Position numbers and translations under genes: made by a program
Source: Naegleria gruberi
Lineage: Eukaryota
Assembly: GCA_000004985.1 (NCBI GenBank)
Contig: GG738903.1
DNA: 64,000 bases
Strand: one strand, 5' to 3'
Part shown: piece by piece, positions 1 to 64,000 of the stretch
Position numbering within the stretch: the stretch's first letter is position 1
How the letters are laid out: every line of letters starts with the position of its first letter
The notes under the pieces: model-generated
What the model saw: the letters and a program-made list of their open reading frames with translations, nothing else
What the model was told of the DNA's origin: nothing
The model's database searches: none

Positions 1-1155
1 TTCCACTGTTACGTTTTCTGCCATTTTTTTCTATTTTTAAATGTAGAGAAGGGAGTTTCCGTAAGTTCTAGATTTCTATTGAATTTTGGTTGGTTTCGTT
101 TTGATTGTGGTCTATTGTTGTAAGTAGATAACTTATCACAATATCACACAACGATTAAGTGCAATACTATTACAAAAGGAGGTTCAAAAACAAAAGAACT
201 GTAGTTATCTTTTAATGGAAAATTTGCAGATAATAGATGACATATCTACCCATCAACTTATCGATTTGTATTTTCTAATGATGATTGTATTCACTTGCGT
301 GCATTGCCGATCATTCTATAATATTGTGTATGTTAATCTAACAAATTCCTTTGTGTTCTTTACTACTGAGTTATGGTTATTTAACGTACTTACACTATTT
401 ACACATGATATCAAGTTATTACCGAATAATACATATTCACAGCCTAATGAGCATACCAAGTGTTGATACGTTTATAGTATTTTTTTTTACCAGTAGGATA
501 TCTAATGCACACGTAGTTAATGTAATATTTTGCTTGCAACGAATTCGCGCCAGTTCTACTCGTATCATTGTGATCACAATGAATAAGTATAAAGCAAATG
601 ATAATAGACTGTCTACCTCATATTACAATGAATGAGTTGAAATTGTTATCATGCAATATGTAATAAGAATATCCTCGAGGAAGAGTTATTCAAAGGCGCA
701 TATGGTGTTTCCACAGATCGCGAACTTGCAGGAAGGGTTGAATTTACTGTAGCTGTTAGCAATTTAACATTCCGCGAAAAATGGTGGATAAACAAGCCAT
801 ATTATGTTTCTCGCTTCTTGCTGAAATTTTCCATGTGGTCCTAAGAAGCCAAGAATATATCGCCTATTTCAATGTGGTTCTATCAAGATAACGAACAAGC
901 TGTAAATGAAGAAAGTTGTTCCCTGATATGTTTTGAGCAATGCTCAAATGTTAAAAAGAACTCTTTTTGAAATAATAATAATTTGGTAAAGTTTAAAATA
1001 AAACAATAAAGCTCATGGATTTATTTTTTGCATGCTTTGAATTATTGATTCCTCTGTTGTGTGAACAATGAGTTAGGAAAAATAGGAGGAATAATTAAGT
1101 ATTCTTAAAGAAAGATTATTAGAAAAAGCCAATAATGAGTTTTAGAAAAATCAAA

Positions 1156-2902
1156 CTATTTAAAATCATCAAATTCTTCTAATTGTCTGGCAAGTATATC
1201 ATCATGTTGAGGATAATTTGGGATTGGTATGATAAATATTTCTGGATATGACATTATATCTTTGTTTCTATTGATAATATCTCTCATTTCAGAAATCATT
1301 TCCCCATGAAACATAGATACTCTTTTGTATCTTTTGTTTAACATCTCCATAGCACGTAAATCCTTCTCAAGCAAGTTAAAATAATCAAAGGTTAAAACCT
1401 GTCCTGAAGATGTTTTAACAGTAGATTTTCGTGGTTTTTTACCTTGTTCAATCTCTTTACAAACATTTAAGTGAAATTGGCTTATATCAGCAATAGGTGA
1501 AATGATTACCAATAATGGATATCTTGAAATATAGCTGAGTTAAGTAATTCAAGTGGAAACTTACAAGAATAATTCATTCTCAGTCAGTAGTGTGATTTTC
1601 AATGCAATTTCTTCCATTGCAGAGAATGATACCTCTTGTATTTGTTTCAAGAATAAAAATATATATCCCTCTGTTATAATAGTGGTGTATAAACTCTGAG
1701 ATTGAAAAAATATTTCATTATGACGACAATCAACAAGAGATTCAGTCACTGTTTTCTTAAATTTCTCCATTGCTTGAAAAATAATATCAAGTACCTGTTT
1801 GAAAAGAATAAAATTTTGTGGAGTAATTGGGGAAGTTTTCATGTGATCCCAAACACCTGGTAAAAGAAAATCTTCCAATTTCATTGAGGTTGAGTGAAAA
1901 AATATCTTACTCAGACTTTCAAAAGTATTTTCCAAGCTCTGAACATTATTTTTGAATCTGCTTGCAATTTGATCACGATACCTTTCGAGTGGTTTGAAAA
2001 ATTTGTGTTCCCTACCATCCTTATTATTCTCAATGTAAAAATTAATAATTACTAAATAATATTTCAATTTGTAGAGATTACCTTCACCTATATATACAAT
2101 TAAAAGTATGATTGCACTGGCAGCCCAATAAAATTCTGTTGAATAGTCTATTGACAATAGTGCAAATTCTTTTTCTGCTTTTTTCAAAATTGTTTCATCC
2201 AAACCTTCCGTTACTTGCTTAGCATAGACTGATATGGCCAAGTAGAAACAATAAACACTTTTCATTTCCTCCTTAGATTTTATCCATTCATTTTCTTTAA
2301 ATTCAATTTTTTCCTCATCCATTTGAAATAAATAATTATTAGTGAAATATTTTAGCTTTTCCTTCTCAATCAGAGGATTAACACCACATAAAAATGTAAA
2401 ATAAATTTCAATTATTTGATTTGGTGGTGGAATAGTTTGAGGAATTGATGATTCCAAATGAGTTGTTGTATTACTAGAAGTATCAGACTTGTTCATTACT
2501 TTTTTTAAATAGGTTTCCGAGGCCTTTCCTCTTTTTAAAGGAGTACTATACTACAATCCCCCACAATACAATTATCAGTTATCAGTTGATTATATAATTT
2601 TGTATTCTTTGATCAAAACATACATTACATTCCACTCCATCGGAAATACATTTCGAACAAGAAGGCAATTTCTTGTTACACTTTTTATGTAGACGTCGAC
2701 AACGAACACATGAGATGGCATGGCACTGATCATCATCGTCCTCTTTATTCAATGCACTTGATGATTTATCTTTCTTTGATGAAGAAGCATCAGAACAATT
2801 TTGTTTTTTCATTTTTTTTAGGTGTTGGCTTGTTAACACCAATGAAGGAAGGTTATTTTCAATTATATTAAATGACATCTTGTTGTTTATTTTTAACTTC
2901 AA
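1156..2902 (-). CDS. Zn(II)2Cys6 (GAL4-type) zinc-cluster transcription factor, multi-exon. The zinc-cluster exon is 2582..2902. A middle-homology-like region runs 1561..2496 and continues after a ~47-nt GTAAGT intron into 1156..1512. The 5' end probably continues into the assembly gap.
   Basis: Six-Cys motif C-x2-C-x6-C-x6-C-x2-C-x6-C in 'CVRCRRLHKKCNKKLPSCSKCISDGVEC'. The downstream 311-aa ORF resembles a fungal-type TF regulatory region. Across the 1513..1560 intron the GTAAGT donor and CAAG acceptor keep the reading frame. Confidence 0.5.
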
Positions 2903-3063
2903 GGAAATCCAAATCAGATTTCAAATCTTCCTCCTCATCATATTCATCATCAGCATCAGCATTATTTGTTGTAGTTGTTAAATTTTCATTATCATTCATT
3001 GAATTAAATCTAGTATTACTTAATAAATTTGATTTTTTTAAATATTTCCAAATTTTTTCAATA

Positions 3064-3642
3064 NNNNNNNNNNNNNNNNNNNNNNNNNNNNNNNNNNNNN
3101 NNNNNNNNNNNNNNNNNNNNNNNNNNNNNNNNNNNNNNNNNNNNNNNNNNNNNNNNNNNNNNNNNNNNNNNNNNNNNNNNNNNNNNNNNNNNNNNNNNNN
3201 NNNNNNNNNNNNNNNNNNNNNNNNNNNNNNNNNNNNNNNNNNNNNNNNNNNNNNNNNNNNNNNNNNNNNNNNNNNNNNNNNNNNNNNNNNNNNNNNNNNN
3301 NNNNNNNNNNNNNNNNNNNNNNNNNNNNNNNNNNNNNNNNNNNNNNNNNNNNNNNNNNNNNNNNNNNNNNNNNNNNNNNNNNNNNNNNNNNNNNNNNNNN
3401 NNNNNNNNNNNNNNNNNNNNNNNNNNNNNNNNNNNNNNNNNNNNNNNNNNNNNNNNNNNNNNNNNNNNNNNNNNNNNNNNNNNNNNNNNNNNNNNNNNNN
3501 NNNNNNNNNNNNNNNNNNNNNNNNNNNNNNNNNNNNNNNNNNNNNNNNNNNNNNNNNNNNNNNNNNNNNNNNNNNNNNNNNNNNNNNNNNNNNNNNNNNN
3601 NNNNNNNNNNNNNNNNNNNNNNNNNNNNNNNNNNNNNNNNNN
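3064..3642. other. assembly gap (run of N)
   Basis: N characters in the sequence. Confidence 1.
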
Positions 3643-4515
3643 TTGTAATAAATGAATAAAAAATTTCTTAGCTCTCCATTTTCTTGAAAATAATCCAACT
3701 AATACTACTAATACATTACCTGTAAATAATTCTGATCCTGTCATTGTTATTAATATTAAACTAATTGGAAATACAGCTTTTTTTTATATTTAAAATTATA
3801 TTAAAATTATATTATTAAAATTATATTAAATTTAAAATTATATTTAAAATTATATTTAAAATTATATTTAACATTATTAAATTAAATTAAAAATTATTAA
3901 ATTAATTAAAAACATACCACCAAAAAAGAATTTTTGTAAACCAGGTATTTGTTTTTCTAATAATTCAGAATTACCAGCAGTTAATAAAGACATTGTACAA
4001 CCAACACCTTTAAATATACCAGCAAATAAAGATAAAATAATCATTTGATCAAATGTTAATTTAGATTTTCTAATACCTTCCATTTTCATTTTATCCATTA
4101 CCATAGTTGGTGTTAAATATAATGGTGGATATGTTGTTACATTGGATTTAATTGGTTCTTGTTCTTGTTTTTTATCATAATGATGATAATGATGATGAAT
4201 TATTATTGTTGTTGTTGCTTGTTGTTGTTTTTGTTGTTGATGATTAATTGTATTAATTGTTATATTATTATTATTATTATTGTTATCTATTATTTCATTA
4301 GGACTTGTAGAAGTAGTAGTACTAATAGTAGTAGTATTAATATTTAAATCATCTAATGGTATATCTATTGGTGTTATATCATGATGAATATGTTTATGAT
4401 TATTCATAGAATGAATAGTATTTGATGATGTATGATAATTATATTCTTGTTGTTGTGTTATTTCTGATGGATGTGTAGAAATATCCCTAAGTAAATTAGT
4501 ACTACTATTCATCAT
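3643..4515 (-). CDS. Putative polytopic membrane protein, possibly a formate/nitrite-transporter-like channel. At least two exons (3877..4515 and 3643..3744), truncated by the gap. The N-terminus carries poly-Asn/Gln/His low-complexity sequence.
   Basis: The hydrophobic segments 'LSLFAGIFKGVGCTMSLLTAGN' and 'TGNVLVVLVGLF' are what suggested the FNT call. The intron contains an (aaattatattt)n microsatellite at ~3785..3880. Confidence 0.3.
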
Positions 4516-5451
4516 TTTAAAAGCCTTATTATAATCCTTCTACTATGTAATTATGTGATTTATGTAACTATGTGATTGAATAATGGGTGATTGAATAATG
4601 ATGAGAGGATCTAACTCTCTCCTGTTTTTTTAAATCAATGATGGTGAGGTGTAAATTGTTCGATATTTGGAGTTTACGGAGAGGAACAATTACAATAAAA
4701 GCCACTTGATCATTTAAAGACCTGTGTACATATTCACAATGACATTTGATGACATGTTATTGTTTTATCGTATTTATACAATTAATTGTTCATTGTGTTG
4801 ATAACACTGCTGAGAATATTAAAATATAACGGATATCATTCAGTGGTCTATTTAAAAAACGACAATTATTTTCCATCAAGTACAATATATGTAATATTGA
4901 ATAATTTACAAGTATTGTATTTAAATGTGGTGTTTAATTGTAATATTAATTTTTAAATAATTAATATTATTTAATTTTAATTTATTGAACATTTACTCAT
5001 CATGAACATTAACTAGACATCTCAATAATAGTACAATAATAGAATATTCATTAATAATAATACTATTAGATCTATTATTAATATACTATTATATTATGTA
5101 TTGTTTTTTTTAACAAGAATGCAATTAAGTGGTTTAACATATTTCCATTATTATATAATTTAGAAATAAATATACAAATAATAAATTGTTGTTCTGAAAA
5201 TGCTGAGATTAATACATTCCGATATAATAATAATAGTAGATGATGATGTTATTGTGCAATGCAAATTATGAATCATGATGATGATAATATTTGTATGATT
5301 TGATGATAATGTAATAATAAATGCATTTTTTAATAAGTGAGAATAAAATCAACATGTCAACTGTTAAACCATCATCATTTAATAATATAATAAAAATTTA
5401 TTTAAATATATAATACACAATGGAGAATTAACAACACAACAACAATAATAT

Positions 5452-8400
5452 TTAATAATTTCCTCTAACTCTAATAATACTAATATTCTTTTCACTTTCA
5501 TCATTATTTTCATCACTTCCATCACTACCATTATTAGTATTATACATATTATTATTACTACCAGTAATATTATTATTATTATTATTTATATTATTATTAT
5601 TTAAAATAATTTGATTATTAAAATGATAATATTTTAAAATATTATTAATTAAATAATCATATGATAATAATCTAATTCTTTGACAAGTAGCAGGTGAATC
5701 AAGTATAAAAATATTAAAATTATTTAAATTATTTCTTCTAAAAGATTTAATAGCATTTCTAATAGCAAATAAAACACAACATGCTAATTGTAAAGGTGGT
5801 TCACCAATTGCTTTAGATCTATATATATTACTATTACATTCTGTATTTTCTTTTAATAATAAATGTATTTTAAATTTTAAAGAAATATCATTAAATGATG
5901 GTATTTTATAATTTGATGGTCCTATTGAAAATAACATTCCACTATTTATCCATTTATTTATAATTATATTATTATTATTTAAATTATTTAAATTATTTAA
6001 ATTATTATTATTATCAATTAAATTATTTAAATTATTTAAATTATTATCACCCCATATTAATTCTTCCATTAAATATAAACCAATACCNNNNNNNNNNNNN
6101 NNNNNNNNNNNNNNNNNNNNNNNNNNNNNNNNNNNNNNNNNNNNNNNNNNNNNNNNNNNNNNNNNNNNNNNNNNNNNNNNNNNNNNNNNNNNNNNNNNNN
6201 NNNNNNNNNNNNNNNNNNNNNNNNNNNNNNNNNNNNNNNNNNNNNNNNNNNNNNNNNNNNNNNNNNNNNNNNNNNNNNNNNNNNNNNNNNNNNNNNNNNN
6301 NNNNNNNNNNNNNNNNNNNNNNNNNNNNNNNNNNNNNNNNNNNNNNNNNNNNNNNNNNNNNNNNNNNNNNNNNNNNNNNNNNNNNNNNNNNNNNNNNNNN
6401 NNNNNNNNNNNNNNNNNNNNNNNNNNNNNNNNNNNNNNNNNNNNNNNNNNNNNNNNNNNNNNNNNNNNNNNNNNNNNNNNNNNNNNNNNNNNNNNNNNNN
6501 NNNNNNNNNNNNNNNNNNNNNNNNNNNNNNNNNNNNNNNNNNNNNNNNNNNNNNNNNNNNNNNNNNNNNNNNNNNNNNNNNNNNNNNNNNNNNNNNNNNN
6601 NNNNNNNNNNNNNNNNNNNNNNNNNNNNNNNNNNNNNNNNNNNNNNNNNNNNNNNNNNNNNNNNNNNNNNNNNNNNNNNNNNNNNNNNNNNNNNNNNNNN
6701 NNNNNNNNNNNNNNNNNNNNNNNNNNNNNNNNNNNNNNNNNNNNNNNNNNNNNNNNNNNNNNNNNNNNNNNNNNNNNNNNNNNNNNNNNNNNNNNNNNNN
6801 NNNNNNNNNNNNNNNNNNNNNNNNNNNNNNNNNNNNNNNNNNNNNNNNNNNNNNNNNNNNNNNNNNNNNNNNNNNNNNNNNNNNNNNNNNNNNNNNNNNN
6901 NNNNNNNNNNNNNNNNNNNNNNNNNNNNNNNNNNNNNNNNNNNNNNNNNNNNNNNNNNNNNNNNNNNNNNNNNNNNNNNNNNNNNNNNNNNNNNNNNNNN
7001 NNNNNNNNNNNNNNNNNNNNNTCTGAATGCTATCTAATACTAATCTAACTGTTTGTTGACTTTTTAATGCTCCAATTGCACATGCACATGCTATTAAAAT
7101 ATTAAATTAAAAATATAAATTAAATATTAAATTAATAAATATTAAATAAATAAAATTTAAAAAAAAACCTACCTAAAACAGAAGCTCTTGTTTCTTTACC
7201 ACCAAAACCACCACCTATTTTTTGTGGAGTTTTAACTTGTATTTGATTCATTGATAAATTTAAAGCTTTTGAAACTAATTGTTGAGTTGTTGAAATTGAT
7301 TGAGTTGATGAATAAATAGTCCATCCACTCTTTTCAATAAAATTATTAGATTCAGGTATTACTAAACATGATTGTGTTTCTAAATAAAAATGTTCTTGTC
7401 CACCAATATAACAATCACCTTCTATATATTCATATTCATTTTCTATTTTAGTATTTTTAATCATTTCTTTAAATTCAGAAAATGAAATATTTGAACTTTG
7501 TAAATGTCTATATTGATCATTAAAAAATGAATTACTATTAATAGCATCATCTATATTTAGTATAGGTTTACTATTTTCAAATGGTTGATATTTAATAATT
7601 ACTTTTTTAGATGCTTCTCTTGCTTGATTTAAAGTATTTGCTAAAATTAAACCAATTAATTGTCCACATGAAGTTGATTCACTACTTTTAAATACTTCTT
7701 CTTCATTTGGTATTACAATACCAATATTATTATTTGGTACATCTTTATAATTTACAAAATATTTAACACCTTCCATTTCAAGTGCTTTACTTTCATCAAT
7801 TTCAATAATTTTAGCATAAGGTTGTGTTGTAAATATAGGATAGGCTTGTAATTCATTTTCTAAATGTGGAATATCATCTAAATATTGTGATTTTCCTTCT
7901 ACTGATTTTTTACCATATATATCAACATGATTTTTACCAATAGTATTTAATTCTTTAACTAAATTTAAATCAATTATATTTGATTTTAATTTTAAATCTT
8001 GAATATATTGTCCAAATTCATATTTATCTATTTTAGGTAAGTAATGATATTCACTTTGAATACTTTCTTCTTCTTTTGTAATATTTAAACAATTTAATTG
8101 TTTTTTAACATGTGTAAAAAATTTAATTAAAAAACTTTGTGATAATGTCATTCTATATAAGGATTGACCACCTGGTGTATTTTCATTTAAATTTAATTTT
8201 TCATTTAATAATTTAATTGAATTTTCTAAAATTAAATTATAATTTTCAATAAAATTCTTTCCAATTAAATATTCATTTAAATAATTTAAATAAATTACCA
8301 TAAATGACATTCCACCAAATGAAATTGAACAATCTTCAATTATATTATTATTATTTAATTTAATTGTCATACATGAATTAACAATTGCAATATCATCTTC

Positions 8401-9760
8401 TTTTCTTTTAGATTGTTTAAATGCTTTACAATAAATATTATTATCAGTTACTATATTTGGAATTATTACATTCAATAATATTTCAGTAGGTAATATATTT
8501 AATTTTCTATATCCAATATATAAATCTCTAATTGAAATATTTCTAATTTCATTTGTTTTAATATTTAATAAATTTAATTTAGCATTTAAAGATTGCCAAA
8601 TTGGGACAAGATCTGAAATTGGTGAACCTGTCATTATATTACCACCAATAGATGCAACATTTCTAATTGGAGTAGATGCAAACCATTTACATTGATCTAA
8701 AATTGTTTTAATTTTTCTATTTTTAAATTCTAAATTACTTTCCATAAATGTATTTAAATATTCCATTAATTTTTGTATAGTAATACTTGAACCAATTAAT
8801 AATTCATTAGAATTTTCATTTAATTGTAAATTTAACATTTCATTAATATTTATTAATGATATAAAATGTGAATATTCTAAATTACGATGTTTAATTTCCA
8901 AACTAACTTCTGTATTTCCAATTATGTATTTAGGAATTATATTTTTAGAATTTAAATTTAATATTATATTTTTTAATTCATTTAAATTAATTGGTCTATA
9001 CCATTCAATATTATCATCTTTATATGATAAATATTTAAATTTATAATTTCTTAATTCAAATGGAAATAAATATTCTTTTTCATATTTAATTTCATTTATA
9101 TTATTATTAATATTATTATTAGTAATAGTATTATCATCATTGGATGGAGTTGGTTCAGTTGTTTTATTTTTAACTTTACAACAACCACCTTCTTTATTAC
9201 AATTACCACATCCATTACCATAAATAGAAGTATTATTATTAGTATCATTTATATTATCATTTAAATCATGATTATATTCATCAGATAAAGATATAGCCAT
9301 ATCTAAAATAGATCTATAACCAGTACATCTACATAAATTACCATCTAAAGATAATTCAATTTGTTTAATTGTAGGCTTTGAATAATTTCTTAATAAGGAA
9401 TATAAACTCATAATAATACCAGGTGTACAAAAACCACATTGTAAAGCATTAAATTAAACAACTTTACTTTTTAATAAAGTTAAAATTGAATCTTGTTTAA
9501 TACCTTCTATAGTAATAATAGAACATCCATCTAAATGTATTAATGGATATAAACAGGCATTAATAGAATAATTAATAATCTTATTTTGTAATGTATCATA
9601 TTTAGATAACATTACAATACAACTACCACATCCACCTTCTGAACAACCTATTTTAGTACCTGTTAATTTTAAATATTCTCTCAAATATTCTGCTAAATTT
9701 AATTTAATTAATAAATTATTTAATTTTAATTCAATACGTTCACCATTAACATAAAATAAT
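5452..9760 (-). CDS. xdh: Xanthine dehydrogenase/oxidase (molybdenum hydroxylase). The N-terminal 2Fe-2S region is 9454..9760, the FAD and Mo-cofactor core is 7132..9453, and the C-terminal segment is 5452..6069. The middle is interrupted by assembly gap 6088..7021.
   Basis: N-terminal 2Fe-2S motif 'VNGERIELK...LTGTKIGCSEGGCGSC'. Second 2Fe-2S and FAD region 'CGFCTPGIIMSLYSLLRN...GNLCRCTGYRSI'. C-terminal 'AIGEPPLQLACCVLFAIRNAI' matches the conserved XDH C-terminus. Asn-rich insertions are present. Confidence 0.8.
6088..7021. other. assembly gap (run of N)
   Basis: N characters in the sequence. Confidence 1.
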
Positions 9761-10362
9761 ATTTACTATTATTATTATTTGTATTATTATTTTCAAGTTG
9801 AACTTGATCATCATTAAAATTGAAAGTTAATGATGCTGATGATGATTTAATATCATTATTATTGATTATCATTCTCAAGTTGTTGATTTTTAAATGATGA
9901 TGGCGTTGAAGATTTGCGATTAATTGGAGAGAAAAAGTTACAGTAGTGTTGAGTTATTGTTTTTTTTCAACAGAGAACACGTGTGGTGGAGAGGCTCAAT
10001 ATTGTTGAATGGTTCATGGATTCTGAAATTGAGCGGAGCGGGTAGATCACAAACCATATTTGGCCGATCTATAGATATTTTTGCTCAACGTTTCCATTTC
10101 GGTAACACAAGGTTCATGGAATGAAAACACTTATTATCAAATTTATTATTAAAATCGTGGTTGAGAAGAATTGTAGTAAATCTTCCCTTAATAAATGCAG
10201 AGGTGAACCCATGTCTAAATTACCTGCTATTGGAGTTCAGGGATTAGACAAAAACTCGTAGTAGTTGTACATTATTGTAAAAGTATTTGAAACTGATTCG
10301 TACAACTGATCATGAACATGTATTGAACTTGTTGTTCCACATCAATTATTATAATAAAAAAA

Positions 10363-11496
10363 ATGCAACGATTGAAAAGATTACTATTTTCTAATAGTGA
10401 AAATAATAGAGATGATTCACAAGCATCCATTGATGAAATTAATAATATAAAAACAAAACAACAATATAAAACACTTGTTTTATTCGGAAGTGGTGGTTCT
10501 GGTAAATGTAAGTTTTGTTTTTAAATACATTATTATTAATAATTAAATTTTATTGTTGAAAAGCTTCAATATTTAAAAAATGTGTAAATATTAAAGAAGA
10601 TTCAATACTATTAGTATATTCAATTTTATTAAAATTTTATAGTTGGAAATATATTCCTAATTTAAAATCTAAATTGACTAATCAGGAAAATGTTAAACTT
10701 TATGAAACAAATTTAGAATTATTACCACATCATATTGAAAAAACTCATTGGACAGTAGATGTTGCAAATGCTGTATTTAAAGTATATTGGGATATTGGAT
10801 TACAAAAAGAATTATTAAATTATAGATTTCAAATTCCATTTTGGGAAAGTATTCAATATTTTATGAAAAAGGAAAATTTTGATAAATTACTGGATTTGAA
10901 TAATTGTGATTTAAATGATGAAGATTTATTTTTTGCAAGTTTTAAAACAGTAGGAATTCATTCTTTACCATATAAATTAAATGAAAATCAAATAATTATT
11001 GACACAGGTAAATATTAAAACATTTATATTTATAACAAATATATATCCAAATATATATAATATAGGTGGTCAAAGATGTGAACGTAAAAAATGGATTAAT
11101 GTAGTGGATGATAATTTATCCGCAATTGGACAAGTTATTTCATTGAGTGAATTTGATGAAACATGTTATGAAGATGAAAATCAAAGTAAATTTGAAGAAG
11201 GATTACAAACATTTAGAAATATTTATAATGAATTTACTATTAATTGTCCAATTTATTTAATATTTAGTAAATATGAAATATTGGAACAGAAAGTTAAAAT
11301 GGAAAAGATTGCATTTTCACAACATGTTAAAGATTACAATGGAAATGATAATGATATTAATGAAATTGTTAAATTTATTGTAAACAAGTATATGGAAATA
11401 GATAGAGAACATAAGATTGTGAAACATTTTGTAATTTCAGCAAGAAATGAAACTCAAGTTCAAGAAATGATGAATGACATTTTCAAAAATATTTAA
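10363..11496 (+). CDS. Divergent heterotrimeric G-protein alpha-subunit-like protein. Three exons: 10363..10507, 10564..11007 and 11066..11496. Introns are 10508..10563 (56 nt, GTAAGT..AG) and 11008..11065 (58 nt, GTAAAT..AG).
   Basis: P-loop 'LFGSGGSGKSSIFKK' is reconstituted across intron 1. Switch II 'DTGGQRCERKKWINVVDD' is reconstituted across intron 2. Codon phases are consistent at both junctions. The NKxD and TCAT guanine-ring motifs are replaced by 'SKYE' and 'ISARN'. Confidence 0.7.
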
Positions 11497-12060
11497 CAGA
11501 TGATTAGAATAACAGGTTTATCACACAATTCGCCATTAATTGATTCACATTTCCAAAATTGATACCAATTAATTCTTCTAGTCTTTTTATAGACGATTAA
11601 GGCAAGCTGGTTTGTAATCATCGGCATGTAATTACCACCAAATAAAACCATTTGATTTCCAACAAAAATGAGCGACAACAATTCATCCATTTAAATTATT
11701 AAATGTCTTTTTATGTTTTGAACTCCATCACCTTAATTCAATCAATATTGTGTAGGGGACATTTAAAGATTGAACGCTTACTATTTTATAATACCTTAAT
11801 AATATTTTATTAAGATGCAGAATTGTGTTTTGATTCGATTTAAAAAACAGTACTTTTCATCATTAAACTATAGTAATAAGAGAGAACACATGTGAGGAGG
11901 AGTTTGAATGTGTTCAATAGGGTGAATGAGAGGAATATCATCGAGAACAGCGCCGCAGGACCAATTAAGGCAAAAATCGGACTGATCCCAAGTAGAAAAA
12001 GCATCACAGAACGACACTGCTCCATGTGTGTTTCACTCTCTACCGATCTATTGTTGTCGT

Positions 12061-12103
12061 AGCACAACATCTTAATAAGACCATCTTATTAAGATGTTGT
12101 GCT
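12061..12103. other. Perfect 20-bp inverted repeat with a 3-nt loop (agcacaacatcttaataaga-cca-tcttattaagatgttgtgct).
   Basis: Direct reading of the sequence. It lies in the intergenic region upstream of the 12301 gene, next to a locally GC-richer stretch at 11880..12060. Confidence 0.6.
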
Positions 12104-12300
12104 GCTGCCAAGAAGTAGAAAAGATTAAAAAAATTACAACTACACTAAGAAGCCTTTGGGATTAAATTTATTATTGCGCTAATAATAATTTACTCGAGGA
12201 TAAACGTTCCAACCCGAACCAAAAATTAAATAGCCTTGCATAAATCATACTTGTGAAAATCAACCTCAAACATAAACGTTAACAACAACAGTATAATAAT

Positions 12301-12897
12301 ATGGGTGGATTTGCAAGTACAATTGTTAGAAATATTGAGGATGAATATTCATTCGATCATAAATATAAAAACAGAGTGAATATAAAACCACTCACTGAGG
12401 GATACGGTAATGGAGATCGTGATCATTCCTATTCAAGTTTAATAGATACTCCTCAGCAAATACATTTCTCTTCACCCTCATCATCAATATATAAGTCTCG
12501 TCCACATCATTCTCCTCTAGTGAATCATCAATCATCTCCCTCCCGATTTCATAATAATAATATACAAGATATTCATCATAATATGGATCAATATCATCTT
12601 CCACCACTTAATTCAAAACCAGATTTAACTCATAGAACAATACAATCACCAGTTGATAATAATTTATTTGCCTTATTTAGACAAAAGAGAAATTCATTAC
12701 CTGCATTGAATGCACATCGTAGATCAGCTTCACCTGCACCATCAACGACATTATCAAAAGCACAATCAATGAGAGAAAAGAGATCACATAGTATTTGTGG
12801 TCCTGTACCAGATATAGTTGTTGAACGAGTTCATTTTATACCAAACGAGAGAAGAAGACAAGATGGAAACTTTTTAACAGTTCCAGAAAGACATTAA
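12301..12897 (+). CDS. Hypothetical low-complexity Ser/Pro/His-rich protein with an N-terminal myristoylation-type motif (MGGFAS).
   Basis: ATG-initiated 198-aa ORF. Gly2 plus Ser6 gives the myristoylation consensus. Basophilic phospho-site-like motifs are present (RRSASP, KRSHS). Confidence 0.4.
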   Translation: MGGFASTIVRNIEDEYSFDHKYKNRVNIKPLTEGYGNGDRDHSYSSLIDTPQQIHFSSPSSSIYKSRPHHSPLVNHQSSPSRFHNNNIQDIHHNMDQYHLPPLNSKPDLTHRTIQSPVDNNLFALFRQKRNSLPALNAHRRSASPAPSTTLSKAQSMREKRSHSICGPVPDIVVERVHFIPNERRRQDGNFLTVPERH

Positions 12898-13037
12898 GCG
12901 AGATTGAAACTGTACATAAAATTTTAATTTATTTTTTTACATTTTTAATATTAGTTATGATTGTAAGCTCATTTCTAATAAGATTCTAATACCTCCAATT
13001 TTCCAAACTATTTCTATTAGATTTCAATTATAAAAAA

Positions 13038-13739
13038 ATGAAACCAGTATTATCATCTATTAGTGATCATTGTCATCTTTTCATCTCTGCTACTACTATT
13101 CTATTCTTTCTAATAATATCAATTAATGCTCAAAGTAATAATACAACACCATCATCATTTGGAAGTCATGATTTAAAAGATGGAACAGTTTCATCATTTA
13201 CTATTAATCAGGATTCTAATGGAAATTATCAATGTAATTCATTATCATTATCTCAAGTAGAATTGAAAATACAAGATAATATATTAACATTTAGTAAATC
13301 ATTATTATCAAGTGATGATAATAACAAACAAACAATATTAACTTGTTATTCAAATAATGATGATACAACAGGTGAAAAACATACATGTCAAATGGCAATT
13401 GATACTACAACAACAAGAAGTATCTGTTTGAAAATGAAGAATACACTATCTTCCGATAAGAAATTATCATTGGCAATTAATTATGATTCTAATAATTGTG
13501 CAAGTAATAATTTTGATATTCAAGCCAAGTGTTCAAATCCCACTTCATTAACAAGTGCCTCACCATTCATTATTACATTTAATTATGATGCATCATCCTC
13601 TATAAATCCTAGTACATTAGTGGGTGGCATTATTGCACTCTTTTTGTTCGGAGTTATTATTGTTGCAGGTGGAGCATTTGGTTATTGGTATTTCATTCAA
13701 AAGAGAAGAGAAAAATTATTAGCAGGTGATAATCCTTAA
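13038..13739 (+). CDS. Type I membrane glycoprotein: signal peptide, Cys-containing Ser/Thr/Asn-rich ectodomain, one TM helix and a short basic tail.
   Basis: N-terminal hydrophobic signal 'LFISATTILFFLIISINAQS'. C-terminal TM 'LVGGIIALFLFGVIIVAGGAFGYWYF' followed by 'KRREK'. Confidence 0.5.
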   Translation: MKPVLSSISDHCHLFISATTILFFLIISINAQSNNTTPSSFGSHDLKDGTVSSFTINQDSNGNYQCNSLSLSQVELKIQDNILTFSKSLLSSDDNNKQTILTCYSNNDDTTGEKHTCQMAIDTTTTRSICLKMKNTLSSDKKLSLAINYDSNNCASNNFDIQAKCSNPTSLTSASPFIITFNYDASSSINPSTLVGGIIALFLFGVIIVAGGAFGYWYFIQKRREKLLAGDNP

Positions 13740-13783
13740 TAAAAAAAGAAGCCTTCTTCCCACCAAAAATATTAAAAAACAAA

Positions 13784-14299
13784 ATGCCAACAAATAAGGA
13801 ATGCCTCAACAACCAAGCAGCAGCATCTCTCCTCCAAAGGCTTCATACAGCTTGTGACTTCCTCACCGATGAAGGAAAGCTAGAACTACTATTAACCTTT
13901 TGCCAAAGAGCAACAACAGACTCCACAACCTCTCAACATCCTAAATGGGTAAAAAGCAGTGCTTCATTCCTAAGTACTCTCAACATTGTTCCTAGGGAAT
14001 GGGATTCCAACTTTGACTTTCCAATTGATAAGCTAGAAATCATTGCAAATCATTGTGAGCAGGTGGATAGTTGGGAAAAACTTGGCAAATTAAAACAATC
14101 ACTAGCTTTATGTTTTCCCCAAAATAATGTAACCGAAAGAACTATTATGGAGTTACTTTCCTCTATCCAAAGAATGACTGAAATATTCGCAGAACCTGAT
14201 CTTGGAGAGCTAGTTGTTTCTGCTGCTATAACCACATTGTTGGGCGTATTGAAATCTATTTTCCCAGATATTAGTATGAATGGGTATGTTGCATATTGA
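13784..14299 (+). CDS. Hypothetical protein with locally elevated use of C-ending codons.
   Basis: 171-aa ATG ORF with no recognisable motif. Confidence 0.3.
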   Translation: MPTNKECLNNQAAASLLQRLHTACDFLTDEGKLELLLTFCQRATTDSTTSQHPKWVKSSASFLSTLNIVPREWDSNFDFPIDKLEIIANHCEQVDSWEKLGKLKQSLALCFPQNNVTERTIMELLSSIQRMTEIFAEPDLGELVVSAAITTLLGVLKSIFPDISMNGYVAY

Positions 14300-14555
14300 A
14301 CACTTACTCTAAACACTTGCATTTTATAGTGACAAGCAATCAAAAGTTTGTATAAGTGATGAGCTTCCTGTATTGAATATTAGAAATGATGGTTTTCTAG
14401 CAACCAAGCAAAAAGGATACAAATTTCTATTGAGAGAAGATAAATCCATAGATAAATATGTGGATTGGTGCACTACTGGAACTGATTGTTACAAGTTAAT
14501 AATGTGTATGAAGAGTTTATTAAGGTAAATGTTCTCAATTTGATTTTATTCTGAC

Positions 14556-15759
14556 ATGGAAAGAGACAACATGCAACATTTTAACTTTACAAAGGAACTA
14601 ATGATGAAACATAGTAAGGTAATGGGATTGTCTTATCTCAAAAGTGTAGCATATCTATTCATTTTAGAGGCTTCTTTTACTGAAACTGACCTCTCTATAA
14701 TGCCTACATACTCTCTGTATTTTAAAGAATATTCCATGTCAGAGGAGATTGAAATATTAAAGTTATGGCTGGATATTGCTTTCTTCATTGAAAATCATGC
14801 ACCTAGGAGATCCACATTCACAGTGAAGCCATTTAGACCTAGCAGTAGTGAAACACCACTAAAAAACCTCAAGCTATTAGGAGGTGATGTGATGCTTTCA
14901 ACTAACACAGAAAAGAACAGAATAACATCCCACAGAAAGATGAAAAAATACAAGCCTATTATTTCTCGTGTGAAAAATCACCATGATATAGTCATTGTAA
15001 GGAATATCTCTGTATTCAAAGAAGTGGGTGAAGAAGAGAGAAGAATTATACTCAAATTAATGAACAGAGATGAATACTGTCTCTACTTGCCCATTGTACT
15101 AAATATATATGCTAAGGATGTGGAATTTGAACATCTCCACTCACTCCCTTCTGACCATTTAGATGATAACTTTTTGTTAATGATGGCCTGTCACATTTCC
15201 ATTGCATTGAAATACCTTCACGCCAACAACATTGTACATAGAGATGTGAAACCATCCAATACTATGATAAGACCATTCAATAATCCAACATCATTGTTAT
15301 GGATTGTATTGATAGACTTTGGTTTAAGCTTTGAAATGGTAAAAGAACAAGGTGAATGCTATCAATTAAGTAGCAGTGAAGGTAAGAAAACTCTGGTCAA
15401 TGAAAATGTTGGTACTTACCTTTTCCAAGCTCCAGAAGTTCATAAAAAGCAAAACTATGATGAAAAGATTGACATTTACAGTCTTGGGGCTACTTTATTG
15501 TATCTCAAAAACAAGACCTCATATGAAATAATCTGTAAAAAAGACGAATTTGATCTTCAAGTTGATATGCAAACACTCCAATGGGATGATTTTAAATTTG
15601 GGAAAAAATATTGGAAATGGTTAATGAAGATCCAAAGAAAAGACCTTCAGCTCAAGAGCTTGCCGATTATTTTACTACTCTTTACAACAACCCACAAACA
15701 ACAAACGCAGAAACTAAAGACCAAGAAGATTTCGAAATGCTTTATGATCAAGAAAGATA
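14556..15759 (+). CDS. Divergent protein kinase, possibly a pseudokinase, with a frameshift at an A6 homopolymer near 15608..15613. The conserved kinase C-terminus continues in the +2 frame to a TAA at ~15757..15759.
   Basis: Motifs 'HRDVKPSNTMI', 'DFGLSF', 'GTYLFQAPEV' and 'DIYSLGATLLYL' are present. After the shift the sequence reads '...LEMVNEDPKKRPSAQELADYF...', a typical kinase subdomain XI. The Gly-loop and VAIK Lys are not evident. Confidence 0.55.
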
Positions 15760-16439
15760 AGAAGGTTAGCAAACAAATTGAAGATATTGGAATAACATTT
15801 ATAACATTGCCTTATTGGAATGAATCCTGTTGGAATATTTTCAAATGGTAAAGGTGTCAAATCTTTCCAAAACTTTAAAACCAATTGAGACATTTGAAAG
15901 ATTGACAACTCTTTCTACCCAAAAATTCATAATTCCATTTGCAACTCTACTTCTTTTTTCCTTAATTCTCAAATCTTTTGCCAATCTTTGCAAAAATTGA
16001 GTTGACTTCTTTTTGATTTTCATAATCTTTTAAAATTTGTTTACAAAATCTTACAATGGATTGATCATATTTTACAAATAAATTATGGAAAATTTGATTA
16101 TTCTGAATAGATTGAGTGTAAATCTCCATTTCATATTTGAATTGTTCACTGAAAATTTTAAATTCCATTACAATTTCATACAATTTCATGATGATCAATT
16201 GATTGATCAATAATCAAGTTTAAATCTTGACCAATTCGTTCAAAATCACTTTCTCTAAACCAAACTCTTCCCAAATCTTTATCAGATTACAATAGAAACA
16301 CCTCCTTTATCAAATGGGTTTGATTATTCTACTAACCTGACACCTGATATTTCATTACCCAATTACAACAACGTGATCGGTATTATGTATTAATGAGAAG
16401 GAATTAAATAATATTTAAAATAAAAAAATGTCTGAAGAT

Positions 16440-17180
16440 TGGGTTTGTGTTTTGTGATGCGATTTTATTAATGGGTGTGATGACCATCACAAATAACAGG
16501 CCGATAGGACGTATGTGTTGGAAGCTGTTAAACAACGTGGAAATGCGCTTGAATATGTAGACGAATCATTTAAATAAAGCCGATAGAGAAATTGTGTTGG
16601 AAGCTGTTAAACAAAATGGATGAGCACTTGAATATGTTGATTCATCATTTAAAAAAGATAGAGAATTTGTATTGGAAGCTGTAAAACATAATGGATGAGC
16701 ACTTTAATATGTTGATTCATCATTGAAAAAAGATAGAGAAATTGTATTGGAAGCTGTTAAACATAATGGATCAGCACTTAAATATGCTGATTCATTATTG
16801 AAAAGAGATAGAGAAATTGTATTGGAATCTGTTAAACATAATGGATCAGCACTTAAATATGTTGATTCTTCATTGAAAAAAGATAGAGAAATTGTATTGG
16901 AATCTGTTAAACAAAATGGATCAGCACTTCAATATGCTGATTTATTATTGAAAAAAGATAGAGAAATTGTATTGGAAGCTGTTAAACAAGATGGATTGGC
17001 ACTTGAATATGCTTATTTTCAAAATGACAGAGAAATTGTATTGGAATCTGTTAAACAAAATGGATCAGCACTTGTATATGCTGATTCATTATTTAAAAGA
17101 GATAGAGAAATTGTATTGGAAGCTGTTAAACAACATGAATTGGCACTTGAATATGCTGATTCATCTTTACAAAGAGATAT
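16440..17180 (+). repeat. Tandem array of about seven 102-bp (34-aa) DUF4116-like repeats. The 5'-most copies (16440..16720) carry in-frame TGA and TAA stops and a frameshift.
   Basis: Repeats read '...DREIVLE(A/S)VK(H/Q)NGSAL(K/Q/E)YADSLLKK'. Copies are near-identical at the nucleotide level. The upstream copies read 'ggatgagcac' where the intact copies read 'ggatcagcac'. Confidence 0.8.
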
Positions 17181-18981
17181 CATTTTTATATATTCACTTG
17201 TTAAATTGAACAAAGAAAATACAAGAAGCTTCTCACCCTCTATAACCAAAACCATTGAAGAAGCCAACATTAATCTTCAGAGAAAGCTGTCAAGCAATAT
17301 AATTGAACAGCAATACTCCAAAATATTTATGGATGAAAAGGATTTATATTATGCTATTGAATTAACAAGTCTCTTTAATCCAACACCAAAAGGTACAATA
17401 TTCAATTTCAATTCTATCTATACACCAATATTTGTTGAAAAGTTGATTATTTTCCAAATATTGAAACGAATGAACCATTCAGAATTATCCACTGAAACTC
17501 TTCTTTCAGCCAACTATTATTTATTTTGTTTCAGATTGGACAAATTTCTTGAAGATAATCCTTCTCAATCAACAAGAATGAAAGATTTGAAGAATATTGT
17601 GGAACAAGTTGCAACAAATTTTGAAACATTATTTTATACAAAACAGGAAATTAATGAAATTATGATTTTTTCCAACAAGTGGTTTGAAAATGAGCAAACA
17701 TTTGAGAATTACAAACAAATAGTGTGTAAATATAACGAGGTGAGAGGAGATTTATCAAAAGTATTCAAAGCTCTCAATTATTTCTATAATTATTTCAAAT
17801 ATAATTATGATTTCATTTCAGTATTAGGATATGGAGGTGAAGGTGTTGCATTTAAAGTATTTCATAAAAGTAGTAAATCATTAAGGGCATTAAAATTAAA
17901 ATATGACCCAGAGGAATCTGAAGAATCAACAAAAGAAACCATTAATTTATTGAAAAGAACAGATATTGAAGGAAAGATCAAATGTTTTGATTGTGAAATT
18001 ATTCAAAATCATTTATATTCAGTGATGGAACTTGGAGAGGAATCATTATCAAATTATATTTATAGAAATAATCAAGATGGAATTTATAGAAATGGATTCA
18101 TTAAGAAGGAAAAGTTGATTGAAATTCTTGAAATATTTATCAAAGTATTAAACTCAGTCAAATCAATTCATGATCACAATATTTTACACAGAGATTTAGA
18201 TCCTCAAAATATTGTCAAAGTTCAAGATTTATACAAAATAATTGATTTTGAAACATCAAGAGTTATCAAGACAGGTAATTCAATTACAATTGCTCGTGGA
18301 AAGTTTGCATACATGTCTCCTGAAGTTTCACATGATAATTATTCTGATGATTTATTGAAAAGTGGTAATGATGAAAAGCTTGCTCACAATGTTGGACAAA
18401 TTACCATTTCATGTGATATATTCTCTTTGGGATGTATTTTATTGAAATTATTGACAAATTGTCCATTACAATTATGTTCAACATTTGTTAATGATTCAGC
18501 CATCTCTAAATATAATGATAATTATCCATATTTTAGTGGGCATGGAAAATATTTCTATACAGTTGTAACAAATACTGAGGGAGAAATGAAATTACATTAT
18601 GCAATTGAAAAACTAATCAATGAAACCATTAATCCAGATTTAGGAGTGAACAGCATATTAATTAGAAGCATTATTAGCATGATTCAAAGAGAGTCATCAA
18701 AAAGATTAGATTGTTATTCTCACAAGTTAACAATTGAGAATATTTTGAAATTTTTGAAAGATGAAATCAAAGATATCACTTTGAATATTGAAAAACAAGT
18801 TGGCGAATTGAAGAAAATCTCACCATTAAGAAGTTACTCTCAACTTGCAGAGGAAGTTGATAAACTTGCAGAGGAAAACACCAACCTATATAAACTTTTG
18901 GATGAAAACACCAGGGAAAATAGCAACCTATTAGAAAGAATTAAAATGTTGGAAGAAGAAATAAGAAAACTCAAACAATAA
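16723..18981 (+). CDS. Protein kinase with an N-terminal array of DUF4116-like 34-aa repeats and a C-terminal coiled-coil. The true start is uncertain: no in-frame ATG for ~200 codons, and the ORF-track start is a TTG.
   Basis: Kinase motifs 'GYGGEGVAFKV', 'LHRDLDPQNIV', 'DFETSRV' and 'YMSPEV'. Terminal heptad-like 'LAEEVDKLAEENTNLYKLLDENTRENSNLLERIKMLEEEIRKLKQ'. Confidence 0.7.
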   Translation: MKKDREIVLEAVKHNGSALKYADSLLKRDREIVLESVKHNGSALKYVDSSLKKDREIVLESVKQNGSALQYADLLLKKDREIVLEAVKQDGLALEYAYFQNDREIVLESVKQNGSALVYADSLFKRDREIVLEAVKQHELALEYADSSLQRDIIFIYSLVKLNKENTRSFSPSITKTIEEANINLQRKLSSNIIEQQYSKIFMDEKDLYYAIELTSLFNPTPKGTIFNFNSIYTPIFVEKLIIFQILKRMNHSELSTETLLSANYYLFCFRLDKFLEDNPSQSTRMKDLKNIVEQVATNFETLFYTKQEINEIMIFSNKWFENEQTFENYKQIVCKYNEVRGDLSKVFKALNYFYNYFKYNYDFISVLGYGGEGVAFKVFHKSSKSLRALKLKYDPEESEESTKETINLLKRTDIEGKIKCFDCEIIQNHLYSVMELGEESLSNYIYRNNQDGIYRNGFIKKEKLIEILEIFIKVLNSVKSIHDHNILHRDLDPQNIVKVQDLYKIIDFETSRVIKTGNSITIARGKFAYMSPEVSHDNYSDDLLKSGNDEKLAHNVGQITISCDIFSLGCILLKLLTNCPLQLCSTFVNDSAISKYNDNYPYFSGHGKYFYTVVTNTEGEMKLHYAIEKLINETINPDLGVNSILIRSIISMIQRESSKRLDCYSHKLTIENILKFLKDEIKDITLNIEKQVGELKKISPLRSYSQLAEEVDKLAEENTNLYKLLDENTRENSNLLERIKMLEEEIRKLKQ

Positions 18982-19401
18982 ACTCCCAACACACAAAATG
19001 TAAGTTCCACAAACAACTATGCGAAATGAAATATATTGATTTCAAACTGGGCCATTAGAACTTGAATAGTTTGTTCACTTGAAAGGTTAAATTGAAATAA
19101 ATCATTTCCCTACGTGATTTCTCTTGTAATGGTTAACTTGTGAGAATAACAATCCAATCTTTTTGAGTGGCATTTGGGGAAATTTCCCATGTTTGTTGCA
19201 TTCAAATAACATTGTATTGAGAACATCCCTTTCGTGATAATCGTTATTGGTACAATTCGTGAAAGATCAGTAAGTGTTTCAGTTTCGAATAATGATTTAT
19301 TTCAGCCAACGAAACAACATAAACCAAAACCGAAACATTTCTCTGCAAGCAGAAATTCCACTTTTTTCTTTCACTTGTTTTTCCACCTGCAGTGACAAAT
19401 G

Positions 19402-20080
19402 TCACTTTCTTGTCATCAAAATTAATGCCATACTCTGTACACTACAAACTACACACCTCAGAAAGATACTAAAACAAAAAATTAGTGTGAAACAAAAAAC
19501 ATGTGCGACGAGAAAAGCAAGCCAAAAAGAATCGTTTCCTAATCCTTGCTTTAGGTGCGAAAAGATTGTAGTGATTCCAGAAGAATTTCCCTTAATCTTA
19601 ATGTAAATATCTGGAATGAAACTCTCATGATTCTTGAGTTTCCTTACAAAAATGTCAACATTTTCGAATAAATTGAGAGAATCTTGACAGCTATTTCTTA
19701 TCATATATGTTCATAATGAGTTTGATAATTTTTGAATCACTTGAAGGAGTGAATCAAAGAAGGTTTGGCTAGAAATCTCTCTCCAAGCAAATACATAGTC
19801 CAATATTACTACCTCTATATGTATTATTTCATCTAGTGGAAGAATTCTCTTTCTTAATTTTCTCTCCTTTCCCAAAGATAATTTTTTTCAAAGAAGCTCT
19901 TGAATTCTCTTCTCTCTGAATATCATCCATTGAAAGTGAATCAACTAGCTGACATTCTTTCCATACTTTTGTATCAATATCAAACACTTCAGTATCTCTG
20001 AATCTGGCATAACAATCGGTTCCTCCATGTAGAATGAGATATTCATATTGAGAATCAAAGTTATGATTAATATTAGACAT
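19402..20080 (-). CDS. Possible multi-exon gene with one Kelch-like motif. The structure is unresolved.
   Basis: 'YEYLILHGGTDCYARF...FDIDTKVWKE' resembles a Kelch blade. The downstream ORF 19402..19704 lies on the same strand. Confidence 0.25.
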
Positions 20081-20150
20081 CCGGGGAACGAAGTCGGGTT
20101 GGGCGACTTTGGCCTAACTCAGGTCGGGCGACTTCGGGTGAGATAGGGTT
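20081..20150. other. About 70-bp GC-rich (~62% G+C) imperfect-palindromic element in an AT-rich locus, between the stop of the 20114 gene and the start of the 19829 ORF.
   Basis: 'ccggggaacgaagtcgggttgggcgactttggcctaactcaggtcgggcgacttcgggtg' contains paired aagtcg/cgactt arms. Confidence 0.5.
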
Positions 20151-21145
20151 ACAAATATTTTCTCTAAATATGAATCCAACTCAGTTTCTTCTTTTGCCTC
20201 CAAATTTTTAAATTCTTCCTCTTTTTGAGCAATAAAGCATACTAAGTTTTCATTCATCTTTTCGAGTTGAGCTATGTAAACTTGTAGATTTTCTTCCAAA
20301 AACTTGATTCTAATTGCTACCCTTTCCTCAAATAACTGACGACTCAAGGTTATCTCTTGCATTTCATTGGCATAAACAGATTTCGAACTTTCTAATAAGG
20401 CTTGAACTTGCTTGCTTACTTCTTTAGTCTTTGGCATATCCTTATTCTTTTGATTTTCATCATAATCTATACTATCTTTCATATCACGTTTCAATTTTAC
20501 CATAACTTGCTTGTTGATATCAACTTTGGGAATAGTTGACTTGGGTTCTTCAGACTTCAATGGACTTTTATGAGTGCTCATTGGACTATCATGAGTGTTC
20601 ACTGGACTATCATGAGTATTCTTTGGATTCTCATTAGTCTTCAACATACTATCCTCCATCTTTCTTTGTTTAAGTGTTGGACTTTCTTTTGCATCATCAA
20701 CATATTTTCGCTTTTTCTCGTGCACTTGTTTAATTTGGATGGCAGAATAATTTACATCCAAATCTTCATCAGTATCATCACTTTGATTGCTTTTTTCAAG
20801 TGTGATTTTTTGTCCTCTTTGCAATTCTAATTTTAGTACTCTTTCAATATAATTTCTCTTTTCAGCAAAGTAATTTGATAACATTTTGACAATAATTTCA
20901 TTACTCTTCGGAATCTTGGTTTTCTTTGGCAATTTTTCACACATTCTCGGGCCTTTGGCTGTAGGAAATCCTTTGAAATTCTTGTTGTTAATTGTAAATT
21001 GTTCAAAATCTTCATATATTGTTTTTGTGATTCCGAATGATGTTAACGGTTTTGATGAAAATATTTTATCATCAAGAATTTCTTTGTGGTATTTATAGAG
21101 TTCGTCACAAAAGTGTTGAAATAAATCCCATTTTTGTGTAGACAT
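20114..21145 (-). CDS. Member A of a two-member paralogous family in this window. The N-terminal domain is conserved and the C-terminal half is Lys/Glu-rich and predicted coiled-coil. Function unknown.
   Basis: 'KNFKGFPT...IPKSNEIIVKMLSNYFAEKRNYIERVLKLELQRGQKITL' aligns with the 50599..51600 protein. The start was re-set to the Met of 'MSTQKWDLFQHFCDELY'. Confidence 0.55.
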   Translation of the reverse strand: MSTQKWDLFQHFCDELYKYHKEILDDKIFSSKPLTSFGITKTIYEDFEQFTINNKNFKGFPTAKGPRMCEKLPKKTKIPKSNEIIVKMLSNYFAEKRNYIERVLKLELQRGQKITLEKSNQSDDTDEDLDVNYSAIQIKQVHEKKRKYVDDAKESPTLKQRKMEDSMLKTNENPKNTHDSPVNTHDSPMSTHKSPLKSEEPKSTIPKVDINKQVMVKLKRDMKDSIDYDENQKNKDMPKTKEVSKQVQALLESSKSVYANEMQEITLSRQLFEERVAIRIKFLEENLQVYIAQLEKMNENLVCFIAQKEEEFKNLEAKEETELDSYLEKIFVTLSHPKSPDLS

Positions 21146-21452
21146 TTTTTTTTGCCAGGTTTGAGATAATGGTCGGCTTAGAACTAGGAGGAACAACAAG
21201 TGTCATTTGTGTTCGTTGAGAAGGAACTTGACCTAATTGTTGTTCTGAGGTAAATTTTCTATAGGGAATGAGAGGATGAACATTAGGTGCTTCTAATGGG
21301 GTTGTGGTACTAGCAGCTAAAGTTGGTGAGGTTATTGGTGATGATGGTAGTAGAATTCCCATCATTTTACCTGATTAAGGCAAATTATTAAAGTTGATTA
21401 ATTTGCAACAAAATATTAGCCCACTTGAATAACATTAAAAAAGAGTAACAAT

Positions 21453-24400
21453 TTAATAATAGTTGATTAAGCATACAATGATAACAACAAATAATACCAT
21501 CATAATCATTGAATGTTTTAACATTGAGGAAGAATTGAGTGTAATAGTAGTTGATGTCATTAAATCAGAAGGTGATGGTTGAATTGGTGAAGGTTGTTGT
21601 TGTTGGTTATTAAAAAATCTTAGAATATCAAATGAATGATAACTTTCAACAACTGAAGAAGAAGCCAATTGATTTCTACTTGTTCTTCTACTGGAAATTC
21701 CATCATTTGTTAGAATAGTTTCTGTATGAATGAAACAATCATTAACACTTCCAAATGTAGAATTGGAAAACATTTGTGAAGTTAATTTAAAACTAAATGC
21801 AATTTGATTATTAACAAATGGGAATTTGATAATTGTTGATTCATATTGAGATATTTCACTTTGATTTCTAACAAGTTGAATCCAACTAGTCATTAATGAA
21901 GGATTGTAAACAGTACATCCTAGTTGACCATTTGTTAAATCAAATGTTGGCATTGATCGACCTGAACTAACACAACACAAATAAGAATTCTTAATAGAAA
22001 TTCTAACTGTACTTTGTAATGAAGCTGCCTTTCCTTCAGTATCTACAACCTTTACAACAACATGTGGCTTTTCAGATAATTGAAATAAATTCTTTGATTC
22101 CTTGAAATTATCAGAAAATAAACTCAATTGAGTTAAAAGTTTAAATTCTGAAGGAGGTGGATTAATTGGCATGTAATACGAAAGTGAAATAATTAATGGT
22201 ACTTGATATAAATCACCCTCTGGAGATTTAACATAAACTTGGAATGTGAAATCACCTGAATAGTAATTTAAATATTCTCTTGCTATAATTGTCATGTAAT
22301 ATTCACCATTTGATTTGAATTGTAATGAAATATCAAATGACACATTGTGATTTGGTTCTGACTTGCTAAATGAAACACTTTCAATGAAGGCTTTTTGTGA
22401 GAATAAAGTACCTGAAACTTTCAATTTGTTATTCGAAACTGACAGTAATTCTCTTCTGAATGAAATTTGACTAATTGAACTATTTGAATTAACAACACCC
22501 ATATCAATATATTGATGAGATGAAAGTAATAACTTGATTTGATGATCAACTTTGTAATTTGTAATTTGACAATAATTATTATTAGAAATTAAACTAATGT
22601 AAATTGGAACTGTCAAGGTAAGAACAACTCCAGAAGAATCTAATTGTTGAGTGACTCTTGAATCAGAAATCAAATCAGAAATAGAAGTAGAAATAGAATA
22701 TTGAGTTTCACATGTCAATTGACTTGTAGAATTTGTGACAAGATCAGTAACATTTCTTTCACAAGTAGAAATTTCAGAGAATGATAATCTTGTCATGTTT
22801 GTAGATCTTGAAAGAATATTAGAAACTGAAATGGTATACATAATCTTTGAAGATCCTAAATTTGTAACTGAAACCTTTGGCGGAGAATTAATAAACGAAA
22901 GACAATTCTCCGTCTGAATTTCACACATTGAACCACTTGAATATGGAGGACATGTGAGACAAGATGTGGAATTGATACAACTTTCACATGTAGATGGACA
23001 AGTATTACTGCAATCTGAACCATATAATCCATTAAAACATTTAGAACATTGATTTGGAGATGAACATGCAATGCAATTCTCATTACAAACTGGAATTTGA
23101 CATGTTGGACCTGTCCATCCAGATCTACATGTTGAACATGATACCTCTGATGAACATGATTTGCAATTAGATGGGCATATAATATTACAATAACTTCCAT
23201 AATATCCTTCGTTACATTCTAAACAATCACCTGTACTTGTTGAACAGGTTGCACAATTGGAAACTTTACAAACTTTCTCATTACAATATTGACCTTTCAA
23301 ACCATCTAAACACTTATTACATGTTTCACTTGATGAACATACTTCACAATTAACTAAACATTTGAGTCTACATAATTTAGAAGTATCATAAAATCCACTC
23401 TTACATGATTGACAATTAGATGCAGATGGAAGACAATTAGAAACTGAACTAATCTCACAATTAGTACCATTATATCCATTTGGACATGAACAATTATTAG
23501 GTGAGAGACATGAACCAATACCAGAACAAACACTTGCAACATCAGCTCTCTTTCCACCACAAATTGGAACTTCACAATTAATTCCTGCATAACCTGTTTT
23601 ACAATAACACATATCAAGCTCTTCACAAATTCCGTTTCCACTACATACATTAGGATCTGAATCAAATAATCCATTACACATGGTTGGTGAATAAATCATA
23701 TTTCCAATAACTTGCTTTCCAACACCACCTCCCCATAAAGAACCTGAAGTGGATGGATTTGCTGCTGGATATGGAAATTTATAGAAAGGTCCTACAATGT
23801 AATTATTACCATTATATGCTGTGAACATGAGAGAGTTATATTCTATAAAAGTTATTCTAGTGATTCTCTCAGTTGTTCCAATGAATGATGTAGATAAGAG
23901 TGTTGGATAGGAAACTCTTGGTAGTAATGAACTCCAGGAACCTGTGTAAAATATTTTGCCACTCTCCATTAGATACATCACAACATTTTGTGAAAAAGAA
24001 ATGGACAGGAGAATTTCACTTCCAAAAGTAGTAATGTCTAATTCTAGTGGTGAATACTGACAAAGTCCAGTATTTGTACCGTAGTAATTATCAGAAATTG
24101 GACCCCAAGCAAATAATTTTCTTGATTCTCTACTGTAAGCGAAACATAAATTTTGTAAAGAATAGCAAGAAAGGTATGAAATTTTGTGTGGGATAGCCAA
24201 TTTTGTAAAGTTTGTTTTGTAAACTCCAAAAAATCCACTTGGATAACAACCAGCAACAGATAATTCACCAAAAGATCTAACATTTCCTTCTTTAGTCAAA
24301 AAAAAGGAATAGAAATAATTTGTTTGAACATCAATAAATGTCTCATTAATTCCAGTATTGTAAACCATTGTTGGAGAATTAGGGAATGAAGGATAACTTT

Positions 24401-26279
24401 GGGCTGGAGTAAATGGAGTGACTAGTAAAATACCTGGAACAGATGTTGTTGCCATGAATCTAGCTGAGTAACTAGATAGACTTGTAAAAGGTGCAAATGT
24501 AGCATTTTTGAATAGTAATGTACTAACTGCAGATGTTGTTGAAGTTGGTTGTGTGTAGCTGAATATAACATCTCTTCTATTTCCAATACTGTAGCCATTT
24601 GATTCAATATATCTAATGCGATATGGGAAGATTGCATAAGGTGCATTGAAAGTTGGTAAAAATAAAGTTTCAAAATAATTTGGACCAGTTGAGCAAGTTT
24701 GCCCAGTAAAACCAGCATCACATTTTGTGCAAGTCTTATCATCTGAACAAGTCAAACAATTAGGAATGCATGTAAATGAACAAGTAGCACCAAATGTTCT
24801 TGGTAAACATGATGAACACAAATATGGTGTTGTACATTTAAGGCAACTTTCAGGACAAATAACTGAGGAACAATTAACACCTCCATAACCAGAGTTACAA
24901 ACACAAACACCGTCAATACATTGACCATTCGCACAATTGGTACATTTAGGTGCACATGTTGGTGGTGGAGAGGATGTTATAGAATTCTTACATGTCAAAC
25001 AACTTGTTGCACTCTTACATGTTAAACAATTAGGATTACAATAGAATTGACACAATGGACCATAGAATCCATTTACACAACTTGAGCAATTCATATTTGA
25101 ATAATCACATGCAGAACATGTGAATGGACATGTGAATGGAGGACTTTCAATAGTGAGTTGTTTTGGGAATGTTAAAACTGGTTGACCAGAAACTATTCCT
25201 TGTAGTTCATAAACACCAGGTGGTAAACTTGTAATATCAATTTGTTCACCTTTACATGGTAATTGAGCTTGTTGATTGTAGCCACTCTTATAGAAATTGA
25301 GAATTAAACTTGAGTAACGGTTACATAAAGCAATTTCAAAAGTGTTGAAGTAAATTCTTGAAGATTGTTGATAAATGATTGAATTAGGATAAACAGATAA
25401 GGAGATTAAATTATTAAACAATACTCTATTTCTAACTTGTAATTGATAATTACCCATGCTATGTCTACTAAAATATTGATAGTAATCTGTTTGTATTGGA
25501 AACCAATCTCCAAAATGATCGAAAAATGGAATAATTTCAGAAACAATATCCACTTCAAAACAATTAAATAGGTAGCATGGATATGCATTCACAATACGTG
25601 TATGTTTCACTTTTTTAGAAGCAAAATTAGCAAAGTTATCCATACCAGCAGCAGGTGAACCGAAAGTAATCAATTGAGCTCTATCCATTGGAATTGACAA
25701 TTCTTGTCCAATAATTGTAGCAGCAACTTGAGCTAAAGCACCACCTTGTGAATGCCCAGTCCAAATTATTCTATATCCAGAATAACCATTCACAAAATTC
25801 TTCAATATTTGCTTGTATTCTAAAATTTCAAAAAGAAAACCTGCATGCAGCCAAATAGTTGTTGTTGGTGTTATGGCGTATGGCACTGGAACAGCTTCAA
25901 AGTTTTGTATCCAATCTAAATAACCATCAGTTCCTCTAAAGGAAAAGACAATCTTCTTCTCTGAAGTAGAAACATAAATATTGAACACGGAAACAGACTC
26001 ATGATATCTGTAGACAAGTGTGTATTCTGGAACATAAGTAGAAGAAGTTGACAAATCATTATAAGCATCATTGGATAATACAGCAGCTGCGTAAACATCT
26101 CTATTGAAATATCCAGTATAATAGGGCTCATAGAAGGAACGTTCTGGATGTCCTCTCTCCATCATACGACGAGCAATGACACTCTCATTATATTCACTTG
26201 CCACAACTGTGTTTTGAAAACAAAATTGGACAACAAGTGACACTATTAAAGTGACAAGTAATAGTTGTGTTTTTTTCAT
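21453..26279 (-). CDS. Secreted or membrane-anchored class-3 lipase fused to about 25 tenascin/laminin-type EGF repeats and a C-terminal TM anchor.
   Basis: Signal peptide 'MKKTQLLLVTLIVSLVVQFCF'. Lipase_3 nucleophile motif 'GHSQGGALAQVAA'. Many 'C.C..G(Y/F).G..C' EGF units. Terminal 'MIMMVLFVVIIVCLI'. The start was re-set to the ATG at 26277..26279. Confidence 0.75.
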   Translation of the reverse strand: MKKTQLLLVTLIVSLVVQFCFQNTVVASEYNESVIARRMMERGHPERSFYEPYYTGYFNRDVYAAAVLSNDAYNDLSTSSTYVPEYTLVYRYHESVSVFNIYVSTSEKKIVFSFRGTDGYLDWIQNFEAVPVPYAITPTTTIWLHAGFLFEILEYKQILKNFVNGYSGYRIIWTGHSQGGALAQVAATIIGQELSIPMDRAQLITFGSPAAGMDNFANFASKKVKHTRIVNAYPCYLFNCFEVDIVSEIIPFFDHFGDWFPIQTDYYQYFSRHSMGNYQLQVRNRVLFNNLISLSVYPNSIIYQQSSRIYFNTFEIALCNRYSSLILNFYKSGYNQQAQLPCKGEQIDITSLPPGVYELQGIVSGQPVLTFPKQLTIESPPFTCPFTCSACDYSNMNCSSCVNGFYGPLCQFYCNPNCLTCKSATSCLTCKNSITSSPPPTCAPKCTNCANGQCIDGVCVCNSGYGGVNCSSVICPESCLKCTTPYLCSSCLPRTFGATCSFTCIPNCLTCSDDKTCTKCDAGFTGQTCSTGPNYFETLFLPTFNAPYAIFPYRIRYIESNGYSIGNRRDVIFSYTQPTSTTSAVSTLLFKNATFAPFTSLSSYSARFMATTSVPGILLVTPFTPAQSYPSFPNSPTMVYNTGINETFIDVQTNYFYSFFLTKEGNVRSFGELSVAGCYPSGFFGVYKTNFTKLAIPHKISYLSCYSLQNLCFAYSRESRKLFAWGPISDNYYGTNTGLCQYSPLELDITTFGSEILLSISFSQNVVMYLMESGKIFYTGSWSSLLPRVSYPTLLSTSFIGTTERITRITFIEYNSLMFTAYNGNNYIVGPFYKFPYPAANPSTSGSLWGGGVGKQVIGNMIYSPTMCNGLFDSDPNVCSGNGICEELDMCYCKTGYAGINCEVPICGGKRADVASVCSGIGSCLSPNNCSCPNGYNGTNCEISSVSNCLPSASNCQSCKSGFYDTSKLCRLKCLVNCEVCSSSETCNKCLDGLKGQYCNEKVCKVSNCATCSTSTGDCLECNEGYYGSYCNIICPSNCKSCSSEVSCSTCRSGWTGPTCQIPVCNENCIACSSPNQCSKCFNGLYGSDCSNTCPSTCESCINSTSCLTCPPYSSGSMCEIQTENCLSFINSPPKVSVTNLGSSKIMYTISVSNILSRSTNMTRLSFSEISTCERNVTDLVTNSTSQLTCETQYSISTSISDLISDSRVTQQLDSSGVVLTLTVPIYISLISNNNYCQITNYKVDHQIKLLLSSHQYIDMGVVNSNSSISQISFRRELLSVSNNKLKVSGTLFSQKAFIESVSFSKSEPNHNVSFDISLQFKSNGEYYMTIIAREYLNYYSGDFTFQVYVKSPEGDLYQVPLIISLSYYMPINPPPSEFKLLTQLSLFSDNFKESKNLFQLSEKPHVVVKVVDTEGKAASLQSTVRISIKNSYLCCVSSGRSMPTFDLTNGQLGCTVYNPSLMTSWIQLVRNQSEISQYESTIIKFPFVNNQIAFSFKLTSQMFSNSTFGSVNDCFIHTETILTNDGISSRRTSRNQLASSSVVESYHSFDILRFFNNQQQQPSPIQPSPSDLMTSTTITLNSSSMLKHSMIMMVLFVVIIVCLINYY

Positions 26280-26691
26280 CTTGATGAATTTTGAATACCA
26301 ATGTATTGAATTGCTGTGATTGGTTGTTTGCATTGTGCGTGGGTGGGAATGCTCACGTTGAGACTTCCCAACCAAGGTTTTGACAGGTTGGACATGTTGA
26401 ACAGAAATGCAAGGTAATGCATTAAATGAGAATCTCATTATCCAACTTTGAGCTTTAAATACCAACAACTAGTTTTTTAATTAGGACATAACTATCTTAC
26501 TGATTTAAAACTACGAACGATAAGTTTGTATTTTTTTGTTGTTGAGCAGTAGGAATCTTTATTGATATTCCTAATGGATGTTAGATAATAGCAAATAATA
26601 TTTTCATGGTTTTTACTAGACTTTGCATAGTATTTAAAAATATGAAAACTAATGCTTGTGGTTTAACTATGAAAGAAAAAGAAACAAAAGC

Positions 26692-26772
26692 TGCAGAAGG
26701 TGGGATTTGAACCCACGAAGCTTGCGCAGTAGAACTTGAGTCTACCCCCTTTGACCACTCGGGAACCCCTGC
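26692..26772 (-). tRNA. tRNA-Leu (anticodon CAA), type II with a long variable arm.
   Basis: Hand-folded cloverleaf with 7-bp acceptor, 3-bp D-stem, 12-nt variable arm and 5-bp T-stem. Anticodon loop is CT-CAA-GT; T-loop contains GGTTCAAATCC. Confidence 0.8.
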
Positions 26773-26928
26773 TTCACATTAGTTCATAACAACCACTTTT
26801 TATGAACTATTTCACCAGTATTAAGACTTAAATGTTTTATCTTTTAAGAATCAAAAAACACATATTCAATATCAAATATATTGGTGGCAAACCTTGACAG
26901 CCCGCTCCAATAAAATCGAACAAAAAAA

Positions 26929-29900
26929 ATGAGCGACAATGATGTTAACCAACAAGATGCTGGCGAAGAAAATGTGAATCTCCTTCGGAGGATTGTGAAT
27001 CGATTGTTTTTCAGTATGATTTTTCCACTTGCTAGAAAATACTACTCCAAAGGATCAATTGGTTTGGATGAATTGATAAAGTTACCATCATCCTTTGCTT
27101 TTCGAATAACTTCGGAACCATTTGAAAGATTTTTCTTTTCACTTAAAGGTGATTATTTACGACAATCAGTCATGTTTCTATTGAAGAGATGCATTTTCAA
27201 AATGATATTTTGCATAATTGGAAGGATAATAGTAATTGCATGTGATTTAGCTCGTCTTTATTGTTTAAATCAAATATTAATATTTAGTGAAAAATTTTAA
27301 ATTGACAGTTGAGGCTGTTTTATATGTAATCGGAATGAGTTTATTAATGTTTATATTCAAATCAATTAGATGTTTTACTGATGATCATGTAACTTTTATT
27401 GCACAACAATTGGGAGAATCAACAAGTAATTCTTTATTGAATGCAATTTATAGGAAAGTGTTGAGAATGAGTAATAGTTCTAAACATGAATATTCTACTG
27501 GTTCTGTTATGAATATTGCAACAACAGATGCATCTAGATTTCCATGGTTTTATTATTATATTGAAACTGTCATTGCATCAATGATGACATTTGCTGCTTG
27601 TTTGTGGTTTTCATGTAATTTATTGGGAATTTCAGCATTGTTTGGATTTTCAATTATTTTAATACTTGTTCTTCCACTCTCAGCTGCATGTATGATTTGG
27701 GAACAGAAAATTGAGGAAATTATTGAGGCAAATCAGGATGAAAGAAGTCAAATTATTTCACAAATGGTCTATGCAATGAGATTTGTTAAATTTTATACAA
27801 TGGAAAAATTATTCAAGAGGAAAATTATGAATATCAGGGAGGTGGAAATGAAAAATATCAAGAAGGGTTATATTTCAGATTCTGGAATGAGTGTATTGTG
27901 GAATGCATTTGCTCCAATGATTTCATTTGTTAGTTTTTTACATTTTTGTTATGTGAAAGGTGAAACTTTGAGTGTGAGCACATCATTCTCATTTCTAAGT
28001 GCACTCGATATGATTAGATATGAGGTTATCTATGTACCTGATTCATTGCTGAATATTTCGAGAGCTTGTACAAGCTTTAAGAGAATTATCAAATTACTCA
28101 GCTCTGAAGAAATTTCAGAATCGTCCACCGATTCTAATAATAAGGAAATGGAAAATCAGAAGATTCTGGAGAAGGATTTGGTTGCAGAGTATGCCAATGC
28201 TTCATTTACATGGGATTCTCTAAAGTGCGAATCATCACCAACAATAACTTTGAAGGAAATTAATCTTAAAATTAAGAAGGGTGAATTTGTTTGTATTATT
28301 GGAAGAGTTGGTCAATCGAAATCATCTTTATTGTCCTCCTTGTTGGGAGAAATGAATTTCATTGAATCTCAAGATTCATTCTTTGAAAAAGATTCTAATC
28401 TGAAATATTCCTATGTTGCTCAAGATTCTTGGATTAGAAACCAAACTATTCGTGAGAATATTCTATTTGGAGAAGAATTTGATAAGGAAAGATATCAACA
28501 AGTTCTCCATGCTTGTAATTTGGAACCTGATCTTCAACAAATATCAAAAGAAATTGGAGACATGACAATGATTGGAGAGAGTGGAATTAATTTATCAGGA
28601 GGTCAAAAGCTGAGAATTTCATTGGCCAGATGTTTCTACTCAAATGCAGATGTATTCTTATTGGATGATCCATTGTCAGCAGTTGATGTTCATACAGCTG
28701 ATCATATTATGAAATATGGAATTTATGGATTCTTGAAGGGAAAGACAACTCTAATGGTCACTAATCAAATTCACTTTATTGATAAGGCTGATAGAATTTT
28801 AGTGATGGATCAAGGTAGAATTGTTCAACAAGGAACTTTTACAGAGCTCTATCAAGAAGATTTGAATTTTAAAAATCTAATTGATGAATTTTCATCCAAC
28901 AATAAGAATAATCAACAGGAAGAAAGAGATTTATTCGATGAAGAGGAAGAGAATATCGAGAATCAAACTTCAATTGAATTGATTTCACATGAATCCCTTG
29001 AAGAATATTCCAAAATAGAAGAAGAACAACGTAAGAATCCATCCACACTTGATAGTATGAAGAGATTATTCAAATTTGCAGTTGGTAATAGCAAATTCAT
29101 GTTTGCTCTCATTTGTTTCTGTGCCATTATTCAACAATTGGTAACAGTTGGTCATCAATATGTATTGAGCTTGTGGTCAAATGATAGTGAATATCAAAGC
29201 TTTACACTGTTGACTTATTTACTTGCCTATTTGGGTACTTCTTTGATTTACATTGTGGCAGATATTAGTTCTGGATTTCTTTGCCTCATTCACTTTTTGA
29301 ATACTGCCAAACTATTACATGAGAAATTAATGACTAGTATCATTCATTCATGTATTGCATTCTTTGATTCAACACCTGTTGGAAGAATAATTGCCAGATT
29401 CACACGTGATACCAATTCGATAGATACTGATCTTAATAAGAACTTGGCACAATTGATTCCATACTTTTTCTTCTGGATTGGTGGTATTATTACTGTAATG
29501 ATCATGTCACCCTATTCAATTATTCCAGTAGTCATTCTGTCACCTGTTATATTTTTCGTGCAGAGTTATTATAGAGTTTCACTGAGAGAAATTGAACTAT
29601 TGGCAGGGGTTTATTCTTCACCAGTTAATTCACAACTATCTGAAACTATTCATGGTCTTCAAACTATTCGTGCCTTTGGAAAACAAAATTTACTTGTTGA
29701 AAGTTTTATTGAAAAGGCAGAAACACAAGCAAGAGTTTCGTATAATTCTCATTGTTTGAGCGCTTACTTTAATATGAGAAATGAGGTTGTATTTGCTCTG
29801 TGTGTATCACTCATCATTATTTCTAGTGTGTTGAGTTTTAGTGGATCATTGGTTGGTGTGATTATTCTTCAAGCAACATTGAGTTTTGATTCACTCTATT

Positions 29901-30853
29901 ATATTTCATACCTTTTTGTAATGATTGAAAAGTATATTGTTTCAGTTGAGAGAATTGAACAATATTCTGAATTAGAAAGTGAAAAATATGAACCTAATGT
30001 TCAAGTTGACATGAAAGAATTTGGAAATGGAGGTCAAATTGAAATGAAAAATGTTTGTATGAGATATAAGAAACATACATTCGAAACTGAACCAGCTGAA
30101 CAAAACAAATTAGTCCTCAAAGGAATTAATTTAAAAATCAATGCAAAAGAAAGAGTGAGCATTTGTGGAAGAACAGGCTCAGGAAAATCCAGTTTAATTC
30201 AATCACTAATGAGAATGCAAGAAATTGAACAAGAATCCACCATTCTCATTGATGGTATTGATATTAGAAATGTACCACTTGAAACACTGAGAAGTACCAT
30301 GTGTATCATTCCACAACAACCAACTCTATTTAAAGGAACTCTTCGTGAGAATCTTGACAGTTATTCACAATATACAGATAGAGAATTATGGGATGCTTTA
30401 GAAAAAGTTGGAATGAAAGATAAATTGGATCAATTACAATCATTAGATGATGAAGATGAAGAAAAATCAGAAAAAGAAGTAATAACCATCAAGCCAACTG
30501 GTCTAGAAACTGAAATATCAGAAAATGGTGAAAACATTTCAGCAGGTACGAGACAATTATTGTGTCTTGCTAGAGCTCTGATAAGAAAGAGCAAAATTTT
30601 GATATTGGATGAGGCTACTGCACTGTGTGATTTGGAAACTGATAAACTCATTCAGAAAACATTGAGAGAAGAGTTCTCATCAAATTGCACAGTGATTTGT
30701 GTAGCTCACAGATTGGAAACAATATTAGATTATGATAAGATTGTTGTAATAGATGATGGATTAGTGAGAGAAATTGGAAGTCCATCTGAATTATTGGCAG
30801 ATTCCTCCTCCCTCTTCTATCAAATGGTTGAAAAACACAACAAGAGAAAATAA
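26929..30853 (+). CDS. ABC transporter, ABCC/MRP-like. Exon 1 is ~26929..27262. A short intron lies at roughly 27263..27285 (exact borders unresolved). The remainder runs to 30853.
   Basis: NBD1 has Walker A 'GRVGQSKSSLLSSLLGE', signature 'LSGGQKLRISLARC' and Walker B 'FLLDDPLSAVD'. NBD2 has 'GRTGSGKSSLIQSL', 'ISAGTRQLLCLARAL' and 'LILDEATALCD'. Two membrane domains are present. The ORF-track start at 27287 is a GTG inside TMD1. Confidence 0.8.
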
Positions 30854-31097
30854 ACCCAAAAAAGTTACCGTTACATAAATTTGAATAAAAAAATATTAAA
30901 AAAACCATCATGGTATAAAACACTTCGTATCATCTTTACCTCTTCAACAACTCACAACTAACTCACCGTGTGGTATCATCAATGTTCACCAACCCATCAA
31001 ATTAAAAAATGGAATTAATAGAATTACCTGATGAAATCATATTCAACATACTAGAGTATTGTGCAAAGCCTAATCATCATCAGCCTCTACTCCACAA

Positions 31098-32046
31098 ATG
31101 GCCACTCTCCAATCTATCAACAAGGATCTTTCTAGAAGAATTGAAAATAAGAGTAATACATTTTGGAAAAGCCTTTTATTAGATGAATTCGGAATGAATA
31201 ATCAATTTATTAAATTACTTGATGAGCAAGAGGAGAATGATCTGAAGAGAAAGGCACTAGTGTTGAGAAAGTTGGCAAGGCGATTTATTAATTATCCTAC
31301 ATTGTACAAAGAAGAAATTGTTGATGACTGTAGAGTTTGTATTATTGGTCCTGTTGGTAATGGTAAATCTTCTTTAATAGAGCAATTTGTTTATGGTAAA
31401 TTCCCACAGGTTACAGATCCAACACTGGAAGATACTTATAGAAAGCAGGTGAAAGTGGATGGATTTGTACATTCCTTGGTTGTTTTGGATACAGGTAAGT
31501 AGGAATATTATTATTATCAATTAATTAGAACACACTATCTTAGCTGGATTAGATACATATATTGCAATGAGAGATGGTTTTATTAGAACACATGATTGTT
31601 TTGTAATTACTGCAAGTTTGGACACTACTCCAACTAAATGTGCAACATATTATGAGGAACTTTTGGATCAAATAACATTAATTAAGGGTTTAGATCATGA
31701 TGGATTTTATTTTCCTATTGTGTTTGTTGTCAACAAATCAGACTTACAACAAGAGGAAAGAGAGTCAACATTTGATGAATGGAAAAATTATTTCAATTCG
31801 TTTATTGAACGATTTAAATTTATGAATTATGATATTATTGAAACAAGTGCCAAATCAAATATTAATGTTTCAAAGGTATTTGAATTGATTATTAGAATGT
31901 TTATTCATTTCCCTTTTCCACATGTACATTTATTTCAAGAGGTAATCAATTTAGATATTAATGTATTCAAGCAAATTAAGAAAAATAAGATTCATGGGAA
32001 AGAACGAAATAAGAAAAATTATAATGAGAAATGTTTATTACAATAA
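31098..32046 (+). CDS. Ras-superfamily small GTPase, divergent. Two exons: 31098..31494 and 31544..32046. The intron is 31495..31543 (49 nt, GTAAGT..TAG).
   Basis: G1 'GPVGNGKSS'. Switch region 'DPTLEDTYRKQV'. G3 'LDTAGLDTYIAMRDGFIRT' is reconstituted across the intron in phase 1. G4 'VVNKSD' and G5 'ETSAKS' are present. Confidence 0.8.
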
Positions 32047-32886
32047 TTATTTTCTATAGACACAATTAATGTAAATTTCAGAAAGTATCAAATTAGTAAC
32101 GAATGACAACCAAACTGAACTTGTATAAGAATCCTTAACAGCAGCATCAACATTGATTCCTTCCTTTTGTTGGAAAATATTGTAAACTGTAAAGAGAGCC
32201 AAATAGACTCTCAATGAGATTGAACTCATCACAGTAGCATAACATCTAATCATCCATTCTCTGTGCTTTTGAATTCTATATTCCTTCTCCTTGTTAATTA
32301 GAGATTTGAATGGATTTATCCATTTTGGTAAAACATAGGCCATTGCCATTCCCATTGTACCAACCCAAATAGATGTCAATAATGTGAATGCACTCTTAGT
32401 TGCCAATCCACCAGCACTGTATGGAATCAAACCTATTGATCCAATTGCACCTAGAACAATACTTGAATTGAAAATATAACCCATCCATTTGTGTAATTTC
32501 ATATGTCTAGCCCTGAATGATTCTTGAAATTGGAAAATACCCAATCCCAAACAAACCATTCCACAACTAGCATGTAAAGCCAATGCAGGATATCCTTGTT
32601 TTAAAGTATAAGTTGATCCGACATATTCCAATGCTCTTGGGTCAATGGATGGATCTGGATTAACAGGTTTAAATCTATGAAATATGGACAATCCCATTAC
32701 TGCTGCCCATCCTGTTCCAACAACAACCCAAGAACCGTATTTCAATAGGGATTTAAGCCATGATGACGATGAAGAAGATGTAGTAGTATTGATTGTTTCT
32801 TCTGTTGCTACTTTCTCTACTTGTTGTTGCTCGGATGAGGTAGATGATGGTGTTGATGAATTTTCATTAGACGATGTCTTACTCAT
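32047..32886 (-). CDS. Polytopic membrane protein of unknown function with a Ser/Thr-rich N-terminus. Its stop codon directly abuts the stop of the convergent GTPase gene.
   Basis: 279-aa ATG ORF with about six hydrophobic helices. Confidence 0.5.
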   Translation of the reverse strand: MSKTSSNENSSTPSSTSSEQQQVEKVATEETINTTTSSSSSSWLKSLLKYGSWVVVGTGWAAVMGLSIFHRFKPVNPDPSIDPRALEYVGSTYTLKQGYPALALHASCGMVCLGLGIFQFQESFRARHMKLHKWMGYIFNSSIVLGAIGSIGLIPYSAGGLATKSAFTLLTSIWVGTMGMAMAYVLPKWINPFKSLINKEKEYRIQKHREWMIRCYATVMSSISLRVYLALFTVYNIFQQKEGINVDAAVKDSYTSSVWLSFVTNLILSEIYINCVYRK

Positions 32887-33280
32887 GATGATATTGGTTT
32901 AATTTTTTTTAATGGTGGTAAGGTATTGATTGGACCATTGTGTTTTTTTTTATAAGGAAACGGACAGTATTTATTTAAGGAATTGGAAACATTTATTCCC
33001 CGAATGGAAGACATTTTGCTACGTGTCTTCTACACACGTGTATTATGTGTGAAATTTATTGTGCTGTGTGCGTTTCTAATCCTTAAATTACTTCCACTAC
33101 TACTGTTGAACACTTTTAAGGGTTGGTTGAACAGTGCTGAATTATCCTCAATGGTTGTTGTATGGAAGCCAAGTCACCTATCAACTGTCACTGTTTTGAA
33201 CTGGCATCACCAATAAAAATTTTCGGTTTGCCCTTGTGACTACTTCACAGATCACTGAACGTGCTTCATCATAAAAAATT

Positions 33281-34306
33281 ATGCATAAGAGTTCATCATT
33301 ATCCTTCCTCTTGCTTGGAAGCATTTTGATTTGTTGCTTCTTGGCAACCTTCACAAATGCTCTCAAATTAAATGGGAAAGACAACAAAATTTCACTGGAT
33401 TTAAATTTGAATGGAATTAGTGGTTTGGGTGGTTTAAGTGCTTCATCATCTTCCGCTGCTTCTGCTGCTGCTGGAACATCAACTCAACAACAACAACAAC
33501 CAATTATTATTCAAGCTCCTCAACCTCAAGTTCAATATCAACCACAACCAATTACTATTAAAATTCCACCATTTAAATTCCCAAAGTGTTGTTCAAAGAA
33601 AAAGAAGGTTGAAAAAAAGACTGTTGTTATTGAAGTTCATCAAGAAAAGAGACAAAAGAAGAAGAAACCAACTAAAAAGACAGTCATTGTTGAAATTCAT
33701 CAAAAGAGAAAAGTTAAGAAGGTTAAGAAATCTGTCATTGTTGAAATTCATCAAAAAGTTAAACGTTCTAAATGTTCAAAGAGGGAAAGTAAGAGTTTGG
33801 CTCGTCAAATTAGATCAATTTTCAGAATTAAATATCAACAAGGAAAGAGATTCCATCCAAAGAAACATTTGGGAGCTGATTTGTTGATTTTATTCTCTCA
33901 TTTGAAGAAGAATCGTTCAGTTCCAAAATGTAGAAATAATACCAAGCCAAAACTTCCAAAATCTGTTAAAAAGATGGTAAAGATTATTTTCAAATGGAAG
34001 AAATCAAAGAAGGTTGAAAAGAAGCCTGAAAAAAAGCCTGAAAAGAAATGTAAGAAACCAACTAAACCAAAGAAATGTCCAAAGCCAGTCAAACCAAAGA
34101 AATGTAAAAAACCAACTAAACCAAAGAATAAGAAGCTCACTAAGGAAACTGTAGAAATGCTCAAATATTTGGCCACTTGTGACAAGAAATCTGTCACTAT
34201 TAAGAAGAAGAAGGTTGTTCAAAAGAAGGTTGAAAAGAAGGTTGTTGAAAAGAAACCTGAAAATAAGAATCAAAACATTGATGAAATCTTTTCAAAGAAG
34301 AAATAA
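33281..34306 (+). CDS. Secreted, extremely Lys-rich repetitive protein.
   Basis: Signal peptide 'MHKSSSLSFLLLGSILICCFLATFTNA'. Gln/Pro segment 'QQQQQPIIIQAPQPQVQYQPQP'. Three repeats of 'KKTV(V/I)(I/V)E(V/I)HQ(E/K)(K/R)'. C-terminal 'KKPEKKPEKKCKKPTKPKKCPKPVKPKKCKKPTKPK'. Confidence 0.5.
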   Translation: MHKSSSLSFLLLGSILICCFLATFTNALKLNGKDNKISLDLNLNGISGLGGLSASSSSAASAAAGTSTQQQQQPIIIQAPQPQVQYQPQPITIKIPPFKFPKCCSKKKKVEKKTVVIEVHQEKRQKKKKPTKKTVIVEIHQKRKVKKVKKSVIVEIHQKVKRSKCSKRESKSLARQIRSIFRIKYQQGKRFHPKKHLGADLLILFSHLKKNRSVPKCRNNTKPKLPKSVKKMVKIIFKWKKSKKVEKKPEKKPEKKCKKPTKPKKCPKPVKPKKCKKPTKPKNKKLTKETVEMLKYLATCDKKSVTIKKKKVVQKKVEKKVVEKKPENKNQNIDEIFSKKK

Positions 34307-34614
34307 ATCCAATTCTAACCAAGTAAATTGAATAACAATTGATACTTTCAATGTTGATAGAAGAAGAAACAGCAGACATGCAATATTGGATGATTTACAA
34401 AGTTATATTGAATAAATAGAAATTGTATCTTCTAAAAAAGGCAATTCAACAGGTAAGGAATTGGATACAAACTGGTAGATTTTTCGTTAAAAAACATTAG
34501 AAAATACGTGGTGGCTGTCATCATCAATGATAACTGACAACAACAACATTTAACCATTAAATTTGAAAAACTTTAAAAAAATATAAAAATTTGACTTGAA
34601 GAACCACCACACAT

Positions 34615-36219
34615 ATGAGTTATAAAACAGTGTTTAAAGCTTTATTCGCACTCGTAATAGTTGCTCTTTTACAGTCAGCCATCTATCTCCTAGTAGTAAA
34701 GAAGAGCAATGTTGAAGAGTCTAGAGCAGCAAGTCCTTCAGAGAAGAATCGTCCCGAGTTTAGTTCACCCTATCATCATCAAATGTTTTTAAATTATTCT
34801 TCGAGGATATTTACGGAGAGTGATTATTCTCATCAACGTCCAGGATTTTCCGAAATTATGAAACATGATTTGAAAGAGTTGTATAAATCAATGATTAATG
34901 TGGATGATCAGGTGAATAGAGCATTATCTATTTCTCTGGATCGTCCAATTGATTTTAGTAAAATGGATACGTATAGAAGAAGGATTAGAAGATATTTTGA
35001 AAAGGATAGAGTTTGGGATAGTTCTATGCATAAACATCAAATAACCTATTCACCATTTGATTCAGTTGTGGTACCTGCAGATTATTTCCTTGAAAATTAT
35101 CCAATTTATCGTAATTTTGTACTTCCACACACTGAAATTTACATGTTGAGAGAAAAGAATGTTCATGCCATCTATGATAATGACTATTCCACAACATTAC
35201 AAACTCTTGCAAAACATATAGTTGGAGAGGAGTGTTGGAAAAAAAAGATTGTAATGCTTCATGATACATTTCATTTCCATTCTGGTGGACCTAGAAAAGT
35301 AGGAATTACTTTAATGTCTGCATTGAAACTTATTGGAAAGGAATTTATTTCTACTGAGGATATTGATAGTCCTGATGTATTGAGTGCAGATGCTATGTAT
35401 TCCTATCATCCAATTCAACATACAAAAGTTGTTGATAGACTTTTAAGAGAAAAGCTAAAAGACAATTTCGTATATTTTGTTGGACCTACCATAGCACCTG
35501 ATATACATGCACATCATTACAGTAGATTGGGAGATAAAGTTAGAGTTTTAACAGCTTCACATTGGGTAAAATATCATGACTATGGTCCTGCTCTACCAAA
35601 ATCTATGAAATTATTGGTTTATCCAACACCAATTAACACAAAAATTTGGTCACCAAAACCAAAACAAGAACCTCCAAGTATGGATGGTGTATTATATATC
35701 AAGAATTGTGGACAGGGAGCTCCAGAGACTGTTAAGAGTCTAACTGAATCATTATTGAAGAATAATGCATACTTTTCCAATAGTACTCTCCATTTTTTTG
35801 GTTATGGTGGATATACTGAGCCACAATATTGGAAATTATTGAGAGAAAAGGCTAGATTTGCTGTTGTGTGCGTATCAACAGAAACTCAGGGCATTGCTCT
35901 CGAAGAAATGATGTCCATGAACATTCCTCTCTTTATTTTATGGGACAAGGGAAATTCTTACAGAGAGGCTGATTCACCAACTTCTGTTCCATATTTCTCT
36001 GAAGGAAAAACAGGAGTAATCTCAAAATTTAGTGAGATGCCTACTACTTTTCCTGATTTCTTAAAAAAGGTCGAAACCAATCAGTTTCAACCAAGACAGT
36101 ACGTTGCCAATGTGTTCAATTATTTTGATTTGGCCGTTTCATTTCTCGATATGGCTTGTAATTTGAAAAGCACTTTCGAACCAAGAGAAGAATATTTATC
36201 AAAATTTAAAAACATGTAA
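34615..36219 (+). CDS. Type II membrane protein (N-terminal signal anchor) with a large lumenal domain. Possibly a Golgi-type glycosyltransferase-like protein; this is unverified.
   Basis: N-terminal anchor 'FKALFALVIVALLQSAIYLLVV' on a 534-aa ATG ORF. Confidence 0.45.
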   Translation: MSYKTVFKALFALVIVALLQSAIYLLVVKKSNVEESRAASPSEKNRPEFSSPYHHQMFLNYSSRIFTESDYSHQRPGFSEIMKHDLKELYKSMINVDDQVNRALSISLDRPIDFSKMDTYRRRIRRYFEKDRVWDSSMHKHQITYSPFDSVVVPADYFLENYPIYRNFVLPHTEIYMLREKNVHAIYDNDYSTTLQTLAKHIVGEECWKKKIVMLHDTFHFHSGGPRKVGITLMSALKLIGKEFISTEDIDSPDVLSADAMYSYHPIQHTKVVDRLLREKLKDNFVYFVGPTIAPDIHAHHYSRLGDKVRVLTASHWVKYHDYGPALPKSMKLLVYPTPINTKIWSPKPKQEPPSMDGVLYIKNCGQGAPETVKSLTESLLKNNAYFSNSTLHFFGYGGYTEPQYWKLLREKARFAVVCVSTETQGIALEEMMSMNIPLFILWDKGNSYREADSPTSVPYFSEGKTGVISKFSEMPTTFPDFLKKVETNQFQPRQYVANVFNYFDLAVSFLDMACNLKSTFEPREEYLSKFKNM

Positions 36220-36511
36220 ATCTCTTCAACAGTACGATATTTACTAAAATTCTTCCAGACCATAAATCGACGACATTTGAGCATTTCATTAGGGTGGCTG
36301 TCAAAACGTGATTGAAATCATGTGAATCAATCACATTTTGTCACCCACCCAACAAACCACGAGTGAAATCTAAATTCCTTAATAAACACTATCTAATACC
36401 ATGCTATTCTACATTATTTCAATATCTGCTGATTTCATTAATACAAATAAGTTGGTGTATGATTCGTTAAGGATTAAAGCAGTTCCTTAAACAATACAGC
36501 AATATGTTCGT

Positions 36512-37522
36512 TTATTTGATAATGGAATATTTAGAAACCCAACCACTCTTTTCTACTTTGACAATACACAATCTCTTCCATGATGTCAAAGTAAAACATG
36601 TCTTGAATTCACCATCATCTCTAGCTTTCCTCACCTTTCCTCTCACATAGACAACATCATAAAAATGTCCCTTTTGGAAATAATAATTAGGTCTCATATG
36701 TCTCATCTGAATTTCCACACATTCCTCAAACTCTAAATTTTCAATAATGTAATCATATGTTCTATACCAATACACACCATTCTTAAAACAATAACCCTTA
36801 TTTCTCTCAGGGTATGCCCCTTCCATTCCCATATTTATAGCATTAAACATATTCGGGTCCTTAATAGAAATTGAGAAATTGAACCCCTTAACATTATAAT
36901 ATTTTTGGCAATAACATTGACATTTTTTCTGCACTGATCCAACAGAAGATGTTTTTTCATAGGGAAGAAACATTCCCATTGCTGTGTCACATATTGTTCT
37001 GAAATGGAGTGAGGGTTCATCTACTAGATATACATTTGGATTATACATCATTCCTCCATCACTATTCTGATCTAGAATATTCTTGTAAAGTTGTTCTGAG
37101 AAGGGATTAAATAATTTGTTGTTTAGTTTTGCAATCGAAAGTCCATTCCATTGTTGGTTGACTAACATCATGTAAACTTTGCCTTCGACCTTTCCAATAA
37201 ACAGTAAAGCACTTTCTTCCAATTTAAAATCTTCAATAAAAAGAGTCAACTGTTTCTTTTCTAAACAATACTTGCTGATTGATAATTTAAAGTGTCCAAT
37301 CAGGTTGGATGGATAGGAAATTTGAAGTTTGTATCGTTTCTCAGTTTTTCCTCCGTTCACAGAATCAAGTTTCACTTTAATTTTATCTTTCGTACTAATT
37401 GTAAATTCCAATGCTACAAGATTTTTATGTTTTTGTGTTGAATTGCTATTAATTAATCCAAAAACTAAATTGAAATTCGAAGAAAATTCCGACAGCATTG
37501 CCTTGTGCTGCAGTTTAGTCAT
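36512..37522 (-). CDS. Hypothetical protein (336 aa) with no motif I can recognise.
   Basis: ATG ORF on the minus strand. Confidence 0.45.
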   Translation of the reverse strand: MTKLQHKAMLSEFSSNFNLVFGLINSNSTQKHKNLVALEFTISTKDKIKVKLDSVNGGKTEKRYKLQISYPSNLIGHFKLSISKYCLEKKQLTLFIEDFKLEESALLFIGKVEGKVYMMLVNQQWNGLSIAKLNNKLFNPFSEQLYKNILDQNSDGGMMYNPNVYLVDEPSLHFRTICDTAMGMFLPYEKTSSVGSVQKKCQCYCQKYYNVKGFNFSISIKDPNMFNAINMGMEGAYPERNKGYCFKNGVYWYRTYDYIIENLEFEECVEIQMRHMRPNYYFQKGHFYDVVYVRGKVRKARDDGEFKTCFTLTSWKRLCIVKVEKSGWVSKYSIIK

Positions 37523-37637
37523 TTTTTCAATTTAATTGGACAACTAATCTGTTTGAACAAGTTCAATATTGAATTTGATCTTGTTATTTTACAATGTTAT
37601 TCAGTAATTAATTTTAAAAAATATTTCGAAAAGAAAA

Positions 37638-39887
37638 ATGGGCAACTTCTTTCCTTCAGTAACGCTTGAACCACAACAGAAAACTGAACTGGAATCAAAG
37701 TTGAAAAGAAAAATAGATTCTGTTGGTGCCTATCCTGTAAGGAGTCCCAAGAAAAAGGTTCATACAAAATCCGAAACAAAGAAATATCTTCCATCTGATA
37801 TACTTCAGTTTTTTGATATTCCCTTAGTCAACAGGGAAATAGCCTGCAGAAACCTGATGGACAGCTTAATAGAACAAAAAAGCTCAGCGAACCATGGACT
37901 GCTCCCTATTTTGAGCCAGCATTATGGTAGTGGGAAAACTCGTCTTTTAAGAGAGTTTCGACAAGCTTTAAAGGAGAGGAATGATCTTGAGCAATTTACC
38001 TGCTGCGAGTCTGAAACTTCATCAGCAGTAGCAAATAATATTATGCAAGCAGTTCTTGTGGATATGCCTTTAAATAGGGCAACATTAACAAATTCTATAG
38101 AAAAGGACTTGCAATTTCCATTGGGTGGTATAAGTCGTCTCTTTTTATTAAGGCTAAAGACATCTATAGAAGAACATGCAGCAATTTCAAAGGATCCTCT
38201 TGTTTCTAAAACGATGAATGTTTTACGGTATGTGGGTGCGTGTACATACAATCATGTTTCTGATCTTTCGTTTGAAGAAAAAGATATTATTACAGAATTG
38301 AGCTTTTGCTCTGATTGGATGCAGTTTCTTCAATTTTATTCTCGTAATAGACTTTACCCAATATTAATTCTAATAGACGAAGCTTCATATCTAGAGTACC
38401 ATTATAAGGATGGCCATGTGTCCTTTGTTTATCTTTGGGAAAAAGTAATCAAACCTACAATGGGATCATCTTCTCCAGGAATTTACTTTGTGGCTTGTGG
38501 GACATCTTCAACTCTTACGAAACTGGGAAGAGGATTGTTAAGAAACGAAACTAAACTGATTTCTCCCACAAACGCAATTCATATCACGTTAGAAATGTTA
38601 AAAGAAGAGCATATTATGGAGATTTTCGAGAAAGTAATTATATCTAAGGATGGAAAACTTAATGTTAGGCAATTTACTTCTATTTTTTGTAATATTGGAA
38701 ACAACTATGAATACTTTTGCAAAACAGTTTTTTGGTTTACTATGGGTGTTCCAAGATTGGTGCTGTACGTTCTCTCATCTTTAACGCGACATGTTAAAAG
38801 CAATGGACCATTAGATTTCAGCACGAGAGGAAAGATTGACGATGTTTTCAATAACTTTGAAGCAGGTCCAGAGCTTTCACTTGTGAAAACAGCAAAAGAA
38901 ATTTTCCCATTTAATGAATGTACTTCTACTAAGGACAATTTATCTCGCTTTCGTTCAATATTAACAATGGGAGTGTTGAGATTTCCAATTCCTGTAACAG
39001 AGGAGTTTTTGACTGAAATAGACCTTATCCATGATCTTAACGTAGCCGTGGAAACACCAACTATCAATATTGATGGAAAACCAACAGTCATGATCAAAAT
39101 GTTCATTCCAAGGTTTACATTGATTAAGGCAGCCAAGCAAGAAAGCTTGCAACATTTATCTGTCCTAGCTTCTCTTCCTTCCAATTACTACAGATACATA
39201 GACAAGGTCGACTTGCTTGAACAACTATTTCATGACACAATACTAACTAGAGTTTTGGTAACCATCAAATTTTCAAACGCAACGAGATGGCAAAACATCC
39301 ACTCAATATTCTCTCATTCACAGTTTCTAACAGACAAAAAGGTTGAAAGGGAACATGAATTGTTTATGACCACCTCTGTTTTAGGACCCCCAGCTCCTAA
39401 ATCCAAAAGCCCAGGTTTTTTGATATCTGTTCCTGAAGGCAATAGTATAATTGGTATTGCATGTAAAACCAACATGTTTTCATCAATATTTAGTCTAAAA
39501 ATGCTTCAAGACGAAATAGATAAGGCCAGTTTGCTTGAAAAAAACATTACACTTTTTGTTTTTGCCAGACAGTTGACTGCTGAACTAGTTCAGTCTTGTA
39601 AAGATTTAGGGTACTTAAAGTTGACAGAAGGGAAGTGGTCATTTGGTTCCGGCTTAAGTTGCTCAAAGCTAACCACACCTCCAACAGGTGTATGGGCCAA
39701 AGGACTCAAATTTATTGAGAAGACCATAAATGTTTACAAAAACATGGAGGTTATTATATTGGGGAATGATTTGTTCAGTTCATTCTTTACGAAAGAGGAT
39801 ATTGAGCTCCTGACAGAAATTTCTACTGCAAAAACTTATCCAAAAATGGGACTGGTAGAAAATTGGGTTCAATCATTAATTCAATAG
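37638..39887 (+). CDS. N-myristoylated P-loop NTPase of unknown family (749 aa).
   Basis: N-terminus 'MGNFFPS' (Gly2/Ser6). Walker A 'QHYGSGKTRLL'. Walker B-like 'PILILIDEASYLEY'. Confidence 0.55.
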   Translation: MGNFFPSVTLEPQQKTELESKLKRKIDSVGAYPVRSPKKKVHTKSETKKYLPSDILQFFDIPLVNREIACRNLMDSLIEQKSSANHGLLPILSQHYGSGKTRLLREFRQALKERNDLEQFTCCESETSSAVANNIMQAVLVDMPLNRATLTNSIEKDLQFPLGGISRLFLLRLKTSIEEHAAISKDPLVSKTMNVLRYVGACTYNHVSDLSFEEKDIITELSFCSDWMQFLQFYSRNRLYPILILIDEASYLEYHYKDGHVSFVYLWEKVIKPTMGSSSPGIYFVACGTSSTLTKLGRGLLRNETKLISPTNAIHITLEMLKEEHIMEIFEKVIISKDGKLNVRQFTSIFCNIGNNYEYFCKTVFWFTMGVPRLVLYVLSSLTRHVKSNGPLDFSTRGKIDDVFNNFEAGPELSLVKTAKEIFPFNECTSTKDNLSRFRSILTMGVLRFPIPVTEEFLTEIDLIHDLNVAVETPTINIDGKPTVMIKMFIPRFTLIKAAKQESLQHLSVLASLPSNYYRYIDKVDLLEQLFHDTILTRVLVTIKFSNATRWQNIHSIFSHSQFLTDKKVEREHELFMTTSVLGPPAPKSKSPGFLISVPEGNSIIGIACKTNMFSSIFSLKMLQDEIDKASLLEKNITLFVFARQLTAELVQSCKDLGYLKLTEGKWSFGSGLSCSKLTTPPTGVWAKGLKFIEKTINVYKNMEVIILGNDLFSSFFTKEDIELLTEISTAKTYPKMGLVENWVQSLIQ

Positions 39888-39974
39888 TTTCACAAACCAC
39901 ATTCAAAACCAAATTGGATGGTGAGTTTCAACTTAAACGCACTCAGAGGTAAATTGGTCCTTTATTCAGTTAGA

Positions 39975-40899
39975 TTAAACATTGTAATCAAAATGAATTG
40001 GATGTTCATCTCCATCACTTGCAGCATTAATTACAGTAACACCATTTTGTATCTTTTCATATCCATAACCCATGTGGACATGACCAAAACAATTTACCTT
40101 TAAATCTTTCAATTCATTCATTCTGGTCATCAATGAAGGACTTCCATATTTCAAAATTCCATCTAAATGACCCTTTGGTGGTGTATGGGTCACTAGAATA
40201 TTTGTATCTGGATCAATAGTAGCAAAAATCTCTGCAAGCTTTTCCTCACTTCTATAAAAATAATCATTGTCGAATTGACACATGTATTCCTTCTTTTCTC
40301 CAGGTAAATCTGACATATTTGGAATATATGGAGTTCCATAAATTTTAACACCTTCAATTACAACACTGCTATTTTCAAGATAAATAGCATTAGAAAATAA
40401 TTCTTGAATCTTTTCCTTTCCAAGTTTAGAAATATCCACTTCATGATTACCTAATTACAATCATTTCAATAATGTTACAAAATATTTAAATCAAATTATT
40501 AAACAAATATTAAACAAACATACCACAAATAACAATCTTGTGTTTGTAAGGAAGTGTTCCAACCCATTGATTAAACTTTTCAATATCCTCCAATTTTCCC
40601 TCATCAGTCATATCACCACAATGAATAAATACATCACCCTCTGGTAATTGCAGCATATCATGTTTGTTGTGTGTATCACTTATAATTACAAATTTTAATA
40701 CCTTTTTTCCTTCAGAGGTAGGTTGTGGATGAACAATTTCCCATTCAATCTTTTTTGGAGCCTTGATCGCTTCTTGTTCTCTTCGGGATGAGAGTTTCTT
40801 CATCAATTCATCGGAATTAGATGTTGTAGATGATGAAAGTATTTTGGTTGTAGGAGCTTTAACAGCAATGAATGAAGTAGGTGGAGGTGGTGGAGGCAT
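39975..40899 (-). CDS. Calcineurin-like metallophosphoesterase. Two exons: 40524..40899 and 39975..40450. The intron is 40451..40523 (73 nt, GTATGT..TAG).
   Basis: Motifs 'VIISDTHN', 'IHCGDMTDEG', 'ICG|NHE' reconstituted across the intron, 'VTHTPPKG' and 'FGHVHMGYG'. N-terminal 'MPPPPPP'. Confidence 0.75.
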
Positions 40900-41049
40900 T
40901 TTCTAAATATATTGTACTTATGTGATGAACATTTCATTGTTGTGTAGATGATCTAAAACGTCAGGTTCACTATGAACTCGTCAATTTTTTTAAGGTTTTT
41001 TGCTTTCTAAATAATACATTAGTTTCCTTCTTATTATTAAAAACTTAAA

Positions 41050-43413
41050 TTACAATATGATATCTATTGCACTCTCTTCTTTTAGTGAAATGTATTTTGG
41101 AATCAGTTTTTGCATTTCTTTTTCTAGTTCTGTTGTGAATTCTCTATTGTTTTTCAGCTCGTTTGAAGCAAATTTGAGAGTATATGGTATTTCCAATACC
41201 GCAGCAGTTACAATCTGCTTATCGTTTCTCAATTCCTCTGAGGCAAACTTGAGAGCATTTCCATTTTTAGAGATGGCTGCTAGTACTACTTGCCTATCAT
41301 TTTTCAGTTCCTCTGAGACATACTCGAGGTTTAATCCATTTTGTTGTACTTTTTGTAATGCTAATTCTCTATTATCTATTATTGATAGTGGTTGAGAGGA
41401 AAATACAAATGGTAAAATATAAGTAAATGGTTTTTTGAAAATGAGAATGTCGCCATCTTGTTTCAGTTCTTCAGATGCAAATCTAAAGGAAGAGCCATTG
41501 TTTTGAACTGCCTTCATAACAACCTCTTTGTCATTTCTCAATCTATCCGATGCATATTCAAGAACAATTCCATCCAGTTGAACTGCAGCTAGAACAATAT
41601 CCCTATCGTCCCTTAGTTCTTCTGTGCAGTGTTGTAAAGCTATTGGATTATTTTTAACTGCTTCCATAGCAATAATCTTGTTTCCTTTAAAAGATGTTCC
41701 ACAAAATTTAAGAGAATTTCCATTTTTTCTAATGGCCAAGCTAACTATTTCTAAATCATTCCTTAAAGCCTTACATGCATACCCAAGATTGTTACCGTCT
41801 CTTTTAATAGCTTCTGTAACAATATGACGATCTTTCTTCAATTCCTCAGATGCATAACTAAATGATCCACCATCGGTATTCATTGCCTCTATTATTACAT
41901 CCTTATCATTTCTCAAATTTTCACATGAATAATATAGAGCATTACCATAATTCTTCACTGCTTTCAAGACCATTTCCTTATCATTGTTGAAATGAGGAAT
42001 GCAACATAGTGCTTGTCCTTTTAATTCCATTATTTTTAACATGAATTCTCTATTATTCTTCAATTCTTCAGAGGTCAGTGATAGATTTTTAATTGCATCC
42101 TGAGGTTCACTCATCAATGCAACTTGATAAATGATTTGCTGATCATTCAAAAGTTTAGTAGAGGCATACATAATAGCGTTTGAATTTTGAGTAATAGCCT
42201 CCATTACAATTTCAAAATCATTTCTAAAAGAGAGTGCATATTCAAGAGACATGCCATTTTGTTTTACACACCCTAAAACAAGTTCTTTCTCTATCAAAAA
42301 GTCCTCTGGTGATACAAATTGAAGATTGAGGCCATTCTTTTCACATACATACGAAACAACACTCTTACTATTTTTAAATGGGTGTTTTAAATTTTGAAAA
42401 CAATCAACCAAGCTAGTAACTTTGCCATTCAAATTATCAAACATCACCTGAAATATATTTTCAATAGAATATCTATTGTCTTCGTGAATACATGTCATTC
42501 CTTTACATAAGTCCTTAATTACAATCCATGAAGAAGGATCATTCTCAAATTCGCTAATAGTGGTAGTAGTATTAGTAATAATATTTTGGAATAATGTTTC
42601 GATATCATTCCACAATTCTTCTTGTTGATATTTTAATTGTAAGTGAAATCGATCTAGAAATAGAAATGATAGAATAGTAATACCCAGACTAAAAATATCA
42701 CATTTGCAGGAACATTTTCCATTAAGGATTTCTGGAGCAATAAACCCAATTGTACCAGCAAAACCTGTAGCAGAAGAGTAACAGGAGCTAGTACAATCAT
42801 CAACCAATTGCTCATTATTTTCCTCATTTAACAATAACATATCATCTAAATTATTTTCTGCCATTGTGGCACATCCTAAATCTCCCAACACTATCATTCC
42901 CTCCTCACTCATAAAAATATTTTCCGGTTTAACATCTCTGTGAATGATATGATTCAGTGATAGGGATTGCAAAGCTCCACAACACTGCACAATGATTTGT
43001 AATACCATTAAAATTGAAACTCTTTCCAAGTTTTTTCTCACATCACGCAAATTATTTCCTCTAAATTTAGATATAATAACATATTCTCGTAAGGTTATAG
43101 AGGCTTCATCATCATCATTATAATTATTAAAAGTTTTCATCGATAAAACATTGGCATGATTTGTGTGTTTATACTTTTGCAAATACTCGCTTCTGGTTTC
43201 TCCAGTCTCAAGTAAACCTGAATCATCATGAATAATTTTAAAAACCATCAATGATTGATCGCTCATCTTTCTACACTTGTAAACCCATGTTGTTGGATTT
43301 CGGTAAATTTCTGCTATGGGAAAATAGTATTCACCTTGAAATTCAAAACTTGTTCCATTGTTGTTATTATGGAAAAGAAGCGAAGAAATGGTGGACTGAA
43401 GAGATTTGGTCAT
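41050..43413 (-). CDS. Protein kinase (N-terminal) followed by about 12 DUF4116-like repeats. The domain order is inverted relative to the 16723 gene.
   Basis: Kinase motifs 'HRDVKPENIF', 'LGDLGCA' and 'GFIAPEIL'. Repeats such as 'VVLAAISKNGNALKFASEELRNDKQIV'. Confidence 0.7.
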   Translation of the reverse strand: MTKSLQSTISSLLFHNNNNGTSFEFQGEYYFPIAEIYRNPTTWVYKCRKMSDQSLMVFKIIHDDSGLLETGETRSEYLQKYKHTNHANVLSMKTFNNYNDDDEASITLREYVIISKFRGNNLRDVRKNLERVSILMVLQIIVQCCGALQSLSLNHIIHRDVKPENIFMSEEGMIVLGDLGCATMAENNLDDMLLLNEENNEQLVDDCTSSCYSSATGFAGTIGFIAPEILNGKCSCKCDIFSLGITILSFLFLDRFHLQLKYQQEELWNDIETLFQNIITNTTTTISEFENDPSSWIVIKDLCKGMTCIHEDNRYSIENIFQVMFDNLNGKVTSLVDCFQNLKHPFKNSKSVVSYVCEKNGLNLQFVSPEDFLIEKELVLGCVKQNGMSLEYALSFRNDFEIVMEAITQNSNAIMYASTKLLNDQQIIYQVALMSEPQDAIKNLSLTSEELKNNREFMLKIMELKGQALCCIPHFNNDKEMVLKAVKNYGNALYYSCENLRNDKDVIIEAMNTDGGSFSYASEELKKDRHIVTEAIKRDGNNLGYACKALRNDLEIVSLAIRKNGNSLKFCGTSFKGNKIIAMEAVKNNPIALQHCTEELRDDRDIVLAAVQLDGIVLEYASDRLRNDKEVVMKAVQNNGSSFRFASEELKQDGDILIFKKPFTYILPFVFSSQPLSIIDNRELALQKVQQNGLNLEYVSEELKNDRQVVLAAISKNGNALKFASEELRNDKQIVTAAVLEIPYTLKFASNELKNNREFTTELEKEMQKLIPKYISLKEESAIDIIL

Positions 43414-43757
43414 TTTTTATCATCTTTAATTCTTATTGTAATGCAAGTGGTTCATCACGCCTCTGTTGATTCTTGGTGTAATTTCACATCTATTAACTCC
43501 AAGAATTTCAGCACATCAGCTCAACATCTATATAATAGTAATTTGGAATTTATTCCTTCATCATGATTTGGAAATAAAATTTCGATTGTCAGACCTCCAA
43601 TACGAAGAACGTAAACCAATCCAAGGCTTGTATTGCCATGTGTGGTAAGGAAAGGTTAAGGTCGTCAGTGATATTATTGAAAAACTACATGAGATTAACA
43701 TGTCAAGGTGAAATGAGATATTAGAGAGGCAACCAAACAAAAAAAAATACCGAAAGA

Positions 43758-45311
43758 ATGTTCAAGTTTAAACGAAACAATTCTTCGACTAAACTTGAGG
43801 ATATCCACTTGATTTATGAGTTTCCTTTGGAGGCTATATTCGATGTTCCCGAAGCCAAGGAAGAATTTCGTGCCTATCTAAAGAGGGAACACAATGAAGA
43901 ACCTCTTTTGTTTTATGAGGAAGTTGAAGATTTTAAACGACTTAAATTTGAAGAGAATAAGACAAAGAAGGCATTATTCATACTAAAGACTTATGTCATG
44001 CCGAACAGCAGTCATGAAATTAATATATCATCACAATATAGACAGAATATCGTGTTAGGATTTGAAAAATCAGGTCAACTGACTTCAGAAAAGAATATGT
44101 TGGTTGATGAAACTATTTTTGATGATTCACAAAGTGCTATTTTCTATAATTTGAAGAATGACACTTATCCTAGGTTTACCAAATCTGTTCAATTTAACAA
44201 TTTCCTTAAACAAAAGGATGAAGCATTTATTACATCAATTTCTGTACTGAAAAACACAAAATATATGGAGTATATTCCAAAATTTGATGGATTGGTTTGT
44301 GATAGAGATATTCAATTCTTTTCATTCATGGCTTTTAATGATGATGAGGAAGTTTGGGATGAAATTAAAGTTGGAGCAAGTGGTAGAAGAGCTTGTTATC
44401 AATCCAAAAAGGAATTCAACATTGATGAAAATGAGGAAAAAGCAAATGGTAAACTGTTAAAGCAAGTTTTCATTTTACCATGTTCCAAGGAACAAGCTTT
44501 TAATATGTTTTCTCATACTCAAGTTAGACAGGATATTCTAGATGCAGAGAGTATTAATCAGTTAGATTACATTCCAATATCAAAAACAAATAAGTATGCA
44601 CAATCTATTCTCAAGATTGTTATTCAAATGACAGGTTTAACTTGGGTAATGAAACCTAGACAAGCAGTTGTGGCTGGTACTGTAGTTAAAGATACAAAGA
44701 GAAACTGTATTGCTAATATTATGAAGTCAACCAACTCTGTCCTTCTTCCTGAAAAGAAGTCACATGTTAAAGCGAGAGTACTTTCTTCCAGCTTCTTTGT
44801 AGATTGCTACACCACAACACATCTAAATAAGCTCAAAGATCCACCCCACACAAACCATAGTATGAGTTCTGGAGATTTGAGAAAATCAACCTCATCAGCA
44901 TCATCTACTTCCTCCTTTTCAAGAAAAAGCTCAGTAGCATTTGATGACAGCTTGTCTGATATGAGTACTGAATCATTTGGACCAATTGAAAATGCTTGCA
45001 AAGTAATTTGTGTTTCCTACATTGACTTACAATCAATGCAATCTGATTTTATAAGGAAAAAGTTTTTTAATGCGAAAAACAAGGCAGCCCATACAGTATT
45101 TATGAATTCTGTAAAGGAATTTGGAGCTTTAAATTTCCCTAAACCTAAATTCAGTGAGGGACTATATGACACCTTAGATGCTTTTACTTCACACTATACT
45201 ACTGGTGATAATGACACTGTTATGACCTGGGATTTGGAAGAAGAAGAAGAGGGTAATATGTATCCGTGTTATCCAGCCAACGCTGGATTGAAAGGATTTT
45301 GTCAGATGTGA
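43758..45311 (+). CDS. RGS-domain protein. The last 20 codons and the TGA stop are supplied by the left terminal inverted repeat of an inserted MITE. The inferred original C-terminus is '...WDLEEEEQSLHEIITSQLKI'.
   Basis: RGS-like region 'FRAYLKREHNEEPLLFYEEVEDFK...ALFILKTYVMPNSSHEINISSQ'. Confidence 0.65.
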   Translation: MFKFKRNNSSTKLEDIHLIYEFPLEAIFDVPEAKEEFRAYLKREHNEEPLLFYEEVEDFKRLKFEENKTKKALFILKTYVMPNSSHEINISSQYRQNIVLGFEKSGQLTSEKNMLVDETIFDDSQSAIFYNLKNDTYPRFTKSVQFNNFLKQKDEAFITSISVLKNTKYMEYIPKFDGLVCDRDIQFFSFMAFNDDEEVWDEIKVGASGRRACYQSKKEFNIDENEEKANGKLLKQVFILPCSKEQAFNMFSHTQVRQDILDAESINQLDYIPISKTNKYAQSILKIVIQMTGLTWVMKPRQAVVAGTVVKDTKRNCIANIMKSTNSVLLPEKKSHVKARVLSSSFFVDCYTTTHLNKLKDPPHTNHSMSSGDLRKSTSSASSTSSFSRKSSVAFDDSLSDMSTESFGPIENACKVICVSYIDLQSMQSDFIRKKFFNAKNKAAHTVFMNSVKEFGALNFPKPKFSEGLYDTLDAFTSHYTTGDNDTVMTWDLEEEEEGNMYPCYPANAGLKGFCQM

Positions 45312-45955
45312 GTGGATTCCGTCGACTGCCAGTGGATTTTTATCTGGATAAATCAGATAAATCAAGGAAAAATCTGGATTTAATGGATAAAATTAAAGGG
45401 GGGCGAGTAACCAATCATTACCATCATTAAACTGATTCAAAACTTTCTTATAGCCAATGGAATTCATGGCCAAGATCTTGCAATTTACCATCTTGTGCAT
45501 TTCTTATAATTTCTGCAAAGAAAATAACACTGCACATTCACTCAAACTCTTCTATTAAATCTTGCTTTTTTTCCAACTATTTCCAATTTGAATTATAATC
45601 ATATGATTTATTGTTATTTTTGTTTGATCTCTCTTAATACAATCACTAGATGAATAAATTTGTGATTAACTTCCGATTCTACCAATTCTACCAATTCCAA
45701 TATGTTGACTTGATTCACGTGATGAATTGGATCTGTTGCTTGTAGATATGAGTCTTTCTGTGTTAGTTTGCCAACTGAAATAATAGCAGCTCTTCTGTGT
45801 ACTAAATTGTATTTTGCAGCCAATAAAATCGGAAATATCCATCCATTATCCATTTTATCCTGGCTTTGTCTTGATGGGATCCACTTACAGTGGATCCCAT
45901 CTGACAAAATCCTTTCAATCCAGCGTTGGCTGGATAACACGGATACATATTACCC
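45249..45955. mobile_element. Non-autonomous DNA transposon (MITE), 707 bp, with perfect 60-bp TIRs (45249..45308 and 45896..45955) and an 8-bp target-site duplication AAGAAGAA (45241..45248 and 45956..45963).
   Basis: The TIR 'gagggtaatatgtatccgtgttatccagccaacgctggattgaaaggattttgtcagatg' and its exact reverse complement were read directly. No transposase ORF is present inside. Removing the element and one TSD copy restores an in-frame continuation of the RGS gene to a TAA at 46004..46006. Confidence 0.85.
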
Positions 45956-46275
45956 TCAAGAAGAACAATCGTTACATGAAATAATAACATCACAACTCAA
46001 AATATAAAAATAAATAAGGTATTTCACTACAGTATGAAAATCAACAACAAGACCCTCCAACAATCCATTTCACATGGAGTTGGATTTTTGATTGTTCTCT
46101 TCTCCGATTTGGAACATTGTCAACACTAGCAAGTTGGTTTAGTAAAGATATTTCAATAAAGAAGAGCACTTTGAAATAACGCAAAAACAATTGGTAACAC
46201 TCTATTTTCAATGTCGTAAACAGAAGACTGCTATTTGTCTTTTCAAAATTTGAAAAAAATGTTTAACAAAACCAA

Positions 46276-46878
46276 TTGTTTACTTTGATATTATTCCTAT
46301 TGTTTGCTCAATCAGCTGTTGCCTTGATTGATCCAAATGATTTGAGTGAAATAAAAGAGACCATAATTACCCTTTCCAACAGTTCTAACATTACATGTAG
46401 TACATGTTCTGAACAATTACTTCCATTCTTGAATGACATGTGTTGGAAGTATAACACCAATACTAGAGAGCAAATTGTTTCATTCTTGTCTATCTCTATT
46501 GATAAAGAACCTAACCAAAAATTGTTGAATGAGGTAATTGCTAGTGTTGCTCCAACCATTGTTGAACTTAAAACAGCTTCTCAGACTATGGAAGAAAAGA
46601 AGACTGATCTACTTTCTGGATGGTTATCAACTTATGGATTCTACCCAAAAGGAAATGGTCAACCAATTGAGAGAGTTATTGGGTTTATTGTTACCAACTG
46701 GGCTTCACCTTCAACCACCTTACACATTCTTCTAAATGCCAGAAATATTCGTAATTTACTCAATACTAGACCTGCTTCTTCTGAAGTATTAATGTTTTCA
46801 TTGATGAATTACTTGAATAGTTTGAATAGTCTTGCCTACAGTTCTAAACCAGTTTGTTCTAGATTGGAATGTCATTAA
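46276..46878 (+). CDS. Small secreted Cys-containing protein. The ATG at ~46260 is 1 nt out of frame with the signal-peptide ORF.
   Basis: 'LFTLILFLLFAQSAVA' is a signal-like sequence. The ORF-track start is a TTG. The upstream 'atgtttaacaaaaccaattgtttactttga' sits in a different frame. Confidence 0.35.
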   Translation: MFTLILFLLFAQSAVALIDPNDLSEIKETIITLSNSSNITCSTCSEQLLPFLNDMCWKYNTNTREQIVSFLSISIDKEPNQKLLNEVIASVAPTIVELKTASQTMEEKKTDLLSGWLSTYGFYPKGNGQPIERVIGFIVTNWASPSTTLHILLNARNIRNLLNTRPASSEVLMFSLMNYLNSLNSLAYSSKPVCSRLECH

Positions 46879-47974
46879 ATGCGTTTTAACAAATTTGGTA
46901 TTTAATTAAATTGAATTGAACATTACACCTGTCTGAAATTGCTTGTGAAAGTTCTGAATATTCTTATATCTAGAATTGTATTCTCAATTTTTCAGTATTC
47001 GATACCTTATTTAAATTAGATTCTTCCTCACTAAAAACTTTCATATTTCCTCTTTAATATCTTTCAAAGAATCCGAAAGATATCCAAACATCCCTTAACA
47101 AGTAAGATTTGTTGGGCGACGAATTGTATGTAAAGGTGTTGGTTGACCAATAGAAACATCTGTTCCATCCTTGTAGTGATGAAGATTGATTGTCAGCAAT
47201 TTTGTGGAATGATATGTTTTTCTATTTTAAACGGGTTGAAAAAGAGGGATTTTCATTGTAATTGTGATGAACATTGGGTGAACAAGTTATTTTTAAACTC
47301 TAAAAATAAAATACAAAATGCTTTAAATACATCAAACTTTTGCCGTCATCATCACAAATCAACAAGAAAAAACAATTTAATAATACAACAAGAACAATGG
47401 CAAGATCAAAAAATTCAAGAAGAGGAATTAACAGCCACTCTAACAAGTATTGGAAAGCTGAATATCATGGAGCCGGAAGAACAATGACTCGTTCCGTCTT
47501 GGCAAAAACTACCAAGGAATGTACCTTGAGTGGAACCGAATCATTGCCACACAGACATGAATATAGTGATAGATGGGATGCCAGATGGTAAAATATTCAT
47601 CAGAATGTGTATTAATTATCAACATATGATTCTAGTTGAAATTGATACTATTGTTCTTCCTGATTATTTAGTATGAACAGAAATAATGACCATCAACATA
47701 TAACTAATTTGCTAACTTCGAGAAAACTATTAGCATTGAAAAATTGTACAATACAACAACAAGAATAAACCATGGTTGAAATGTCATATAAAAAACCTAG
47801 ATCAGAATTTTTATTAATCGATGTAAGTGAATTGATATATCTTGATATTCATTTTAGTGAGATTGGCATTGAAGGAATTGGAGAAATGAAACAATTAATC
47901 TTGACATACTTTCATAAATTACATGAATTTCAAAGGCGCTGGATATGTTGTATCATTTTAAAAGTAAAAAGGTG

Positions 47975-48045
47975 TAGGAAGACAGGGAATCGAACCCTGA
48001 TCTTAGGAACCACAATCCCATGTTCTACCACTGAACTATCTCCCT
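47975..48045 (-). tRNA. tRNA-His (anticodon GUG).
   Basis: Hand-folded cloverleaf: acceptor AGGGAGA/TCTTCCT, D-arm GTTC-AGTGGTA-GAAC, anticodon arm TGGGA-TTGTGGT-TCCTA, T-arm CAGGG-TTCGATT-CCCTG, discriminator A. G-1 is not encoded, as is normal for eukaryotic tRNA-His. Confidence 0.8.
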
Positions 48046-48123
48046 TCATGTTGTTACTCACCTTGATACATTTTCGTGAACATAATATTAACAATAAGAC
48101 ATCTTTATTTCAAGAAAAAGGCA

Positions 48124-50355
48124 TTAAGCTTGCTGCCCAACTTGTTGATTAATTGAGAATGGTACCCGAATATGATGAGTTGTCAAAAATGATTCCACAA
48201 ATGGATTAGTTGTCAAGTTGAATATCCTACCATAGTATGGTCTATTTGTAAATAAAAATTCCTTGCAATTTTCCACAATTCCCTTATCAAATAAATTTAA
48301 ATATTTCGTTCTGGGATTAATGATGTCAATGAAATAATGAACAATTCCATTATAGTGTTTGGAAATATACTCTGAATAATTTGAACTATTCACAATGTAG
48401 AAATGTCTGTCTGGCTTCATCATTTCAAATGCAGTATTGTTAAACATGACTGCTATTGTTTGTTGAATAGAAAGGATTGACCCAAAGAGTGAAAATACTA
48501 TGAAATAGGCTGTAGCAATTGTAATACATGGATTTTCCATGAGTACAACATAAAGCATGCTTGAATCAGAATCATTTACAAGTATGTAAAGTGAACAAGC
48601 TGCAATATTGACAAAAAGAAAACTGGAAATGGCAACTGAGTATACAAATGCTAAGAATTTCACATGATTCTTTTCTCCAATGGGATTGAGAGTGTAGACA
48701 CAGTAGTGATCAAATCTAATAACAATTTGGTCTGTGACTCTATCAAACTTTGATCTAATTGGTTTTCTAATAAGTAATTCAGAGCTGTATATGTGTGAAT
48801 AGTTTCCCTCAATTTCCCAACCTCTATGTTTAAAGAATGATTCATCAATAGAAGAAACTGATACGCAATTTTCTTTCTGAATATCCTTATAATAACCAGG
48901 ATCACAATTAACAGTCAATTGGTACCACAAATAGGCACAAACGGAAACACTTGGTATGAACAATATTAGAAATAGTGAACTGTAGTATATTGGTAAGATA
49001 TTGTAAAATAGTACCATTAGTCCAAAGAGAATTGATGATGGGAATAAGCCGAAGAACAGCAAATCCCTAATGTTACCATGATGCTTCGATCCTGATACCC
49101 TAATCACATAATTTTTAGTTTTGGTATGTAAATAGAAAACTAGTGGAATAATTAAAATCGCCAAATAAATAGGCATAATATTCAGCATTATCATAAAGAG
49201 AGGATAAACCACTATTGGTATTAGGAATCTGTAATGAAGGGTCTTTACCTTCATCATATCTGAAATAGTAACTGGTTGACTTTCTAGAATTTCAATAGAT
49301 TTCTTAGTGAGAAGTTCCTCATTTGAAAATCCCCTTTCACTCAAGCTCTGTTCTTTCAACTTGCTAATTAGATGATCATTAATATGCTCATTATTTTTGT
49401 ATAACTCCAATAGAGGATTCAAAATTCCTTGAAGAAAATCACTATAACCAACATAGTCCAATACAGAATTTCCAACAGTATCTCTTTCAGATATGACCTC
49501 TTTCAGACTAGTTAATCCCAAAATTTTTTCTGCAATTAAAAATTCCATTAATAGATATCTCATAATATTCAAATAGCCTTTCCTAGCAATCCAATGAAAC
49601 GCAGTTCTGTTAAAAGTATCCTTAGCAACAATAAAATTGTACAAATGTTGATAAAAATCCAACATTTCAATTCTTTCTTTTGAGTGGTATTTAAAAAACT
49701 GAATAATAAACTTGACTTGGTGCTCATATCCTTCATAACAAGCCCAATGTAATATAGTATGAGATTCGTTATCTAAATATTTTGTATACATATCTTGAAT
49801 ACTCTCTGTGGTTAACTCTACATTTCCATTCTCATTCGAATACAAGTGATACATTAAATATTGAACAATTGAAATGTGATCATCCTGAATAGCTAACATT
49901 AATAAATTATAACCAGTTCTTTTTTGAACATGTTCTTTAAACAAAGTTCGAACCATATTCGATTCATCCATTTCATGTTGTGAGTGCATGTAGTGTTGAA
50001 TTAAAAATTGGAGACATGGCAAACTTCCACCCTGTACACACCACATTAATGGTGTTTGATACTCGGAATCAATGTCCTGTTCATTGTTTGATGAGACATT
50101 TCTGTTTTTTACATAAGTTTTCAAAGAAGCTCCATAGGATAGCAATAATCGGATAGTGTCAATATTACCATAATAACAAGCCCAATGGAGAGGTGAAGCA
50201 AACCTTTCATCATCACAAATATTATTGATGTTAAACGTGTTGTCATCAGAAGAAGAATTTTGTGATAGCTGGTCCAGGATGGCTTTTGTTGTTTGTGCAT
50301 CATTAAACTGGAGTGAGTCGAACAAGTTTCGGATAGTGTATTGGAATGTGGCCAT
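48124..50355 (-). CDS. Ankyrin-repeat DHHC-type palmitoyltransferase (Akr1/ZDHHC17-like). The catalytic tetrad reads DHYC.
   Basis: Ankyrin units 'PLHWACYYGNIDTIRLLLSYGASL' and 'TPLMWCVQGGSLPCLQFLIQHY'. Multiple TM helices. Cys-rich motif 'IRFDHYCVYTLNPIGEKNHVKF'. Confidence 0.7.
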   Translation of the reverse strand: MATFQYTIRNLFDSLQFNDAQTTKAILDQLSQNSSSDDNTFNINNICDDERFASPLHWACYYGNIDTIRLLLSYGASLKTYVKNRNVSSNNEQDIDSEYQTPLMWCVQGGSLPCLQFLIQHYMHSQHEMDESNMVRTLFKEHVQKRTGYNLLMLAIQDDHISIVQYLMYHLYSNENGNVELTTESIQDMYTKYLDNESHTILHWACYEGYEHQVKFIIQFFKYHSKERIEMLDFYQHLYNFIVAKDTFNRTAFHWIARKGYLNIMRYLLMEFLIAEKILGLTSLKEVISERDTVGNSVLDYVGYSDFLQGILNPLLELYKNNEHINDHLISKLKEQSLSERGFSNEELLTKKSIEILESQPVTISDMMKVKTLHYRFLIPIVVYPLFMIMLNIMPIYLAILIIPLVFYLHTKTKNYVIRVSGSKHHGNIRDLLFFGLFPSSILFGLMVLFYNILPIYYSSLFLILFIPSVSVCAYLWYQLTVNCDPGYYKDIQKENCVSVSSIDESFFKHRGWEIEGNYSHIYSSELLIRKPIRSKFDRVTDQIVIRFDHYCVYTLNPIGEKNHVKFLAFVYSVAISSFLFVNIAACSLYILVNDSDSSMLYVVLMENPCITIATAYFIVFSLFGSILSIQQTIAVMFNNTAFEMMKPDRHFYIVNSSNYSEYISKHYNGIVHYFIDIINPRTKYLNLFDKGIVENCKEFLFTNRPYYGRIFNLTTNPFVESFLTTHHIRVPFSINQQVGQQA

Positions 50356-50598
50356 TTTTTTTCAATCAGATTGTAAATAAATCCTCTAATGGTTGGCGAC
50401 ACCTGTCAAATTTGATTGTTTCCAGAATACTTCCATAAGACACAACTCATACAGACATTAGGTTTTAATTTCCTTATTGAAGATTTTGAAGGTACAACTT
50501 ATCCATTCCTCAATCATAAACCATGCCAAACAAAGAATAGTGTGATAAAATCTTTTGATCAATAGACATCTTCTAGAAGAGTTAATCATATTTGAGGC

Positions 50599-51600
50599 TC
50601 AATCTTCATTCAATAGTGCTTTGAGTTCTGCATCAATCCGAGCATTTTTCCTTGCAACTTCCCTTGATTTCTTTTTGATAAATTGCTCCATATCATCCTT
50701 ACACTGTTTAACTTGATTCAAATAAGTGTTATAATTTTCCTCAATGTAATTCAATTTTTCTTTGAGTTTCTTTGCCACCTTCTTCTTGTATTCCTCATAG
50801 ACTTCCATTTTCTTTTCATAAATTTCCGTCTGCTGAGTCAGTATTGAATCAATTTTTCTAGACATGGCACGAGAATTTTCCACAGTACATTTTGCATTAT
50901 CATCTGTGATAGATTGTTTCATTCCTCTCTTCAATGTTAGTACTGTACTCTTTGAAAAGATTGTTTCATCCTCATTGGTCTTTCTTTGCTTGGCTGCTTT
51001 TTCCTCACTATCCTTTATGGTGGTCGTATTTCTATTGGAAGTAGTTGTTGTAGTGGAAGTATTATTAGTGCTTTGAACAGTTCTTCTAGTGGCAACACTG
51101 CTGCTGGTAGAAGTACTTGGTGTTGTTGTTTCTAAAGCCTCTGAAGCTTTACGTTTCTTTGTTGTTGTTGAAGGTTGTTGCTTCTCCTCTTCATCCAAAT
51201 CAATATAACGAATGGAATTTTCATCAACTAATTTAACTGGTCCCTGTCTAATTTCCCTCTCCAAAGCATCTCTTATATGATTCTTCCTATTAGTAAAATA
51301 GAGTTTGAACATTTTGTCAATGACTTCATGGGATTTTGGCAATCTAGTCGACCTCGGAAGAAGTAAATCCTTATTCTCATCAGATGAAGAAGACCTATTG
51401 CTGGCTGTTGTTGTGGGAAAGCCTTTGTAGTCTTTATGAGTGATTGTATAGCTTTGAAAATCCTTGAATAGAATTTGAACAAGATCAATTTTCTTCAAGC
51501 AACGATCTTTGAATGCATCATGTTTAAGAATCTCTGCGAAATTAATCTGCAGAATATCACAAAAGTGATCGATTAAATACCAAGTTTGAAATTGAGTCAT
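50599..51600 (-). CDS. Member B of the paralogous family (see 20114..21145). The N-domain is conserved, the middle is Thr/Ser-rich and the C-terminus is predicted coiled-coil.
   Basis: 'KDYKGFPT...LPKSHEVIDKMFKLYFTNRKNHIRDALEREIRQGPVKL' aligns with member A. Confidence 0.55.
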   Translation of the reverse strand: MTQFQTWYLIDHFCDILQINFAEILKHDAFKDRCLKKIDLVQILFKDFQSYTITHKDYKGFPTTTASNRSSSSDENKDLLLPRSTRLPKSHEVIDKMFKLYFTNRKNHIRDALEREIRQGPVKLVDENSIRYIDLDEEEKQQPSTTTKKRKASEALETTTPSTSTSSSVATRRTVQSTNNTSTTTTTSNRNTTTIKDSEEKAAKQRKTNEDETIFSKSTVLTLKRGMKQSITDDNAKCTVENSRAMSRKIDSILTQQTEIYEKKMEVYEEYKKKVAKKLKEKLNYIEENYNTYLNQVKQCKDDMEQFIKKKSREVARKNARIDAELKALLNED

Positions 51601-51977
51601 TTTTATTAATTTATTAAATCATGAATTTTCAATAATATATTATATTATTAATCCATTGGTACAAGTTTACTGTAGAATACAATTTATATTATTATTTAAT
51701 AATAAATTAAAACCCAAGTAACAAAATGAAGGAAGAAGGCTTCGGAACAAATTCCGAAAAAAATGGCTTGAAATTACTTCCGAGGTTTTAAGCCAAAAAT
51801 AATTCGGAAGCAAACAAACTTTGGAAGTTATTTTCGGGATATGTGTTTGGAGAATAGTATTTAAATGATGGAACAATCTTCTCATCCTGAAATAGCAATA
51901 AGAAAAAAAAAGGATTTAAACATTCTTAGCAATATATTGTACATAATTATAATCGAGTAAATAGTAATAACAACAAG

Positions 51978-53924
51978 ATGTCATCTGCTGAAGTATTTGA
52001 TGGAGCTATTGGTATTGATTTGGGAACAACTTATTCATGTGTTGGTGTTTATATGGGAGATAATGTAGAAATTATTCCGAATGATCAAGGTAATAGAACA
52101 ACACCTTCCTATGTTGCATTCACTGATGAAGAACGTTTAATTGGTGATGCTGCCAAGAATCAAGTTGCAATGAATCCACACAATACAGTATTTGATGCTA
52201 AACGTTTAATTGGTAGAAAGTTTTCCGACTCAACAGTTCAAGATGATATGAAACATTGGCCATTCAAGGTCATTACAAAGAGTGATGAGAAACCATACAT
52301 TCAAGTTGAATACAAGGGAGAATCACATGTTTTCACACCAGAACAAATCTCATCCATGGTCTTGACCAAAATGAAGGATATTTCAGAACAATATTTGGGT
52401 AAACAAGTCAAGAAGGCAGTCATTACAGTTCCTGCCTATTTCAACGATTCACAAAGACAAGCAACCAAGGATGCTGGTGCAATTGCTGGTTTGGAAGTTT
52501 TGAGAATTATCAATGAACCAACAGCTGCTGCCATTGCTTATGGTTTGAATAAGAAGGGTGAGAGAAATGTTTTGATTTTCGATTTGGGTGGTGGTACTTT
52601 TGATGTTTCAATTTTGAATATTGAGGATGGTGTTTTTGAAGTGAAAGCCACTGCTGGTGATACTCACTTGGGTGGTGAAGATTTTGATAACTTGATGGTT
52701 CAATTCTGCTGTCAAGAATTCAAGAGAAAGTACAAGAAGGATATTCAAGAAAATCCAAGAGCATTAAGAAGATTGAGAACTGCCTGTGAAAGAGCCAAGA
52801 GAAATTTATCATCAGCTGCCAATGCTTCAATTAATGTTGATTCAATTATGGACGGAATTGATTTGGATATTTCAATGACTCGTGCTAAATTTGAACAATT
52901 GAATATGGACTTGTTTAAGAAGTGTTTCGAACCAGTCAAGAAGGTTTTACAAGATTCAGGATTGGATAAGGCACAAATTGATGATGTTGTTTTGGTTGGT
53001 GGTTCAACTCGTATTCCAAAAGTTCAAGAAATGCTCAGAGAATTTTTCAACGGTAAAGAATTGTGCAGATCAATTAATCCAGATGAAGCTGTAGCTTATG
53101 GTGCTGCAGTTCAAGGTGGTGTTTTAACTGGTAAGGAAACCAAAGTCTTGCTGATCGATGTTACTCCACTTTCATTGGGTATTGAAACAGCTGGTGGTGT
53201 CATGACCAAATTGATTGAAAGAAATTCAACCATTCCATGTAAGAAATCTGAAATCTTCTCAACCTATGCTGATAATCAAACAGCAGTCACTATTCAAGTC
53301 TTTGAAGGTGAAAGAACCTTGACAAAGGATAATCACTTGTTGGGAAGATTTAACTTGGAAGGTATTCCACCAGCACCAAGAGGTGTTCCAAAGATTGAAG
53401 TCACATTTGAAATTGATTCAAATGGTATTATGAAAGTCTCTGCCAAGGATACTTCATCTGGTAAGACACAAAACATTACCATCAAGAATGAACAAGGACG
53501 TTTGAGTAAGGAAGAAATTGAAGAAATGGTCAAGAAGGCCAAGGAAATGGAACAATTTGATAAGGAATTGAAAGAAAAGATTGATGCCAAGAATCAATTA
53601 GAGGCCTACGCCTATCAAACGAAATCCACTGCTGATGATCCAAACTTGTCTGGTAAATTATCAGATGCTGATAAGAATACCATTAAGAAGACGTGTGAGG
53701 AAGTTATTAATTGGTTAGATAACAATTCTACCTATTCAAAGGATGATATTGAAAAGAAAAGAAAGGAATTGGAAGGTAAATGTGCACCAATTGTTAGCAA
53801 GCTGTATCAACAGGGAGCTGGTCAACCAGAATTCACACCAAATGGTGCAAACTTTACCTCATCAGGTAATACTTCCAGTGATTCTGAATCAAAGCCAAAG
53901 TTTGAAGATGTTGATGTTGATTAA
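51978..53924 (+). CDS. Cytosolic Hsp70, single exon, 648 aa. C-terminus reads 'FEDVDVD'.
   Basis: '[14 protein letters not shown]', '[12 protein letters not shown]', '[13 protein letters not shown]' and the full NBD and SBD architecture are present. Confidence 0.95.
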
Positions 53925-54005
53925 ATAAATATATTTGCAAAATTGATTAAAGTTAAATGTGGTTTTGTTTTCAACAATAAGATATCTAGAGTCAACCTTA
54001 ATTTA

Positions 54006-57000
54006 TTACTTCTTTTTTTTAAATTCTGCAAGTAAAGAATGCGAAAGAACATCCTGAGCTTGAGGCCTTGTTAAATTATCCTTTTCAAGCATGCTCAATA
54101 CTAAATCGATAATTTCGTTCGAATATCTTTCCACCAATGTCTTTCTCAGCATTTGCACAACTTCTTTCTCATCTCTATGTCCATACAATTCGGAGATTGA
54201 CGTGGTTATGTCTTTGGTCATGATCTGATACATAACTACTCCCAAACTAAAGATATCTGCATTAAAGTAGTGTTTGTATACAGACACTATTTCTGGAGAT
54301 GAAAAGATTGGATTTACTTTCGTTCCAAAAACTCCATATCCAAAATCTGAAATTAATGCATGAATATTATCGTTATCCAAACTCTTGATGAGTAAATTGG
54401 AATGTTTGATGTTTGCATGAATGCATTTTTCAACACAATGTGAATATTCCAAACCTGTACATATTTGAAAAATGATCTGTTTCACTAACTTTTCAGAAAC
54501 ATTAAAGTTTCGATTAGTCAACTTGCTGAAATCACCCATTTCGAAATAATCCATATCAATGCAAATCTTTTGATCTATTGTACTCACGAAAATCTCATTA
54601 ATTTTACAAATATTTGGATTGGTAGTATTCAGTAGATGAACGGCTTGATTAAGGAATTTGTTCACATCTTCCTCAGATTTGTATTTGACAATTTTGATTG
54701 CTTTTGAACAATTCTTGACAGAATCGATTACTTTAAAGACATTTCCACTTCCAATTCTTGCAATATTGGTATATCTCAAGTGAGGATTGAATTCAGCACT
54801 GATGAAGGCATTTTCTAATTGGAAACTGTAACCACTGCTTGGTTTTAAGTAATATGCTTGAGTTGGAAGATTATCATAGACTAATTCAATATCTCCAGAG
54901 TTGATAGTAGCAACATTGGAAAGAGTTTCCGTTCTTGGTTGTTTCTTTTTCATTCTCCAAACAATGCAAATCAAGAGAATGATAACAATAATGATAATTA
55001 GAATAACAACAAATGCAACTGGAACTGCAATAGCTGCTGCAAGAGCACCTGTATCCATTCCTTGTTGAGCATTATCAGGATTTCTGTTATTACTCAATTC
55101 GGAAATTGGTGAAGATGGTTCTGTAACTATTGGAGGAATTGCTGGGTTGATAATATATGGTAATTCTTGAATGGTGAATAAACTGAGGTGGGATACTTGA
55201 CATTCTAAATCAAAATATAACAAGTCTCCATTTCGTTTTGTTATAGTTACAGAGCTGCTAATTCCTGATTGAGACCAACTTTTCGAATTATCAAGAAAGA
55301 CGCAGGATGCATTGATACCAGTCTTGTTAGCTGTAACAAGTCCTTCAAATTTGAAAATAATAGGATCTGCCAGATTGTCAACCTTCACTCCATTTCCATT
55401 CTTGTCATAAATTGACAAATCCAAAGATGGCCTCACTGAAAGAATATTTCCATCATTGGTGTCATTGGTAATCATTGTTAAGGCATAGAAAATCATAGAT
55501 TTTGATCCTAAATTTTGAACTTGTTCTGAAAATTTGCTTGGGAAGGTAATTTTCACATTCAACAAATCTTTGGAAATGGAAACTGATTTGGAATTGAATT
55601 GTTTTTCAAGTTGAAGGATTTGAGTGGAGATTAATCCATCAGAGGAGGATTTTCCTGTGAGTTTGTAGTAATCTAAATGATACTTGGCTAATTCTCCTTG
55701 CTTTGTTGCGTTATTGGAAAAAGTGTTCGAAAGAATGGTCATTAAACTTGAAATTTCATCAAAGTTCTTTGAATCTAACAGAGTTTTGTAAACATTGGAG
55801 GAATAATAGGAACGTGCTTGATTCATAGAAGCGAATATCCAGTCCATCCACCAAACTATTTCAGAACTAGTTGAAACTGAGAACTTTTCTAATAGATTAA
55901 AGATAGTCGAAATTGAAGGCAGAATTAATTGAACAATCTTTTCATCAGCGTTGTAGCTTAATGAAGGAATATCTTTCAGAGCACTCAACATATCAATAAG
56001 AATGGAAACTGCTTCTCTCTTTGCATCTTGTGAGATTATTCTTTCGGCGACATTATTCAAAGTTTCGTCTTGAGTAATTAATGATATTAAGGCATTTACA
56101 GAATTAATTGTATCTACAGTCAGTGGTTTGGATTGTCTCAGTGCAGCAAATTCATTACTGACATAATTAATTCTAGAAAGAAGTGAATTATTCGAAATAT
56201 CAATTTTTTCTGGCAATAGAGATGGCAAGTTATTTCTAAATTCACTCACAGTTCCAAATTCATTGATCATTTTCACAACCAAAACTAAACTTTGTTGATT
56301 GAAGAATGGTAAGTGAGTCACAATTGTATTTTTCAAACTATTCGAAAGGACAAATAATCTTTCATTTTGTGAGTGAACTTCCATTACAATACTAGAAATG
56401 GAATCTTGTGGAAGTGTTAAACAACTAATAGAAACCAAAGTTTCATGAGCAATAATATCCCTTTCGTTTTTCACTGTTTCTAATAAACAAGTAAATCTTG
56501 GTTTCATATCGATTCTAGTAGAAAGTGTCAACTTGGAAGAGCCATCTGTATTTGTAGTTTCCAATTCAAATTCGTAAAATTCACCTTCAATAAGATATTC
56601 TTTTCCAATATTAAGGTAAACTTCTAGGGAGTTTCCAACAAGAATATTAGAAACTGTGAAAAGTTCAAGATTTGGAGAATTTCTCAATTTTCCATTCAAG
56701 ACTTTCCAATTCAAAGTAACTAAACTTTCAGATTCGACCACACAATATAACGAAAGATTCTTTCCTTCTGGATATACTGATGGAATGTAATCTGGTGTTA
56801 ACTTAGGAACAGAAGTGGCAGAGTTGACCAATTCAATGTAACCAAAATAGGAGAAGGTACTTTCCGCTGTCGTAACATTGGTTCCTATCAAATAGATACC
56901 TTCAAAGAATCCAAGAGAATTAAAATCCGTTTCTAATTGGCAAGATGTTCCTTGACATAAATTATTCGAAACATCCATAATTGACTTGTCTAAAGTTCTG

Positions 57001-60000
57001 TAACAATACCAAGAATAAGATTTTGTAATAGAAGAAACGAAAGGATCATCACTTTCTAATGCAATTGTTAACTTTCCTGAATTTAGAGAAATAGTTCTGT
57101 TAACATTAGTTAATCTCAAGTCAATTGAATTGATTGGTGACTTTTTGATAGGATAGTCGATATTTAGAGTTGATTTAGATTCCCTATGCGTACCTATTAC
57201 CTTAAAAGTTGACAAATTTTCTTGTGGAATTCTTATCATTTGCTTATTAGAAAGCTCTGTATTTATCATTCCAGATACATCATACGAAAGTGAAGTATTT
57301 AATGACAGAGGAGATACTTCAAATAAACAATTATATCCTTTACATTCAAGATTATCAATCAAAACATTAAAGGAAGGAATAAGTTGTCCTTCTGGGTTGA
57401 CTTGAAGATTTTTAACACTTGAAGTCGAAATATACTTCTCATTAGTCGTATTCATCACAATATCGAATACATTCGGAATATCTTTCAATATACTCTTTGG
57501 AATACTAATAACTGTCTTGTTTGCATAATTGACCAAGGTGGAAGAAACAGTTTCAATGGAGGAAGACCAAATTTGAGAAATTTTCTTGAAATGATGATAT
57601 GAAGGTGGAATGTATGATCTGATAATCAAGTCCTGAGAGGATGGAATCAAATCTACGAGTTGCTGAATGGATGGAGTGGAAGGAGTTTGAGGAATTTCAA
57701 AGTCAACTTGGAGTTGAATTCCAAATGTTGTCTTGATAATTGAACCAGTTTCAATTAGATGATTATATCCTAAATAAATCTTGAGATTATTTCTTCTCCA
57801 TTGACATTTAAGCAAGTCAACTTGACCAAATTTGGAAATATCATTTTCTTGAATGAAATTTTCACATCCTTCAACTACAGATTCATTCAAAAACATGTTC
57901 AATACATTAGAATAGGAATAAATTATAGCATTATCAACATCCATTTGAACACTGAGATATTGACATTCATTTCCAACGAAACCTTTCAAACATTCACAAT
58001 TGTTTGGAGATTTACATTGGCCATTACCTGAACATACATTTGAATCAATTTCTGACTTGGAATAGCAAACATTGTATTGACAGTTTCCTCCTGTGAATCC
58101 AGTTTTGCATGAGCATTCGTCTGGTTTCAGACATTTACCCTTTCCAGAACAAACACTTTCGTTATTCGAAAGAACTCCATTACATTTGGCCAGAGAACAT
58201 TCTAAACCGTTCCAACCATTATTACATGTGCAATTATTGTAACTAGAGCATTTGCCATGACCAGAGCAAACATTTGGCATGTCAAAAGTCAGAGAATAAC
58301 ATTTGATTTTGTCACATTTGTCTCCACCCCATTCTTCTGAGCAAGTACAAGTACCACTAGTTAAGCATTGATAACCATTTTGACAAATGCTCTTATTAAC
58401 CCTTGAACAATTGAAAATGTCACAATCCAAACCAAAATAACCCAATTGACATTCACAAACATCTGGAGATTGACATGTGCCAGAAGCAGAGCAAACAGAT
58501 TGATTCAAACTTGATACACCAAAACAATCAAATAAATCACATAAACTTCCTCCATATCCTGAATCACATTTACAAATAGCAATTCCAGTTTCGTTTAAAC
58601 AAGTTCCATTTACACATTGTAAAGTACATGGATTTGGAATTTCACAATTGTATCCATAGTGGCTTGATTTACATGCACAAGTGTCTTTGTCTGTACAATT
58701 ACCGTGACCAGAACAAACTGTAGAGTTGAGTGAATTCACTCCATAACAGTTGAATTTTTCACATTCTTTTCCATAGTAACCTTCTTGACATGTGCAGTTA
58801 TCAAGTGATGAGCAGATTCCTCTTGATGAACAAACTGAAAGTGAGTCTTGAGCCTTTCCATAACAATCAAATTTTTCACAATTTTGTCCATAGTAAGGTT
58901 TTGTACAATTACATGTATCGATATTGGAACAATTACCATGTGATGAACAAACATCCTTCTTATCATTTCTTACACTGAAACAATCATAATACTGACAACT
59001 TTCTCCATAGAAACCTTGTTGACAAGAACAATTATTCAATGAGAGACACACTCCTTTTCCAGAACACACATTCGAATTGAGTGAGCTAACATTATAGCAA
59101 TTAAACTTTTCACACTCTTTGCCATAATAACCTTCCTTGCATGTGCAGTTATCAAGAGAAGAGCAGATACCTCTTGCTGAACAAACATCTCCCATATCAT
59201 TTCTGATACTAAAACAATCATAATATTGGCATCTTTCTCCATAGAAACCTTGTTGACAGGTACAGTTATTCAGGGAGACACAAACTCCCTTTCCAGAACA
59301 AACAGTTGAGTTGAGTGAGGAAACATTATAGCAGTTGAATTTTTCACATTCTTTTCCATAATAACCTTCTTGACATGTACAATTATCAAGTGATGAGCAG
59401 ATTCCTCTTGAAGAACAAACTGAAAGTGAGTCTTGAGCCTTTCCATAACAATCAAATTTTTCACAATTTTGTCCATAATAAGGTTTTGTACAATTACAAG
59501 TGTCAATATTTGTGCAATTACCATGTGATGAACAAACATCTCTCTTATCTTTTCTAACACCATAGCAATCGAATAATTCACAATTGCTTCCATAAAACCC
59601 TTGTTGGCAGGTACAATTGTTAGCAGAAACGCAACTTCCTTTTCCTGAACAAACTGTAGAGTTGAGTGAATTCACTCCATAACAGTTGAATTTTTCACAT
59701 TCTTTTCCATAATATCCTTCTTGACATGTGCAGTTATCAAGTGATGAGCAGAATCCTCTTGAAGAACAAACTGAAATCGAATCTTGAGCCTTTCCATAAC
59801 AATCAAATTTTTCACAGTTTGTTCCATAGTAAGGTTTTGTACAATTACATGTATCGATATTGGAACAATTACCATGTGATGAACAAACATCCTTCTTATC
59901 ATTTCTTACACTGAAACAATCGTAATACTGACACTTTTCTCCATAGAAACCTTGTTGACATGTACAATTATTCAATGAGAGACAAACTCCCTTTCCTGAG

Positions 60001-61612
60001 CAAACATTCAAACTAGTGTTCTTGACACCAAAGCAAGAAACTAATTCACAGTTACTTCCATGATATCCTTCAGAGCATGAACAATTGTTAGGAGAAACAC
60101 ATCGACCTTTCGAATAGGAACAAACTTCTGGACTAGTGGCCAAAATATTCGAACATTTAGGAACGTTACAATTGGAACCACCATACATTTCGGTACAGTT
60201 ACAAACTCCAGGTGCTAGACAATTTCCATTTCCTGAACATACGCTTGGAGAATTTGCCAAAACATTTCCACATTTGTGAATGTCACAATTTTGACCTCCC
60301 CAAAAAGTTGAATTCCAACATGAGCAATTATTTGCATAGACACATGTACCAATTCCAGAACAAACACTAGTATCATTAGCCATTATATTATTACATTTAG
60401 GAATTTCACAAAATTCTCCTCCCCAAAGTGAACTATTGAAACAATTACAAATGTCAAAATTCAAACAAACACCTCTTCCAGAACAGACATCTCCACTATA
60501 TTGGGGATAACCGAAACATACAGCTACACATTCATTCATAGTAGCATTGTATACATAACCTCCTGTGCAATAAGGTTCAATTTTTCTAATACGGAGATTA
60601 CCAGTATCTTTTTCAAAGTATTCGAAATATAAATTCTTCACTACTACTTACCAAGAATAAAAATATGACCTTCTGAACTAACATCCACATCATAGGTATT
60701 ATTCATCTTTACCAAATCACTTCCAGGAGTTTTAGCAACGCCTGAAAATAATGAAATTGTAGCTAAATTTTGGGTACCAGTAGTTCCATAAGAAAATTTC
60801 ACAACACGAACAACATGATTTCCTCTGTCAGCAATGTAAAGATCCTTGTTGGGTCCATAAGCAACTCCAGTAGGTGCGTTATACAAGGCATTGAATGCAC
60901 TGCCATCGGCATAACCAGCAGACCCAACACCTAAATAGGAAGTAGCTCCAGAGCCTGTCCTAATTAAACGATGAGTACCTGGTTCAGCAAAAGTCATTTC
61001 AGTACTAGAAAAGGCTGCGACTCCAGCGGATAGAGAACCTTGTACAATAAGTTGCTGAGTAGAGATGAAATTATTAGCTTTCGTATACTTTCTAACTCTG
61101 TAATTCAATGAATCTGAAAAGTAAATATTGCCATTTGGAAGTGAGGTAACATATTTCGGCTGATTTAGGTATGCATTTGTAGGGAGGGTATTCAAATCAT
61201 TGGCAACACCAGAAACTCCACATTTTCCAATAATTGTTTTAATCTGTCCATTGCTTACTTCTCTAATGACATGATTTAAAGTGTCAGCAATCAATAACTT
61301 TCCTTCTGATGTAACACATATACCACCTGGATAATTCAGCATGGCACCTGTAGCTGTAGTATTAGTGTCGTTTCCAGCAATTCCAGTTCCTGCCACGATT
61401 GTTACTTTCAATGTTGTCAAATCTAATCTTTTCACAAGGTGGTTTTTGGAATCTGAAATGAAAAGTTCATTATTATTACCAACAGCAATTCCTTCAGGAG
61501 AGTTGAAACCTTGTAGGTAGATGTGAGTGATGTTGTACAGAGGTGCAATAGAGTTGACTAAACTCAAGTGCAATAGTATTAGAAACAAGACGAAAGTAAT
61601 GAGTCTTGCCAT
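54006..61612 (-). CDS. Probable single receptor-kinase gene encoding signal peptide, NHL-repeat beta-propeller, about 40 tenascin-type EGF repeats, a TM helix and a protein kinase. Proposed exon 1 is 60652..61612 and exon 2 is 54006..60607, with a 44-nt intron at 60608..60651 (GTAAGT..AAG). Alternatively the two ORFs are joined by a 1-nt assembly indel.
   Basis: Exon 1 has signal peptide 'MARLITFVLFLILLHLSLVNS' and NHL units such as 'LYIADRGNHVVRVV'. It ends at '...FILG' followed by a GTAAGT donor. The big ORF begins with no signal peptide ('...DTGNLRIRKIEPYC') and its ORF-track start is a GTG. TM segment 'ALAAAIAVPVAFVVILIIIIVIILLICIVW'. Kinase motifs 'AIKIVK', 'IKHSNLLI', 'SDFGYG' and 'SPEI'. 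Confidence 0.7.
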
Positions 61613-62250
61613 TTTTTCTTATTGTATCTTCAATATTTGTTAAACAAGGTTGCGTGATATTCAATGGAGATACTGTAGTACAACATTCTTTCAATTTTGA
61701 CATGTTTCGTGTTAAATCACATGGATATAAATTGCTCAATTTTAGTCCGTTACTGCATCATACTTTTGCTTGAATTGTACTTTGCGGATTAGCGTTTGTA
61801 ATCTTTTATGAATTGAGTGCCAATGGATTTCTCTCAAATTTCCATTTTTGAAAAATAACCGATTTGGCATCTGCTTGTCATGACAAGTATTTGTTACAGG
61901 CAACAAGAAGGATTGCGTTATTGGTTTTTCCTTGTTTCAATTTTTATAGACTCGCACTAATTAAGGATGATTCAGTGTGTCAAAGACAATTGACTATTTA
62001 ACCAAGTTGAAAAAAACAAGATGAGAAAAGAAAAGCATTCTTGATAAAGGTTGTAATCACTCTCAGGGAGGGAAAACGAACATTGAAGAAGGTAACCCTT
62101 TGCAATAATTGTGTTTATCTTCAAATTTTAACTGAGAACAAGTAGATGAGGGAATTTATGAATAATGAGTTTAATAATGAGTTTAAGAAGGTGAATGGAT
62201 AGTGGTAAATACTGGCACTAGGTTTTTTATTTGTAATCGTAAGTTTTCAA

Positions 62251-62801
62251 TTATTCTGCAGCAACAACTGGTGGAACTTCTTCAGCAACTGGTTGAACAG
62301 GTTCTTCGTTCTTGGTTCTCACAGCTAGAACCAATTCTTCATTCATTGCTCTTAAGCTATTAACTTCATCATTCAAACTTTTAATCTTGTTATCATTTTC
62401 TTTTAAAAAGTTGTTTTCAATCAAAGTATTCGAAATGGCTACAACTTACCTTTGAGCATTCTTTCAAACTTCTTCTCCAATAAGTAAACCTGTTCTTGAA
62501 GGAAATCTTGACTTGTAATTTCAGTCTTTTCCAATTTCAAACACTTGGTTCCAATGGTGAGTTCAATGACTCCTTGAGTTTCGTCTGAAATCTTGACTGA
62601 AACAAGTCCACTTACCAATTGAGTAAAAACCTTTGTATTGATGACTTCAAGAGGACAATTGCCATTCATATACTTGACAGAATTTTCAAAGTCAATCAAG
62701 AATACTTTTCCAGATTGTTGGGATGAGAAAGATTCATGATAGGCAAATCTGAATTTTGAGTTGTTGGATTCAAGGCAAGCATAGTGGGTTGGGGAAGACA
62801 T
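62251..62801 (-). CDS. Small protein with a PH/EVH1-like fold and a C-terminal coiled-coil. Two exons: 62450..62801 and 62251..62397. The intron is 62398..62449 (52 nt, GTAAGT..AAG).
   Basis: Exon 1 ends 'LKG' at a GTAAGT donor. Exon 2 reads '...ENDNKIKSLNDEVNSLRAMNEELVLAVRTKNEEPVQPVAEEVPPVVAAE*' in the correct phase. Confidence 0.4.
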
Positions 62802-63254
62802 TCTTATTTGGTTCGGGAAGTTGTGATGTGTCGGTTGTTGAGTTGAGTTTCTTTAGGATGGCGTTTGTTTTTTTACTATTATTTAACCAAAACGTGATAA
62901 ACACAACCTCCATTCTAAACCATTAGAAAGGTGCTTGAGTAAAGTAACAGAAACGTGCTTTCTAATAATAATTCATTAATAACATTGTTTTCAATAAACT
63001 TGTTATAATTTTCTCTTTGAATCAGAGATGAAAATCTGTTGAAACTCAACTAACTATTGTAAATATCACGTTTGAACCAAATATACTTATCACGTTTACT
63101 AATAATACAATTATTACAATAACTTCACGTTCCAGAAATCTTTAAATAAACAAACACCCATCGAAAGAAAACAAAACTCAACAACAAAAAAGTGTTTCAA
63201 ATTCCAAGAACTTACTACAATCCAAATGCAAGATCAGAAACTGAAGATCGTTTC

Positions 63255-64000
63255 ATGAGACTTGGTCATCTAATTGACTGGCTCAGAATTCAAGTTCTTG
63301 CCCCTTCAAATGTTGGTAAAAGTAGTTTCATCATGACTATTCACTCTGCCATAAAGGGAATGAGAGAGAAACCAACAGGATTGGAAGTTAGAGTTTCAGG
63401 TGGAGCAGATCATACTACCATGAGTGTTAATAATTATCCACTTACTGAGAAGATCTCAATCAATGATATTTTTGGTTGGGATTTCAATTCAGATAATTTG
63501 CAAGTTGATCGTTTTAAATGTTTATTGGAAGGTATGCTTAAATTTGGTCAATCAAAGAATGATCCAAGTGTTAGTGAAAGTGATCTTTCGAGAGCAAGCA
63601 ATGCTGTATTATTAATGTTGACATTTGAAGATTGTTTCACACCTGGTTTCTTGGAAAAACTCAAAGTTTTGCACGACAGTGCCAGAGAAATGGGAAGAGT
63701 TGTTGCCTTTGCTATTACCAAATTGGATACTATTGCTGATGATACTAAAATTCAACAATTTAATGATTCAGTTGATCCAGAAACAGCTCAGAACTTTCTT
63801 TTAAATAGTTCTGCTTTTAAGAGATGTTCAGAAAGGATTCAACAAGTTATTAGCGGTCAAGCCTGCTGTTATCCACTTGTAAATTATCAGAATCATCAAC
63901 AGTCAACTATTAGAAAGTTGGATTATCTTGCTGGAAGTATTGTTGAGGGAATTTTGATTCAACTTGAAAGAGAAAGTATGTTGATTGATACCAGCTCTGA
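63255..64000 (+). CDS. P-loop NTPase-like protein, possibly an IRG/GBP-like or other GTPase. Partial: it runs off the window end.
   Basis: Open frame from the ATG at 63255 to the window end with no stop. 'VLAPSNVGKSSFIMT' is a Walker-A-like motif. It is absent from the ORF track only because it has no stop inside the window. Confidence 0.4.
   Translation, partial: MRLGHLIDWLRIQVLAPSNVGKSSFIMTIHSAIKGMREKPTGLEVRVSGGADHTTMSVNNYPLTEKISINDIFGWDFNSDNLQVDRFKCLLEGMLKFGQSKNDPSVSESDLSRASNAVLLMLTFEDCFTPGFLEKLKVLHDSAREMGRVVAFAITKLDTIADDTKIQQFNDSVDPETAQNFLLNSSAFKRCSERIQQVISGQACCYPLVNYQNHQQSTIRKLDYLAGSIVEGILIQLERESMLIDTSS

What the first reader, a model, noticed from the sequence alone, without database searches (positions are those of the whole stretch)
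16440..18981. Kinase with an N-terminal array of 34-aa DUF4116-like repeats; the 5' repeats are decayed with repeated in-frame TGA
About seven 102-bp repeats are near-identical at the nucleotide level, which points to ongoing concerted evolution. The upstream-most copies (16440..16720) contain in-frame TGA and TAA codons and a frameshift. The same TGA (ggaTGAgca) occurs in two consecutive copies, so a mutated repeat was itself re-duplicated. There is no in-frame ATG for ~200 codons, so the true start is unclear. The gene may be 5'-truncated, or it may start upstream via an intron.
Basis: partly seen in the sequence, partly recalled or inferred. Interest (0 to 1): 0.55.

Follow-up and report, generated by a model that had tools for sequence, protein, structure and literature searches.

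The report
Naegleria repeat-kinase gene, damaged 5' end
This is an already annotated Naegleria gruberi protein-kinase gene with an N-terminal array of 25-residue DUF4116 repeats. Its first three repeats are broken by a frameshift and stop codons, which the database gene model covers with an implausible tiny exon and intron. It is an ordinary case of partial gene decay in a fast-evolving gene family.

Summary
The window is Naegleria gruberi NEG-M. The locus is GenBank EFC38917.1, "TTK family protein kinase", 754 aa.

**What holds up**
- The repeats are real DUF4116 (Pfam E=4e-79).
- The period is 75 bp (25 aa), not 102 bp. There are nine units.
- All lesions lie in units 0-2: TAA 16575 with a net +4 nt frameshift, TGA 16621, TGA 16696 (exactly 75 nt later) and TAA 16705.
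- The next 757 codons are open. They are as conserved as in five paralogs (91-94% identity).

**Where the gene starts**
- The family's real start lies upstream: ATG 16428 (MSEDW), a 57-nt GT..AG intron, then ADRTYVLEAVKQRGNAL. This equals the first 22 residues of paralog EFC46769.1.
- That intron does not bypass the lesions.
- The GenBank model begins at an out-of-frame ATG inside broken unit 2 (16691). It uses a 26-nt "intron" to regain frame, which is probably an artefact.

**What it most likely is**
- Recently 5'-disabled copy, a young pseudogene or null allele: about 0.45.
- Main rival, about 0.30: a 226-nt intron (GTATGT 16511 to AG 16736) removes all lesions and gives a 756-aa protein from the conserved start.

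RNA-seq (PRJEB23822) would decide between them. Interest is low.

The parts
16428..16442 (+). Family-conserved first exon, ATG TCT GAA GAT TGG = MSEDW, in an A-rich start context (aaaaaaATG).
   Evidence: Identical to residues 1-5 of paralog P0004/EFC46769.1. P0001 and P0003 have equivalent short first exons ending in W.
16443..16499 (+). Intron 1, 57 nt, GTTTGT...AACAG. It carries an in-frame TGA at 16455, so it cannot be coding.
   Evidence: Removing it joins MSEDW to ADRTYVLEAVKQRGNAL, matching P0004 residues 1-22 at 22/22. It shows no similarity to a repeat unit.
16500..16581 (+). Repeat unit 0 (Ala codon GCC + 79 nt). It ends in TAA 16575-16577 and carries a net +4 nt relative to other unit boundaries, which shifts the frame.
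   Evidence: It is 21/25 identical to unit 0 of P0004.
16582..16656 (+). Repeat unit 1, with TGA at 16621-16623 where intact units have TCA (Ser).
16657..16731 (+). Repeat unit 2, with TGA at 16696-16698 (75 nt after the first TGA) and TAA at 16705-16707.
16732..17175 (+). Intact repeat units 3-8. Each is 75 nt except unit 6, which is 69 nt. Each 25-aa unit is predicted as a helical repeat.
   Evidence: Pfam DUF4116 E=4.1e-79. AlphaFold2 gives pLDDT about 90-95 and a regular helix pattern per unit. Units are listed.
17176..17805 (+). Family-specific, mostly helical linker domain. It holds the first in-frame ATG, at 17329.
   Evidence: AlphaFold2 helices at aa 235-358. No Pfam hit. Conserved in paralogs P0001-P0010.
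17806..18762 (+). Protein kinase domain. It has the glycine-rich loop GYGGEG, the conserved Lys, HRDLDPQN and DFE instead of DFG. The closest solved relatives are TTK/Mps1.
   Evidence: Pkinase E=1.3e-23. TTK chains E about 1e-12. Generic kinase fold matches.
18835..18981 (+). C-terminal long helix, probably a coiled coil, followed by the TAA stop at 18979-18981.
   Evidence: AlphaFold2 helix at aa 705-751.
16691..16736 (+). 5' end of the deposited GenBank model EFC38917.1. It consists of a 20-nt exon (16691-16710, MDEHFNI), read in the +1 frame of broken unit 2, and a 26-nt 'intron' (16711-16736).
   Evidence: join(16691..16710,16737..18981) translates exactly to P0127.
16511..16736 (+). Candidate 226-nt lesion-skipping intron, ACG|GTATGT ... 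GATAG|A. It is hypothetical.
   Evidence: Among the 30 frame-restoring GT..AG pairs, this donor (16511) is the only consensus-like one. Paired with the first usable acceptor, it contains all four lesions and gives a 756-aa ORF from the family start. Its length is typical for N. gruberi, whose average intron is 203 bp (PMC8296547).

Best explanation
**Shown.** The locus is the annotated N. gruberi NEG-M gene EFC38917.1. It is a dispersed member of a Naegleria family built as follows:
- a short first exon;
- a 57-nt intron;
- an array of 25-aa DUF4116 helical repeats, presumably a protein-binding solenoid;
- a helical linker;
- a TTK-like kinase domain;
- a C-terminal coiled coil, presumably for oligomerisation.

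In this copy the family start codon and first intron are intact. Repeat units 0-2 carry one +4 frameshift and up to four stop codons. The full-length protein therefore cannot be made from the conserved start by the conserved splicing. Units 3-8 and the rest of the gene (757 codons) are open and normally conserved. The deposited model's 5' end is most likely a gene-predictor fix, not biology.

**Inferred.** I think this copy was disabled recently, as a young pseudogene or a null allele captured in the assembly. The lesions arose in a repeat block that was still being amplified or homogenised. That is how one TCA>TGA change came to sit in two adjacent units.
For: - Organism and locus: four neighbouring ORFs are exact matches to N. 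gruberi NEG-M proteins on one 304,373-bp scaffold. P0127/EFC38917.1 maps exactly to join(16691..16710,16737..18981).
- Architecture: Pfam, PDB sequence search and the AlphaFold2 model, pLDDT 82.
- Conserved start and intron: 22/22 residues match P0004. Equivalent first exons occur in P0001 and P0003.
- Lesions.
- Recent origin: the post-repeat part is 91-94% identical to each of five paralogs, which are 90-93% identical to one another. It has 11 private substitutions against 3-13 in the paralogs.
- Timescale: about 7% of possible substitutions in the intact ORF would create a stop. An open 2271 nt therefore allows only about 1-2% neutral divergence.
- Dynamic array.
- The GenBank 5' end is doubtful for three reasons. 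Its ATG is the 11th ATG downstream of the family start. Its exon is in the wrong frame of a broken repeat. Its 26-nt intron is shorter than the 30-bp minimum judged appropriate for N. fowleri predicted genes, and the N. gruberi average is 203 bp (PMC8296547).
Against: - The lesions are strongly clustered. Three or four lesion events fall in the first 208 nt of exon 2 and none in the following 2271 nt. The chance of this under uniform decay is about 6e-4 to 7e-3. This fits continued selection on the downstream part better than plain death.
- No expression data could be reached.
- No paralog DNA was available, so no dN/dS could be computed.
- The clustering P-value is inflated by ascertainment, because the locus was flagged for exactly this pattern.
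Confidence: 0.45

Rival explanations
1. The gene is alive. The three broken units now lie inside a second intron, with donor ACG|GTATGT at 16511 in unit 0 and acceptor GATAG|A at 16736. The mRNA would run from the conserved ATG 16428 and encode a 756-aa protein, MSEDWADRT|EIVLEAVKHNGSAL..., with six intact repeats plus a hybrid first unit. Stop-bearing exon sequence would have been 'intronised'.
For: - Of the 30 frame-restoring GT..AG pairs, the donor at 16511 is the only consensus-like one. The resulting intron contains all four lesions and nothing else that is needed.
- This explains why lesions are confined to 16575-16707 while 2271 nt downstream stay open and normally conserved.
- The 226-nt length matches the N. 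gruberi mean of 203 bp.
- The GenBank predictor chose the same acceptor, 16736.
- Paralogs tolerate about 6 to 23 units, so losing three should be harmless.
- The conserved intron 1 also has a GTnTGT donor and an A-rich acceptor context.
Against: - There is no transcript evidence.
- The GTATGT is simply the ancestral Thr-Tyr-Val codons of the first unit, so it may never be used.
- The acceptor is preceded by an A-run, not pyrimidines.
- Units 1-2 carry few private substitutions (0 and 3 per 75 nt). That is less than expected if they had long been intronic.
- The N. gruberi splice consensus could not be established here.
Confidence: 0.3
2. The deposited GenBank model is correct. Translation starts at ATG 16691, a 26-nt intron (16711-16736) is removed, and a 754-aa protein results.
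For: The model exists and gives an open frame. It uses a plausible acceptor.
Against: - Exon 1 is 20 nt of a broken repeat read in the wrong frame.
- Its peptide MDEHFNI has no counterpart in any paralog N-terminus.
- Ten ATGs lie between the conserved start and this one.
- A 26-nt intron with donor GTTGAT is far below the species average and below the 30-bp floor used for N. fowleri.
- The model ignores the conserved start and intron 260 nt upstream.
Confidence: 0.07
3. A repeat-less kinase is made from the first in-frame ATG after the array (17329), as in the paralog model EFC46895.1 (P0005), which starts at the equivalent Met.
For: The Met is conserved in the five closest paralogs, and one annotated paralog model starts there.
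Against: - Units 3-8 (207 codons) would then be untranslated, yet they carry no lesion. The chance that all lesions fall in the first 208 of 829 nt is about 0.016 (calculated by hand from the coordinates).
- Every repeat unit contains an out-of-frame ATG that would capture scanning ribosomes.
Confidence: 0.08
4. The lesions are sequencing or assembly errors in a draft Sanger assembly, and the real gene is intact.
For: The scaffold is a draft, with two N-gaps within 14 kb of the locus. All lesions lie within 133 nt.
Against: - The same C>G change at the same position of two adjacent units and a 4-nt insertion are not typical base-calling errors.
- Four other units with the identical context are read as TCA.
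- There are no Ns near the locus.
Confidence: 0.05
5. The in-frame TGAs are decoded, either as selenocysteine or by readthrough.
For: N. gruberi belongs to lineages with selenoproteins. This is from my own knowledge and was not checked here.
Against: - No SECIS-like element was found in 15800-20000.
- The TGAs replace an ordinary Ser codon in a repeat.
- Two TAA stops and a frameshift accompany them.
Confidence: 0.01

Closest known systems
N. gruberi DUF4116-kinase paralogs on the 573-kb scaffold (EFC46769.1, EFC46884.1, EFC46883.1, EFC46766.1, EFC46895.1)
   Same: They share the architecture, with 91-94% identity after the repeats. They share the first exon and intron position, and the short 'YAYFQN' unit third from the array end.
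   Different: This copy sits on another scaffold (304 kb). It has a private homogeneous block of NGSAL units, and its first three units are broken. Unit number differs: 9 here against about 6 to 23 in the paralogs.
TTK/Mps1 protein kinases
   Same: They are the best solved-structure relatives of the kinase domain (E about 1e-12). They share an insert before the SDxWSLGC motif. GenBank names the gene 'TTK family'.
   Different: Similarity to TTK is low (phmmer score about 50 bits, E about 1e-12), and fold matches are about 18-21% identical. The catalytic loop reads HRDLDPQN (Asp in place of the usual Lys), and DFE replaces DFG. N-terminal DUF4116 repeats replace the TPR domain of Mps1 (the TPR point is from my own knowledge). 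Orthology was not tested.
DUF4116 repeat family (Pfam PF13475)
   Same: The match is strong, with a 25-aa unit. The predicted structure is a helical repeat, in line with the alpha-solenoid model published for the family (PMC8078820).
   Different: Nothing distinguishes it at the repeat level. The function of the family is unknown.
Intronisation of stop-bearing exon sequence (Catania & Lynch 2008; Irimia et al. 2008; cited from memory)
   Same: Premature stops are confined between a strong latent donor and an acceptor inside former coding sequence.
   Different: Splicing has not been shown here, so this is only a candidate.

Membership tests
DUF4116 repeat (PF13475) | Score above the Pfam gathering threshold, in tandem copies | tested here: met
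   260 bits against a cut-off of 24.9, with five stretches. The period is 75 bp.
Eukaryotic protein kinase (PF00069) | Pkinase profile match above the gathering threshold | tested here: met
   84 bits against a cut-off of 31.7. Kinase fold matches in the PDB.
Eukaryotic protein kinase (PF00069) | Canonical catalytic residues (VAIK Lys, HRD Asp, catalytic-loop Lys/Asn, DFG Asp) | tested here: inconclusive
   The Lys (K391, nearly invariant), the HRD Asp, the Asn and the DF(E) Asp are present. The catalytic-loop Lys is Asp, and the DFG Gly is Glu. These changes are shared by all paralogs. Activity was not tested.
TTK/Mps1 kinase family | Orthology to Mps1 (reciprocal best match or phylogeny, spindle-checkpoint role) | not tested
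   The only evidence is that TTK is the best solved relative and that GenBank uses the name.
Pseudogene (unprocessed) | Frame-disrupting lesions relative to the family-conserved reading frame | tested here: met
   One frameshift and three to four stops lie between the conserved start and unit 3.
Pseudogene (unprocessed) | Relaxed constraint across the gene body | tested here: not met
   There are no lesions in 2271 nt. The gene has 11 private substitutions against 3-13 in paralogs.
Pseudogene (unprocessed) | No productive transcript or protein | not testable with these tools
   Neither N. gruberi transcript data nor paralog DNA could be reached.
Spliceosomal intron (candidate 16511-16736) | GT..AG boundaries, restoration of the frame and a species-typical length | tested here: met
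   The length is 226 nt against a species mean of 203 bp.
Spliceosomal intron (candidate 16511-16736) | An observed splice junction in RNA | not testable with these tools
   This needs RNA-seq PRJEB23822 (PMC6142364).

The most novel reading that the evidence does not exclude
The three stop-bearing DUF4116 units have been turned into a new 226-nt intron. It would use a latent GTATGT donor in the first unit and the GATAG acceptor of unit 3, so the gene is still expressed from its conserved start. That would be a caught-in-the-act case of intron birth by intronisation of coding repeats after premature stop codons, in a heterolobosean protist.
Probability: 0.3. Interest if true: 0.5.

Novelty: already known. 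Interest (0 to 1): 0.17.

Why it matters
Mostly this matters for annotation. The deposited model of EFC38917.1 starts in the wrong place and hides a broken 5' end. Two sister models look similarly patched: EFC46895.1 starts after the repeats, and EFC46769.1 skips about 150 residues. Counts and architectures of this expanded Naegleria kinase family should therefore be treated with care. The locus is also a small, clean example of how tandem coding repeats are amplified, homogenised and damaged. If the lesion-skipping intron is real, it would be a rare natural example of intron gain from exon sequence. Public RNA-seq could test this directly.

Tried and rejected
- **Paralog DNA for dN/dS and lesion comparison.** The look-up of encoding contigs has no record for P0003, P0004 or P0005. 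None of the paralogs lies in the window.
- **'The locus is unannotated'.** I first concluded this because no hit was near 100% identical. It was wrong. The model was hidden as a second member of the 90% cluster of P0005.
- **Search for transcript-derived fragments.** I queried the non-repeat part 17176-18000 and got no hit at all, although 90%-identical paralogs exist. This is a limit of the word index, so the result is uninformative. Clusters of neighbouring N. gruberi-specific genes contain only NCBI members. The collection therefore seems to hold no N. gruberi transcript assemblies.
- **Exon 1 and intron 1 as a decayed repeat unit.** Rejected: 95% of shuffles score as high.
- **The unit0/unit1 junction as a duplicated intron tail.** The junction reads aaataaAGCCgatag and the intron tail reads aaataacagGCCgatag. 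The similarity is not significant (p=0.17). Only the extra Ala codon GCC before units 0 and 1 remains suggestive.
- **Selenocysteine.** No SECIS element was found.
- **N. gruberi splice consensus.** I tried to learn it from another gene in the window and got 221 frame-compatible candidates, which is too ambiguous. Literature searches gave only the mean intron length.
- **Literature on DUF4116 and Naegleria TTK kinases.** There was nothing specific beyond a predicted alpha-solenoid.
- **Fold search.** It returned only generic kinases.
Full report
**What is in the sequence**

Positions 16514..17179 hold a tandem array with a 75-bp period, 8.9 copies and 87% matches. Start-to-start spacings are 75 nt except for one of 69 nt. 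In register, the units are:
- u0 at 16503-16581 (79 nt, preceded by an Ala codon GCC at 16500);
- u1 at 16582, u2 at 16657, u3 at 16732, u4 at 16807 and u5 at 16882;
- u6 at 16957 (69 nt), u7 at 17026 and u8 at 17101.

The unit is therefore 25 aa, not 34 aa, and there are nine units. Pairwise nucleotide identity is 82-93% among u1-u8 and 67-77% for u0.

The ORF 16723..18981 scores DUF4116 (PF13475) at E=4.1e-79 and Pkinase at E=1.3e-23. A second kinase gene with DUF4116 repeats in the same window (41050..43413, minus strand) has the same 75-bp period. Its units are only 60-71% alike. The array under study is thus unusually homogeneous.

**The lesions**

In the repeat frame there are four stops and one frameshift:
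- TAA at 16575-16577, with a net +4 nt at the u0/u1 junction (tttaaaTAAAGCCgatag against ttgaaaaaagatag in the other units);
- TGA at 16621-16623 in u1;
- TGA at 16696-16698 in u2, exactly one period later, where all other units of this type have TCA;
- TAA at 16705-16707 in u2.

From 16708 to the TAA at 18979 there are 757 open codons. The first in-frame ATG in them is at 17329, 207 codons in. The repeat length, the copy number and the status of 16440-16499 are not.

**Whose gene it is**

Four neighbouring ORFs are exact matches to N. gruberi NEG-M proteins EFC38921, EFC38922, EFC38923 and EFC38925, all on one 304,373-bp scaffold. The best relatives of the kinase are five N. gruberi proteins, all on a different 573,072-bp scaffold.

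I first took the absence of a near-100% hit to mean the locus was unannotated. That was wrong. The 90% cluster represented by P0005 contains a second member, P0127 = EFC38917.1 / XP_002671661.1 / D2VVX2. It is named 'TTK family protein kinase', has 754 aa and lies on the 304-kb scaffold. Its sequence equals the translation of join(16691..16710,16737..18981) exactly.

**The real 5' end**

Paralog P0004 (EFC46769.1) begins MSEDWADRTYVLEAVKQRGNAL. The window has three matching pieces:
- ATG TCT GAA GAT TGG (MSEDW) at 16428-16442, after an A-run;
- 57 nt, GTTTGT...AACAG, containing an in-frame TGA;
- GCC GAT AGG ACG TAT... = ADRTYVLEAVKQRGNAL.

That is 22 of 22 residues. P0001 and P0003 have equivalent short first exons (MNINEW, MNKNEW) followed by ADRKYVL. 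The family start codon and first intron are therefore present and intact at 16428-16499. The 57 nt are not a decayed repeat. All lesions lie downstream of this intron, so it does not rescue the frame.

**The deposited model**

EFC38917.1 starts at ATG 16691. That ATG is formed by the last two bases of an Asn codon and the first base of the Gly codon of broken unit 2. The model reads the TGA lesion as GAT GAG in the +1 frame for 20 nt (MDEHFNI). It then removes 26 nt (GTTGAT...GATAG) to return to the repeat frame.

Four points argue against it:
- The peptide has no counterpart in any paralog.
- Ten ATGs lie between the family start and this one.
- The N. gruberi mean intron length is 203 bp.
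- 30 bp was taken as the minimum intron length for N. fowleri predicted genes (PMC8296547).

I regard this 5' end as a predictor's repair of a broken frame.

**How the array evolved**

Compared unit by unit with P0004:
- u0 matches its u0 (21/25).
- u6 matches its odd 23-aa 'YAYFQN' unit.
- u7 matches its u7.
- u8 matches its last unit.

The ends of the array are therefore positionally conserved. In between, P0004 has varied units, whereas the window has five units of a single 'NG(S/stop)AL' type that are 88-93% identical in DNA. This is a lineage-specific amplification or homogenisation. Unit number among paralogs ranges from about 6 to 23.

The shared TGA in u1 and u2 fits either duplication of a mutated unit or short-tract conversion between neighbours. 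The two units differ at 6 of 75 positions. Three of those differences are shared with flanking units and three are private to u2.

**Is the gene dead?**

The post-repeat part is 91-94% identical to each of the five paralogs, which are 90-93% identical to one another. It has 11 private substitutions against 3-13 in the paralogs. There is no sign of relaxed constraint.

About 6.9% of all possible single substitutions in the open 2271 nt would create a stop. At 2% neutral divergence the chance of staying open is 0.04. All three or four lesion events fall in the first 208 nt of exon 2 (8.4% of it). The probability of that under uniform decay is 6e-4 to 7e-3, although the figure is inflated by how the locus was picked.

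Two readings remain.
- **(a) A very young pseudogene or null allele.** The clustering would be chance, or would come from one complex event.
- **(b) The broken units are no longer part of the mRNA.**

I enumerated all single GT..AG removals that restore an ORF from ATG 16428. This gave 30 solutions using three donors. Only one donor is consensus-like, ACG|GTATGT at 16511. With the first usable acceptor, GATAG|A at 16736 (the one GenBank also uses), it defines a 226-nt intron. That intron contains every lesion and yields a 756-aa protein MSEDWADRT|EIVLEAVKHNGSAL....

I could not test splicing. No N. gruberi transcript data or paralog DNA is reachable with these tools. I could not derive a splice consensus either.

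My estimates are:

| Explanation | Probability |
|---|---|
| (a) young pseudogene or null allele | 0.45 |
| (b) lesion-skipping intron | 0.30 |
| GenBank model correct | 0.07 |
| Repeat-less kinase from ATG 17329 | 0.08 |
| Sequencing or assembly error | 0.05 |
| Decoding of TGA | 0.01 |

On TGA decoding: no SECIS element was found, and the TAA stops and the frameshift accompany the TGAs.

**What the protein would do**

AlphaFold2 with 19 family sequences gives mean pLDDT 82. It shows:
- a regular helical repeat for the DUF4116 units (pLDDT 90-95);
- a helical linker domain (aa 235-358);
- a kinase fold;
- a 47-residue terminal helix.

A published contact-based model also makes DUF4116 an alpha-solenoid (PMC8078820). 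The closest solved kinases are TTK/Mps1 (E about 1e-12). Fold matches are generic kinases.

The catalytic loop reads HRDLDPQN and the DFG motif is DFE, in all paralogs. Activity is therefore plausible but unproven. By inference only, the repeats act as a binding scaffold and the coiled coil as an oligomerisation element of a signalling kinase.

**Verdict**

The 'upstream start via an intron' idea is right for the ancestral gene but does not fix the frame. The gene and its family are already in the databases. The new information is that the deposited 5' end is probably an artefact, and that the first three repeats are dead sequence. This is ordinary biology for an expanding gene family, and interest is low. 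One testable, more interesting possibility remains, the lesion-skipping intron.

Noticed in passing
window 41050-43413 (-): A second kinase gene with DUF4116 repeats has the opposite domain order. Pkinase lies at aa 43-321, followed by 11 DUF4116 stretches (E=4e-142). It has the same 75-bp period, but its units are only 60-71% identical in DNA. The ORF as read is not an exact database entry.
   Followed up: partly
window 3064-3642 and 6088-7021; 3643-9411: There are two runs of N (579 and 934 nt), which are assembly gaps. The sequence between and after them is about 20% G+C, against 30-35% in the rest of the window. It holds a 759-aa ORF (7132..9411, minus strand) with xanthine-dehydrogenase domains and Asn-rich inserts. 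The composition is odd for this scaffold. It could be a divergent gene, a misjoin or foreign sequence.
   Followed up: partly
paralog proteins P0004 (EFC46769.1) and P0005 (EFC46895.1), 573-kb scaffold: The P0004 model skips about 150 residues between NPTPK and VLGYGGEG, which are coding in all relatives. The P0005 model starts at the Met just after the repeat array. Other family members may also carry lesions that gene models paper over. No DNA was available to check.
   Followed up: no
window 16571-16590 versus 16491-16510: Only units 0 and 1 are preceded by the Ala codon GCC. The u0/u1 junction (aaataaAGCCgatag) resembles the end of intron 1 plus the start of exon 2 (aaataacagGCCgatag). This hints that the +4 frameshift came from a duplication or recombination that included the intron/exon boundary. 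The similarity is not significant on shuffling (p=0.17).
   Followed up: partly
window 54006-61612 (-) and 21453-26468 (-): There are two very large cysteine-rich EGF-repeat proteins. One ends in a kinase domain (2211-aa ORF plus an upstream 322-aa ORF in another frame, probably joined by an intron with donor TTG|GTAAGT at 60651). The other starts with a class-3 lipase domain. The first contains long tandem repeats of 117/234/351 bp at 58740-60006.
   Followed up: no
window 14556-15851 (+): Another kinase ORF (431 aa, HRDVKPSN) lies immediately upstream on the same strand. It is not an exact database entry as read, so its model probably has further exons. The window holds at least four kinase genes.
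   Followed up: no
The search for homologous proteins: Two tool behaviours are worth knowing. The annotated protein of the locus itself was invisible because it is a non-representative member of a 90% cluster. A query of the non-repeat 275 aa returned no hits although 90%-identical proteins are in the collection.
   Followed up: yes

Follow-up and report, generated by a model that had tools for sequence, protein, structure and literature searches.

Fungal class-3 enzymes such as Rhizomucor miehei lipase (1tgl), Thermomyces lipase and Aspergillus feruloyl esterase A are free, secreted, single-domain proteins of ~260-300 aa. The sn-1 diacylglycerol lipases (DAGL alpha and beta) are membrane-bound class-3 lipases, multi-pass proteins whose catalytic domain is cytosolic. 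Proteins containing RCC1-like domains (RCC1, RPGR, HERC2, UVR8) are mostly cytosolic or nuclear, and EGF arrays, such as those of tenascins and teneurins, are typical adhesion modules, as are beta-propellers.

In the 64,000-nucleotide window of Naegleria gruberi DNA analysed here (contig GG738903.1), one gene on the minus strand encodes a protein comparable to each of these systems. Membership of Pfam family PF01764 links it to the fungal enzymes, as do the GHSxG elbow, an oxyanion motif of the form FRG[ST], a lid-like segment containing Trp, the D-[IV]-V-x-x-x-P motif of the catalytic Asp and the H-x-G strand motif, but its lipase domain heads a 1608-aa anchored mosaic. As in DAGL, a class-3 lipase domain would be tethered to the membrane; however, it would lie on the extracellular or lumenal side, carried at the tip of a long ectodomain. 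The likeness to tenascin/teneurin arrays consists of three units with the spacing C-x5-C-x5-C-x-C-x8-C, whereas 10 of the 13 repeats are of a CxxC type, and FN3, fibrinogen, YD-shell and toxin modules are absent. Finally, the RCC1-like domain, similar to its namesakes at the profile level, differs from them in sitting between disulfide-rich ectodomain blocks.

The gene, its product and its relatives

The coding sequence (21453..26279, minus strand, as are all features below) is complete and intron-free, with 1608 codons plus a stop; according to the ORF list and its translation, the start Met lies at 26279 and the stop codon at 21453-21455. An ORF of this length in DNA of roughly 32% GC is far beyond chance, and the gene is real. 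An exact-sequence look-up showed the 1608-aa product to be identical to N. gruberi EFC38977.1 / XP_002671721.1 / UniProt D2VVX4 (NAEGRDRAFT_81427), which the database labels as an uncharacterised "EGF-like domain-containing protein"; no expression data or experiments on the gene were found. Hydropathy analysis of the whole protein revealed strongly hydrophobic stretches only in an N-terminal signal-like segment and at the C-terminus (aa 1590-1608). The former is a predicted signal peptide (aa 1-27, 26199..26279; MKKTQLLLVTLIVSLVVQFCFQNTVVA|SE) with a hydrophobic window at aa 3-27, the cleavage site having been set by inspection with the -3/-1 rule. Along with this signal, the arrangement of 76 Cys as regular six-Cys repeats, 17 N-x-S/T sequons and a sole further hydrophobic segment at the very C-terminal end suggest that the protein is secretory or extracellular in character.

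Collinear full-length homologues were retrieved from Willaertia magna (34-35% identity), from one NCBI assembly (P0057; 27-28%) and from one metagenome contig (L004; 24%, with a tblastn match spanning aa 44-1600 at E=5e-118). With the N. gruberi protein and a fragment, P0013, they form the five members of a small, previously undescribed family in related amoebae, and this narrow phylogenetic distribution agrees with the lineage-specific nature proposed in the first-pass annotation. The Willaertia orthologues are the uncharacterised hypothetical proteins KAL9641892.1 and KAL9651925.1 (ABK040_000830 and ABK040_000269); like the N. gruberi protein, they carry the GHSQGG motif and the catalytic triad, possess the RCC1-like domain and the C-terminal region, and have a tail-less hydrophobic end, and every Cys position is shared as well. 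The genomic neighbours of the Willaertia orthologue differ from those in N. gruberi. Moreover, the Willaertia gene, unlike the intron-free one of N. gruberi, exceeds its coding sequence by 48 nt and cannot be translated straight into the protein, suggesting the presence of a short intron.

The lipase head

The class-3 lipase (alpha/beta hydrolase) domain occupies ~aa 28-290 (25410..26198) and is one of the best-conserved modules, with an overall identity of 22-35% among members. Pfam Lipase_3 (PF01764) matches aa 111-231 with 66.7 bits (cut-off 22; E=2.6e-18). In the PDB, secreted fungal lipases and feruloyl esterase A are the nearest relatives of known structure; the R. miehei lipase 1tgl was matched at E=7e-11 when the N. 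gruberi sequence was used alone and at 3.7e-19 when the family profile was used. The nucleophile elbow GHSQGG (aa 175-180, 25740..25757), with Ser177 as the predicted nucleophile, aligns with GHSLGG (Ser144) of 1tgl; its residues G175, H176, S177 and G179 are invariant in both family alignments (A1 and A5). The predicted catalytic acid, Asp244 (25548..25550), is invariant in all five members. The HMM alignments end ahead of it, at residue 200 of the R. miehei lipase, and its equivalence to Asp203 was read from the sequence, the motif DIVSEIIP corresponding to D203-IVPHLP. The predicted base, His273 (25461..25463, within RHSMGNY), is found unchanged, as is the FRGT motif, in N. gruberi, Willaertia, P0057 and the fragment P0013. 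In the fifth member, L004, the His is missing and FRGT is replaced by FRGA while the whole ectodomain is kept, so that catalysis is evidently not indispensable to the family.

Two features set the domain apart from its fungal counterparts. Directly ahead of Asp244 lies a family-specific insert, YPCYLFNCFEV (aa 233-243, 25551..25583), with invariant Cys235 and Cys240; this region is 10 residues longer than in the fungal enzymes, and among the best 150 of 2662 lipase matches a C-x4-C insert at this position was seen only in family members and in a 319-aa protein (P0126). The Asp-to-His spacing is in turn short, 29 aa compared with 54 in R. miehei lipase. As judged from its motifs, the head is nevertheless most likely a catalytically competent serine lipase or esterase of the class-3 (fungal) type. 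With a Lipase_3 match, an intact nucleophile elbow and a predicted Ser177-Asp244-His273 triad conserved in four of the five members, neither a failed profile match nor a missing triad speaks against the lipase_3 domain with GHSQGG elbow that had been read from the bare sequence.

A mosaic stalk and a hydrophobic C-terminal end

The head is followed by a mosaic of five modules: a linker, five Cys repeats, an RCC1-like domain, eight Cys repeats and a 465-aa beta-rich region. The Cys-poor linker (aa 291-380, 25140..25409) is weakly conserved (16-19% non-Cys identity to homologues) and has no match in Pfam. Cys spacing and pattern counts assign 30 of the 76 Cys to a first block (aa 384-529) and 46 to a second (aa 868-1119), and every Cys position of both is conserved in the family alignments. 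Block 1 (aa 381-530, 24690..25139) comprises four CxxC-type six-Cys repeats and one tenascin-type EGF (aa 449-470); block 2 (aa 867-1120, 22920..23681) comprises two tenascin-type EGF units (aa 868-902 and 907-941), one four-Cys partial repeat and five CxxC-type repeats. The total is therefore 13 repeats (12 with six Cys and the partial one) rather than the roughly 25 EGF repeats counted originally, and the tenascin-type pattern CxCx8C fits only three of them (aa 449-470, 879-902 and 918-941). Pfam EGF_2 matches aa 877-902 with 24.1 bits (cut-off 22.1), whereas EGF_TEN (36 bits) and EGF_Teneurin both stay narrowly below their thresholds. The other ten repeats read C-x3-C-x2-C-x5-C-x2-C-x8-C; no Pfam EGF model reaches threshold with them, and their best matches, to Giardia VSP (E=3.9e-4) and DSL, are weak.

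Between the two blocks lies an RCC1-like domain of 336 aa (aa 531-866, 23682..24689), probably folded as a beta-propeller. The N. gruberi region alone matches PF25390 (E=1.7e-4) and PF13540 (E=1.9e-3) below the cut-offs, whereas the same region of the homologues reaches 8.4e-18 for PF25390 and, for PF13540, 33.9 bits (cut-off 22). When compared with the PDB, a three-sequence profile matched the RCC1-like domains of RPGR (3.4e-13) and HERC2 (1.6e-9), as well as UVR8 and RCC1; the single-sequence AF2 model had a pLDDT of 32.

The Cys-poor, Ser/Thr-rich region that follows (aa 1121-1585, 21525..22919) is among the best-conserved parts of the protein and carries the invariant motif N-x-[YF]-L-C-C ... 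M-P ... G-x-x-G-C-T, yet it has no sequence match in Pfam or the PDB. An AF2 model based on a three-sequence alignment consists entirely of strands, with a mean pLDDT of 48.8 that rises to 67-79 in model residues 150-250 (~aa 1270-1370 of the protein). The top Foldseek matches, to the three-Ig-domain IgE-Fc, are weak (TM-scores of 0.14-0.20 only), and this low-confidence model points to possibly three beta-sandwich modules. Neither this all-beta region nor the RCC1-like domain appeared in the first-pass annotation.

The protein ends in a predicted anchor signal (aa 1586-1608, 21456..21524) identified by hydropathy: the small residues NSSS (aa 1582-1585) come first, then the short spacer MLKHS, and last a hydrophobic end of 18 aa, MIMMVLFVVIIVCLINYY. 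The hydrophobic core is followed by three residues (NYY) only, and since a cytoplasmic tail is thus absent, a GPI-attachment signal appears, by inspection, more probable than a tail-less transmembrane segment. The Willaertia orthologue has the same tail-less end, whereas P0057 and L004 possess a transmembrane segment, a basic stop-transfer sequence and a tail of roughly 60 aa. The C-terminal membrane anchor suggested earlier accordingly holds as a hydrophobic segment, but a true transmembrane helix with a tail is confined to the P0057/L004 branch. These genuine type I segments in related members fix the topology as ectodomain-out, which, given the secretory nature of the protein and its C-terminal anchor signal, leaves the lipase at the membrane-distal, N-terminal end, as had been proposed.

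Function and alternatives

We consider it reasonably probable (about 60%) that the protein is a serine lipase or esterase displayed at the cell surface on an anchored mosaic ectodomain. The alternative that survives best, although we regard it as unlikely, is that of a molecule dedicated mainly to adhesion or recognition, in which prey, substrate or other cells are bound by the conserved EGF-like blocks together with the RCC1-like domain and the beta modules, and the head binds a ligand or is only marginally catalytic. The module types themselves would suit such a role, L004 has dispensed with the catalytic His and the FRGT threonine while keeping every other module, C-terminal sub-regions are conserved at least as much as the lipase domain, and the Willaertia orthologue is located among Cadherin_3-domain genes. 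However, Ser, Asp, His and the elbow persist in four of the five members despite a lipase-domain identity of 22-35%, the pattern that purifying selection on catalysis would produce.

Somewhat more doubtful still is, in place of a lipase for membrane lipids, an esterase whose substrates are non-lipid or polymer-bound esters (of feruloyl, cutin or cell-wall type, for instance), or an enzyme with which the amoeba builds or dismantles its cyst wall or extracellular matrix. Feruloyl esterase A matches the family profile (E=2.6e-18) nearly as well as the triacylglycerol lipases do (3.7e-19), and its alignment extends further toward the N-terminus. On the other hand, the lid of 1tgl responsible for interfacial activation (SSSIRNWIADL) aligns with a lid-like segment, TDGYLDWIQNF, including the conserved Trp, and a Pfam scan of the protein detected no carbohydrate-binding module.

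The first-pass annotation had pictured a lipase on a plain, transmembrane-anchored EGF stalk that pairs functionally with an EGF receptor kinase ~28 kb away. A plain EGF stalk is rejected, given the RCC1-like domain between the blocks and the 465-aa Cys-poor beta region. The kinase ORF is indeed present on the same strand and scaffold (54006-60641, minus strand, 27.7 kb from the lipase gene) and bears tenascin/teneurin-type EGF repeats, but the shared repeat type extends to only 2-3 of the 13 repeats, and there the similarity is generic: these units are 51-54% identical to kinase units and 40-57% identical to their positional orthologues in other genera. No similarity was seen between the non-EGF ectodomain regions of the two proteins (hhalign probability 0.1), the genes are separated by ~12 unrelated ORFs and 2 tRNA genes, and no EGF kinase occurs within +/-10 kb of the Willaertia orthologue. 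The repeat histories differ as well, the kinase array being a recently amplified 351-nt higher-order repeat, whereas no DNA-level repeats were found in the lipase gene. A functional pair is thus improbable. Least credible of all is a gene-model artefact in which an accidental long ORF joins two or more genes, as nothing beyond the unusual domain combination suggests it, and both the single 1608-codon ORF in AT-rich DNA and the identical domain order in single ORFs or genes from three other sources argue against it.

If the protein is a surface-displayed lipase or esterase, it would be a glycoprotein of the secretory pathway, exposed on the outside of the amoeba's plasma membrane and hence, after internalisation, also on the lumenal face of phagosomes and food cups. 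In N. gruberi it would be held by a C-terminal lipid (GPI) anchor or a tail-less transmembrane segment, with ~465 aa of beta-rich modules next to the membrane. The long, disulfide-rich and glycosylated ectodomain would push the head, with its Ser177-Asp244-His273 triad, FRGT oxyanion motif and Trp-containing lid-like segment, past the glycocalyx. The RCC1-like domain is a probable binding platform, and propeller and EGF modules may aid in target binding or in organising the protein. The lipase would then cleave ester lipids of contacted or engulfed material, such as prey bacteria or other cells.

The gene and its catalytic domain

An uninterrupted ORF spans positions 21453–26468 on the minus strand (ORF list), and translation from the Met at 26279 yields, with no intron, a product of 1608 aa opening with a typical signal sequence (MKKTQLLLVTLIVSLVVQFCFQNTVVA, followed by SE). 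An exact-sequence cluster look-up found this product identical to EFC38977.1 (XP_002671721.1; UniProt D2VVX4), and the coordinates 21453–26279 proposed in the first-pass annotation are exactly those of the annotated CDS, which rules out the long ORF as an unannotated gene. A further seven ORFs in the window correspond exactly to Naegleria gruberi NEG-M proteins encoded on a 304-kb scaffold. The gene is thus real and present in databases, yet uncharacterised, its product being named “hypothetical protein NAEGRDRAFT_81427” at NCBI and “EGF-like domain-containing protein” in UniProt. Searches by gene, protein and UniProt identifiers retrieved neither a paper naming it nor expression data, an identifier search of one N. 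gruberi proteomics supplement found no entry for the gene or its protein, and papers on polymorphic toxins and surface-modifying enzymes name Naegleria without the lipase-mosaic architecture. Word-index searches with the full protein, the lipase region or a four-sequence alignment never returned true homologues, giving only EGF-rich proteins (tenascins and two database proteins, P0001 and P0002) or one small lipase. The representative of the 90% cluster is an 819-aa partial paralogue devoid of the lipase domain, which is probably why the protein has stayed hidden. A tRNA-Leu(CAA) gene (26692–26772, minus strand) lies 413 nt upstream of the start codon, between the lipase gene and a divergent ABCC-type ABC transporter gene (26929–30853, plus strand); the latter is split into two overlapping ORFs (26929–27300 and 27287–30853), hence a short intron or a frameshift near 27290.

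The class-3 lipase head with a GHSQGG nucleophile elbow, for which the first-pass annotation had proposed an HMM search and a look at the catalytic triad, was confirmed on both counts. Over aa 111–231 the score of Pfam Lipase_3 (PF01764) is 66.7 bits (cut-off 22; E=2.6e-18), compared with 64.8 and 78.6 bits in the homologues, and the G-x-S-x-G elbow (GHSQG, aa 175–179) is invariant across the family. Judged by HMM score and elbow, the head is a member of the class-3 lipase family of alpha/beta hydrolases. Among proteins of solved structure, those nearest to it are class-3 enzymes secreted by fungi, namely Rhizomucor miehei lipase (RML; PDB 1tgl), with E=7e-11 for the single sequence and 3.7e-19 for the family profile, and Aspergillus feruloyl esterase A (E=2.6e-18 with the family profile). 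GHSQGG (aa 175–180) aligns to GHSLGG of 1tgl, so that Ser177 corresponds to Ser144; FRGT aligns to the FRGS oxyanion motif, and TDGYLDWIQNF to the 1tgl lid segment SSSIRNWIADL, Trp included.

The HMM alignments break off after RML residue 200, immediately ahead of Asp203, because of a family-specific insert, AYPCYLFNCFEV, which bears two invariant cysteines and stands where RML has only two residues; beyond this point Asp244 and His273 were assigned by motif inspection as the equivalents of RML Asp203 and His257. D244-IVSEIIP, directly behind the insert, corresponds to the Asp motif D-I-V-P-H-L-P; it is followed by DH255FGDWFPI, which fits an H-x-G strand motif that is conserved in fungal lipases without being catalytic, and then by RH273SMGNY. 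The spacing from Asp to His is short (29 aa). G175, H176, S177, D244, H255, H273, C235 and C240 are invariant in N. gruberi, in two Willaertia magna sequences and in P0057, a homologue from another assembly, and P0013, a fragment, agrees with them; Asp244 is kept in all five family members and His273 in four. Ser177, Asp244 and His273 are thus predicted to form a catalytic triad, present and conserved. What is known of class-3 lipases concerns mainly small enzymes that are secreted, or cytosolic ones bound to membranes, whereas here the domain heads an anchored ectodomain of 1600 aa with a fixed order of modules.

A mosaic ectodomain and its anchor

Behind the lipase domain, the predicted architecture runs through a linker, cysteine repeats, an RCC1-like domain, EGF/Cys repeats and a novel beta-rich region to the anchor. 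The cysteines counted here, 76 in total, are confined to two blocks (30 in aa 384–529 and 46 in aa 868–1119). The stalk of about 25 EGF repeats described at first is not borne out: the blocks hold 13 cysteine repeats (12 full and one partial), five in block 1 and two, one partial and a further five in block 2, and the tenascin-type signature CxCx8C occurs in only three of them (aa 449–470, 879–902 and 918–941). Pfam EGF_2 rises just above its threshold on a single unit (aa 877–902; 24.1 vs 22.1), while EGF_Teneurin (23.5 vs 24.3) and EGF_TEN (36 vs 65) both stay below theirs. The other 10 repeats are of CxxC type, measure about 30 aa and follow C-x3-C-x2-C-x5-C-x2-C-x8-C; no Pfam EGF model scores above threshold on any of them, and the highest-ranking matches, those to Giardia VSP (E=3.9e-4) and DSL, are weak. 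No repeats are present in the gene at the DNA level.

Between the two blocks lies a cysteine-poor domain of 336 aa that had been missed. Taken alone, the N. gruberi domain gives only sub-threshold matches to RCC1, and the homologous regions of P0057 and Willaertia match PF25390 (E=8.4e-18) and RCC1_2 (33.9 bits vs a cut-off of 22, the Willaertia match). A three-sequence profile searched against the PDB retrieves the RCC1-like domains of RPGR (3.4e-13), HERC2, UVR8 and RCC1. We therefore assign aa 531–866 as RCC1-like at the family level, a single-sequence AF2 model (pLDDT 32) being unusable for the question of a seven-bladed propeller.

Block 2 is followed by 465 cysteine-poor, Ser/Thr-rich residues. 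This region matches nothing in Pfam or, by sequence, in the PDB; the patterns applied to JGI metagenome contigs brought up no relative of it, and it shares no similarity with the ectodomain of the EGF receptor-kinase-like protein encoded in the same window. AlphaFold, run on a three-sequence alignment, renders it all-beta at a pLDDT of 48.8, with moderate confidence over about 100 residues only, and Foldseek matches the model to multi-Ig proteins (IgE-Fc) with TM-scores of 0.14–0.20. Given such model confidence and scores, tandem beta-sandwich modules are a weak and generic reading of the region.

Besides the N-terminal signal, the sole hydrophobic stretch is formed by the last 18–19 residues. 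Of the C-terminal membrane anchor in the first-pass annotation, this hydrophobic end is present; a type I transmembrane (TM) segment with basic stop-transfer residues and a tail is absent from the N. gruberi protein, which ends ...TLNSSSMLKHSMIMMVLFVVIIVCLINYY, the last residues being CLINYY. By inspection, NSSS, the spacer MLKHS and the 18 hydrophobic residues behind it form a GPI-like pattern, and the Willaertia orthologue ends alike (...NSGNRNIVTAMTDLLSLLFISLLLLLLQ). A GPI-attachment signal usually has small residues at the omega site, followed by a short spacer and a hydrophobic terminus, and to the eye both termini look like such signals. P0057 and L004, a metagenome-contig member of the family, possess instead a TM helix followed by RRR or KKR and by a tail of about 60 aa, whose motif HLR[DE]FVG[IV]LP is common to the two; the TM-type members are located at L004 9–4943 and L002 860–5863 (both plus strand, both ~42% GC). 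With either type of anchor, the lipase occupies the end of the ectodomain farthest from the membrane.

Relatives and genomic neighbours

An exhaustive phmmer search with aa 28–380 against 1.84 billion representatives returned 2662 lipase matches. Among the best 150 of these, the Cys-x4-Cys insert together with a large cysteine-rich body was found only in P0012 from W. magna (1515 aa), P0057 from NCBI assembly GCA_037189345.1 (1667 aa) and the fragment P0013; an insert of Cys-x4-Cys type is also carried by one small protein (P0126, 319 aa). Aligned end to end with the N. gruberi protein, the full-length protein of Willaertia, P0162 (KAL9641892.1), shows 34–35% identity and P0057 27–28%, and every cysteine of both blocks is kept in the two. 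When Cys-Cys columns are left out of comparisons with the N. gruberi protein, conservation is highest in the lipase domain and in the final two-thirds of the C-terminal region. N. gruberi itself has a second, partial copy on a different contig of 15 kb (P0179, EFC35926.1; 89% identity over aa 424–1231), almost identical over aa 868–1222 and clearly diverged in the RCC1-like domain, a pattern that suggests recent duplication or gene conversion.

The fifth member, L004, emerged from a metagenome scan as a single ORF of 1644 aa (tblastn match over aa 44–1600, E=5e-118). In it the equivalent of His273 has been lost by a short deletion and FRGA replaces FRGT, while all else is kept. That the remainder persists despite the lost histidine shows that the ectodomain serves more than catalysis; this is the chief argument for reading the protein as one of adhesion or recognition, with catalysis secondary. 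Set against the triad conserved in the other members, this reading is possible and on the whole unlikely. A non-lipid esterase, or an enzyme of the cyst wall or matrix, seems improbable; in its favour, the head has feruloyl esterase A as well as a lipase among its closest solved relatives.

The first-pass annotation had also joined the lipase to the kinase as a pair of surface molecules with the same type of EGF repeat. The kinase ORF (54006–60641, minus strand) does encode a protein-kinase domain and a TM segment besides about 19–22 EGF units of tenascin type. Two such units in the lipase protein are 51–54% identical to the best kinase units, no better than their 40–57% identity to position-matched units in Willaertia and P0057, and the non-EGF ectodomain regions of the two proteins are unrelated (hhalign probability 0.1). 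Within the kinase array, sets of three EGF units form a higher-order tandem repeat of 351 nt (2.4 copies, 80% identity; 58740–60006, minus strand), and periodicities of 117 and 234 nt occur as well; together they indicate that the array is young and recently amplified. The two genes are not adjacent: the 27.7 kb between them contain about 12 unrelated ORFs, including the ABCC transporter, an RGS protein, a DHHC palmitoyltransferase, Hsp70 and DUF4116 kinases, plus two tRNA genes. In Willaertia, the orthologue is flanked by Cadherin_3, PX and abhydrolase genes, with no EGF kinase within ±10 kb. Because of the unit identities, the unrelated non-EGF regions, the differing repeat histories, the intervening ORFs and the Willaertia neighbours, the link is generic, and a paired-receptor model is poorly supported.

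Several features of this neighbourhood deserve mention in their own right. Directly upstream of the kinase ORF, the product of an ORF at 60644–61612 (minus strand) has a signal peptide (MARLITFVLFLILLHLSLVNS) at its N-terminus and contains NHL repeats (PF01436, E=2.5e-24; teneurin NHL, 3.1e-11). Only 3 nt separate the end of this ORF from the start of the kinase ORF, so both are probably one receptor gene, joined across a short intron or frame change and encoding a signal peptide, an NHL propeller, ~22 EGF units, a long ectodomain, a TM segment and the kinase. In the kinase catalytic loop (aa ~2072–2079; window ~54330–54350, minus strand), IHANIKHSN stands against HRDLKxxN, with Asn for the catalytic Asp; DFG (SDFG) and a VAIK-type Lys are present, and the “receptor kinase” may be a pseudokinase. 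Just before its TM segment (aa ~1780–1825; window ~55170–55300, minus strand) lies a GPS/GAIN-like autoproteolysis motif (C..W...W....C.V.HLS.F) for which Pfam gives no GPS or REJ match; a similar motif is found in P0002, an unrelated EGF protein. A tRNA-His(GTG) gene (47975–48045, minus strand) adjoins the DHHC palmitoyltransferase gene. DUF4116-repeat arrays are fused to two protein kinases, at 16723–18981 (plus strand; five matched stretches) and 41050–43413 (minus strand; 11). The region from ~2000 to 10000 is extremely AT-rich (GC 12–21%), holds long ORFs that overlap across the two strands along with short tandem repeats made of A and T only, and is probably low-complexity intergenic or repeat DNA.

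Possible functions of the anchored lipase

Conservation of the fixed module order, as judged from the alignments, extends to Naegleria, Willaertia and two further sources, and an artefact of the gene model is poorly supported. The catalytic domain and each repeat type are of known kinds; the fixed architecture was not found described and appears confined to heterolobosean-like lineages.

The best-supported reading is that of a surface-displayed serine lipase or esterase, which would face the phagosome lumen after uptake. A rigid, glycosylated ectodomain rich in disulfides (17 sequons are present) would keep the lipase head far out from the membrane, and the RCC1-like domain, here in an extracellular setting, may act as a binding platform. 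The ORF, its modules and family membership, the conservation of the triad and that of the architecture are established; surface location, GPI anchoring and activity are predicted, and a role in feeding or contact-dependent lysis, with its presumed substrate, is put forward as a candidate. A bolder proposal, which we put at about 15%, is a dedicated heterolobosean “lipase-on-a-stalk” family of surface effectors, in which EGF-like, RCC1-like and beta-sandwich modules would carry a GPI- or TM-anchored class-3 lipase tens of nanometres out from the membrane, where it would attack prey or host membranes on contact. If true, this effector family would be a eukaryotic counterpart of the lipase toxins that bacteria display on their surface, and a candidate for a part in contact-dependent killing by Naegleria.

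The practical value of the protein is modest for now. It brings to light a conserved ectodomain region of 465 aa matching no known family. The relatives of N. fowleri are amoebae that are also cytolytic, and if the surface-displayed lipase is active at the surface or in the phagosome, it would be a concrete candidate for the breakage of target membranes on contact by bacterivorous amoebae.

Follow-up and report, generated by a model that had tools for sequence, protein, structure and literature searches.

A kinase-first DUF4116 gene of Naegleria gruberi, probably a fusion separate from a nearby repeats-first locus

We analysed a 64,000-nucleotide stretch of Naegleria gruberi contig GG738903.1 (the window), in which a gene at positions 41050..43413 of the minus strand (gene A) encodes a soluble, kinase-first protein of two modules, probably with a partner-binding solenoid and an origin by fusion separate from that of the comparison locus at 16723 (gene B). 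The first module is a divergent eukaryotic Ser/Thr-type protein kinase domain covering about aa 20-330. A flexible linker of roughly 20 residues ties this domain to a predicted 400-residue DUF4116 solenoid of 16 three-helix units. Gene B would be a recently disabled copy of a larger, repeats-first family.

The reading frame of gene A, taken from the ORF listing, is an uninterrupted single-exon CDS of 787 codons plus stop, and its DNA is 32% GC. The GC content of coding DNA in the window is about 30-35%. GenBank carries the gene as NAEGRDRAFT_59370, named in UniProt "Protein kinase domain-containing protein" (738 aa), and the product (P0002) is 100% identical to our translation from Met50 onwards. 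Gene A is a genuine gene, catalogued already though unstudied: no experiment or paper on these proteins or on DUF4116 came up in the literature searched for the Naegleria kinome, the repeat family and the locus tag. As the earlier note on this DNA had described, the kinase is N-terminal and the repeats follow, with the Pfam Pkinase domain (PF00069) matching aa 44-322 at 91.7 bits (cut-off 31.7) and the DUF4116 array occupying aa 351-754. Motif positions, the AF2 model and Foldseek extend the kinase domain to about aa 20-330 (42424..43356, minus strand).

The GenBank model starts 49 codons downstream of Met1 and omits a stretch (43267..43413, minus strand) that encodes the opening strands of the kinase and its degenerate glycine loop. 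P0198, the closest homolog, matches aa 13-205 of gene A at 42% identity and so covers part of these codons. Residues F23, V44, K46 and C47 are kept in a three-way alignment of gene A, P0198 and the N. gruberi paralog P0128, and AF2 places strands at 23-25, 35-38 and 42-49 within the omitted N-terminus. An ORF called on an ENA contig (P0191) begins at the same Met1. The 49 codons upstream of Met50 are very likely coding, and because they align, are conserved and are modelled as N-lobe strands, the GenBank start truncates the kinase domain, and NAEGRDRAFT_59370 is annotated from the wrong start.

The repeat half of gene A matches Pfam DUF4116 (PF13475) in 11 stretches with 461.9 bits against a cut-off of 24.9 (E 4.5e-142). 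The Pfam model is 49 aa long and spans two real units of about 25 aa. An HMM of the 25-aa unit recovers 15 in-frame units on the minus strand (41152-42366), and a 16th, degenerate unit lies among them; Pfam, the unit HMM and AF2 together delimit the array at 41152..42363. The earlier estimate of about 12 copies is thus fair in Pfam terms, the real count being 16 units of about 25 aa. Labels for SpoVR_C, AfsA, DIX and ATAD3_N were rejected as sub-threshold overlaps on the repeats, with zero stretches passing on their own. Any two units share 29% identity on average, and at the DNA level Tandem Repeats Finder (TRF) detects no repeat; the repeats of gene A are evidently old.

In the AF2 model each unit folds into three successive helices, the first of 10 residues, the second of 6 and the third of 4. 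The repeat region was modelled separately, since Foldseek with the full-length model returned kinases only. Alone it reaches a mean pLDDT of 91 and a pTM of 0.71, with the units stacked into an alpha-solenoid. The top fold matches of this model are ARM/HEAT alpha-solenoids. Members of that group, such as importin-alpha and the PP2A A subunit, likewise stack short helices into a superhelix, and ARM units have three helices as DUF4116 units do. The gene A array has neither the profile match nor the strong structural match of an ARM/HEAT member. The predicted solenoid is a confident model with no close solved counterpart.

The unit HMM misses one unit of the array, the degenerate and hydrophobic A13 (aa 652-679; 41377..41460, minus strand), which AF2 models at a pLDDT of 38-51. 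It interrupts the solenoid, with low model confidence, three units before the array ends, and P0128 has a matching unit at that place. Excising A13 would restore the perfect periodicity of the array. We rejected A13 as an unspliced intron, given that the only GT..AG span is 31-40 nt long and out of frame and that P0128 carries the matching unit. After the array comes a C-terminal tail of 33 residues (aa 755-787; 41053..41151, minus strand) with a long capping helix (AF2 helices 757-776 and 780-786). At the other end, AF2 places the flexible linker at aa 331-350 (42364..42423, minus strand), and pLDDT falls below 50 over residues 340-361 of the full-length model. That model has a pTM of 0.52 and no confident contact between kinase and solenoid, so autoregulation of the kinase would be speculative.

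The absence of a transmembrane segment from both proteins, as claimed in the earlier note, agrees with our hydropathy windows, on which the call rests. The highest 19-residue windows score 1.77 and 1.79 in genes A and B and fall on buried kinase helices; in gene A the peak spans aa 132-150 and gives no sign of a receptor or membrane-anchored kinase. Both products look soluble. The description of the two as cytosolic signalling proteins stands as far as solubility goes. Gene B is broken near its 5' end and lacks an annotated product, and no functional link between A and B was found.

The kinase domain of gene A holds a full set of catalytic residues: Lys59, Glu76, the catalytic loop HRDVKPEN (158-165, with His158-Arg-Asp160, Lys162 and Asn165), DLG (178-180, with Asp178) and APE (226-228). 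Glu76 was assigned as the alphaC Glu from the AF2 helix 74-82. The ATP-binding loop, which lies between strands 35-38 and 42-49, reads EIYRNPTTW; it has lost all three glycines of the GxGxxG motif and contains a proline. AF2 models the N-lobe at low confidence (pLDDT 46-77) and predicts a disordered, low-pLDDT insert in the activation segment (aa 198-216). The fold is that of a generic kinase, and Foldseek with the full-length model matched CaMKII, Pho85, PAK and Aurora.

The glycine-free loop makes catalytic activity uncertain, and we considered whether gene A encodes a pseudokinase, in which the kinase fold, no longer transferring phosphate, would act next to the solenoid as another module for docking or allostery. 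A glycine-free, proline-bearing ATP loop is a common mark of pseudokinases, the N-lobe is poorly modelled as noted above, and P0128 has HHD in place of HRD. We nevertheless regard this alternative as rather unlikely, because every catalytic residue listed above is kept in gene A and these residues are conserved in a homolog of about 40% identity, the pattern of an enzyme under selection. The ATP loops of P0198 and P0128 likewise have no glycine in the three-way alignment, so the loss appears to be a conserved lineage trait and not decay. All three proteins keep the beta3 Lys, the His/Asp/Lys/Asn of the catalytic loop, D[LF]G and the Pro-Glu of APE, so that among the residues of a competent kinase only the Arg of HRD and the Ala of APE vary; the catalytic loop has HRD in gene A and P0198 and HHD in P0128. 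Since its two closest relatives also have no loop glycines, gene A would be part of a small lineage, itself conserved, whose nucleotide pocket is unusual, and its kinase is more likely active than dead.

Sequence matches of the kinase to solved structures are weak and spread over families: PERK reaches 1.4e-11 and NEK7 1.7e-10, CDPK and Aurora lie at about 3e-10 to 5e-9, and with GCN2 included the range extends to 6e-9. NEK6 and NEK7, among the best of these matches (E about 1e-10), have LGDLG where most kinases would carry DFG, as gene A does, and being active kinases they also weigh against reading DLG as a sign of a dead enzyme. However, the similarity to gene A is weak and limited to aa 79-183, NEKs have a normal glycine loop, and PERK, CDPK and Aurora match as well as NEK7 does; membership of gene A among the NEKs would be tentative. 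When 1.8 billion representative proteins were searched exhaustively with HMMER, the only matches better than E 1e-30 were gene A itself, its fragment and one multi-kinase fusion model. This isolation among 1.8 billion sequences is a further point for the pseudokinase alternative. The best true single-domain relative in that search was P0198. Top full-sequence matches were rejected as close relatives, being gene models with several fused kinase domains. Searching with a three-sequence kinase profile for kinase-first relatives returned generic PASTA, polo-like and other kinases, with 0 carrying DUF4116 and 0 named as Naegleria. Protein database searches likewise found no named ortholog of gene A in N. 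fowleri or N. lovaniensis, so that constraint on gene A is read from one partial homolog and one distant paralog, a point against the reading that we favour.

Gene B is organised in the opposite order, as the earlier note had stated, with repeats at aa 3-149 and the kinase at aa 356-660 of the ORF 16723..18981 (plus strand). The first of these regions contains six near-identical 25-aa units. The listed ORF begins with TTG, a start codon only under the bacterial code of the ORF tool, and the repeats extend upstream of 16723 in the same frame with stop codons inside. We place the 5' end at an ATG at 16428, from which MSEDW is encoded, followed by a 57-nt GT..AG intron (16443-16499) and then ADRTYVLEAVKQRGNALEYVDESFK; the spliced start, MSEDW joined to ADRTYVLEAVKQRGNALEYVDESFK, matches the N-terminus of the paralog P0075. 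The gene thus delimited runs from 16428 to 18981 on the plus strand and includes a 75-nt tandem array at 16514-17179 (TRF: period 75, 8.9 copies, 87% matches). Its units share 73% mean identity in amino acids and 87% in nucleotides, and these repeats are evidently young.

Four lesions interrupt the 5' part of gene B between 16575 and 16707 (plus strand). A 1-nt insertion at 16575 creates a TAA and a frameshift, and three further stops follow (TGA 16621, TGA 16696 and TAA 16705). TGA 16696 lies exactly one repeat unit after TGA 16621, and some units of the paralog P0072 have Trp, presumably TGG, where gene B has TGA. The next in-frame ATG is at 17329, beyond the repeats, and the database holds no protein identical (100%) to gene B and no annotated product. 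We rejected rescue by alternative splicing, judged by eye only, as no repeat-frame codon ends in AG and there is no in-frame acceptor for a phase-0 exon. Gene B is probably a recent pseudogene. Downstream, 752 codons stay open, and a repeat-less product may be made from Met203. The paralog model P0076 starts at the position equivalent to Met203.

The kinase domain of gene B (17788..18702, plus strand) was delimited by Pfam and by a phmmer envelope of 356-660. Its motifs, read from the sequence, are a GYGGEG loop, ALK, HRDLDPQN, DFE and SPE, so that the glycine loop is normal and the catalytic loop HRDLDPQN unusual. The alignment of the two kinase domains proposed in the earlier note did not make the one a version of the other: their BLASTP identity is 20% over 123 residues, and phmmer scores the best domain at about 15 bits. 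In our pooled comparison set more than 200 kinases, nearly all without DUF4116, outscore kinase B against kinase A. The score of kinase A is 90.7 bits with P0198 and 49.8 bits with P0128 but 11-16 bits with the repeats-first proteins P0072-P0081 and P0097, which score 280-630 bits against kinase B. On these kinase scores gene A falls outside the repeats-first kinase family. The two repeat sets do align; a unit HMM built from gene B only finds gene A units at E 1e-5 to 3e-7, and mean identity between A and B units is 35%. The earlier note had named two observations that would count against it, kinases of unrelated families and repeats that do not align to each other; the kinases do belong to different subfamilies, but the repeats align. 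Judged on sequence, then, genes A and B carry kinases of different subfamilies and would not be one gene rearranged.

A local duplication of one DUF4116-kinase gene, followed by a swap of domain order, would explain why genes A and B, which lie 22 kb from each other on opposite strands, share both Pfam families and why their repeats align. We give this scenario almost no credence. The score of about 15 bits between the kinases speaks against it, as does the contrast between the old repeats of gene A (29% between units) and the young ones of gene B (73% in amino acids, 87% in nucleotides). Five paralogs on another scaffold, of 573 kb, are moreover 83-92% identical to gene B, so gene B would have come by recent dispersed duplication. 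The local-duplication scenario appears already contradicted, and separate fusions remain our preferred reading of the two genes.

The combination of DUF4116 and kinase had been presented as rare, with genes A and B as its two domain-order variants. The opposite orders are real, but the rarity is not: at least 14 annotated N. gruberi proteins carry DUF4116 with a kinase, and both orders occur among them. Repeats-first proteins comprise at least 11 annotated in N. gruberi (P0072-P0081 and P0097) and 3 in N. lovaniensis (P0113, P0140 and P0090). P0113 and P0140 have the kinase type of gene B, and P0090 has a different kinase. The kinase-first order is found in P0128 and P0167 of N. gruberi, in P0115 of Cladocopium and in six proteins from ENA assemblies (metagenomic). 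Beyond these fusions, DUF4116 is seen by itself or combined with ankyrin, F-box, PARP, BRCT, LRR and protease domains, and in bacteria too, for example Mycoplasmopsis and Anoxychlamydiales. Both orders thus appear, with different kinases, in Naegleria, Cladocopium and metagenomes, which argues that DUF4116 is a mobile repeat module, apparently attached on several occasions to different kinase lineages, at one end or the other, and not that genes A and B are two variants of one gene.

Within this set the architecture of gene A recurs in N. gruberi NAEGRDRAFT_53795 (XP_002670086, the P0128 of the alignments above) and NAEGRDRAFT_66990. On Logan contig L001, a kinase 40-42% identical to that of gene A (P0198) is followed directly by DUF4116 units up to the contig end. 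P0128 and P0198 share with gene A the kinase placed before DUF4116, the glycine-free ATP loop, a V[YF]KC strand and D[LF]G, and P0128 has its degenerate unit three units from the array end, as gene A has. Aligned with gene A from end to end, P0128 is 27% identical; it carries HHD and DFG in place of the HRD and DLG of gene A, P0198 having DLG. Gene A thus appears to belong to a kinase-first lineage with NAEGRDRAFT_53795 and the L001 relative. The repeats-first Naegleria kinases resemble gene A in their two Pfam families, their solubility and their alignable 25-aa units. They differ in the opposite order, in a GxGxxG loop, HRDLDPQN and DFE, in a spacer of roughly 200 aa, in a coiled-coil-like C-terminal tail and in their young, near-identical repeats.

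The DUF4116 solenoid of gene A would provide a protein-binding surface that recruits substrates or partners, localises the kinase or restrains it. HEAT, ARM, ankyrin, LRR and TPR arrays target or regulate other kinases. By analogy, LRRK2/ROCO kinases, ILK, TOR and bacterial TPR- or PD40-linked Ser/Thr kinases all have a kinase tethered to a long partner-binding or regulatory array, whereas the DUF4116 repeat type is unrelated to any of those arrays. Bacterial TPR- or PD40-linked Ser/Thr kinases were among the database matches of gene A.

More tentatively, gene A, NAEGRDRAFT_53795 and the L001 homolog could constitute a small undescribed kinase lineage with a glycine-free loop and a conserved core, permanently tethered to a solenoid of 25-residue three-helix units without a solved counterpart. 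If active, such kinases would bind nucleotide in an unusual way, and if this reading is true DUF4116 would be a new recognition scaffold recruited independently by kinases of several protist lineages. DUF4116 is abundant in protists, in some bacteria living with protists and in metagenomes, yet it carries neither an assigned function nor a solved structure. That it has been fused repeatedly to different kinases, before or after the kinase domain, hints at a general protein-binding module, and the DUF4116 kinases are a reasonable entry point to what it binds, though the practical value is modest. The analysis also corrects the start of NAEGRDRAFT_59370, recasts the 16723 locus as a probable disrupted copy and turns the supposed rare linked pair into what appear to be two unrelated members of a lineage-expanded set.

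Gene A is transcribed divergently from an RGS-domain gene (ORF 43758-45311, identical to N. gruberi NEG-M XP_002671667 on a 304-kb scaffold). A further five ORFs of the window are likewise identical to N. gruberi proteins encoded on that scaffold. Between genes A and B the earlier note had placed a myristoylated NTPase and a phosphoesterase. Loosely this holds, in that the ORF at 37638-39887 begins MGNFFPS and carries GSGKT and a two-exon ORF lies at 39975-40899, but the former has no Pfam match and the Metallophos match of the latter (Pfam) is weak. One could read genes A and B, together with what lies between them, as a signalling neighbourhood with linked functions, in which kinase, phosphoesterase, P-loop and RGS proteins would be under common regulation. 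The metallophosphoesterase-like gene does flank gene A, with the RGS-domain gene diverging from it, and four kinase genes lie among unrelated genes in the 64-kb window. We find such a neighbourhood highly unlikely nonetheless, because gene B is broken and the intervening genes are mixed, among them Hsp70, a DHHC palmitoyltransferase, an ABC transporter, a lipase-EGF protein and several proteins that match no domain; the neighbourhood also has an EGF-repeat receptor kinase. Naegleria is not known for operon-like gene clusters, and a functional link between the two loci is unsupported.

We also estimated how often DUF4116-kinase loci would fall close together by chance. The N. gruberi genome is roughly 41 Mb. 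With about 15 loci in ~41 Mb, one given locus has a ~2% chance of having another within 25 kb, and about 0.1 pairs within 25 kb would be expected genome-wide; the estimate is post hoc, and these figures are suggestive at most. Given that the kinases are unrelated, that gene B looks like a dispersed copy of a cluster elsewhere and that the neighbourhood is mixed, the 22-kb spacing of A and B is most likely a coincidence. As a last observation on the window, the 70-nt GT..AG gap between the two phosphoesterase ORFs is an intron, and another short intron, of 57 nt, is that of gene B.

The GenBank model of the kinase-first DUF4116 gene (gene A, ORF 41050-43413, minus strand), NAEGRDRAFT_59370, begins at Met50. 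Because the 49 codons upstream of this methionine (43267-43413, minus strand) are conserved in one homolog and are modelled as strands of the kinase N-lobe, the annotation has probably placed the start incorrectly. Gene A's closest relative is encoded at positions 2650-3721 of a Logan contig (L001, SRR25266766) with a GC content of 33%. Midway through the kinase, the reading frame of this relative changes, reflecting either an intron or an assembly error, and its DUF4116 units start shortly before the contig ends.

DUF4116 arrays are also found in bacteria (P0093, P0159, P0168 and P0174), in taxa including Anoxychlamydiales, Mycoplasmopsis and Saganbacteria, which hints that the module has been exchanged between protists and their associated microbes.

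We also examined the 5' end (16428-17329) of gene B, the repeats-first kinase, whose listed ORF spans 16723-18981 (plus strand). Upstream of this ORF, the gene has a proper start codon (ATG) and an intron of 57 nt. Repeat units 1-3 are disrupted by one frameshift as well as by three stop codons, of which two are separated by exactly 75 nt, and downstream of the lesions 752 codons are still open. Gene B either has recently become a pseudogene or is now read from Met203 (ATG at 17329).

Genes A and B are two of the four kinase genes in the window, together with ORF 14556-15851 and a 2211-aa ORF at 54006-60641 (minus strand). The product of the latter is a receptor-like kinase, in which numerous EGF repeats of the teneurin type are combined with a protein kinase domain at the C-terminus.

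Two further genes lie between genes B and A. The 'myristoylated NTPase' of the earlier note corresponds to NAEGRDRAFT_52686 (37638-39887, plus strand), annotated merely as 'predicted protein'; its product begins with MGNFFPS, contains GSGKT and matches no Pfam family. The phosphoesterase adjoining gene A (39975-40899, minus strand) has a weak Metallophos match (E 8e-4) and consists of two ORFs, the 70-nt gap between them probably being an intron.

Finally, the window contains two assembly gaps (runs of N at 3064-3642 and 6088-7021). Between and after them, the sequence at 3643-10000 has a GC content of 16-23%, compared to about 32% elsewhere; the region may be unusual, or there may be a problem with the scaffolding. 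An ORF without an exact counterpart in the protein collection, xanthine-dehydrogenase-like and of 20% GC, is still contained in this region at 7132-9411 (minus strand).

What the first reader, a model, noticed from the sequence alone, without database searches (positions are those of the whole stretch)
45241..45963. Recent MITE insertion that rewrote the C-terminus of the RGS-domain gene
A 707-bp element has perfect 60-bp TIRs and a clean 8-bp TSD (AAGAAGAA). An 8-bp TSD is typical of the hAT superfamily, although 60-bp TIRs are longer than usual for hAT. The element sits in a GAA-repeat (poly-Glu) codon run. The current ORF reads through the left TIR for 20 codons to a TGA. Excising the element and one TSD copy restores a frame-preserved original ending (...EEEEQSLHEIITSQLKI, TAA at 46004..46006). 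Perfect TIRs imply a very young insertion. It may be polymorphic, and an active autonomous partner may exist elsewhere in the genome.
Basis: seen in the sequence. Interest (0 to 1): 0.65.

Follow-up and report, generated by a model that had tools for sequence, protein, structure and literature searches.

The report
Young MITE inside a Naegleria gene
A small, recently moved, non-coding DNA transposon sits in the last few codons of a Naegleria gruberi signalling gene, so the public protein model ends in 20 transposon-encoded residues instead of its conserved tail; this is an ordinary mutation type, but the element family is undescribed.

Summary
A 709-bp element (45249-45957) has perfect 60-bp terminal inverted repeats and is flanked by AAGAAGAA on both sides. 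It lies near the 3' end of the RGS-domain gene of Naegleria gruberi NEG-M. The public protein model (XP_002671667.1) reads through the left repeat for exactly 20 codons to a TGA. Orthologues in three other Naegleria are uninterrupted and keep an LHE[IV] tail motif; in this window that motif lies just downstream of the element.

The element has no coding capacity, and TGGAT motifs are densely clustered at both ends. A second copy exists elsewhere in the genome: another public protein (XP_002680337.1) starts with 28 residues encoded by the element's end. A version of that second gene on another scaffold keeps the conserved upstream sequence, which suggests an insertion polymorphism.

The hAT assignment is not established. 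Because the target is a GAA repeat, the duplication could be 2, 5 or 8 bp, and the repeats are much longer than is usual for hAT. An in-frame GT...AG interval (708 nt) could splice the element out. However, its donor (GTAATA) does not match the local GTAAGT/GTATGT consensus, and local introns are 42-141 nt.

Verdict: a new member of a known kind (MITE), of modest interest.

The parts
43758..45311 (+). RGS-domain gene as publicly modelled (517 aa, XP_002671667.1); the last 20 codons plus the stop lie inside the element
   Evidence: ORF list; Pfam RGS domain E=2.3e-20; 100% identity and coverage to P0001
45241..45248 (.). Left flanking direct repeat AAGAAGAA (putative TSD copy 1), part of the Glu-codon run
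   Evidence: Sequence; flanks printed; repeat lengths of 1, 2, 5 and 8 bp all fit
45249..45957 (.). 709-bp non-autonomous TIR element (MITE)
   Evidence: no Pfam hit for any internal ORF at E<=1; no Rfam family
45249..45308 (+). Left TIR, 60 nt perfect; encodes the 20 new C-terminal residues
45309..45311 (+). TGA stop used by the read-through ORF, at the first position where the two arms diverge
45309..45398 (.). Left subterminal region with clustered TGGAT motifs (ATCTGGATAAA and similar), candidate transposase-binding repeats
   Evidence: 7 TGGAT per terminal 150 bp against 0.55 expected; 0 of 2520 background windows reach 7
45808..45897 (.). Right subterminal region with clustered ATCCA/TGGAT motifs and a 13-nt palindrome (45873-45901)
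45898..45957 (-). Right TIR, 60 nt perfect
45958..45965 (.). Right flanking direct repeat AAGAAGAA (putative TSD copy 2)
45966..46007 (+). Orphaned ancestral C-terminal coding sequence QSLHEIITSQLKI plus TAA (46005-46007); still open and in the pre-insertion frame
   Evidence: LHE[IV] motif conserved in orthologues
45253..45960 (+). Hypothetical in-frame intron (GTAATA...CTCAAG, 708 nt = 3 x 236) that would restore the tail with 3 extra Glu; considered unlikely to be used
   Evidence: frame and product; the donor does not match the local GTAAGT/GTATGT consensus, and local introns are 42-141 nt

Best explanation
A 709-bp miniature inverted-repeat transposable element (a non-autonomous cut-and-paste DNA transposon of an unclassified family) recently inserted into the Glu-codon run 14 codons before the stop of the Naegleria gruberi RGS-domain gene. 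A transposase supplied in trans would bind the 60-bp TIRs and the clustered TGGAT subterminal motifs, and gap repair of its staggered cut would produce the flanking direct repeat (at most 8 bp). On this haplotype, translation most likely runs into the left TIR and stops at a TGA just past it. That replaces the conserved 13-residue tail (QSLHEIITSQLKI) with 20 TIR-encoded residues and leaves the old tail as an untranslated orphan. Shown: the structure, the read-through ORF, the ancestral tail, the lack of coding capacity and the second genomic copy. Inferred: the transposition mechanism, recency, the actual mRNA and protein produced, and possible heterozygosity.
For: Perfect 60-nt TIRs with a defined outer boundary, and flanking AAGAAGAA. 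TIR probes match only these two sites in 64 kb, with 0 of 100 shuffles matching. The window is N. gruberi, and the public model XP_002671667.1 equals the read-through ORF. Orthologous genes in N. fowleri (L001) and an environmental Naegleria (L002) are single uninterrupted ORFs of 1611 and 1632 nt. The orthologues' LHE[IV] motif aligns with the post-element tail and not with the TIR-encoded tail. No internal ORF has a Pfam hit at E<=1, and there is no Rfam family. TGGAT occurs 7 times per terminal 150 bp against 0.55 expected, and 0 of 2520 background windows reach that count. A second copy exists: XP_002680337.1 (P0008) starts with 28 residues identical to the element's right end read outward to its last base. 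Its homologues have about 120-160 more N-terminal residues. XP_002668711.1 (P0010), on another scaffold, is identical at 290 of 290 residues downstream but keeps the conserved upstream ...GYPGTI.
Against: No transcript or protein data were available, so read-through translation is inferred from the ORF and the public ab initio model only. The TSD length, and so the superfamily, is not resolved. Only two copies are documented, and the second only at protein level (84 nt equivalent). No autonomous partner was found. Neither an empty-site nor a spliced form of the RGS protein exists in the public protein collection, so polymorphism at this locus is untested.
Confidence: 0.8

Rival explanations
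1. Nascent transposon-derived intron. The element is removed from the RGS pre-mRNA by the spliceosome using GT at 45253 (inside the left TIR) and AG at 45959-45960 (in the right flank copy). This gives a functional protein with the ancestral tail and three extra Glu, and the public gene model simply missed the intron.
For: The GT...AG interval is 708 nt, a multiple of 3, and yields ...WDLEEEEEEEQSLHEIITSQLKI*. A pyrimidine stretch (TATTACCCTC) precedes the AAG acceptor. As in described introners, one site would come from the element and the other from the duplicated target (PMC11282704). AAG acceptors occur among local introns.
Against: The donor GTAATA lacks the +5 G and +6 T. Donors at ORF junctions in this window are GTAAGT or GTATGT in 7 of 40 candidates, against a 0.86% background, and those introns are 42-141 nt, not 708 nt. 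The median intron is 80 bp in N. lovaniensis (PMC6125883). The donor would be buried in a roughly 60-bp perfect RNA stem. Restoration would not be exact. No spliced form is on public record.
Confidence: 0.08
2. An old, fixed insertion whose TIR-encoded tail is now the normal, possibly functional C-terminus of the N. gruberi protein (exonisation).
For: The only public gene model uses this tail. The TIR is open in the required frame for exactly 20 codons.
Against: The arms show 0 differences in 60 nt. The second copy is identical over all 28 comparable residues. The orphaned tail is still intact and in frame. Three other Naegleria lineages lack the insertion.
Confidence: 0.06
3. Not a mobile element: a local inverted duplication, a foldback structure or an assembly artefact that happens to sit in a GAA repeat.
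For: The flanking repeat could arise trivially in a (GAA)n tract. No other copy is present in the 64-kb window. The TIR is absent from the metagenome and viral collections.
Against: A second copy of the same terminal sequence abuts an unrelated gene on a different scaffold. The subterminal motif architecture is typical of TIR transposons. The boundary is exact, and removing the element restores a conserved protein tail.
Confidence: 0.03

Closest known systems
MITEs (miniature inverted-repeat transposable elements; non-autonomous class II TIR elements)
   Same: It is small (709 bp) and has perfect TIRs and a flanking direct repeat. It has no coding capacity, carries subterminal repeated motifs, is AT-rich inside and is present in more than one copy. 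It is inserted in or next to genes.
   Different: The 60-bp TIRs are at the long end for MITEs. The family, the superfamily and the autonomous partner are unknown. I found no description of MITEs in Naegleria in the searched literature. Published repeat surveys report only coarse classes, and only a small fraction of N. gruberi repeats is classified (PMC12344493, PMC6125883).
hAT-superfamily non-autonomous elements such as maize Ds
   Same: A possible 8-bp target duplication. Termini xAGGG resemble the hAT YARNG motif at 4 of 5 positions. Subterminal short repeats are present, as in Ac/Ds (comparison from general knowledge). Ds insertions in exons are known to be partly spliced out through sites in their ends (general knowledge).
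   Different: The TSD length is not established (2, 5 or 8 bp). The first base is G and not C/T. The 60-bp TIR is several times longer than typical hAT TIRs. No hAT transposase has been linked to the element.
Introner elements (intron-generating MITE-like transposons of Micromonas, Aureococcus, dinoflagellates and fungi; PMC11282704, PMC12130899)
   Same: It is a TIR+TSD element lying inside a coding exon. An in-frame GT...AG interval exists, with one site in the element and the other in the duplicated target.
   Different: The donor does not match the host consensus. The interval is 5-15 times longer than local introns. Excision would not restore the exact sequence. There is no evidence of many genic copies or of splicing. 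Naegleria and Discoba are not mentioned in the introner survey read here.
Euglenid nonconventional introns (MITE-like, end-pairing, non-spliceosomal removal; PMC11282704)
   Same: The host is also in Discoba. The ends pair into a stable stem, and TSD-like repeats sit at the junctions.
   Different: The CAG/CTG signature at +4-6/-8 to -6 is absent if the element boundaries are taken as the junctions (+4-6 is GGT). No such introns are known in Heterolobosea. No RNA data were available.

Membership tests
MITE / non-autonomous TIR DNA transposon | Terminal inverted repeats with a sharp outer boundary | tested here: met
   60/60 nt complementary; the next outward bases do not pair
MITE / non-autonomous TIR DNA transposon | Target-site duplication flanking the TIRs | tested here: inconclusive
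   AAGAAGAA is present on both sides, but it lies in a (GAA)n run, so the length could be 1, 2, 5 or 8 bp and some repeat is expected by chance
MITE / non-autonomous TIR DNA transposon | Small size and no transposase coding capacity | tested here: met
   709 bp; the six longest internal ORFs (<=111 aa) have no Pfam hit at E<=1; the six-frame query finds no transposase-like protein
MITE / non-autonomous TIR DNA transposon | Multiple dispersed copies in the genome | tested here: met
   At least 2 copies: the second is at the XP_002680337.1 locus on a different scaffold. The true copy number is unknown because the assembly is not searchable
MITE / non-autonomous TIR DNA transposon | Unoccupied (empty) homologous site | tested here: met
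   Orthologous genes in N. fowleri, N. lovaniensis and an environmental Naegleria are uninterrupted at this point. No within-species empty site is available for this locus
MITE / non-autonomous TIR DNA transposon | Cognate autonomous element sharing the termini | not testable with these tools
   The N. gruberi assembly is absent from all searchable DNA collections
hAT superfamily | 8-bp TSD | tested here: inconclusive
   8 bp is the maximum that fits; 2 and 5 bp fit equally well. The second copy is known only as protein, so there is no second TSD
hAT superfamily | Short TIRs (about 10-25 bp) beginning YARNG | tested here: not met
   The TIR is 60 bp and begins GAGGG. The family criterion is from general knowledge
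hAT superfamily | hAT transposase (DDE with C-terminal dimerisation domain) in an autonomous relative | not testable with these tools
   No genome access
Introner (intron-generating transposon) | Provides splice signals that match the host's, so that the insertion is spliced | tested here: not met
   The candidate donor GTAATA differs from local GTAAGT/GTATGT (7 of 40 junction donors against a 0.86% background). The interval is 708 nt, and local introns are 42-141 nt. The GT...AG interval is in frame
Introner (intron-generating transposon) | Many near-identical copies annotated or transcript-verified as introns | not testable with these tools
   No genome or RNA-seq access. No spliced protein form is on record
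Euglenid-type nonconventional intron | End pairing with the CAG/CTG signature, and removal as circular RNA | tested here: not met
   The ends pair strongly, but +4 to +6 of the element is GGT and not CAG. RNA removal is not testable

The most novel reading that the evidence does not exclude
The element is removed from the RGS pre-mRNA, either by the spliceosome through its weak GTAATA...AAG sites or by a hairpin-guided, euglenid-like nonconventional excision. That would make it a newly born transposon-derived intron in a heterolobosean, caught at the single-insertion stage and possibly still heterozygous.
Probability: 0.07. Interest if true: 0.7.

Novelty: new member of a known kind. Interest (0 to 1): 0.3.

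Why it matters
There are three practical points. First, the RefSeq/UniProt protein XP_002671667.1 (D2VVY4) has a chimeric, transposon-encoded C-terminus and lacks the conserved LHE[IV] tail. XP_002680337.1 likewise has a transposon-encoded false N-terminus. Both models should be treated with caution in comparative work. Second, identical TIRs and a near-identical second copy suggest that a cut-and-paste transposon family was active very recently in the laboratory reference strain NEG-M, a genome reported to have few classified repeats. The family may therefore be a source of insertion polymorphism and a candidate tool for tagging. Third, the insertion offers a simple natural test of whether Naegleria can splice a transposon out of an exon, which bears on how new introns arise. 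The evidence here points to no.

Tried and rejected
1. The TIR 28-mer and the outer 22-mer were searched in metagenome contigs, and the 28-mer in viral contigs; all gave 0 hits.
2. The look-up of encoding contigs for P0001, P0008 and P0010 found no record, so the N. gruberi assembly is not indexed and no DNA could be obtained for the second copy or its putative empty allele.
4. A stacked four-frame profile was mis-aligned by MAFFT and abandoned.
6. A 40-aa sharp profile returned no candidates and failed its positive control, because P0001 was not collected. That null says nothing about copy number.
7. An exact look-up of four spliced or excised versions of the RGS protein found none in the collection.
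8. Literature searches for Naegleria MITEs, introners and transposons found nothing specific.
9. An alternative donor, GTGAGT at 45308-45313, would remove the TGA, but with either nearby acceptor it does not restore the ancestral frame (worked out by hand). It was rejected.
10. The idea that 'LDIQAPL' in P0008 is a frame-shifted reading of the conserved GYPGTI codons was checked by hand and rejected. It is more likely intronic or flanking sequence, which cannot be tested here.

Full report
WHAT IS THERE. The window comes from Naegleria gruberi. The ORF 43758-45311 is 100% identical over its full length to XP_002671667.1, 'RGS domain-containing protein [Naegleria gruberi strain NEG-M]', and it carries a Pfam RGS domain. 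At its 3' end lies an inverted repeat whose arms, 45249-45308 and 45898-45957, are perfectly complementary over 60 nt. Probes from the repeat match only these two sites in 64 kb, and none of 100 shuffles gave a match. The bases immediately outside the arms do not pair, so the element is 45249-45957 and measures 709 bp. It is flanked by AAGAAGAA at 45241-45248 and 45958-45965.

EFFECT ON THE GENE. The ORF enters the left TIR in frame and is open for exactly the 60 nt of the TIR (EGNMYPCYPANAGLKGFCQM). It stops at TGA 45309-45311, the first position where the two arms differ. Removing the element and one flank copy gives ...MTWDLEEEEQSLHEIITSQLKI*, with TAA at 46005-46007. Orthologues from N. 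fowleri, N. lovaniensis and an environmental Naegleria end ...MTWELEDEEDGTLHEIVSS......MTWELQDEEDDMLHEIVAHNDH and ...WELNAEDELHDIVTT.... In the alignment the LHE[IV] motif lines up with the sequence after the element, while the TIR-encoded tail aligns with nothing. The orthologous genes retrieved as DNA are single uninterrupted ORFs: L001 at 1611 nt and L002 at 1632 nt. The site is therefore unoccupied, and has no intron, in the relatives.

IS IT A TRANSPOSON? The internal ORFs (111 aa or shorter) have no Pfam match at E<=1, and Rfam finds nothing in the element. The termini carry a dense array of TGGAT/ATCCA motifs: 7 in each terminal 150 bp, 1 in the 409-bp interior, and 0.55 expected per 150 bp. 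None of 2520 background windows reaches 7. That is the usual layout of subterminal transposase-binding repeats. The window holds no second copy, and the N. gruberi assembly could not be searched. However, a six-frame query built from the element found XP_002680337.1 (P0008), on a different 665-kb scaffold. Its first 28 residues, MGSTYSGSHLTKSFQSSVGWITRIHITL, are identical to the right end of the element read outward to its last base.

THE SECOND LOCUS. Homologues of P0008 align from about its residue 34 to their residues 120-200, so P0008 lacks about 120-160 N-terminal residues. XP_002668711.1 (P0010), a partial model on a 43.9-kb scaffold of the same assembly, is identical to P0008 at 290 of 290 residues from RDIVNITTG onward. 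It also carries 120 residues of conserved upstream sequence ending ...YGYPGTI, which matches GYPGTIRD in homologues. The simplest reading is two haplotype scaffolds of one locus, one with the element and a truncated model, and one without it. Naegleria is described as mainly a heterozygous diploid (PMC9928731). This remains an inference because no DNA was available for either scaffold. The seven residues LDIQAPL between the element and RDIVN in P0008 match nothing, and they may be intronic sequence.

WHICH SUPERFAMILY? The left flank ends ...GGAAGAAGAAGAA and the right flank begins AAGAAGAACAAT. Direct repeats of 1, 2, 5 and 8 bp all fit, and 8 is only the maximum. Spacing in the orthologues does not discriminate between these lengths. 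The TIR is 60 bp and begins GAGGG; by general knowledge, hAT TIRs are about 10-25 bp and begin YARNG. I therefore leave the element unclassified. If the TSD is 8 bp, it is compatible with hAT, P, Merlin and some MULEs.

COULD IT BE SPLICED OUT? The left TIR contains G|GTAATA (GT at 45253) and the right junction reads TATTACCCTCAAG| (AG at 45959-45960). The interval is 708 nt, which is 3 x 236, and it would give ...WDLEEEEEEEQSLHEIITSQLKI*, that is the ancestral tail plus three Glu. This resembles introners, where the element supplies one splice site and the duplicated target supplies the other (PMC11282704). I derived the local splice consensus from ORF junctions in this window. Seven of 40 candidate donors are GTAAGT or GTATGT, against 0.86% of all GT sites, and those introns are 42-141 nt. 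The median intron in N. lovaniensis is 80 bp (PMC6125883). The candidate donor lacks the +5 G and +6 T, the interval is 5-15 times too long, and the donor would be buried in a roughly 60-bp perfect RNA stem (fold energy -246.8 kcal/mol, z = -16.8). No spliced or empty-site form of the protein is on public record. I rate splicing at about 8%. A euglenid-style nonconventional excision is listed only as a remote possibility.

AGE. There are no differences between the two 60-nt arms. All 28 comparable residues of the second copy are identical. The 13-codon orphan tail is intact and in frame. The insertion is absent from the three other Naegleria orthologue sources compared. All of this points to a recent insertion, but no absolute date can be given.

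VERDICT. This is a genuine, young MITE insertion in the coding 3' end of a gene, from an apparently undescribed Naegleria family with at least two copies. It is a new member of a known kind. The hAT label and polymorphism at this locus remain unproven. The practical consequences are two misleading public protein models and evidence of very recent DNA-transposon activity in the reference strain.

Noticed in passing
not in window: N. gruberi XP_002680337.1 (P0008, 665-kb scaffold) and XP_002668711.1 (P0010, 43.9-kb scaffold): A second copy of the element supplies the false N-terminus of a receptor/cyclase-like gene model. An otherwise identical partial model on another scaffold keeps the conserved upstream 120 residues, which suggests a heterozygous insertion or haplotype scaffolds.
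   Followed up: partly
window 18697-18735 and 19128-19166: A 39-nt inverted repeat, 95% complementary, with arms 392 nt apart. The left arm lies inside the intact 3' coding end of ORF 16708-18978, and there is no clear TSD. It is not a disrupting insertion, and its nature is unknown.
   Followed up: partly
window 2000-10000, with N runs at 3064-3642 and 6088-7021: An extremely AT-rich block (GC 12-21%, against about 32% elsewhere) containing two assembly gaps and low-complexity AT repeats.
   Followed up: no
window 26692-26772 (-) and 47974-48045 (-): tRNA-Leu(CAA) and tRNA-His(GTG) genes. The tRNA-His lies about 2 kb downstream of the RGS gene.
   Followed up: no
window 41050-43413 (-): The divergently oriented neighbour gene encodes a protein kinase domain followed by 11 DUF4116 repeats.
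   Followed up: no
window-wide, e.g. 31495-31543 (+), 60608-60651 (-), 40451-40523 (-), 2551-2623 (-), 1523-1564 (-): Candidate introns joining long ORFs all start GTAAGT or GTATGT and are 42-141 nt long. This gives a usable local splice consensus for N. gruberi.
   Followed up: partly
L001 3001-4611 and 4862-6475 (N. fowleri), compared with window 43758-46878: N. fowleri has two tandem RGS paralogues at the orthologous locus. The N. gruberi window has one RGS gene followed by an unannotatable 200-aa ORF (46276-46878, no Pfam hit).
   Followed up: no

What the first reader, a model, noticed from the sequence alone, without database searches (positions are those of the whole stretch)
54006..61612. 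NHL-propeller, EGF-stalk and kinase probably form one receptor-kinase gene that is currently split
The 322-aa NHL ORF has a signal peptide and ends at a GTAAGT donor. The 2211-aa EGF-TM-kinase ORF directly downstream has no signal peptide, and its listed start is a GTG. A 44-nt intron (60608..60651) joins them in phase, and so would a single-base insertion. The result would be a ~2.5k-aa type I receptor with an NHL beta-propeller, about 40 tenascin-type EGF repeats, one TM helix and a cytoplasmic kinase. I am not aware of a described protein with this domain combination.
Basis: partly seen in the sequence, partly recalled or inferred. Interest (0 to 1): 0.75.

Follow-up and report, generated by a model that had tools for sequence, protein, structure and literature searches.

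The report
Naegleria adhesion-type receptor pseudokinase gene
The two reading frames are one two-exon gene of the amoeba Naegleria gruberi, joined by a 44-base intron; it encodes a 2,520-residue surface receptor whose outer part ends in a GAIN-like domain (so far described only in adhesion GPCRs and polycystins) and whose inner part is a kinase-like domain that has lost its catalytic aspartate.

Summary
ORFs 60644..61612 and 54006..60641 (minus strand) are joined in phase by a 44-nt GTAAGT...AG intron (60608..60651), giving a 2,520-aa type I membrane protein. The decisive evidence is a 60%-identical orthologue on a metagenome contig. It is one uninterrupted ORF and aligns without a gap across the splice junction, which lies inside the sixth NHL blade.

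The window is Naegleria gruberi NEG-M. Accession order implies exactly one public model at this locus, but I could not retrieve it.

- There are 22 EGF repeats, not about 40.
- About 930 residues between the EGF stalk and the membrane were overlooked. They comprise Ig-like beta-sandwich modules and a GAIN-like domain with a conserved HL|S site about 45 residues before the single TM helix.
- The kinase domain matches Pkinase strongly but has HAN instead of HRD and a shortened glycine loop. Naegleria paralogues are canonical, so this is probably a pseudokinase.
- The same NHL-EGF-TM-kinase architecture already exists as unnamed N. gruberi and N. fowleri models.

The gene-structure claim is routine. 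The GAIN-like domain on a single-pass kinase-type receptor is the unusual part, and it rests on prediction only.

The parts
60652..61612 (-). Exon 1: start codon at 61610-61612, aa 1-320 plus the first base of codon 321
   Evidence: ORF list, sequence, spliced translation. The N-terminus aligns with the orthologue's N-terminus.
60608..60651 (-). 44-nt phase-1 intron: GTAAGTAGTAGTGAAGAATTTATATTTCGAATACTTTGAAAAAG
   Evidence: Canonical GT..AG ends, and removal restores the frame. The orthologue has no insertion at this site. Other short GTAAGT/GTATGT introns of 30-73 nt join ORFs elsewhere in the window. The neighbouring gene's similar 50-nt intron is confirmed by an exact match of its spliced product to EFC38985.1.
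54006..60607 (-). Exon 2: the rest of codon 321 through aa 2520 and the TAA stop at 54006-54008
   Evidence: It is collinear with P0121 to the last residue (EFKKKK against EFKKRK).
61550..61612 (-). Predicted signal peptide, aa 1-21
   Evidence: Hydropathy scan and inspection. No signal-peptide predictor was available.
60570..61549 (-). Six-bladed NHL beta-propeller, aa 22-333 (this span includes the intron). The blade motifs lie at aa 49-64, 105-120, 162-177, 205-220, 257-272 and 316-331.
   Evidence: Pfam NHL E 6.8e-28 and TEN_NHL E 1.2e-13. Blade motifs located. The sixth blade is split by the intron.
57957..60569 (-). 22 EGF-like repeats (39-aa period, six Cys each), aa 334-1204
   Evidence: Regex and Cys count. 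Pfam EGF_Teneurin, EGF_2 and EGF_TEN at 219-231 bits. DNA tandem periods of 117, 234 and 351 nt. The window gene has nine more repeats than P0121.
56199..57956 (-). Family-specific all-beta region, aa 1205-1790: several Ig-like beta-sandwich modules
55161..56198 (-). GAIN-like domain, aa 1791-2136: a helical subdomain followed by a beta-sandwich
55182..55190 (-). HLS tripeptide (aa 2127-2129) at the turn before the last beta-strand: a candidate GPS autoproteolysis site
   Evidence: The motif C..D....W...G.....C...(S/T)HL(S/T).F is conserved in five of six family members. Pfam GPS is below its cut-off: E 0.06 for the window gene, best E 0.0047 among members, matched in 3 of 6.
54960..55055 (-). 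Single transmembrane helix, aa 2172-2203, followed by RMKKK
   Evidence: Kyte-Doolittle scan finds only this segment and the signal peptide. There are 52 N-glycosylation sequons and 148 Cys on the N-terminal side, against 4 and 6 on the C-terminal side.
54024..54776 (-). Ser/Thr-type protein-kinase-like domain, aa 2265-2515. The glycine loop (54729-54755) is three residues shorter than in the paralogues. HANIKHSN (54396-54419) replaces HRDxKxxN. DFG (54339-54347) is kept.
   Evidence: Pfam Pkinase 115.9 bits. Alignment to STK25. Alignment to the Naegleria paralogues, which have GQGSFGSV and HRDIKPSN. This is the most conserved domain against P0121: 72% identity with no gaps.

Best explanation
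**Shown.** This is one two-exon gene of Naegleria gruberi, with exons at 61612..60652 and 60607..54006 and a 44-nt intron between them. It encodes a 2,520-aa type I membrane glycoprotein. From N- to C-terminus it has:
- a signal peptide;
- a six-bladed NHL propeller;
- a stalk of 22 EGF-like repeats;
- Ig-like beta-sandwich modules;
- a membrane-proximal GAIN-like domain with an HL|S site;
- one TM helix;
- a cytoplasmic Ser/Thr-kinase-like domain.

The kinase-like domain lacks the catalytic Asp (HAN instead of HRD) and has a shortened glycine loop.

**Inferred mechanism.** The protein probably works as an adhesion-type surface sensor.
- The propeller and EGF stalk would bind an extracellular ligand or surface, such as prey, substratum or other cells.
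- The GAIN-like domain may self-cleave at HL|S, giving a non-covalently held ectodomain that can report pulling force or shedding.
- The conserved but probably inactive kinase domain would signal as a scaffold or allosteric partner. A plausible partner is one of the catalytically canonical paralogues of the same family, in the way HER3 pairs with active ErbB receptors.
For: **Gene structure**
- ORFs, donor, acceptor and frame are as described.
- Orthologue P0121 is a single 6.5-kb ORF with the same domain order. It aligns gap-free across the junction and end to end at 60% identity.
- The sixth NHL blade is completed by exon 2.
- Neither the 322-aa ORF nor an M344-start product exists as a public protein.
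- Flanking genes match EFC38983.1/EFC38925.1 and EFC38985.1 exactly, which leaves one accession slot for this locus.

**Domains**
- Pfam matches NHL, EGF and Pkinase.
- There is a single TM segment, and sequon and Cys counts give the topology.

**GAIN-like domain**
- The AF2 model has pLDDT 81.
- The HL(S/T) motif is conserved at the last beta-turn.
- GPS is the only Pfam family that recurs among family members.

**Pseudokinase**
- The STK25 alignment shows HRD replaced by HAN and a glycine-loop deletion.
- Paralogues P0123, P0124 and P0133 keep GQGSFGSV, HRD and DFG.
- The domain is still the best conserved against P0121, at 72% identity.
Against: - There is no transcript evidence for splicing.
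- The public model at this locus could not be retrieved, so its structure is inferred only from accession order.
- GAIN support is fold-level only:
  - Foldseek against PDB gave no hit at E <= 0.001. GPR97 GAIN reached only E 5e-3, probability 0.99.
  - A profile search of PDB sequences found nothing.
  - Pfam GPS is below its gathering score.
  - The motif has two of the four canonical GPS cysteines and one of the two canonical tryptophans (canonical counts from my own knowledge; motif).
  - The AF2 alignment held only six sequences.
- Self-cleavage cannot be predicted from sequence, and many true GAIN domains do not cleave.
- Kinases with Asn in place of the HRD Asp can keep weak activity (HER3; my own knowledge).
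- The ligand, the signalling partner and the cellular role are all inferred.
Confidence: 0.8

Rival explanations
1. There are two separate genes: a secreted 322-aa NHL protein, and an independent EGF-TM-kinase protein translated from an internal start.
For: The two ORFs are mechanically separate, and the first ends in a stop. Retention of the intron would give a secreted truncated NHL protein.
Against: - The orthologue is one ORF, collinear across the junction.
- The split falls inside an NHL blade.
- The second ORF has no ATG before aa 344, which lies inside the first EGF repeat, and it has no signal peptide.
- Neither product exists as a public protein.
- Accession order leaves only one slot between the flanking genes.
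Confidence: 0.03
2. The split is a frameshift, either an assembly error (one missing base) or a recent pseudogenising mutation, rather than an intron.
For: The assembly contains gaps elsewhere in the window.
Against: - The insertion would have to fall within about 3 nt, between a stop in one frame and a stop in the other.
- It would insert about 15 residues into blade 6 that P0121 lacks.
- The 44 nt have a perfect GTAAGT donor and an AG acceptor, and they resemble a confirmed intron 1.8 kb away.
- The remaining 7.5 kb of coding sequence is intact.
Confidence: 0.03
3. The gene structure is the same, but the cytoplasmic domain is an active receptor Ser/Thr kinase and not a pseudokinase.
For: The beta3 Lys (AIKIV), the catalytic-loop Lys and Asn, the DFG Asp and SPE are all kept. 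The domain is strongly conserved. Some HxN kinases retain low activity (my own knowledge: HER3).
Against: - The catalytic Asp is Asn in both the window gene and P0121.
- The glycine loop is three residues shorter than in the paralogues and lacks the third Gly.
- The alphaC Glu position is Gln in the window protein.
Confidence: 0.2
4. [not shown]
Against: - The HL(S/T) tripeptide sits at the last beta-turn, about 45 residues before the TM helix, and is conserved down to 28-38% identity.
- GPS is the only Pfam family that recurs across members.
Confidence: 0.2

Closest known systems
Unnamed Naegleria paralogues and homologues: N. gruberi XP_002673894.1 (D2VPM5), XP_002674574.1 (D2VMZ5), XP_002673750.1 (D2VQ96); N. 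fowleri XP_044565022.1
   Same: They share the order NHL, teneurin-type EGF, family-specific region, GAIN-like domain with HL(S/T), single TM, Pkinase. Identity to the window protein over the Ig-like and GAIN-like regions is 22-38%, depending on member and region.
   Different: They keep the canonical GxGxxG and HRD motifs. The numbers of NHL and EGF repeats differ. None carries a functional name.
Adhesion GPCRs (BAI3/ADGRB3, latrophilins, CD97, GPR56 and others)
   Same: They also have a large adhesive ectodomain with EGF-type repeats. It ends in a GAIN fold with an HL|S/T site directly before the first TM helix.
   Different: The window protein has one TM helix and a kinase-like domain where they have a 7TM G-protein-coupling domain. 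Its GPS motif has only two Cys and one Trp. Sequence similarity is below Pfam's threshold.
Polycystin-1 / PKD1-like / sea-urchin REJ proteins
   Same: This is the other family described with GAIN domains, and it has an extended helical subdomain of up to eight helices (PMC11697300). The model here also has about eight or nine helices.
   Different: No REJ, PLAT or polycystin-channel Pfam match was found, and there are no multiple TM helices.
Mycobacterium tuberculosis PknD-type bacterial Ser/Thr kinases with an NHL propeller sensor (my own knowledge)
   Same: An extracellular six-bladed NHL propeller is coupled through one TM helix to a Hanks-type kinase. The best NHL sequence matches here are bacterial, and one of them is labelled a bacterial Ser/Thr kinase.
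   Different: The topology is opposite: in PknD the kinase is N-terminal and the sensor C-terminal. PknD has no EGF, Ig-like or GAIN modules and is an active kinase.
Teneurins
   Same: The Pfam models that match best are the teneurin NHL and teneurin EGF models.
   Different: Teneurins are type II proteins with a YD shell and a toxin-like C-terminus and have no kinase (my own knowledge). None of those parts is detected here.
Receptor pseudokinases such as HER3/ErbB3 (my own knowledge)
   Same: A single-pass receptor whose kinase domain has Asn in place of the HRD Asp and sits alongside catalytically competent paralogues.
   Different: The kinase lineage is unrelated (Ser/Thr-type HxNxKxxN; nearest solved structures are STE20-like kinases), and the ectodomain is unrelated. 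Heterodimerisation is only a hypothesis here.

Membership tests
Eukaryotic protein kinase domain (Pfam PF00069) | Profile match above the curated gathering score | tested here: met
   115.9 bits against a cut-off of 31.7, covering profile positions 4-262 of 263.
Catalytically active protein kinase | Catalytic Asp in the HRD motif | tested here: not met
   HANIKHSN aligns to HRDIKAAN of STK25 and to HRDIKPSN of the paralogues. P0121 has HGN.
Catalytically active protein kinase | Complete glycine-rich loop GxGxxG | tested here: not met
   IGSGN---VFK against IGKGSFGEVYK of STK25 and IGQGSFGSVFK of the paralogues. There is a three-residue deletion and the third Gly is missing.
Catalytically active protein kinase | Beta3 Lys and DFG Asp | tested here: met
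   KAIKIV and SDFG are present.
GAIN domain | Two-subdomain fold: a helical subdomain A followed by a beta-sandwich subdomain B | tested here: met
   [not shown]
GAIN domain | GPS motif recognised by Pfam PF01825 above its gathering score | tested here: not met
   14.3 bits against a cut-off of 22.5 (E 0.06) for the window segment. Three of six family members match, best E 0.0047. The match is at the right place but below threshold.
GAIN domain | HL-S/T cleavage tripeptide in the turn before the last beta-strand, immediately N-terminal to the first TM helix | tested here: met
   H2127-L2128-S2129 lies between model strands 366-375 and 380-385, about 45 residues before the TM helix. It is conserved in five of six members.
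GAIN domain | Autoproteolysis into non-covalently bound fragments | not testable with these tools
   This needs protein biochemistry.
Adhesion GPCR | Seven-transmembrane domain after the GAIN domain | tested here: not met
   There is one hydrophobic segment after the signal peptide and no 7TM Pfam match.
Polycystin-1 / REJ family | REJ module, PLAT domain and multiple TM helices | tested here: not met
   No such Pfam match appears even at E <= 10, and there is a single TM helix.
NHL-repeat beta-propeller | Repeated NHL motifs sufficient for a closed six-bladed propeller | tested here: met
   Pfam NHL E 6.8e-28. Six blade motifs were located, and the sixth needs exon 2. The fold itself was not modelled.
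Teneurin | Type II orientation with a YD-repeat shell and a C-terminal toxin-like domain | tested here: not met
   The protein is type I, with an N-terminal signal peptide and the TM helix near the C-terminus. Only the NHL and EGF sub-models match.

The most novel reading that the evidence does not exclude
This Naegleria family would be a third class of GAIN-domain receptor, beside adhesion GPCRs and polycystin-1-like proteins. In it, an autoproteolytic, force- or shedding-sensitive GAIN module is coupled to a single-pass kinase or pseudokinase instead of a multi-pass channel or GPCR. That would show that GAIN-based adhesion sensing was in use, and wired to a different output, outside the opisthokonts, independently of the GAIN-7TM module that current work places in stem holozoans.
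Probability: 0.3. Interest if true: 0.8.

Novelty: new variant of a known kind. Interest (0 to 1): 0.55.

Why it matters
**Gene structure.** This part only fixes a gene model. A tiny intron inside an NHL blade hides a 2,520-aa receptor from ORF-based reading.

**Architecture.** This is the part of wider interest.
- A recent GAIN-domain paper states that PKD1/PKD1-like proteins are the only family other than adhesion GPCRs known to contain GAIN domains (PMC11697300).
- A recent survey places the origin of the GAIN-7TM module in stem holozoans, while noting that GAIN itself is older (PMC12716839).
- A GAIN-like domain with a conserved HL|S site in front of a single TM helix and a kinase-type domain, in a discoban amoeba, would give a concrete example of GAIN working without a 7TM partner. 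It is also experimentally tractable.
- The same family contains a catalytically canonical branch and a degenerate branch. That offers a natural system for studying receptor pseudokinase evolution in a protist.

Tried and rejected
- **Exact look-ups.** Looking up the 322-aa ORF, Hsp70, the RGS gene and P0143 in the contig index found nothing. The N. gruberi scaffold seems absent from that index, so the public gene calls at this locus could not be viewed.
- **Word-index homology searches.**
  - The search with aa 1-433 returned mainly bacterial double NHL propellers and no self hit.
  - The search with aa 1201-2520 returned only P0121 and missed the Naegleria paralogues. Those came from the exhaustive representative search.
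- **Why the self protein was not retrieved.** Clusters can be represented by short fragments: Hsp70's cluster representative is 38 aa. My queries also skipped aa 434-1200.
- **Metagenome scan.** A scan with a GAIN-TM-kinase alignment found no relatives.
- **Structure and profile searches.**
  - The afdb50 fold library was unavailable.
  - Foldseek against PDB was nearly uninformative.
  - A profile search of PDB sequences with the GAIN alignment found nothing.
- **Literature.** Searches for NHL/EGF/GAIN/kinase in Naegleria, and for the accession numbers, found no relevant paper. A protist transmembrane-kinase survey mentions none of these terms.
- **Source organism.** From composition and intron style I first considered a dictyostelid, ciliate or trichomonad source. 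I dropped this once window ORFs matched N. gruberi proteins exactly.
- **dN/dS.** I did not attempt it, because at 60% amino-acid identity synonymous sites are saturated.
Full report
**1. What is in the sequence**

On the minus strand there are two ORFs: a 322-aa ATG ORF at 60644..61612, and a 2211-aa ORF at 54006..60641 whose mechanical start is GTG. The first ORF ends ...ATT CTT G|GT AAG TAG TAG TGA. A perfect GTAAGT donor therefore starts at 60651 and is followed at once by three in-frame stops. The next AG that restores the frame is at 60608. Removing 60608..60651 (44 nt, phase 1) gives one open frame of 2,520 codons ending in TAA at 54006-54008.

Other ORF pairs in the window are joined by similarly short GTAAGT/GTATGT...AG segments of 30-73 nt. 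One of these is independently confirmed (section 3).

**2. Intron, frameshift or two genes?**

The decisive evidence comes from elsewhere. A search with the C-terminal 1,320 residues found P0121, a 2,166-aa protein from an ENA metagenome assembly. It is 59% identical over the whole query. It is encoded by one uninterrupted 6.5-kb ORF on a 7.4-kb contig of 32.6% GC.

Aligned with the spliced model, P0121 is collinear from signal peptide to last residue at 60% identity. It runs through the splice junction without a gap: EGHIFILD|TGNLRIRKIEPYC against QKEVFILDSGNNRIRKLTPYC. The junction lies inside the sixth NHL blade, HIFILDTGNLRIRKIE, aa 316-331. The 322-aa ORF alone would therefore encode an incomplete propeller.

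A single-base insertion would also fuse the frames, but only within about 3 nt. It would also add about 15 residues that the orthologue lacks.

The second ORF has no ATG before aa 344, which is inside the first EGF repeat, and it has no signal peptide. I conclude that this is one gene with one 44-nt intron. Transcript data were not available to me.

**3. Source and annotation status**

Window ORFs match Naegleria gruberi NEG-M proteins exactly, all on a 304,373-bp scaffold:
- Hsp70 = EFC38925.1 / D2VVY8
- DHHC palmitoyltransferase = EFC38982.1 / D2VVY6
- a 333-aa protein = EFC38983.1 / D2VVY7
- an RGS protein = EFC38923.1 / D2VVY4
- several others

The next minus-strand gene upstream is at 62251..62801. 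When I spliced it with a 50-nt intron I predicted (62400..62449), its product is exactly EFC38985.1 / D2VVZ0.

Both accession series run in positional order. Each leaves exactly one slot between the flanking genes, expected to be EFC38984.1 / XP_002671728.1 / D2VVY9. The locus therefore probably already carries a single public model. This is an inference, because I could not retrieve that protein.

Neither the 322-aa ORF nor an M344-start product is in the collection. That fits a joined model or some other different model.

**4. Architecture**

| Residues | Feature | Evidence |
|---|---|---|
| 1-21 | Signal peptide | |
| 22-333 | Six NHL blades | Pfam NHL E 6.8e-28, TEN_NHL E 1.2e-13 |
| 334-1204 | 22 EGF-like repeats, 39-aa period, six Cys each |; EGF_Teneurin, EGF_2, EGF_TEN at 219-231 bits |
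| 1791-2136 | GAIN-like domain | section 5 |
| 2172-2203 | The only TM helix, followed by RMKKK | |
| 2265-2515 | Kinase-like domain | section 6 |

The EGF DNA forms tandem arrays of period 117, 234 and 351 nt at 80-84% identity for the two longer periods. The window gene has nine more repeats than P0121.

The N-terminal side carries 52 N-glycosylation sequons and 148 Cys. The cytoplasmic side carries 4 and 6. This fits a type I topology.

**5. The membrane-proximal domain is GAIN-like**

Evidence for:
- An AF2 model of aa 1751-2170, built on six family sequences, has pLDDT 81 and pTM 0.75. It shows a bundle of about eight or nine helices followed by a beta-sandwich.
- The family conserves C..D....W...G.........C...(S/T)HL(S/T).F.
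- In the model, H2127-L2128-S2129 sits in the turn between the last two strands, about 45 residues before the TM helix. That is where adhesion GPCRs and polycystin-1 self-cleave.
- Pfam GPS matches at exactly this place but below its cut-off: 14.3 against 22.5 bits for the window gene. It is the only family that recurs among members, in 3 of 6 with best E 0.0047.

Evidence against:
- Foldseek against PDB gave no hit at E <= 0.001. Only GPR97 GAIN had high probability (E 5e-3, probability 0.99).
- A sequence-profile search of PDB found nothing.
- Only two of the four canonical GPS cysteines are present.

I rate "GAIN-like fold" at about 0.8. I rate actual self-cleavage much lower, since it cannot be read from sequence.

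**6. The kinase domain is probably inactive**

Pfam Pkinase matches over the whole profile at 115.9 bits. The nearest solved structures are STE20-type Ser/Thr kinases.

Against STK25 and against the Naegleria paralogues:
- the window protein has IGSGN---VFK where they have IG(K/Q)GSFG(E/S)V(Y/F)K;
- it has IHANIKHSN where they have IHRDIK..N;
- it keeps the beta3 Lys, the catalytic-loop Lys and Asn, DFG and SPE.

P0121 shares the loop deletion and has HGN. The alphaC Glu position is Gln in the window protein and Glu in P0121. Paralogues P0123 and P0124 (N. gruberi) and P0133 (N. fowleri) are fully canonical.

Even so, this is the best conserved domain between the window protein and P0121, at 72% identity with no gaps. 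The degeneration is therefore shared by the window gene and P0121, and the domain is still under constraint. This is the usual signature of a functional pseudokinase.

**7. Family**

An exhaustive HMMER search of 1.84 billion representatives with aa 1205-2190 found only 11 relatives. The full-length ones are N. gruberi XP_002673894.1, XP_002674574.1 and XP_002673750.1, and N. fowleri XP_044565022.1. All have NHL, teneurin-type EGF and Pkinase by Pfam. Shorter N. lovaniensis proteins have NHL and EGF, and they match the C-terminal part of the query (the GAIN-like region) without a kinase.

Among the named relatives, the family is found only in Naegleria, apart from one weak tardigrade hit (E 3e-5) with no informative domains. 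It is annotated only as "predicted protein", "uncharacterized" or a generic kinase.

**8. How it most likely works (inferred)**

- It is probably a surface adhesion or sensing receptor. The propeller and the long, rigid, disulfide-rich stalk would present a binding surface far from the membrane.
- The GAIN-like module next to the membrane may be cleaved at HL|S. Pulling on, or shedding of, the ectodomain would then change the state of the membrane-bound stub.
- The conserved pseudokinase would relay this change as a scaffold or allosteric partner, possibly to the catalytically competent paralogues.
- Alternatives, kept as rivals, are that the domain is weakly active or that the GAIN-like module is only structural.

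**9. Comparison with what is known**

- NHL-sensor kinases exist in bacteria (PknD; my own knowledge), with the opposite topology.
- EGF-containing receptor kinases are common.
- Teneurins combine NHL and EGF but are type II proteins without a kinase.
- Seufert et al. [quoted passage not shown]
- A 2025 survey places the GAIN-7TM fusion in stem holozoans while accepting that GAIN is older (PMC12716839).
- I found no paper linking GAIN to Naegleria or to a single-pass kinase. The library is incomplete, so this is absence of evidence only.

**10. Verdict**

Three things were missed: the GAIN-like and Ig-like region, the degenerate catalytic motifs, and the existing Naegleria homologues.

As a gene-model matter this is ordinary. 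As an architecture it is a new variant of known kinds (receptor kinases and GAIN-domain adhesion receptors), supported by prediction only. Interest 0.55.

Noticed in passing
window 60608-60651 and 62400-62449 (minus strand); also 56329-56347: The receptor's 44-nt intron and the 50-nt intron of the upstream gene (EFC38985.1) look related. Both are phase 1, start GTAAGTnGTAG, contain the exact 16-mer ATTTCGAATACTTTGA, end AAAAG, and have an in-frame stop soon after the donor. The exact 15-mer searched, a substring of that 16-mer, occurs only at these two places in the window; six hits at <=2 mismatches against 0.47 expected. A near copy, TTTCGAATAGTTTGAAAAA, lies in the receptor's own coding exon, where it codes for LSNSLKN. 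The orthologue P0121 has no intron at the receptor site. This could be a recent intron gain by copying, but that is unresolved.
   Followed up: partly
window about 3600-11500: This stretch is a strong compositional outlier. The xanthine-dehydrogenase-like ORF at 7132..9411(-) has GC 20%, GC3 3.9% and Asn 12.5%. Neighbouring ORFs have GC3 of 3-12%, whereas Hsp70, DHHC, RGS and ABC genes on the same scaffold have GC3 of 24-29%. Its introns are long and almost pure AT, which looks dictyostelid-like. The stretch is interrupted by assembly gaps at 3064-3642 and 6088-7021 but is continuous with normal sequence on its right. It could be contaminant or chimeric assembly, or foreign DNA; I did not resolve this.
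   Followed up: no
window 57957-60569 (minus strand): The EGF stalk is a tandem array with DNA periods of 117, 234 and 351 nt; identity is 80-84% for the 234- and 351-nt periods. It carries nine more repeats than the orthologue. This points to recent internal expansion, and repeat number could be collapsed or inflated in the assembly.
   Followed up: partly
window 41050-43413 (-), 16723-18981 (+), 14556-15851 (+): Three further kinase genes lie in the window. Two of them combine Pkinase with 5-11 DUF4116 repeats. A 1671-aa protein with Lipase_3 and teneurin-type EGF lies at 21453-26468 (-). The region is rich in lineage-specific signalling proteins.
   Followed up: no
N. gruberi paralogues P0123 (XP_002673894.1) and P0124 (XP_002674574.1): Their public models stop in the middle of the kinase domain: Pkinase profile positions 1-164 of 263, with divergent tails after DFG. 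This suggests missed short introns at their 3' ends, the same kind of problem as in the finding.
   Followed up: no
window 51978-53924 (+): The receptor gene's stop (54006) is only 82 nt from the stop of a convergent Hsp70 gene. N. gruberi has a second Hsp70 that is about 100% identical (NAEGRDRAFT_73252) and a third that is 98% identical.
   Followed up: no
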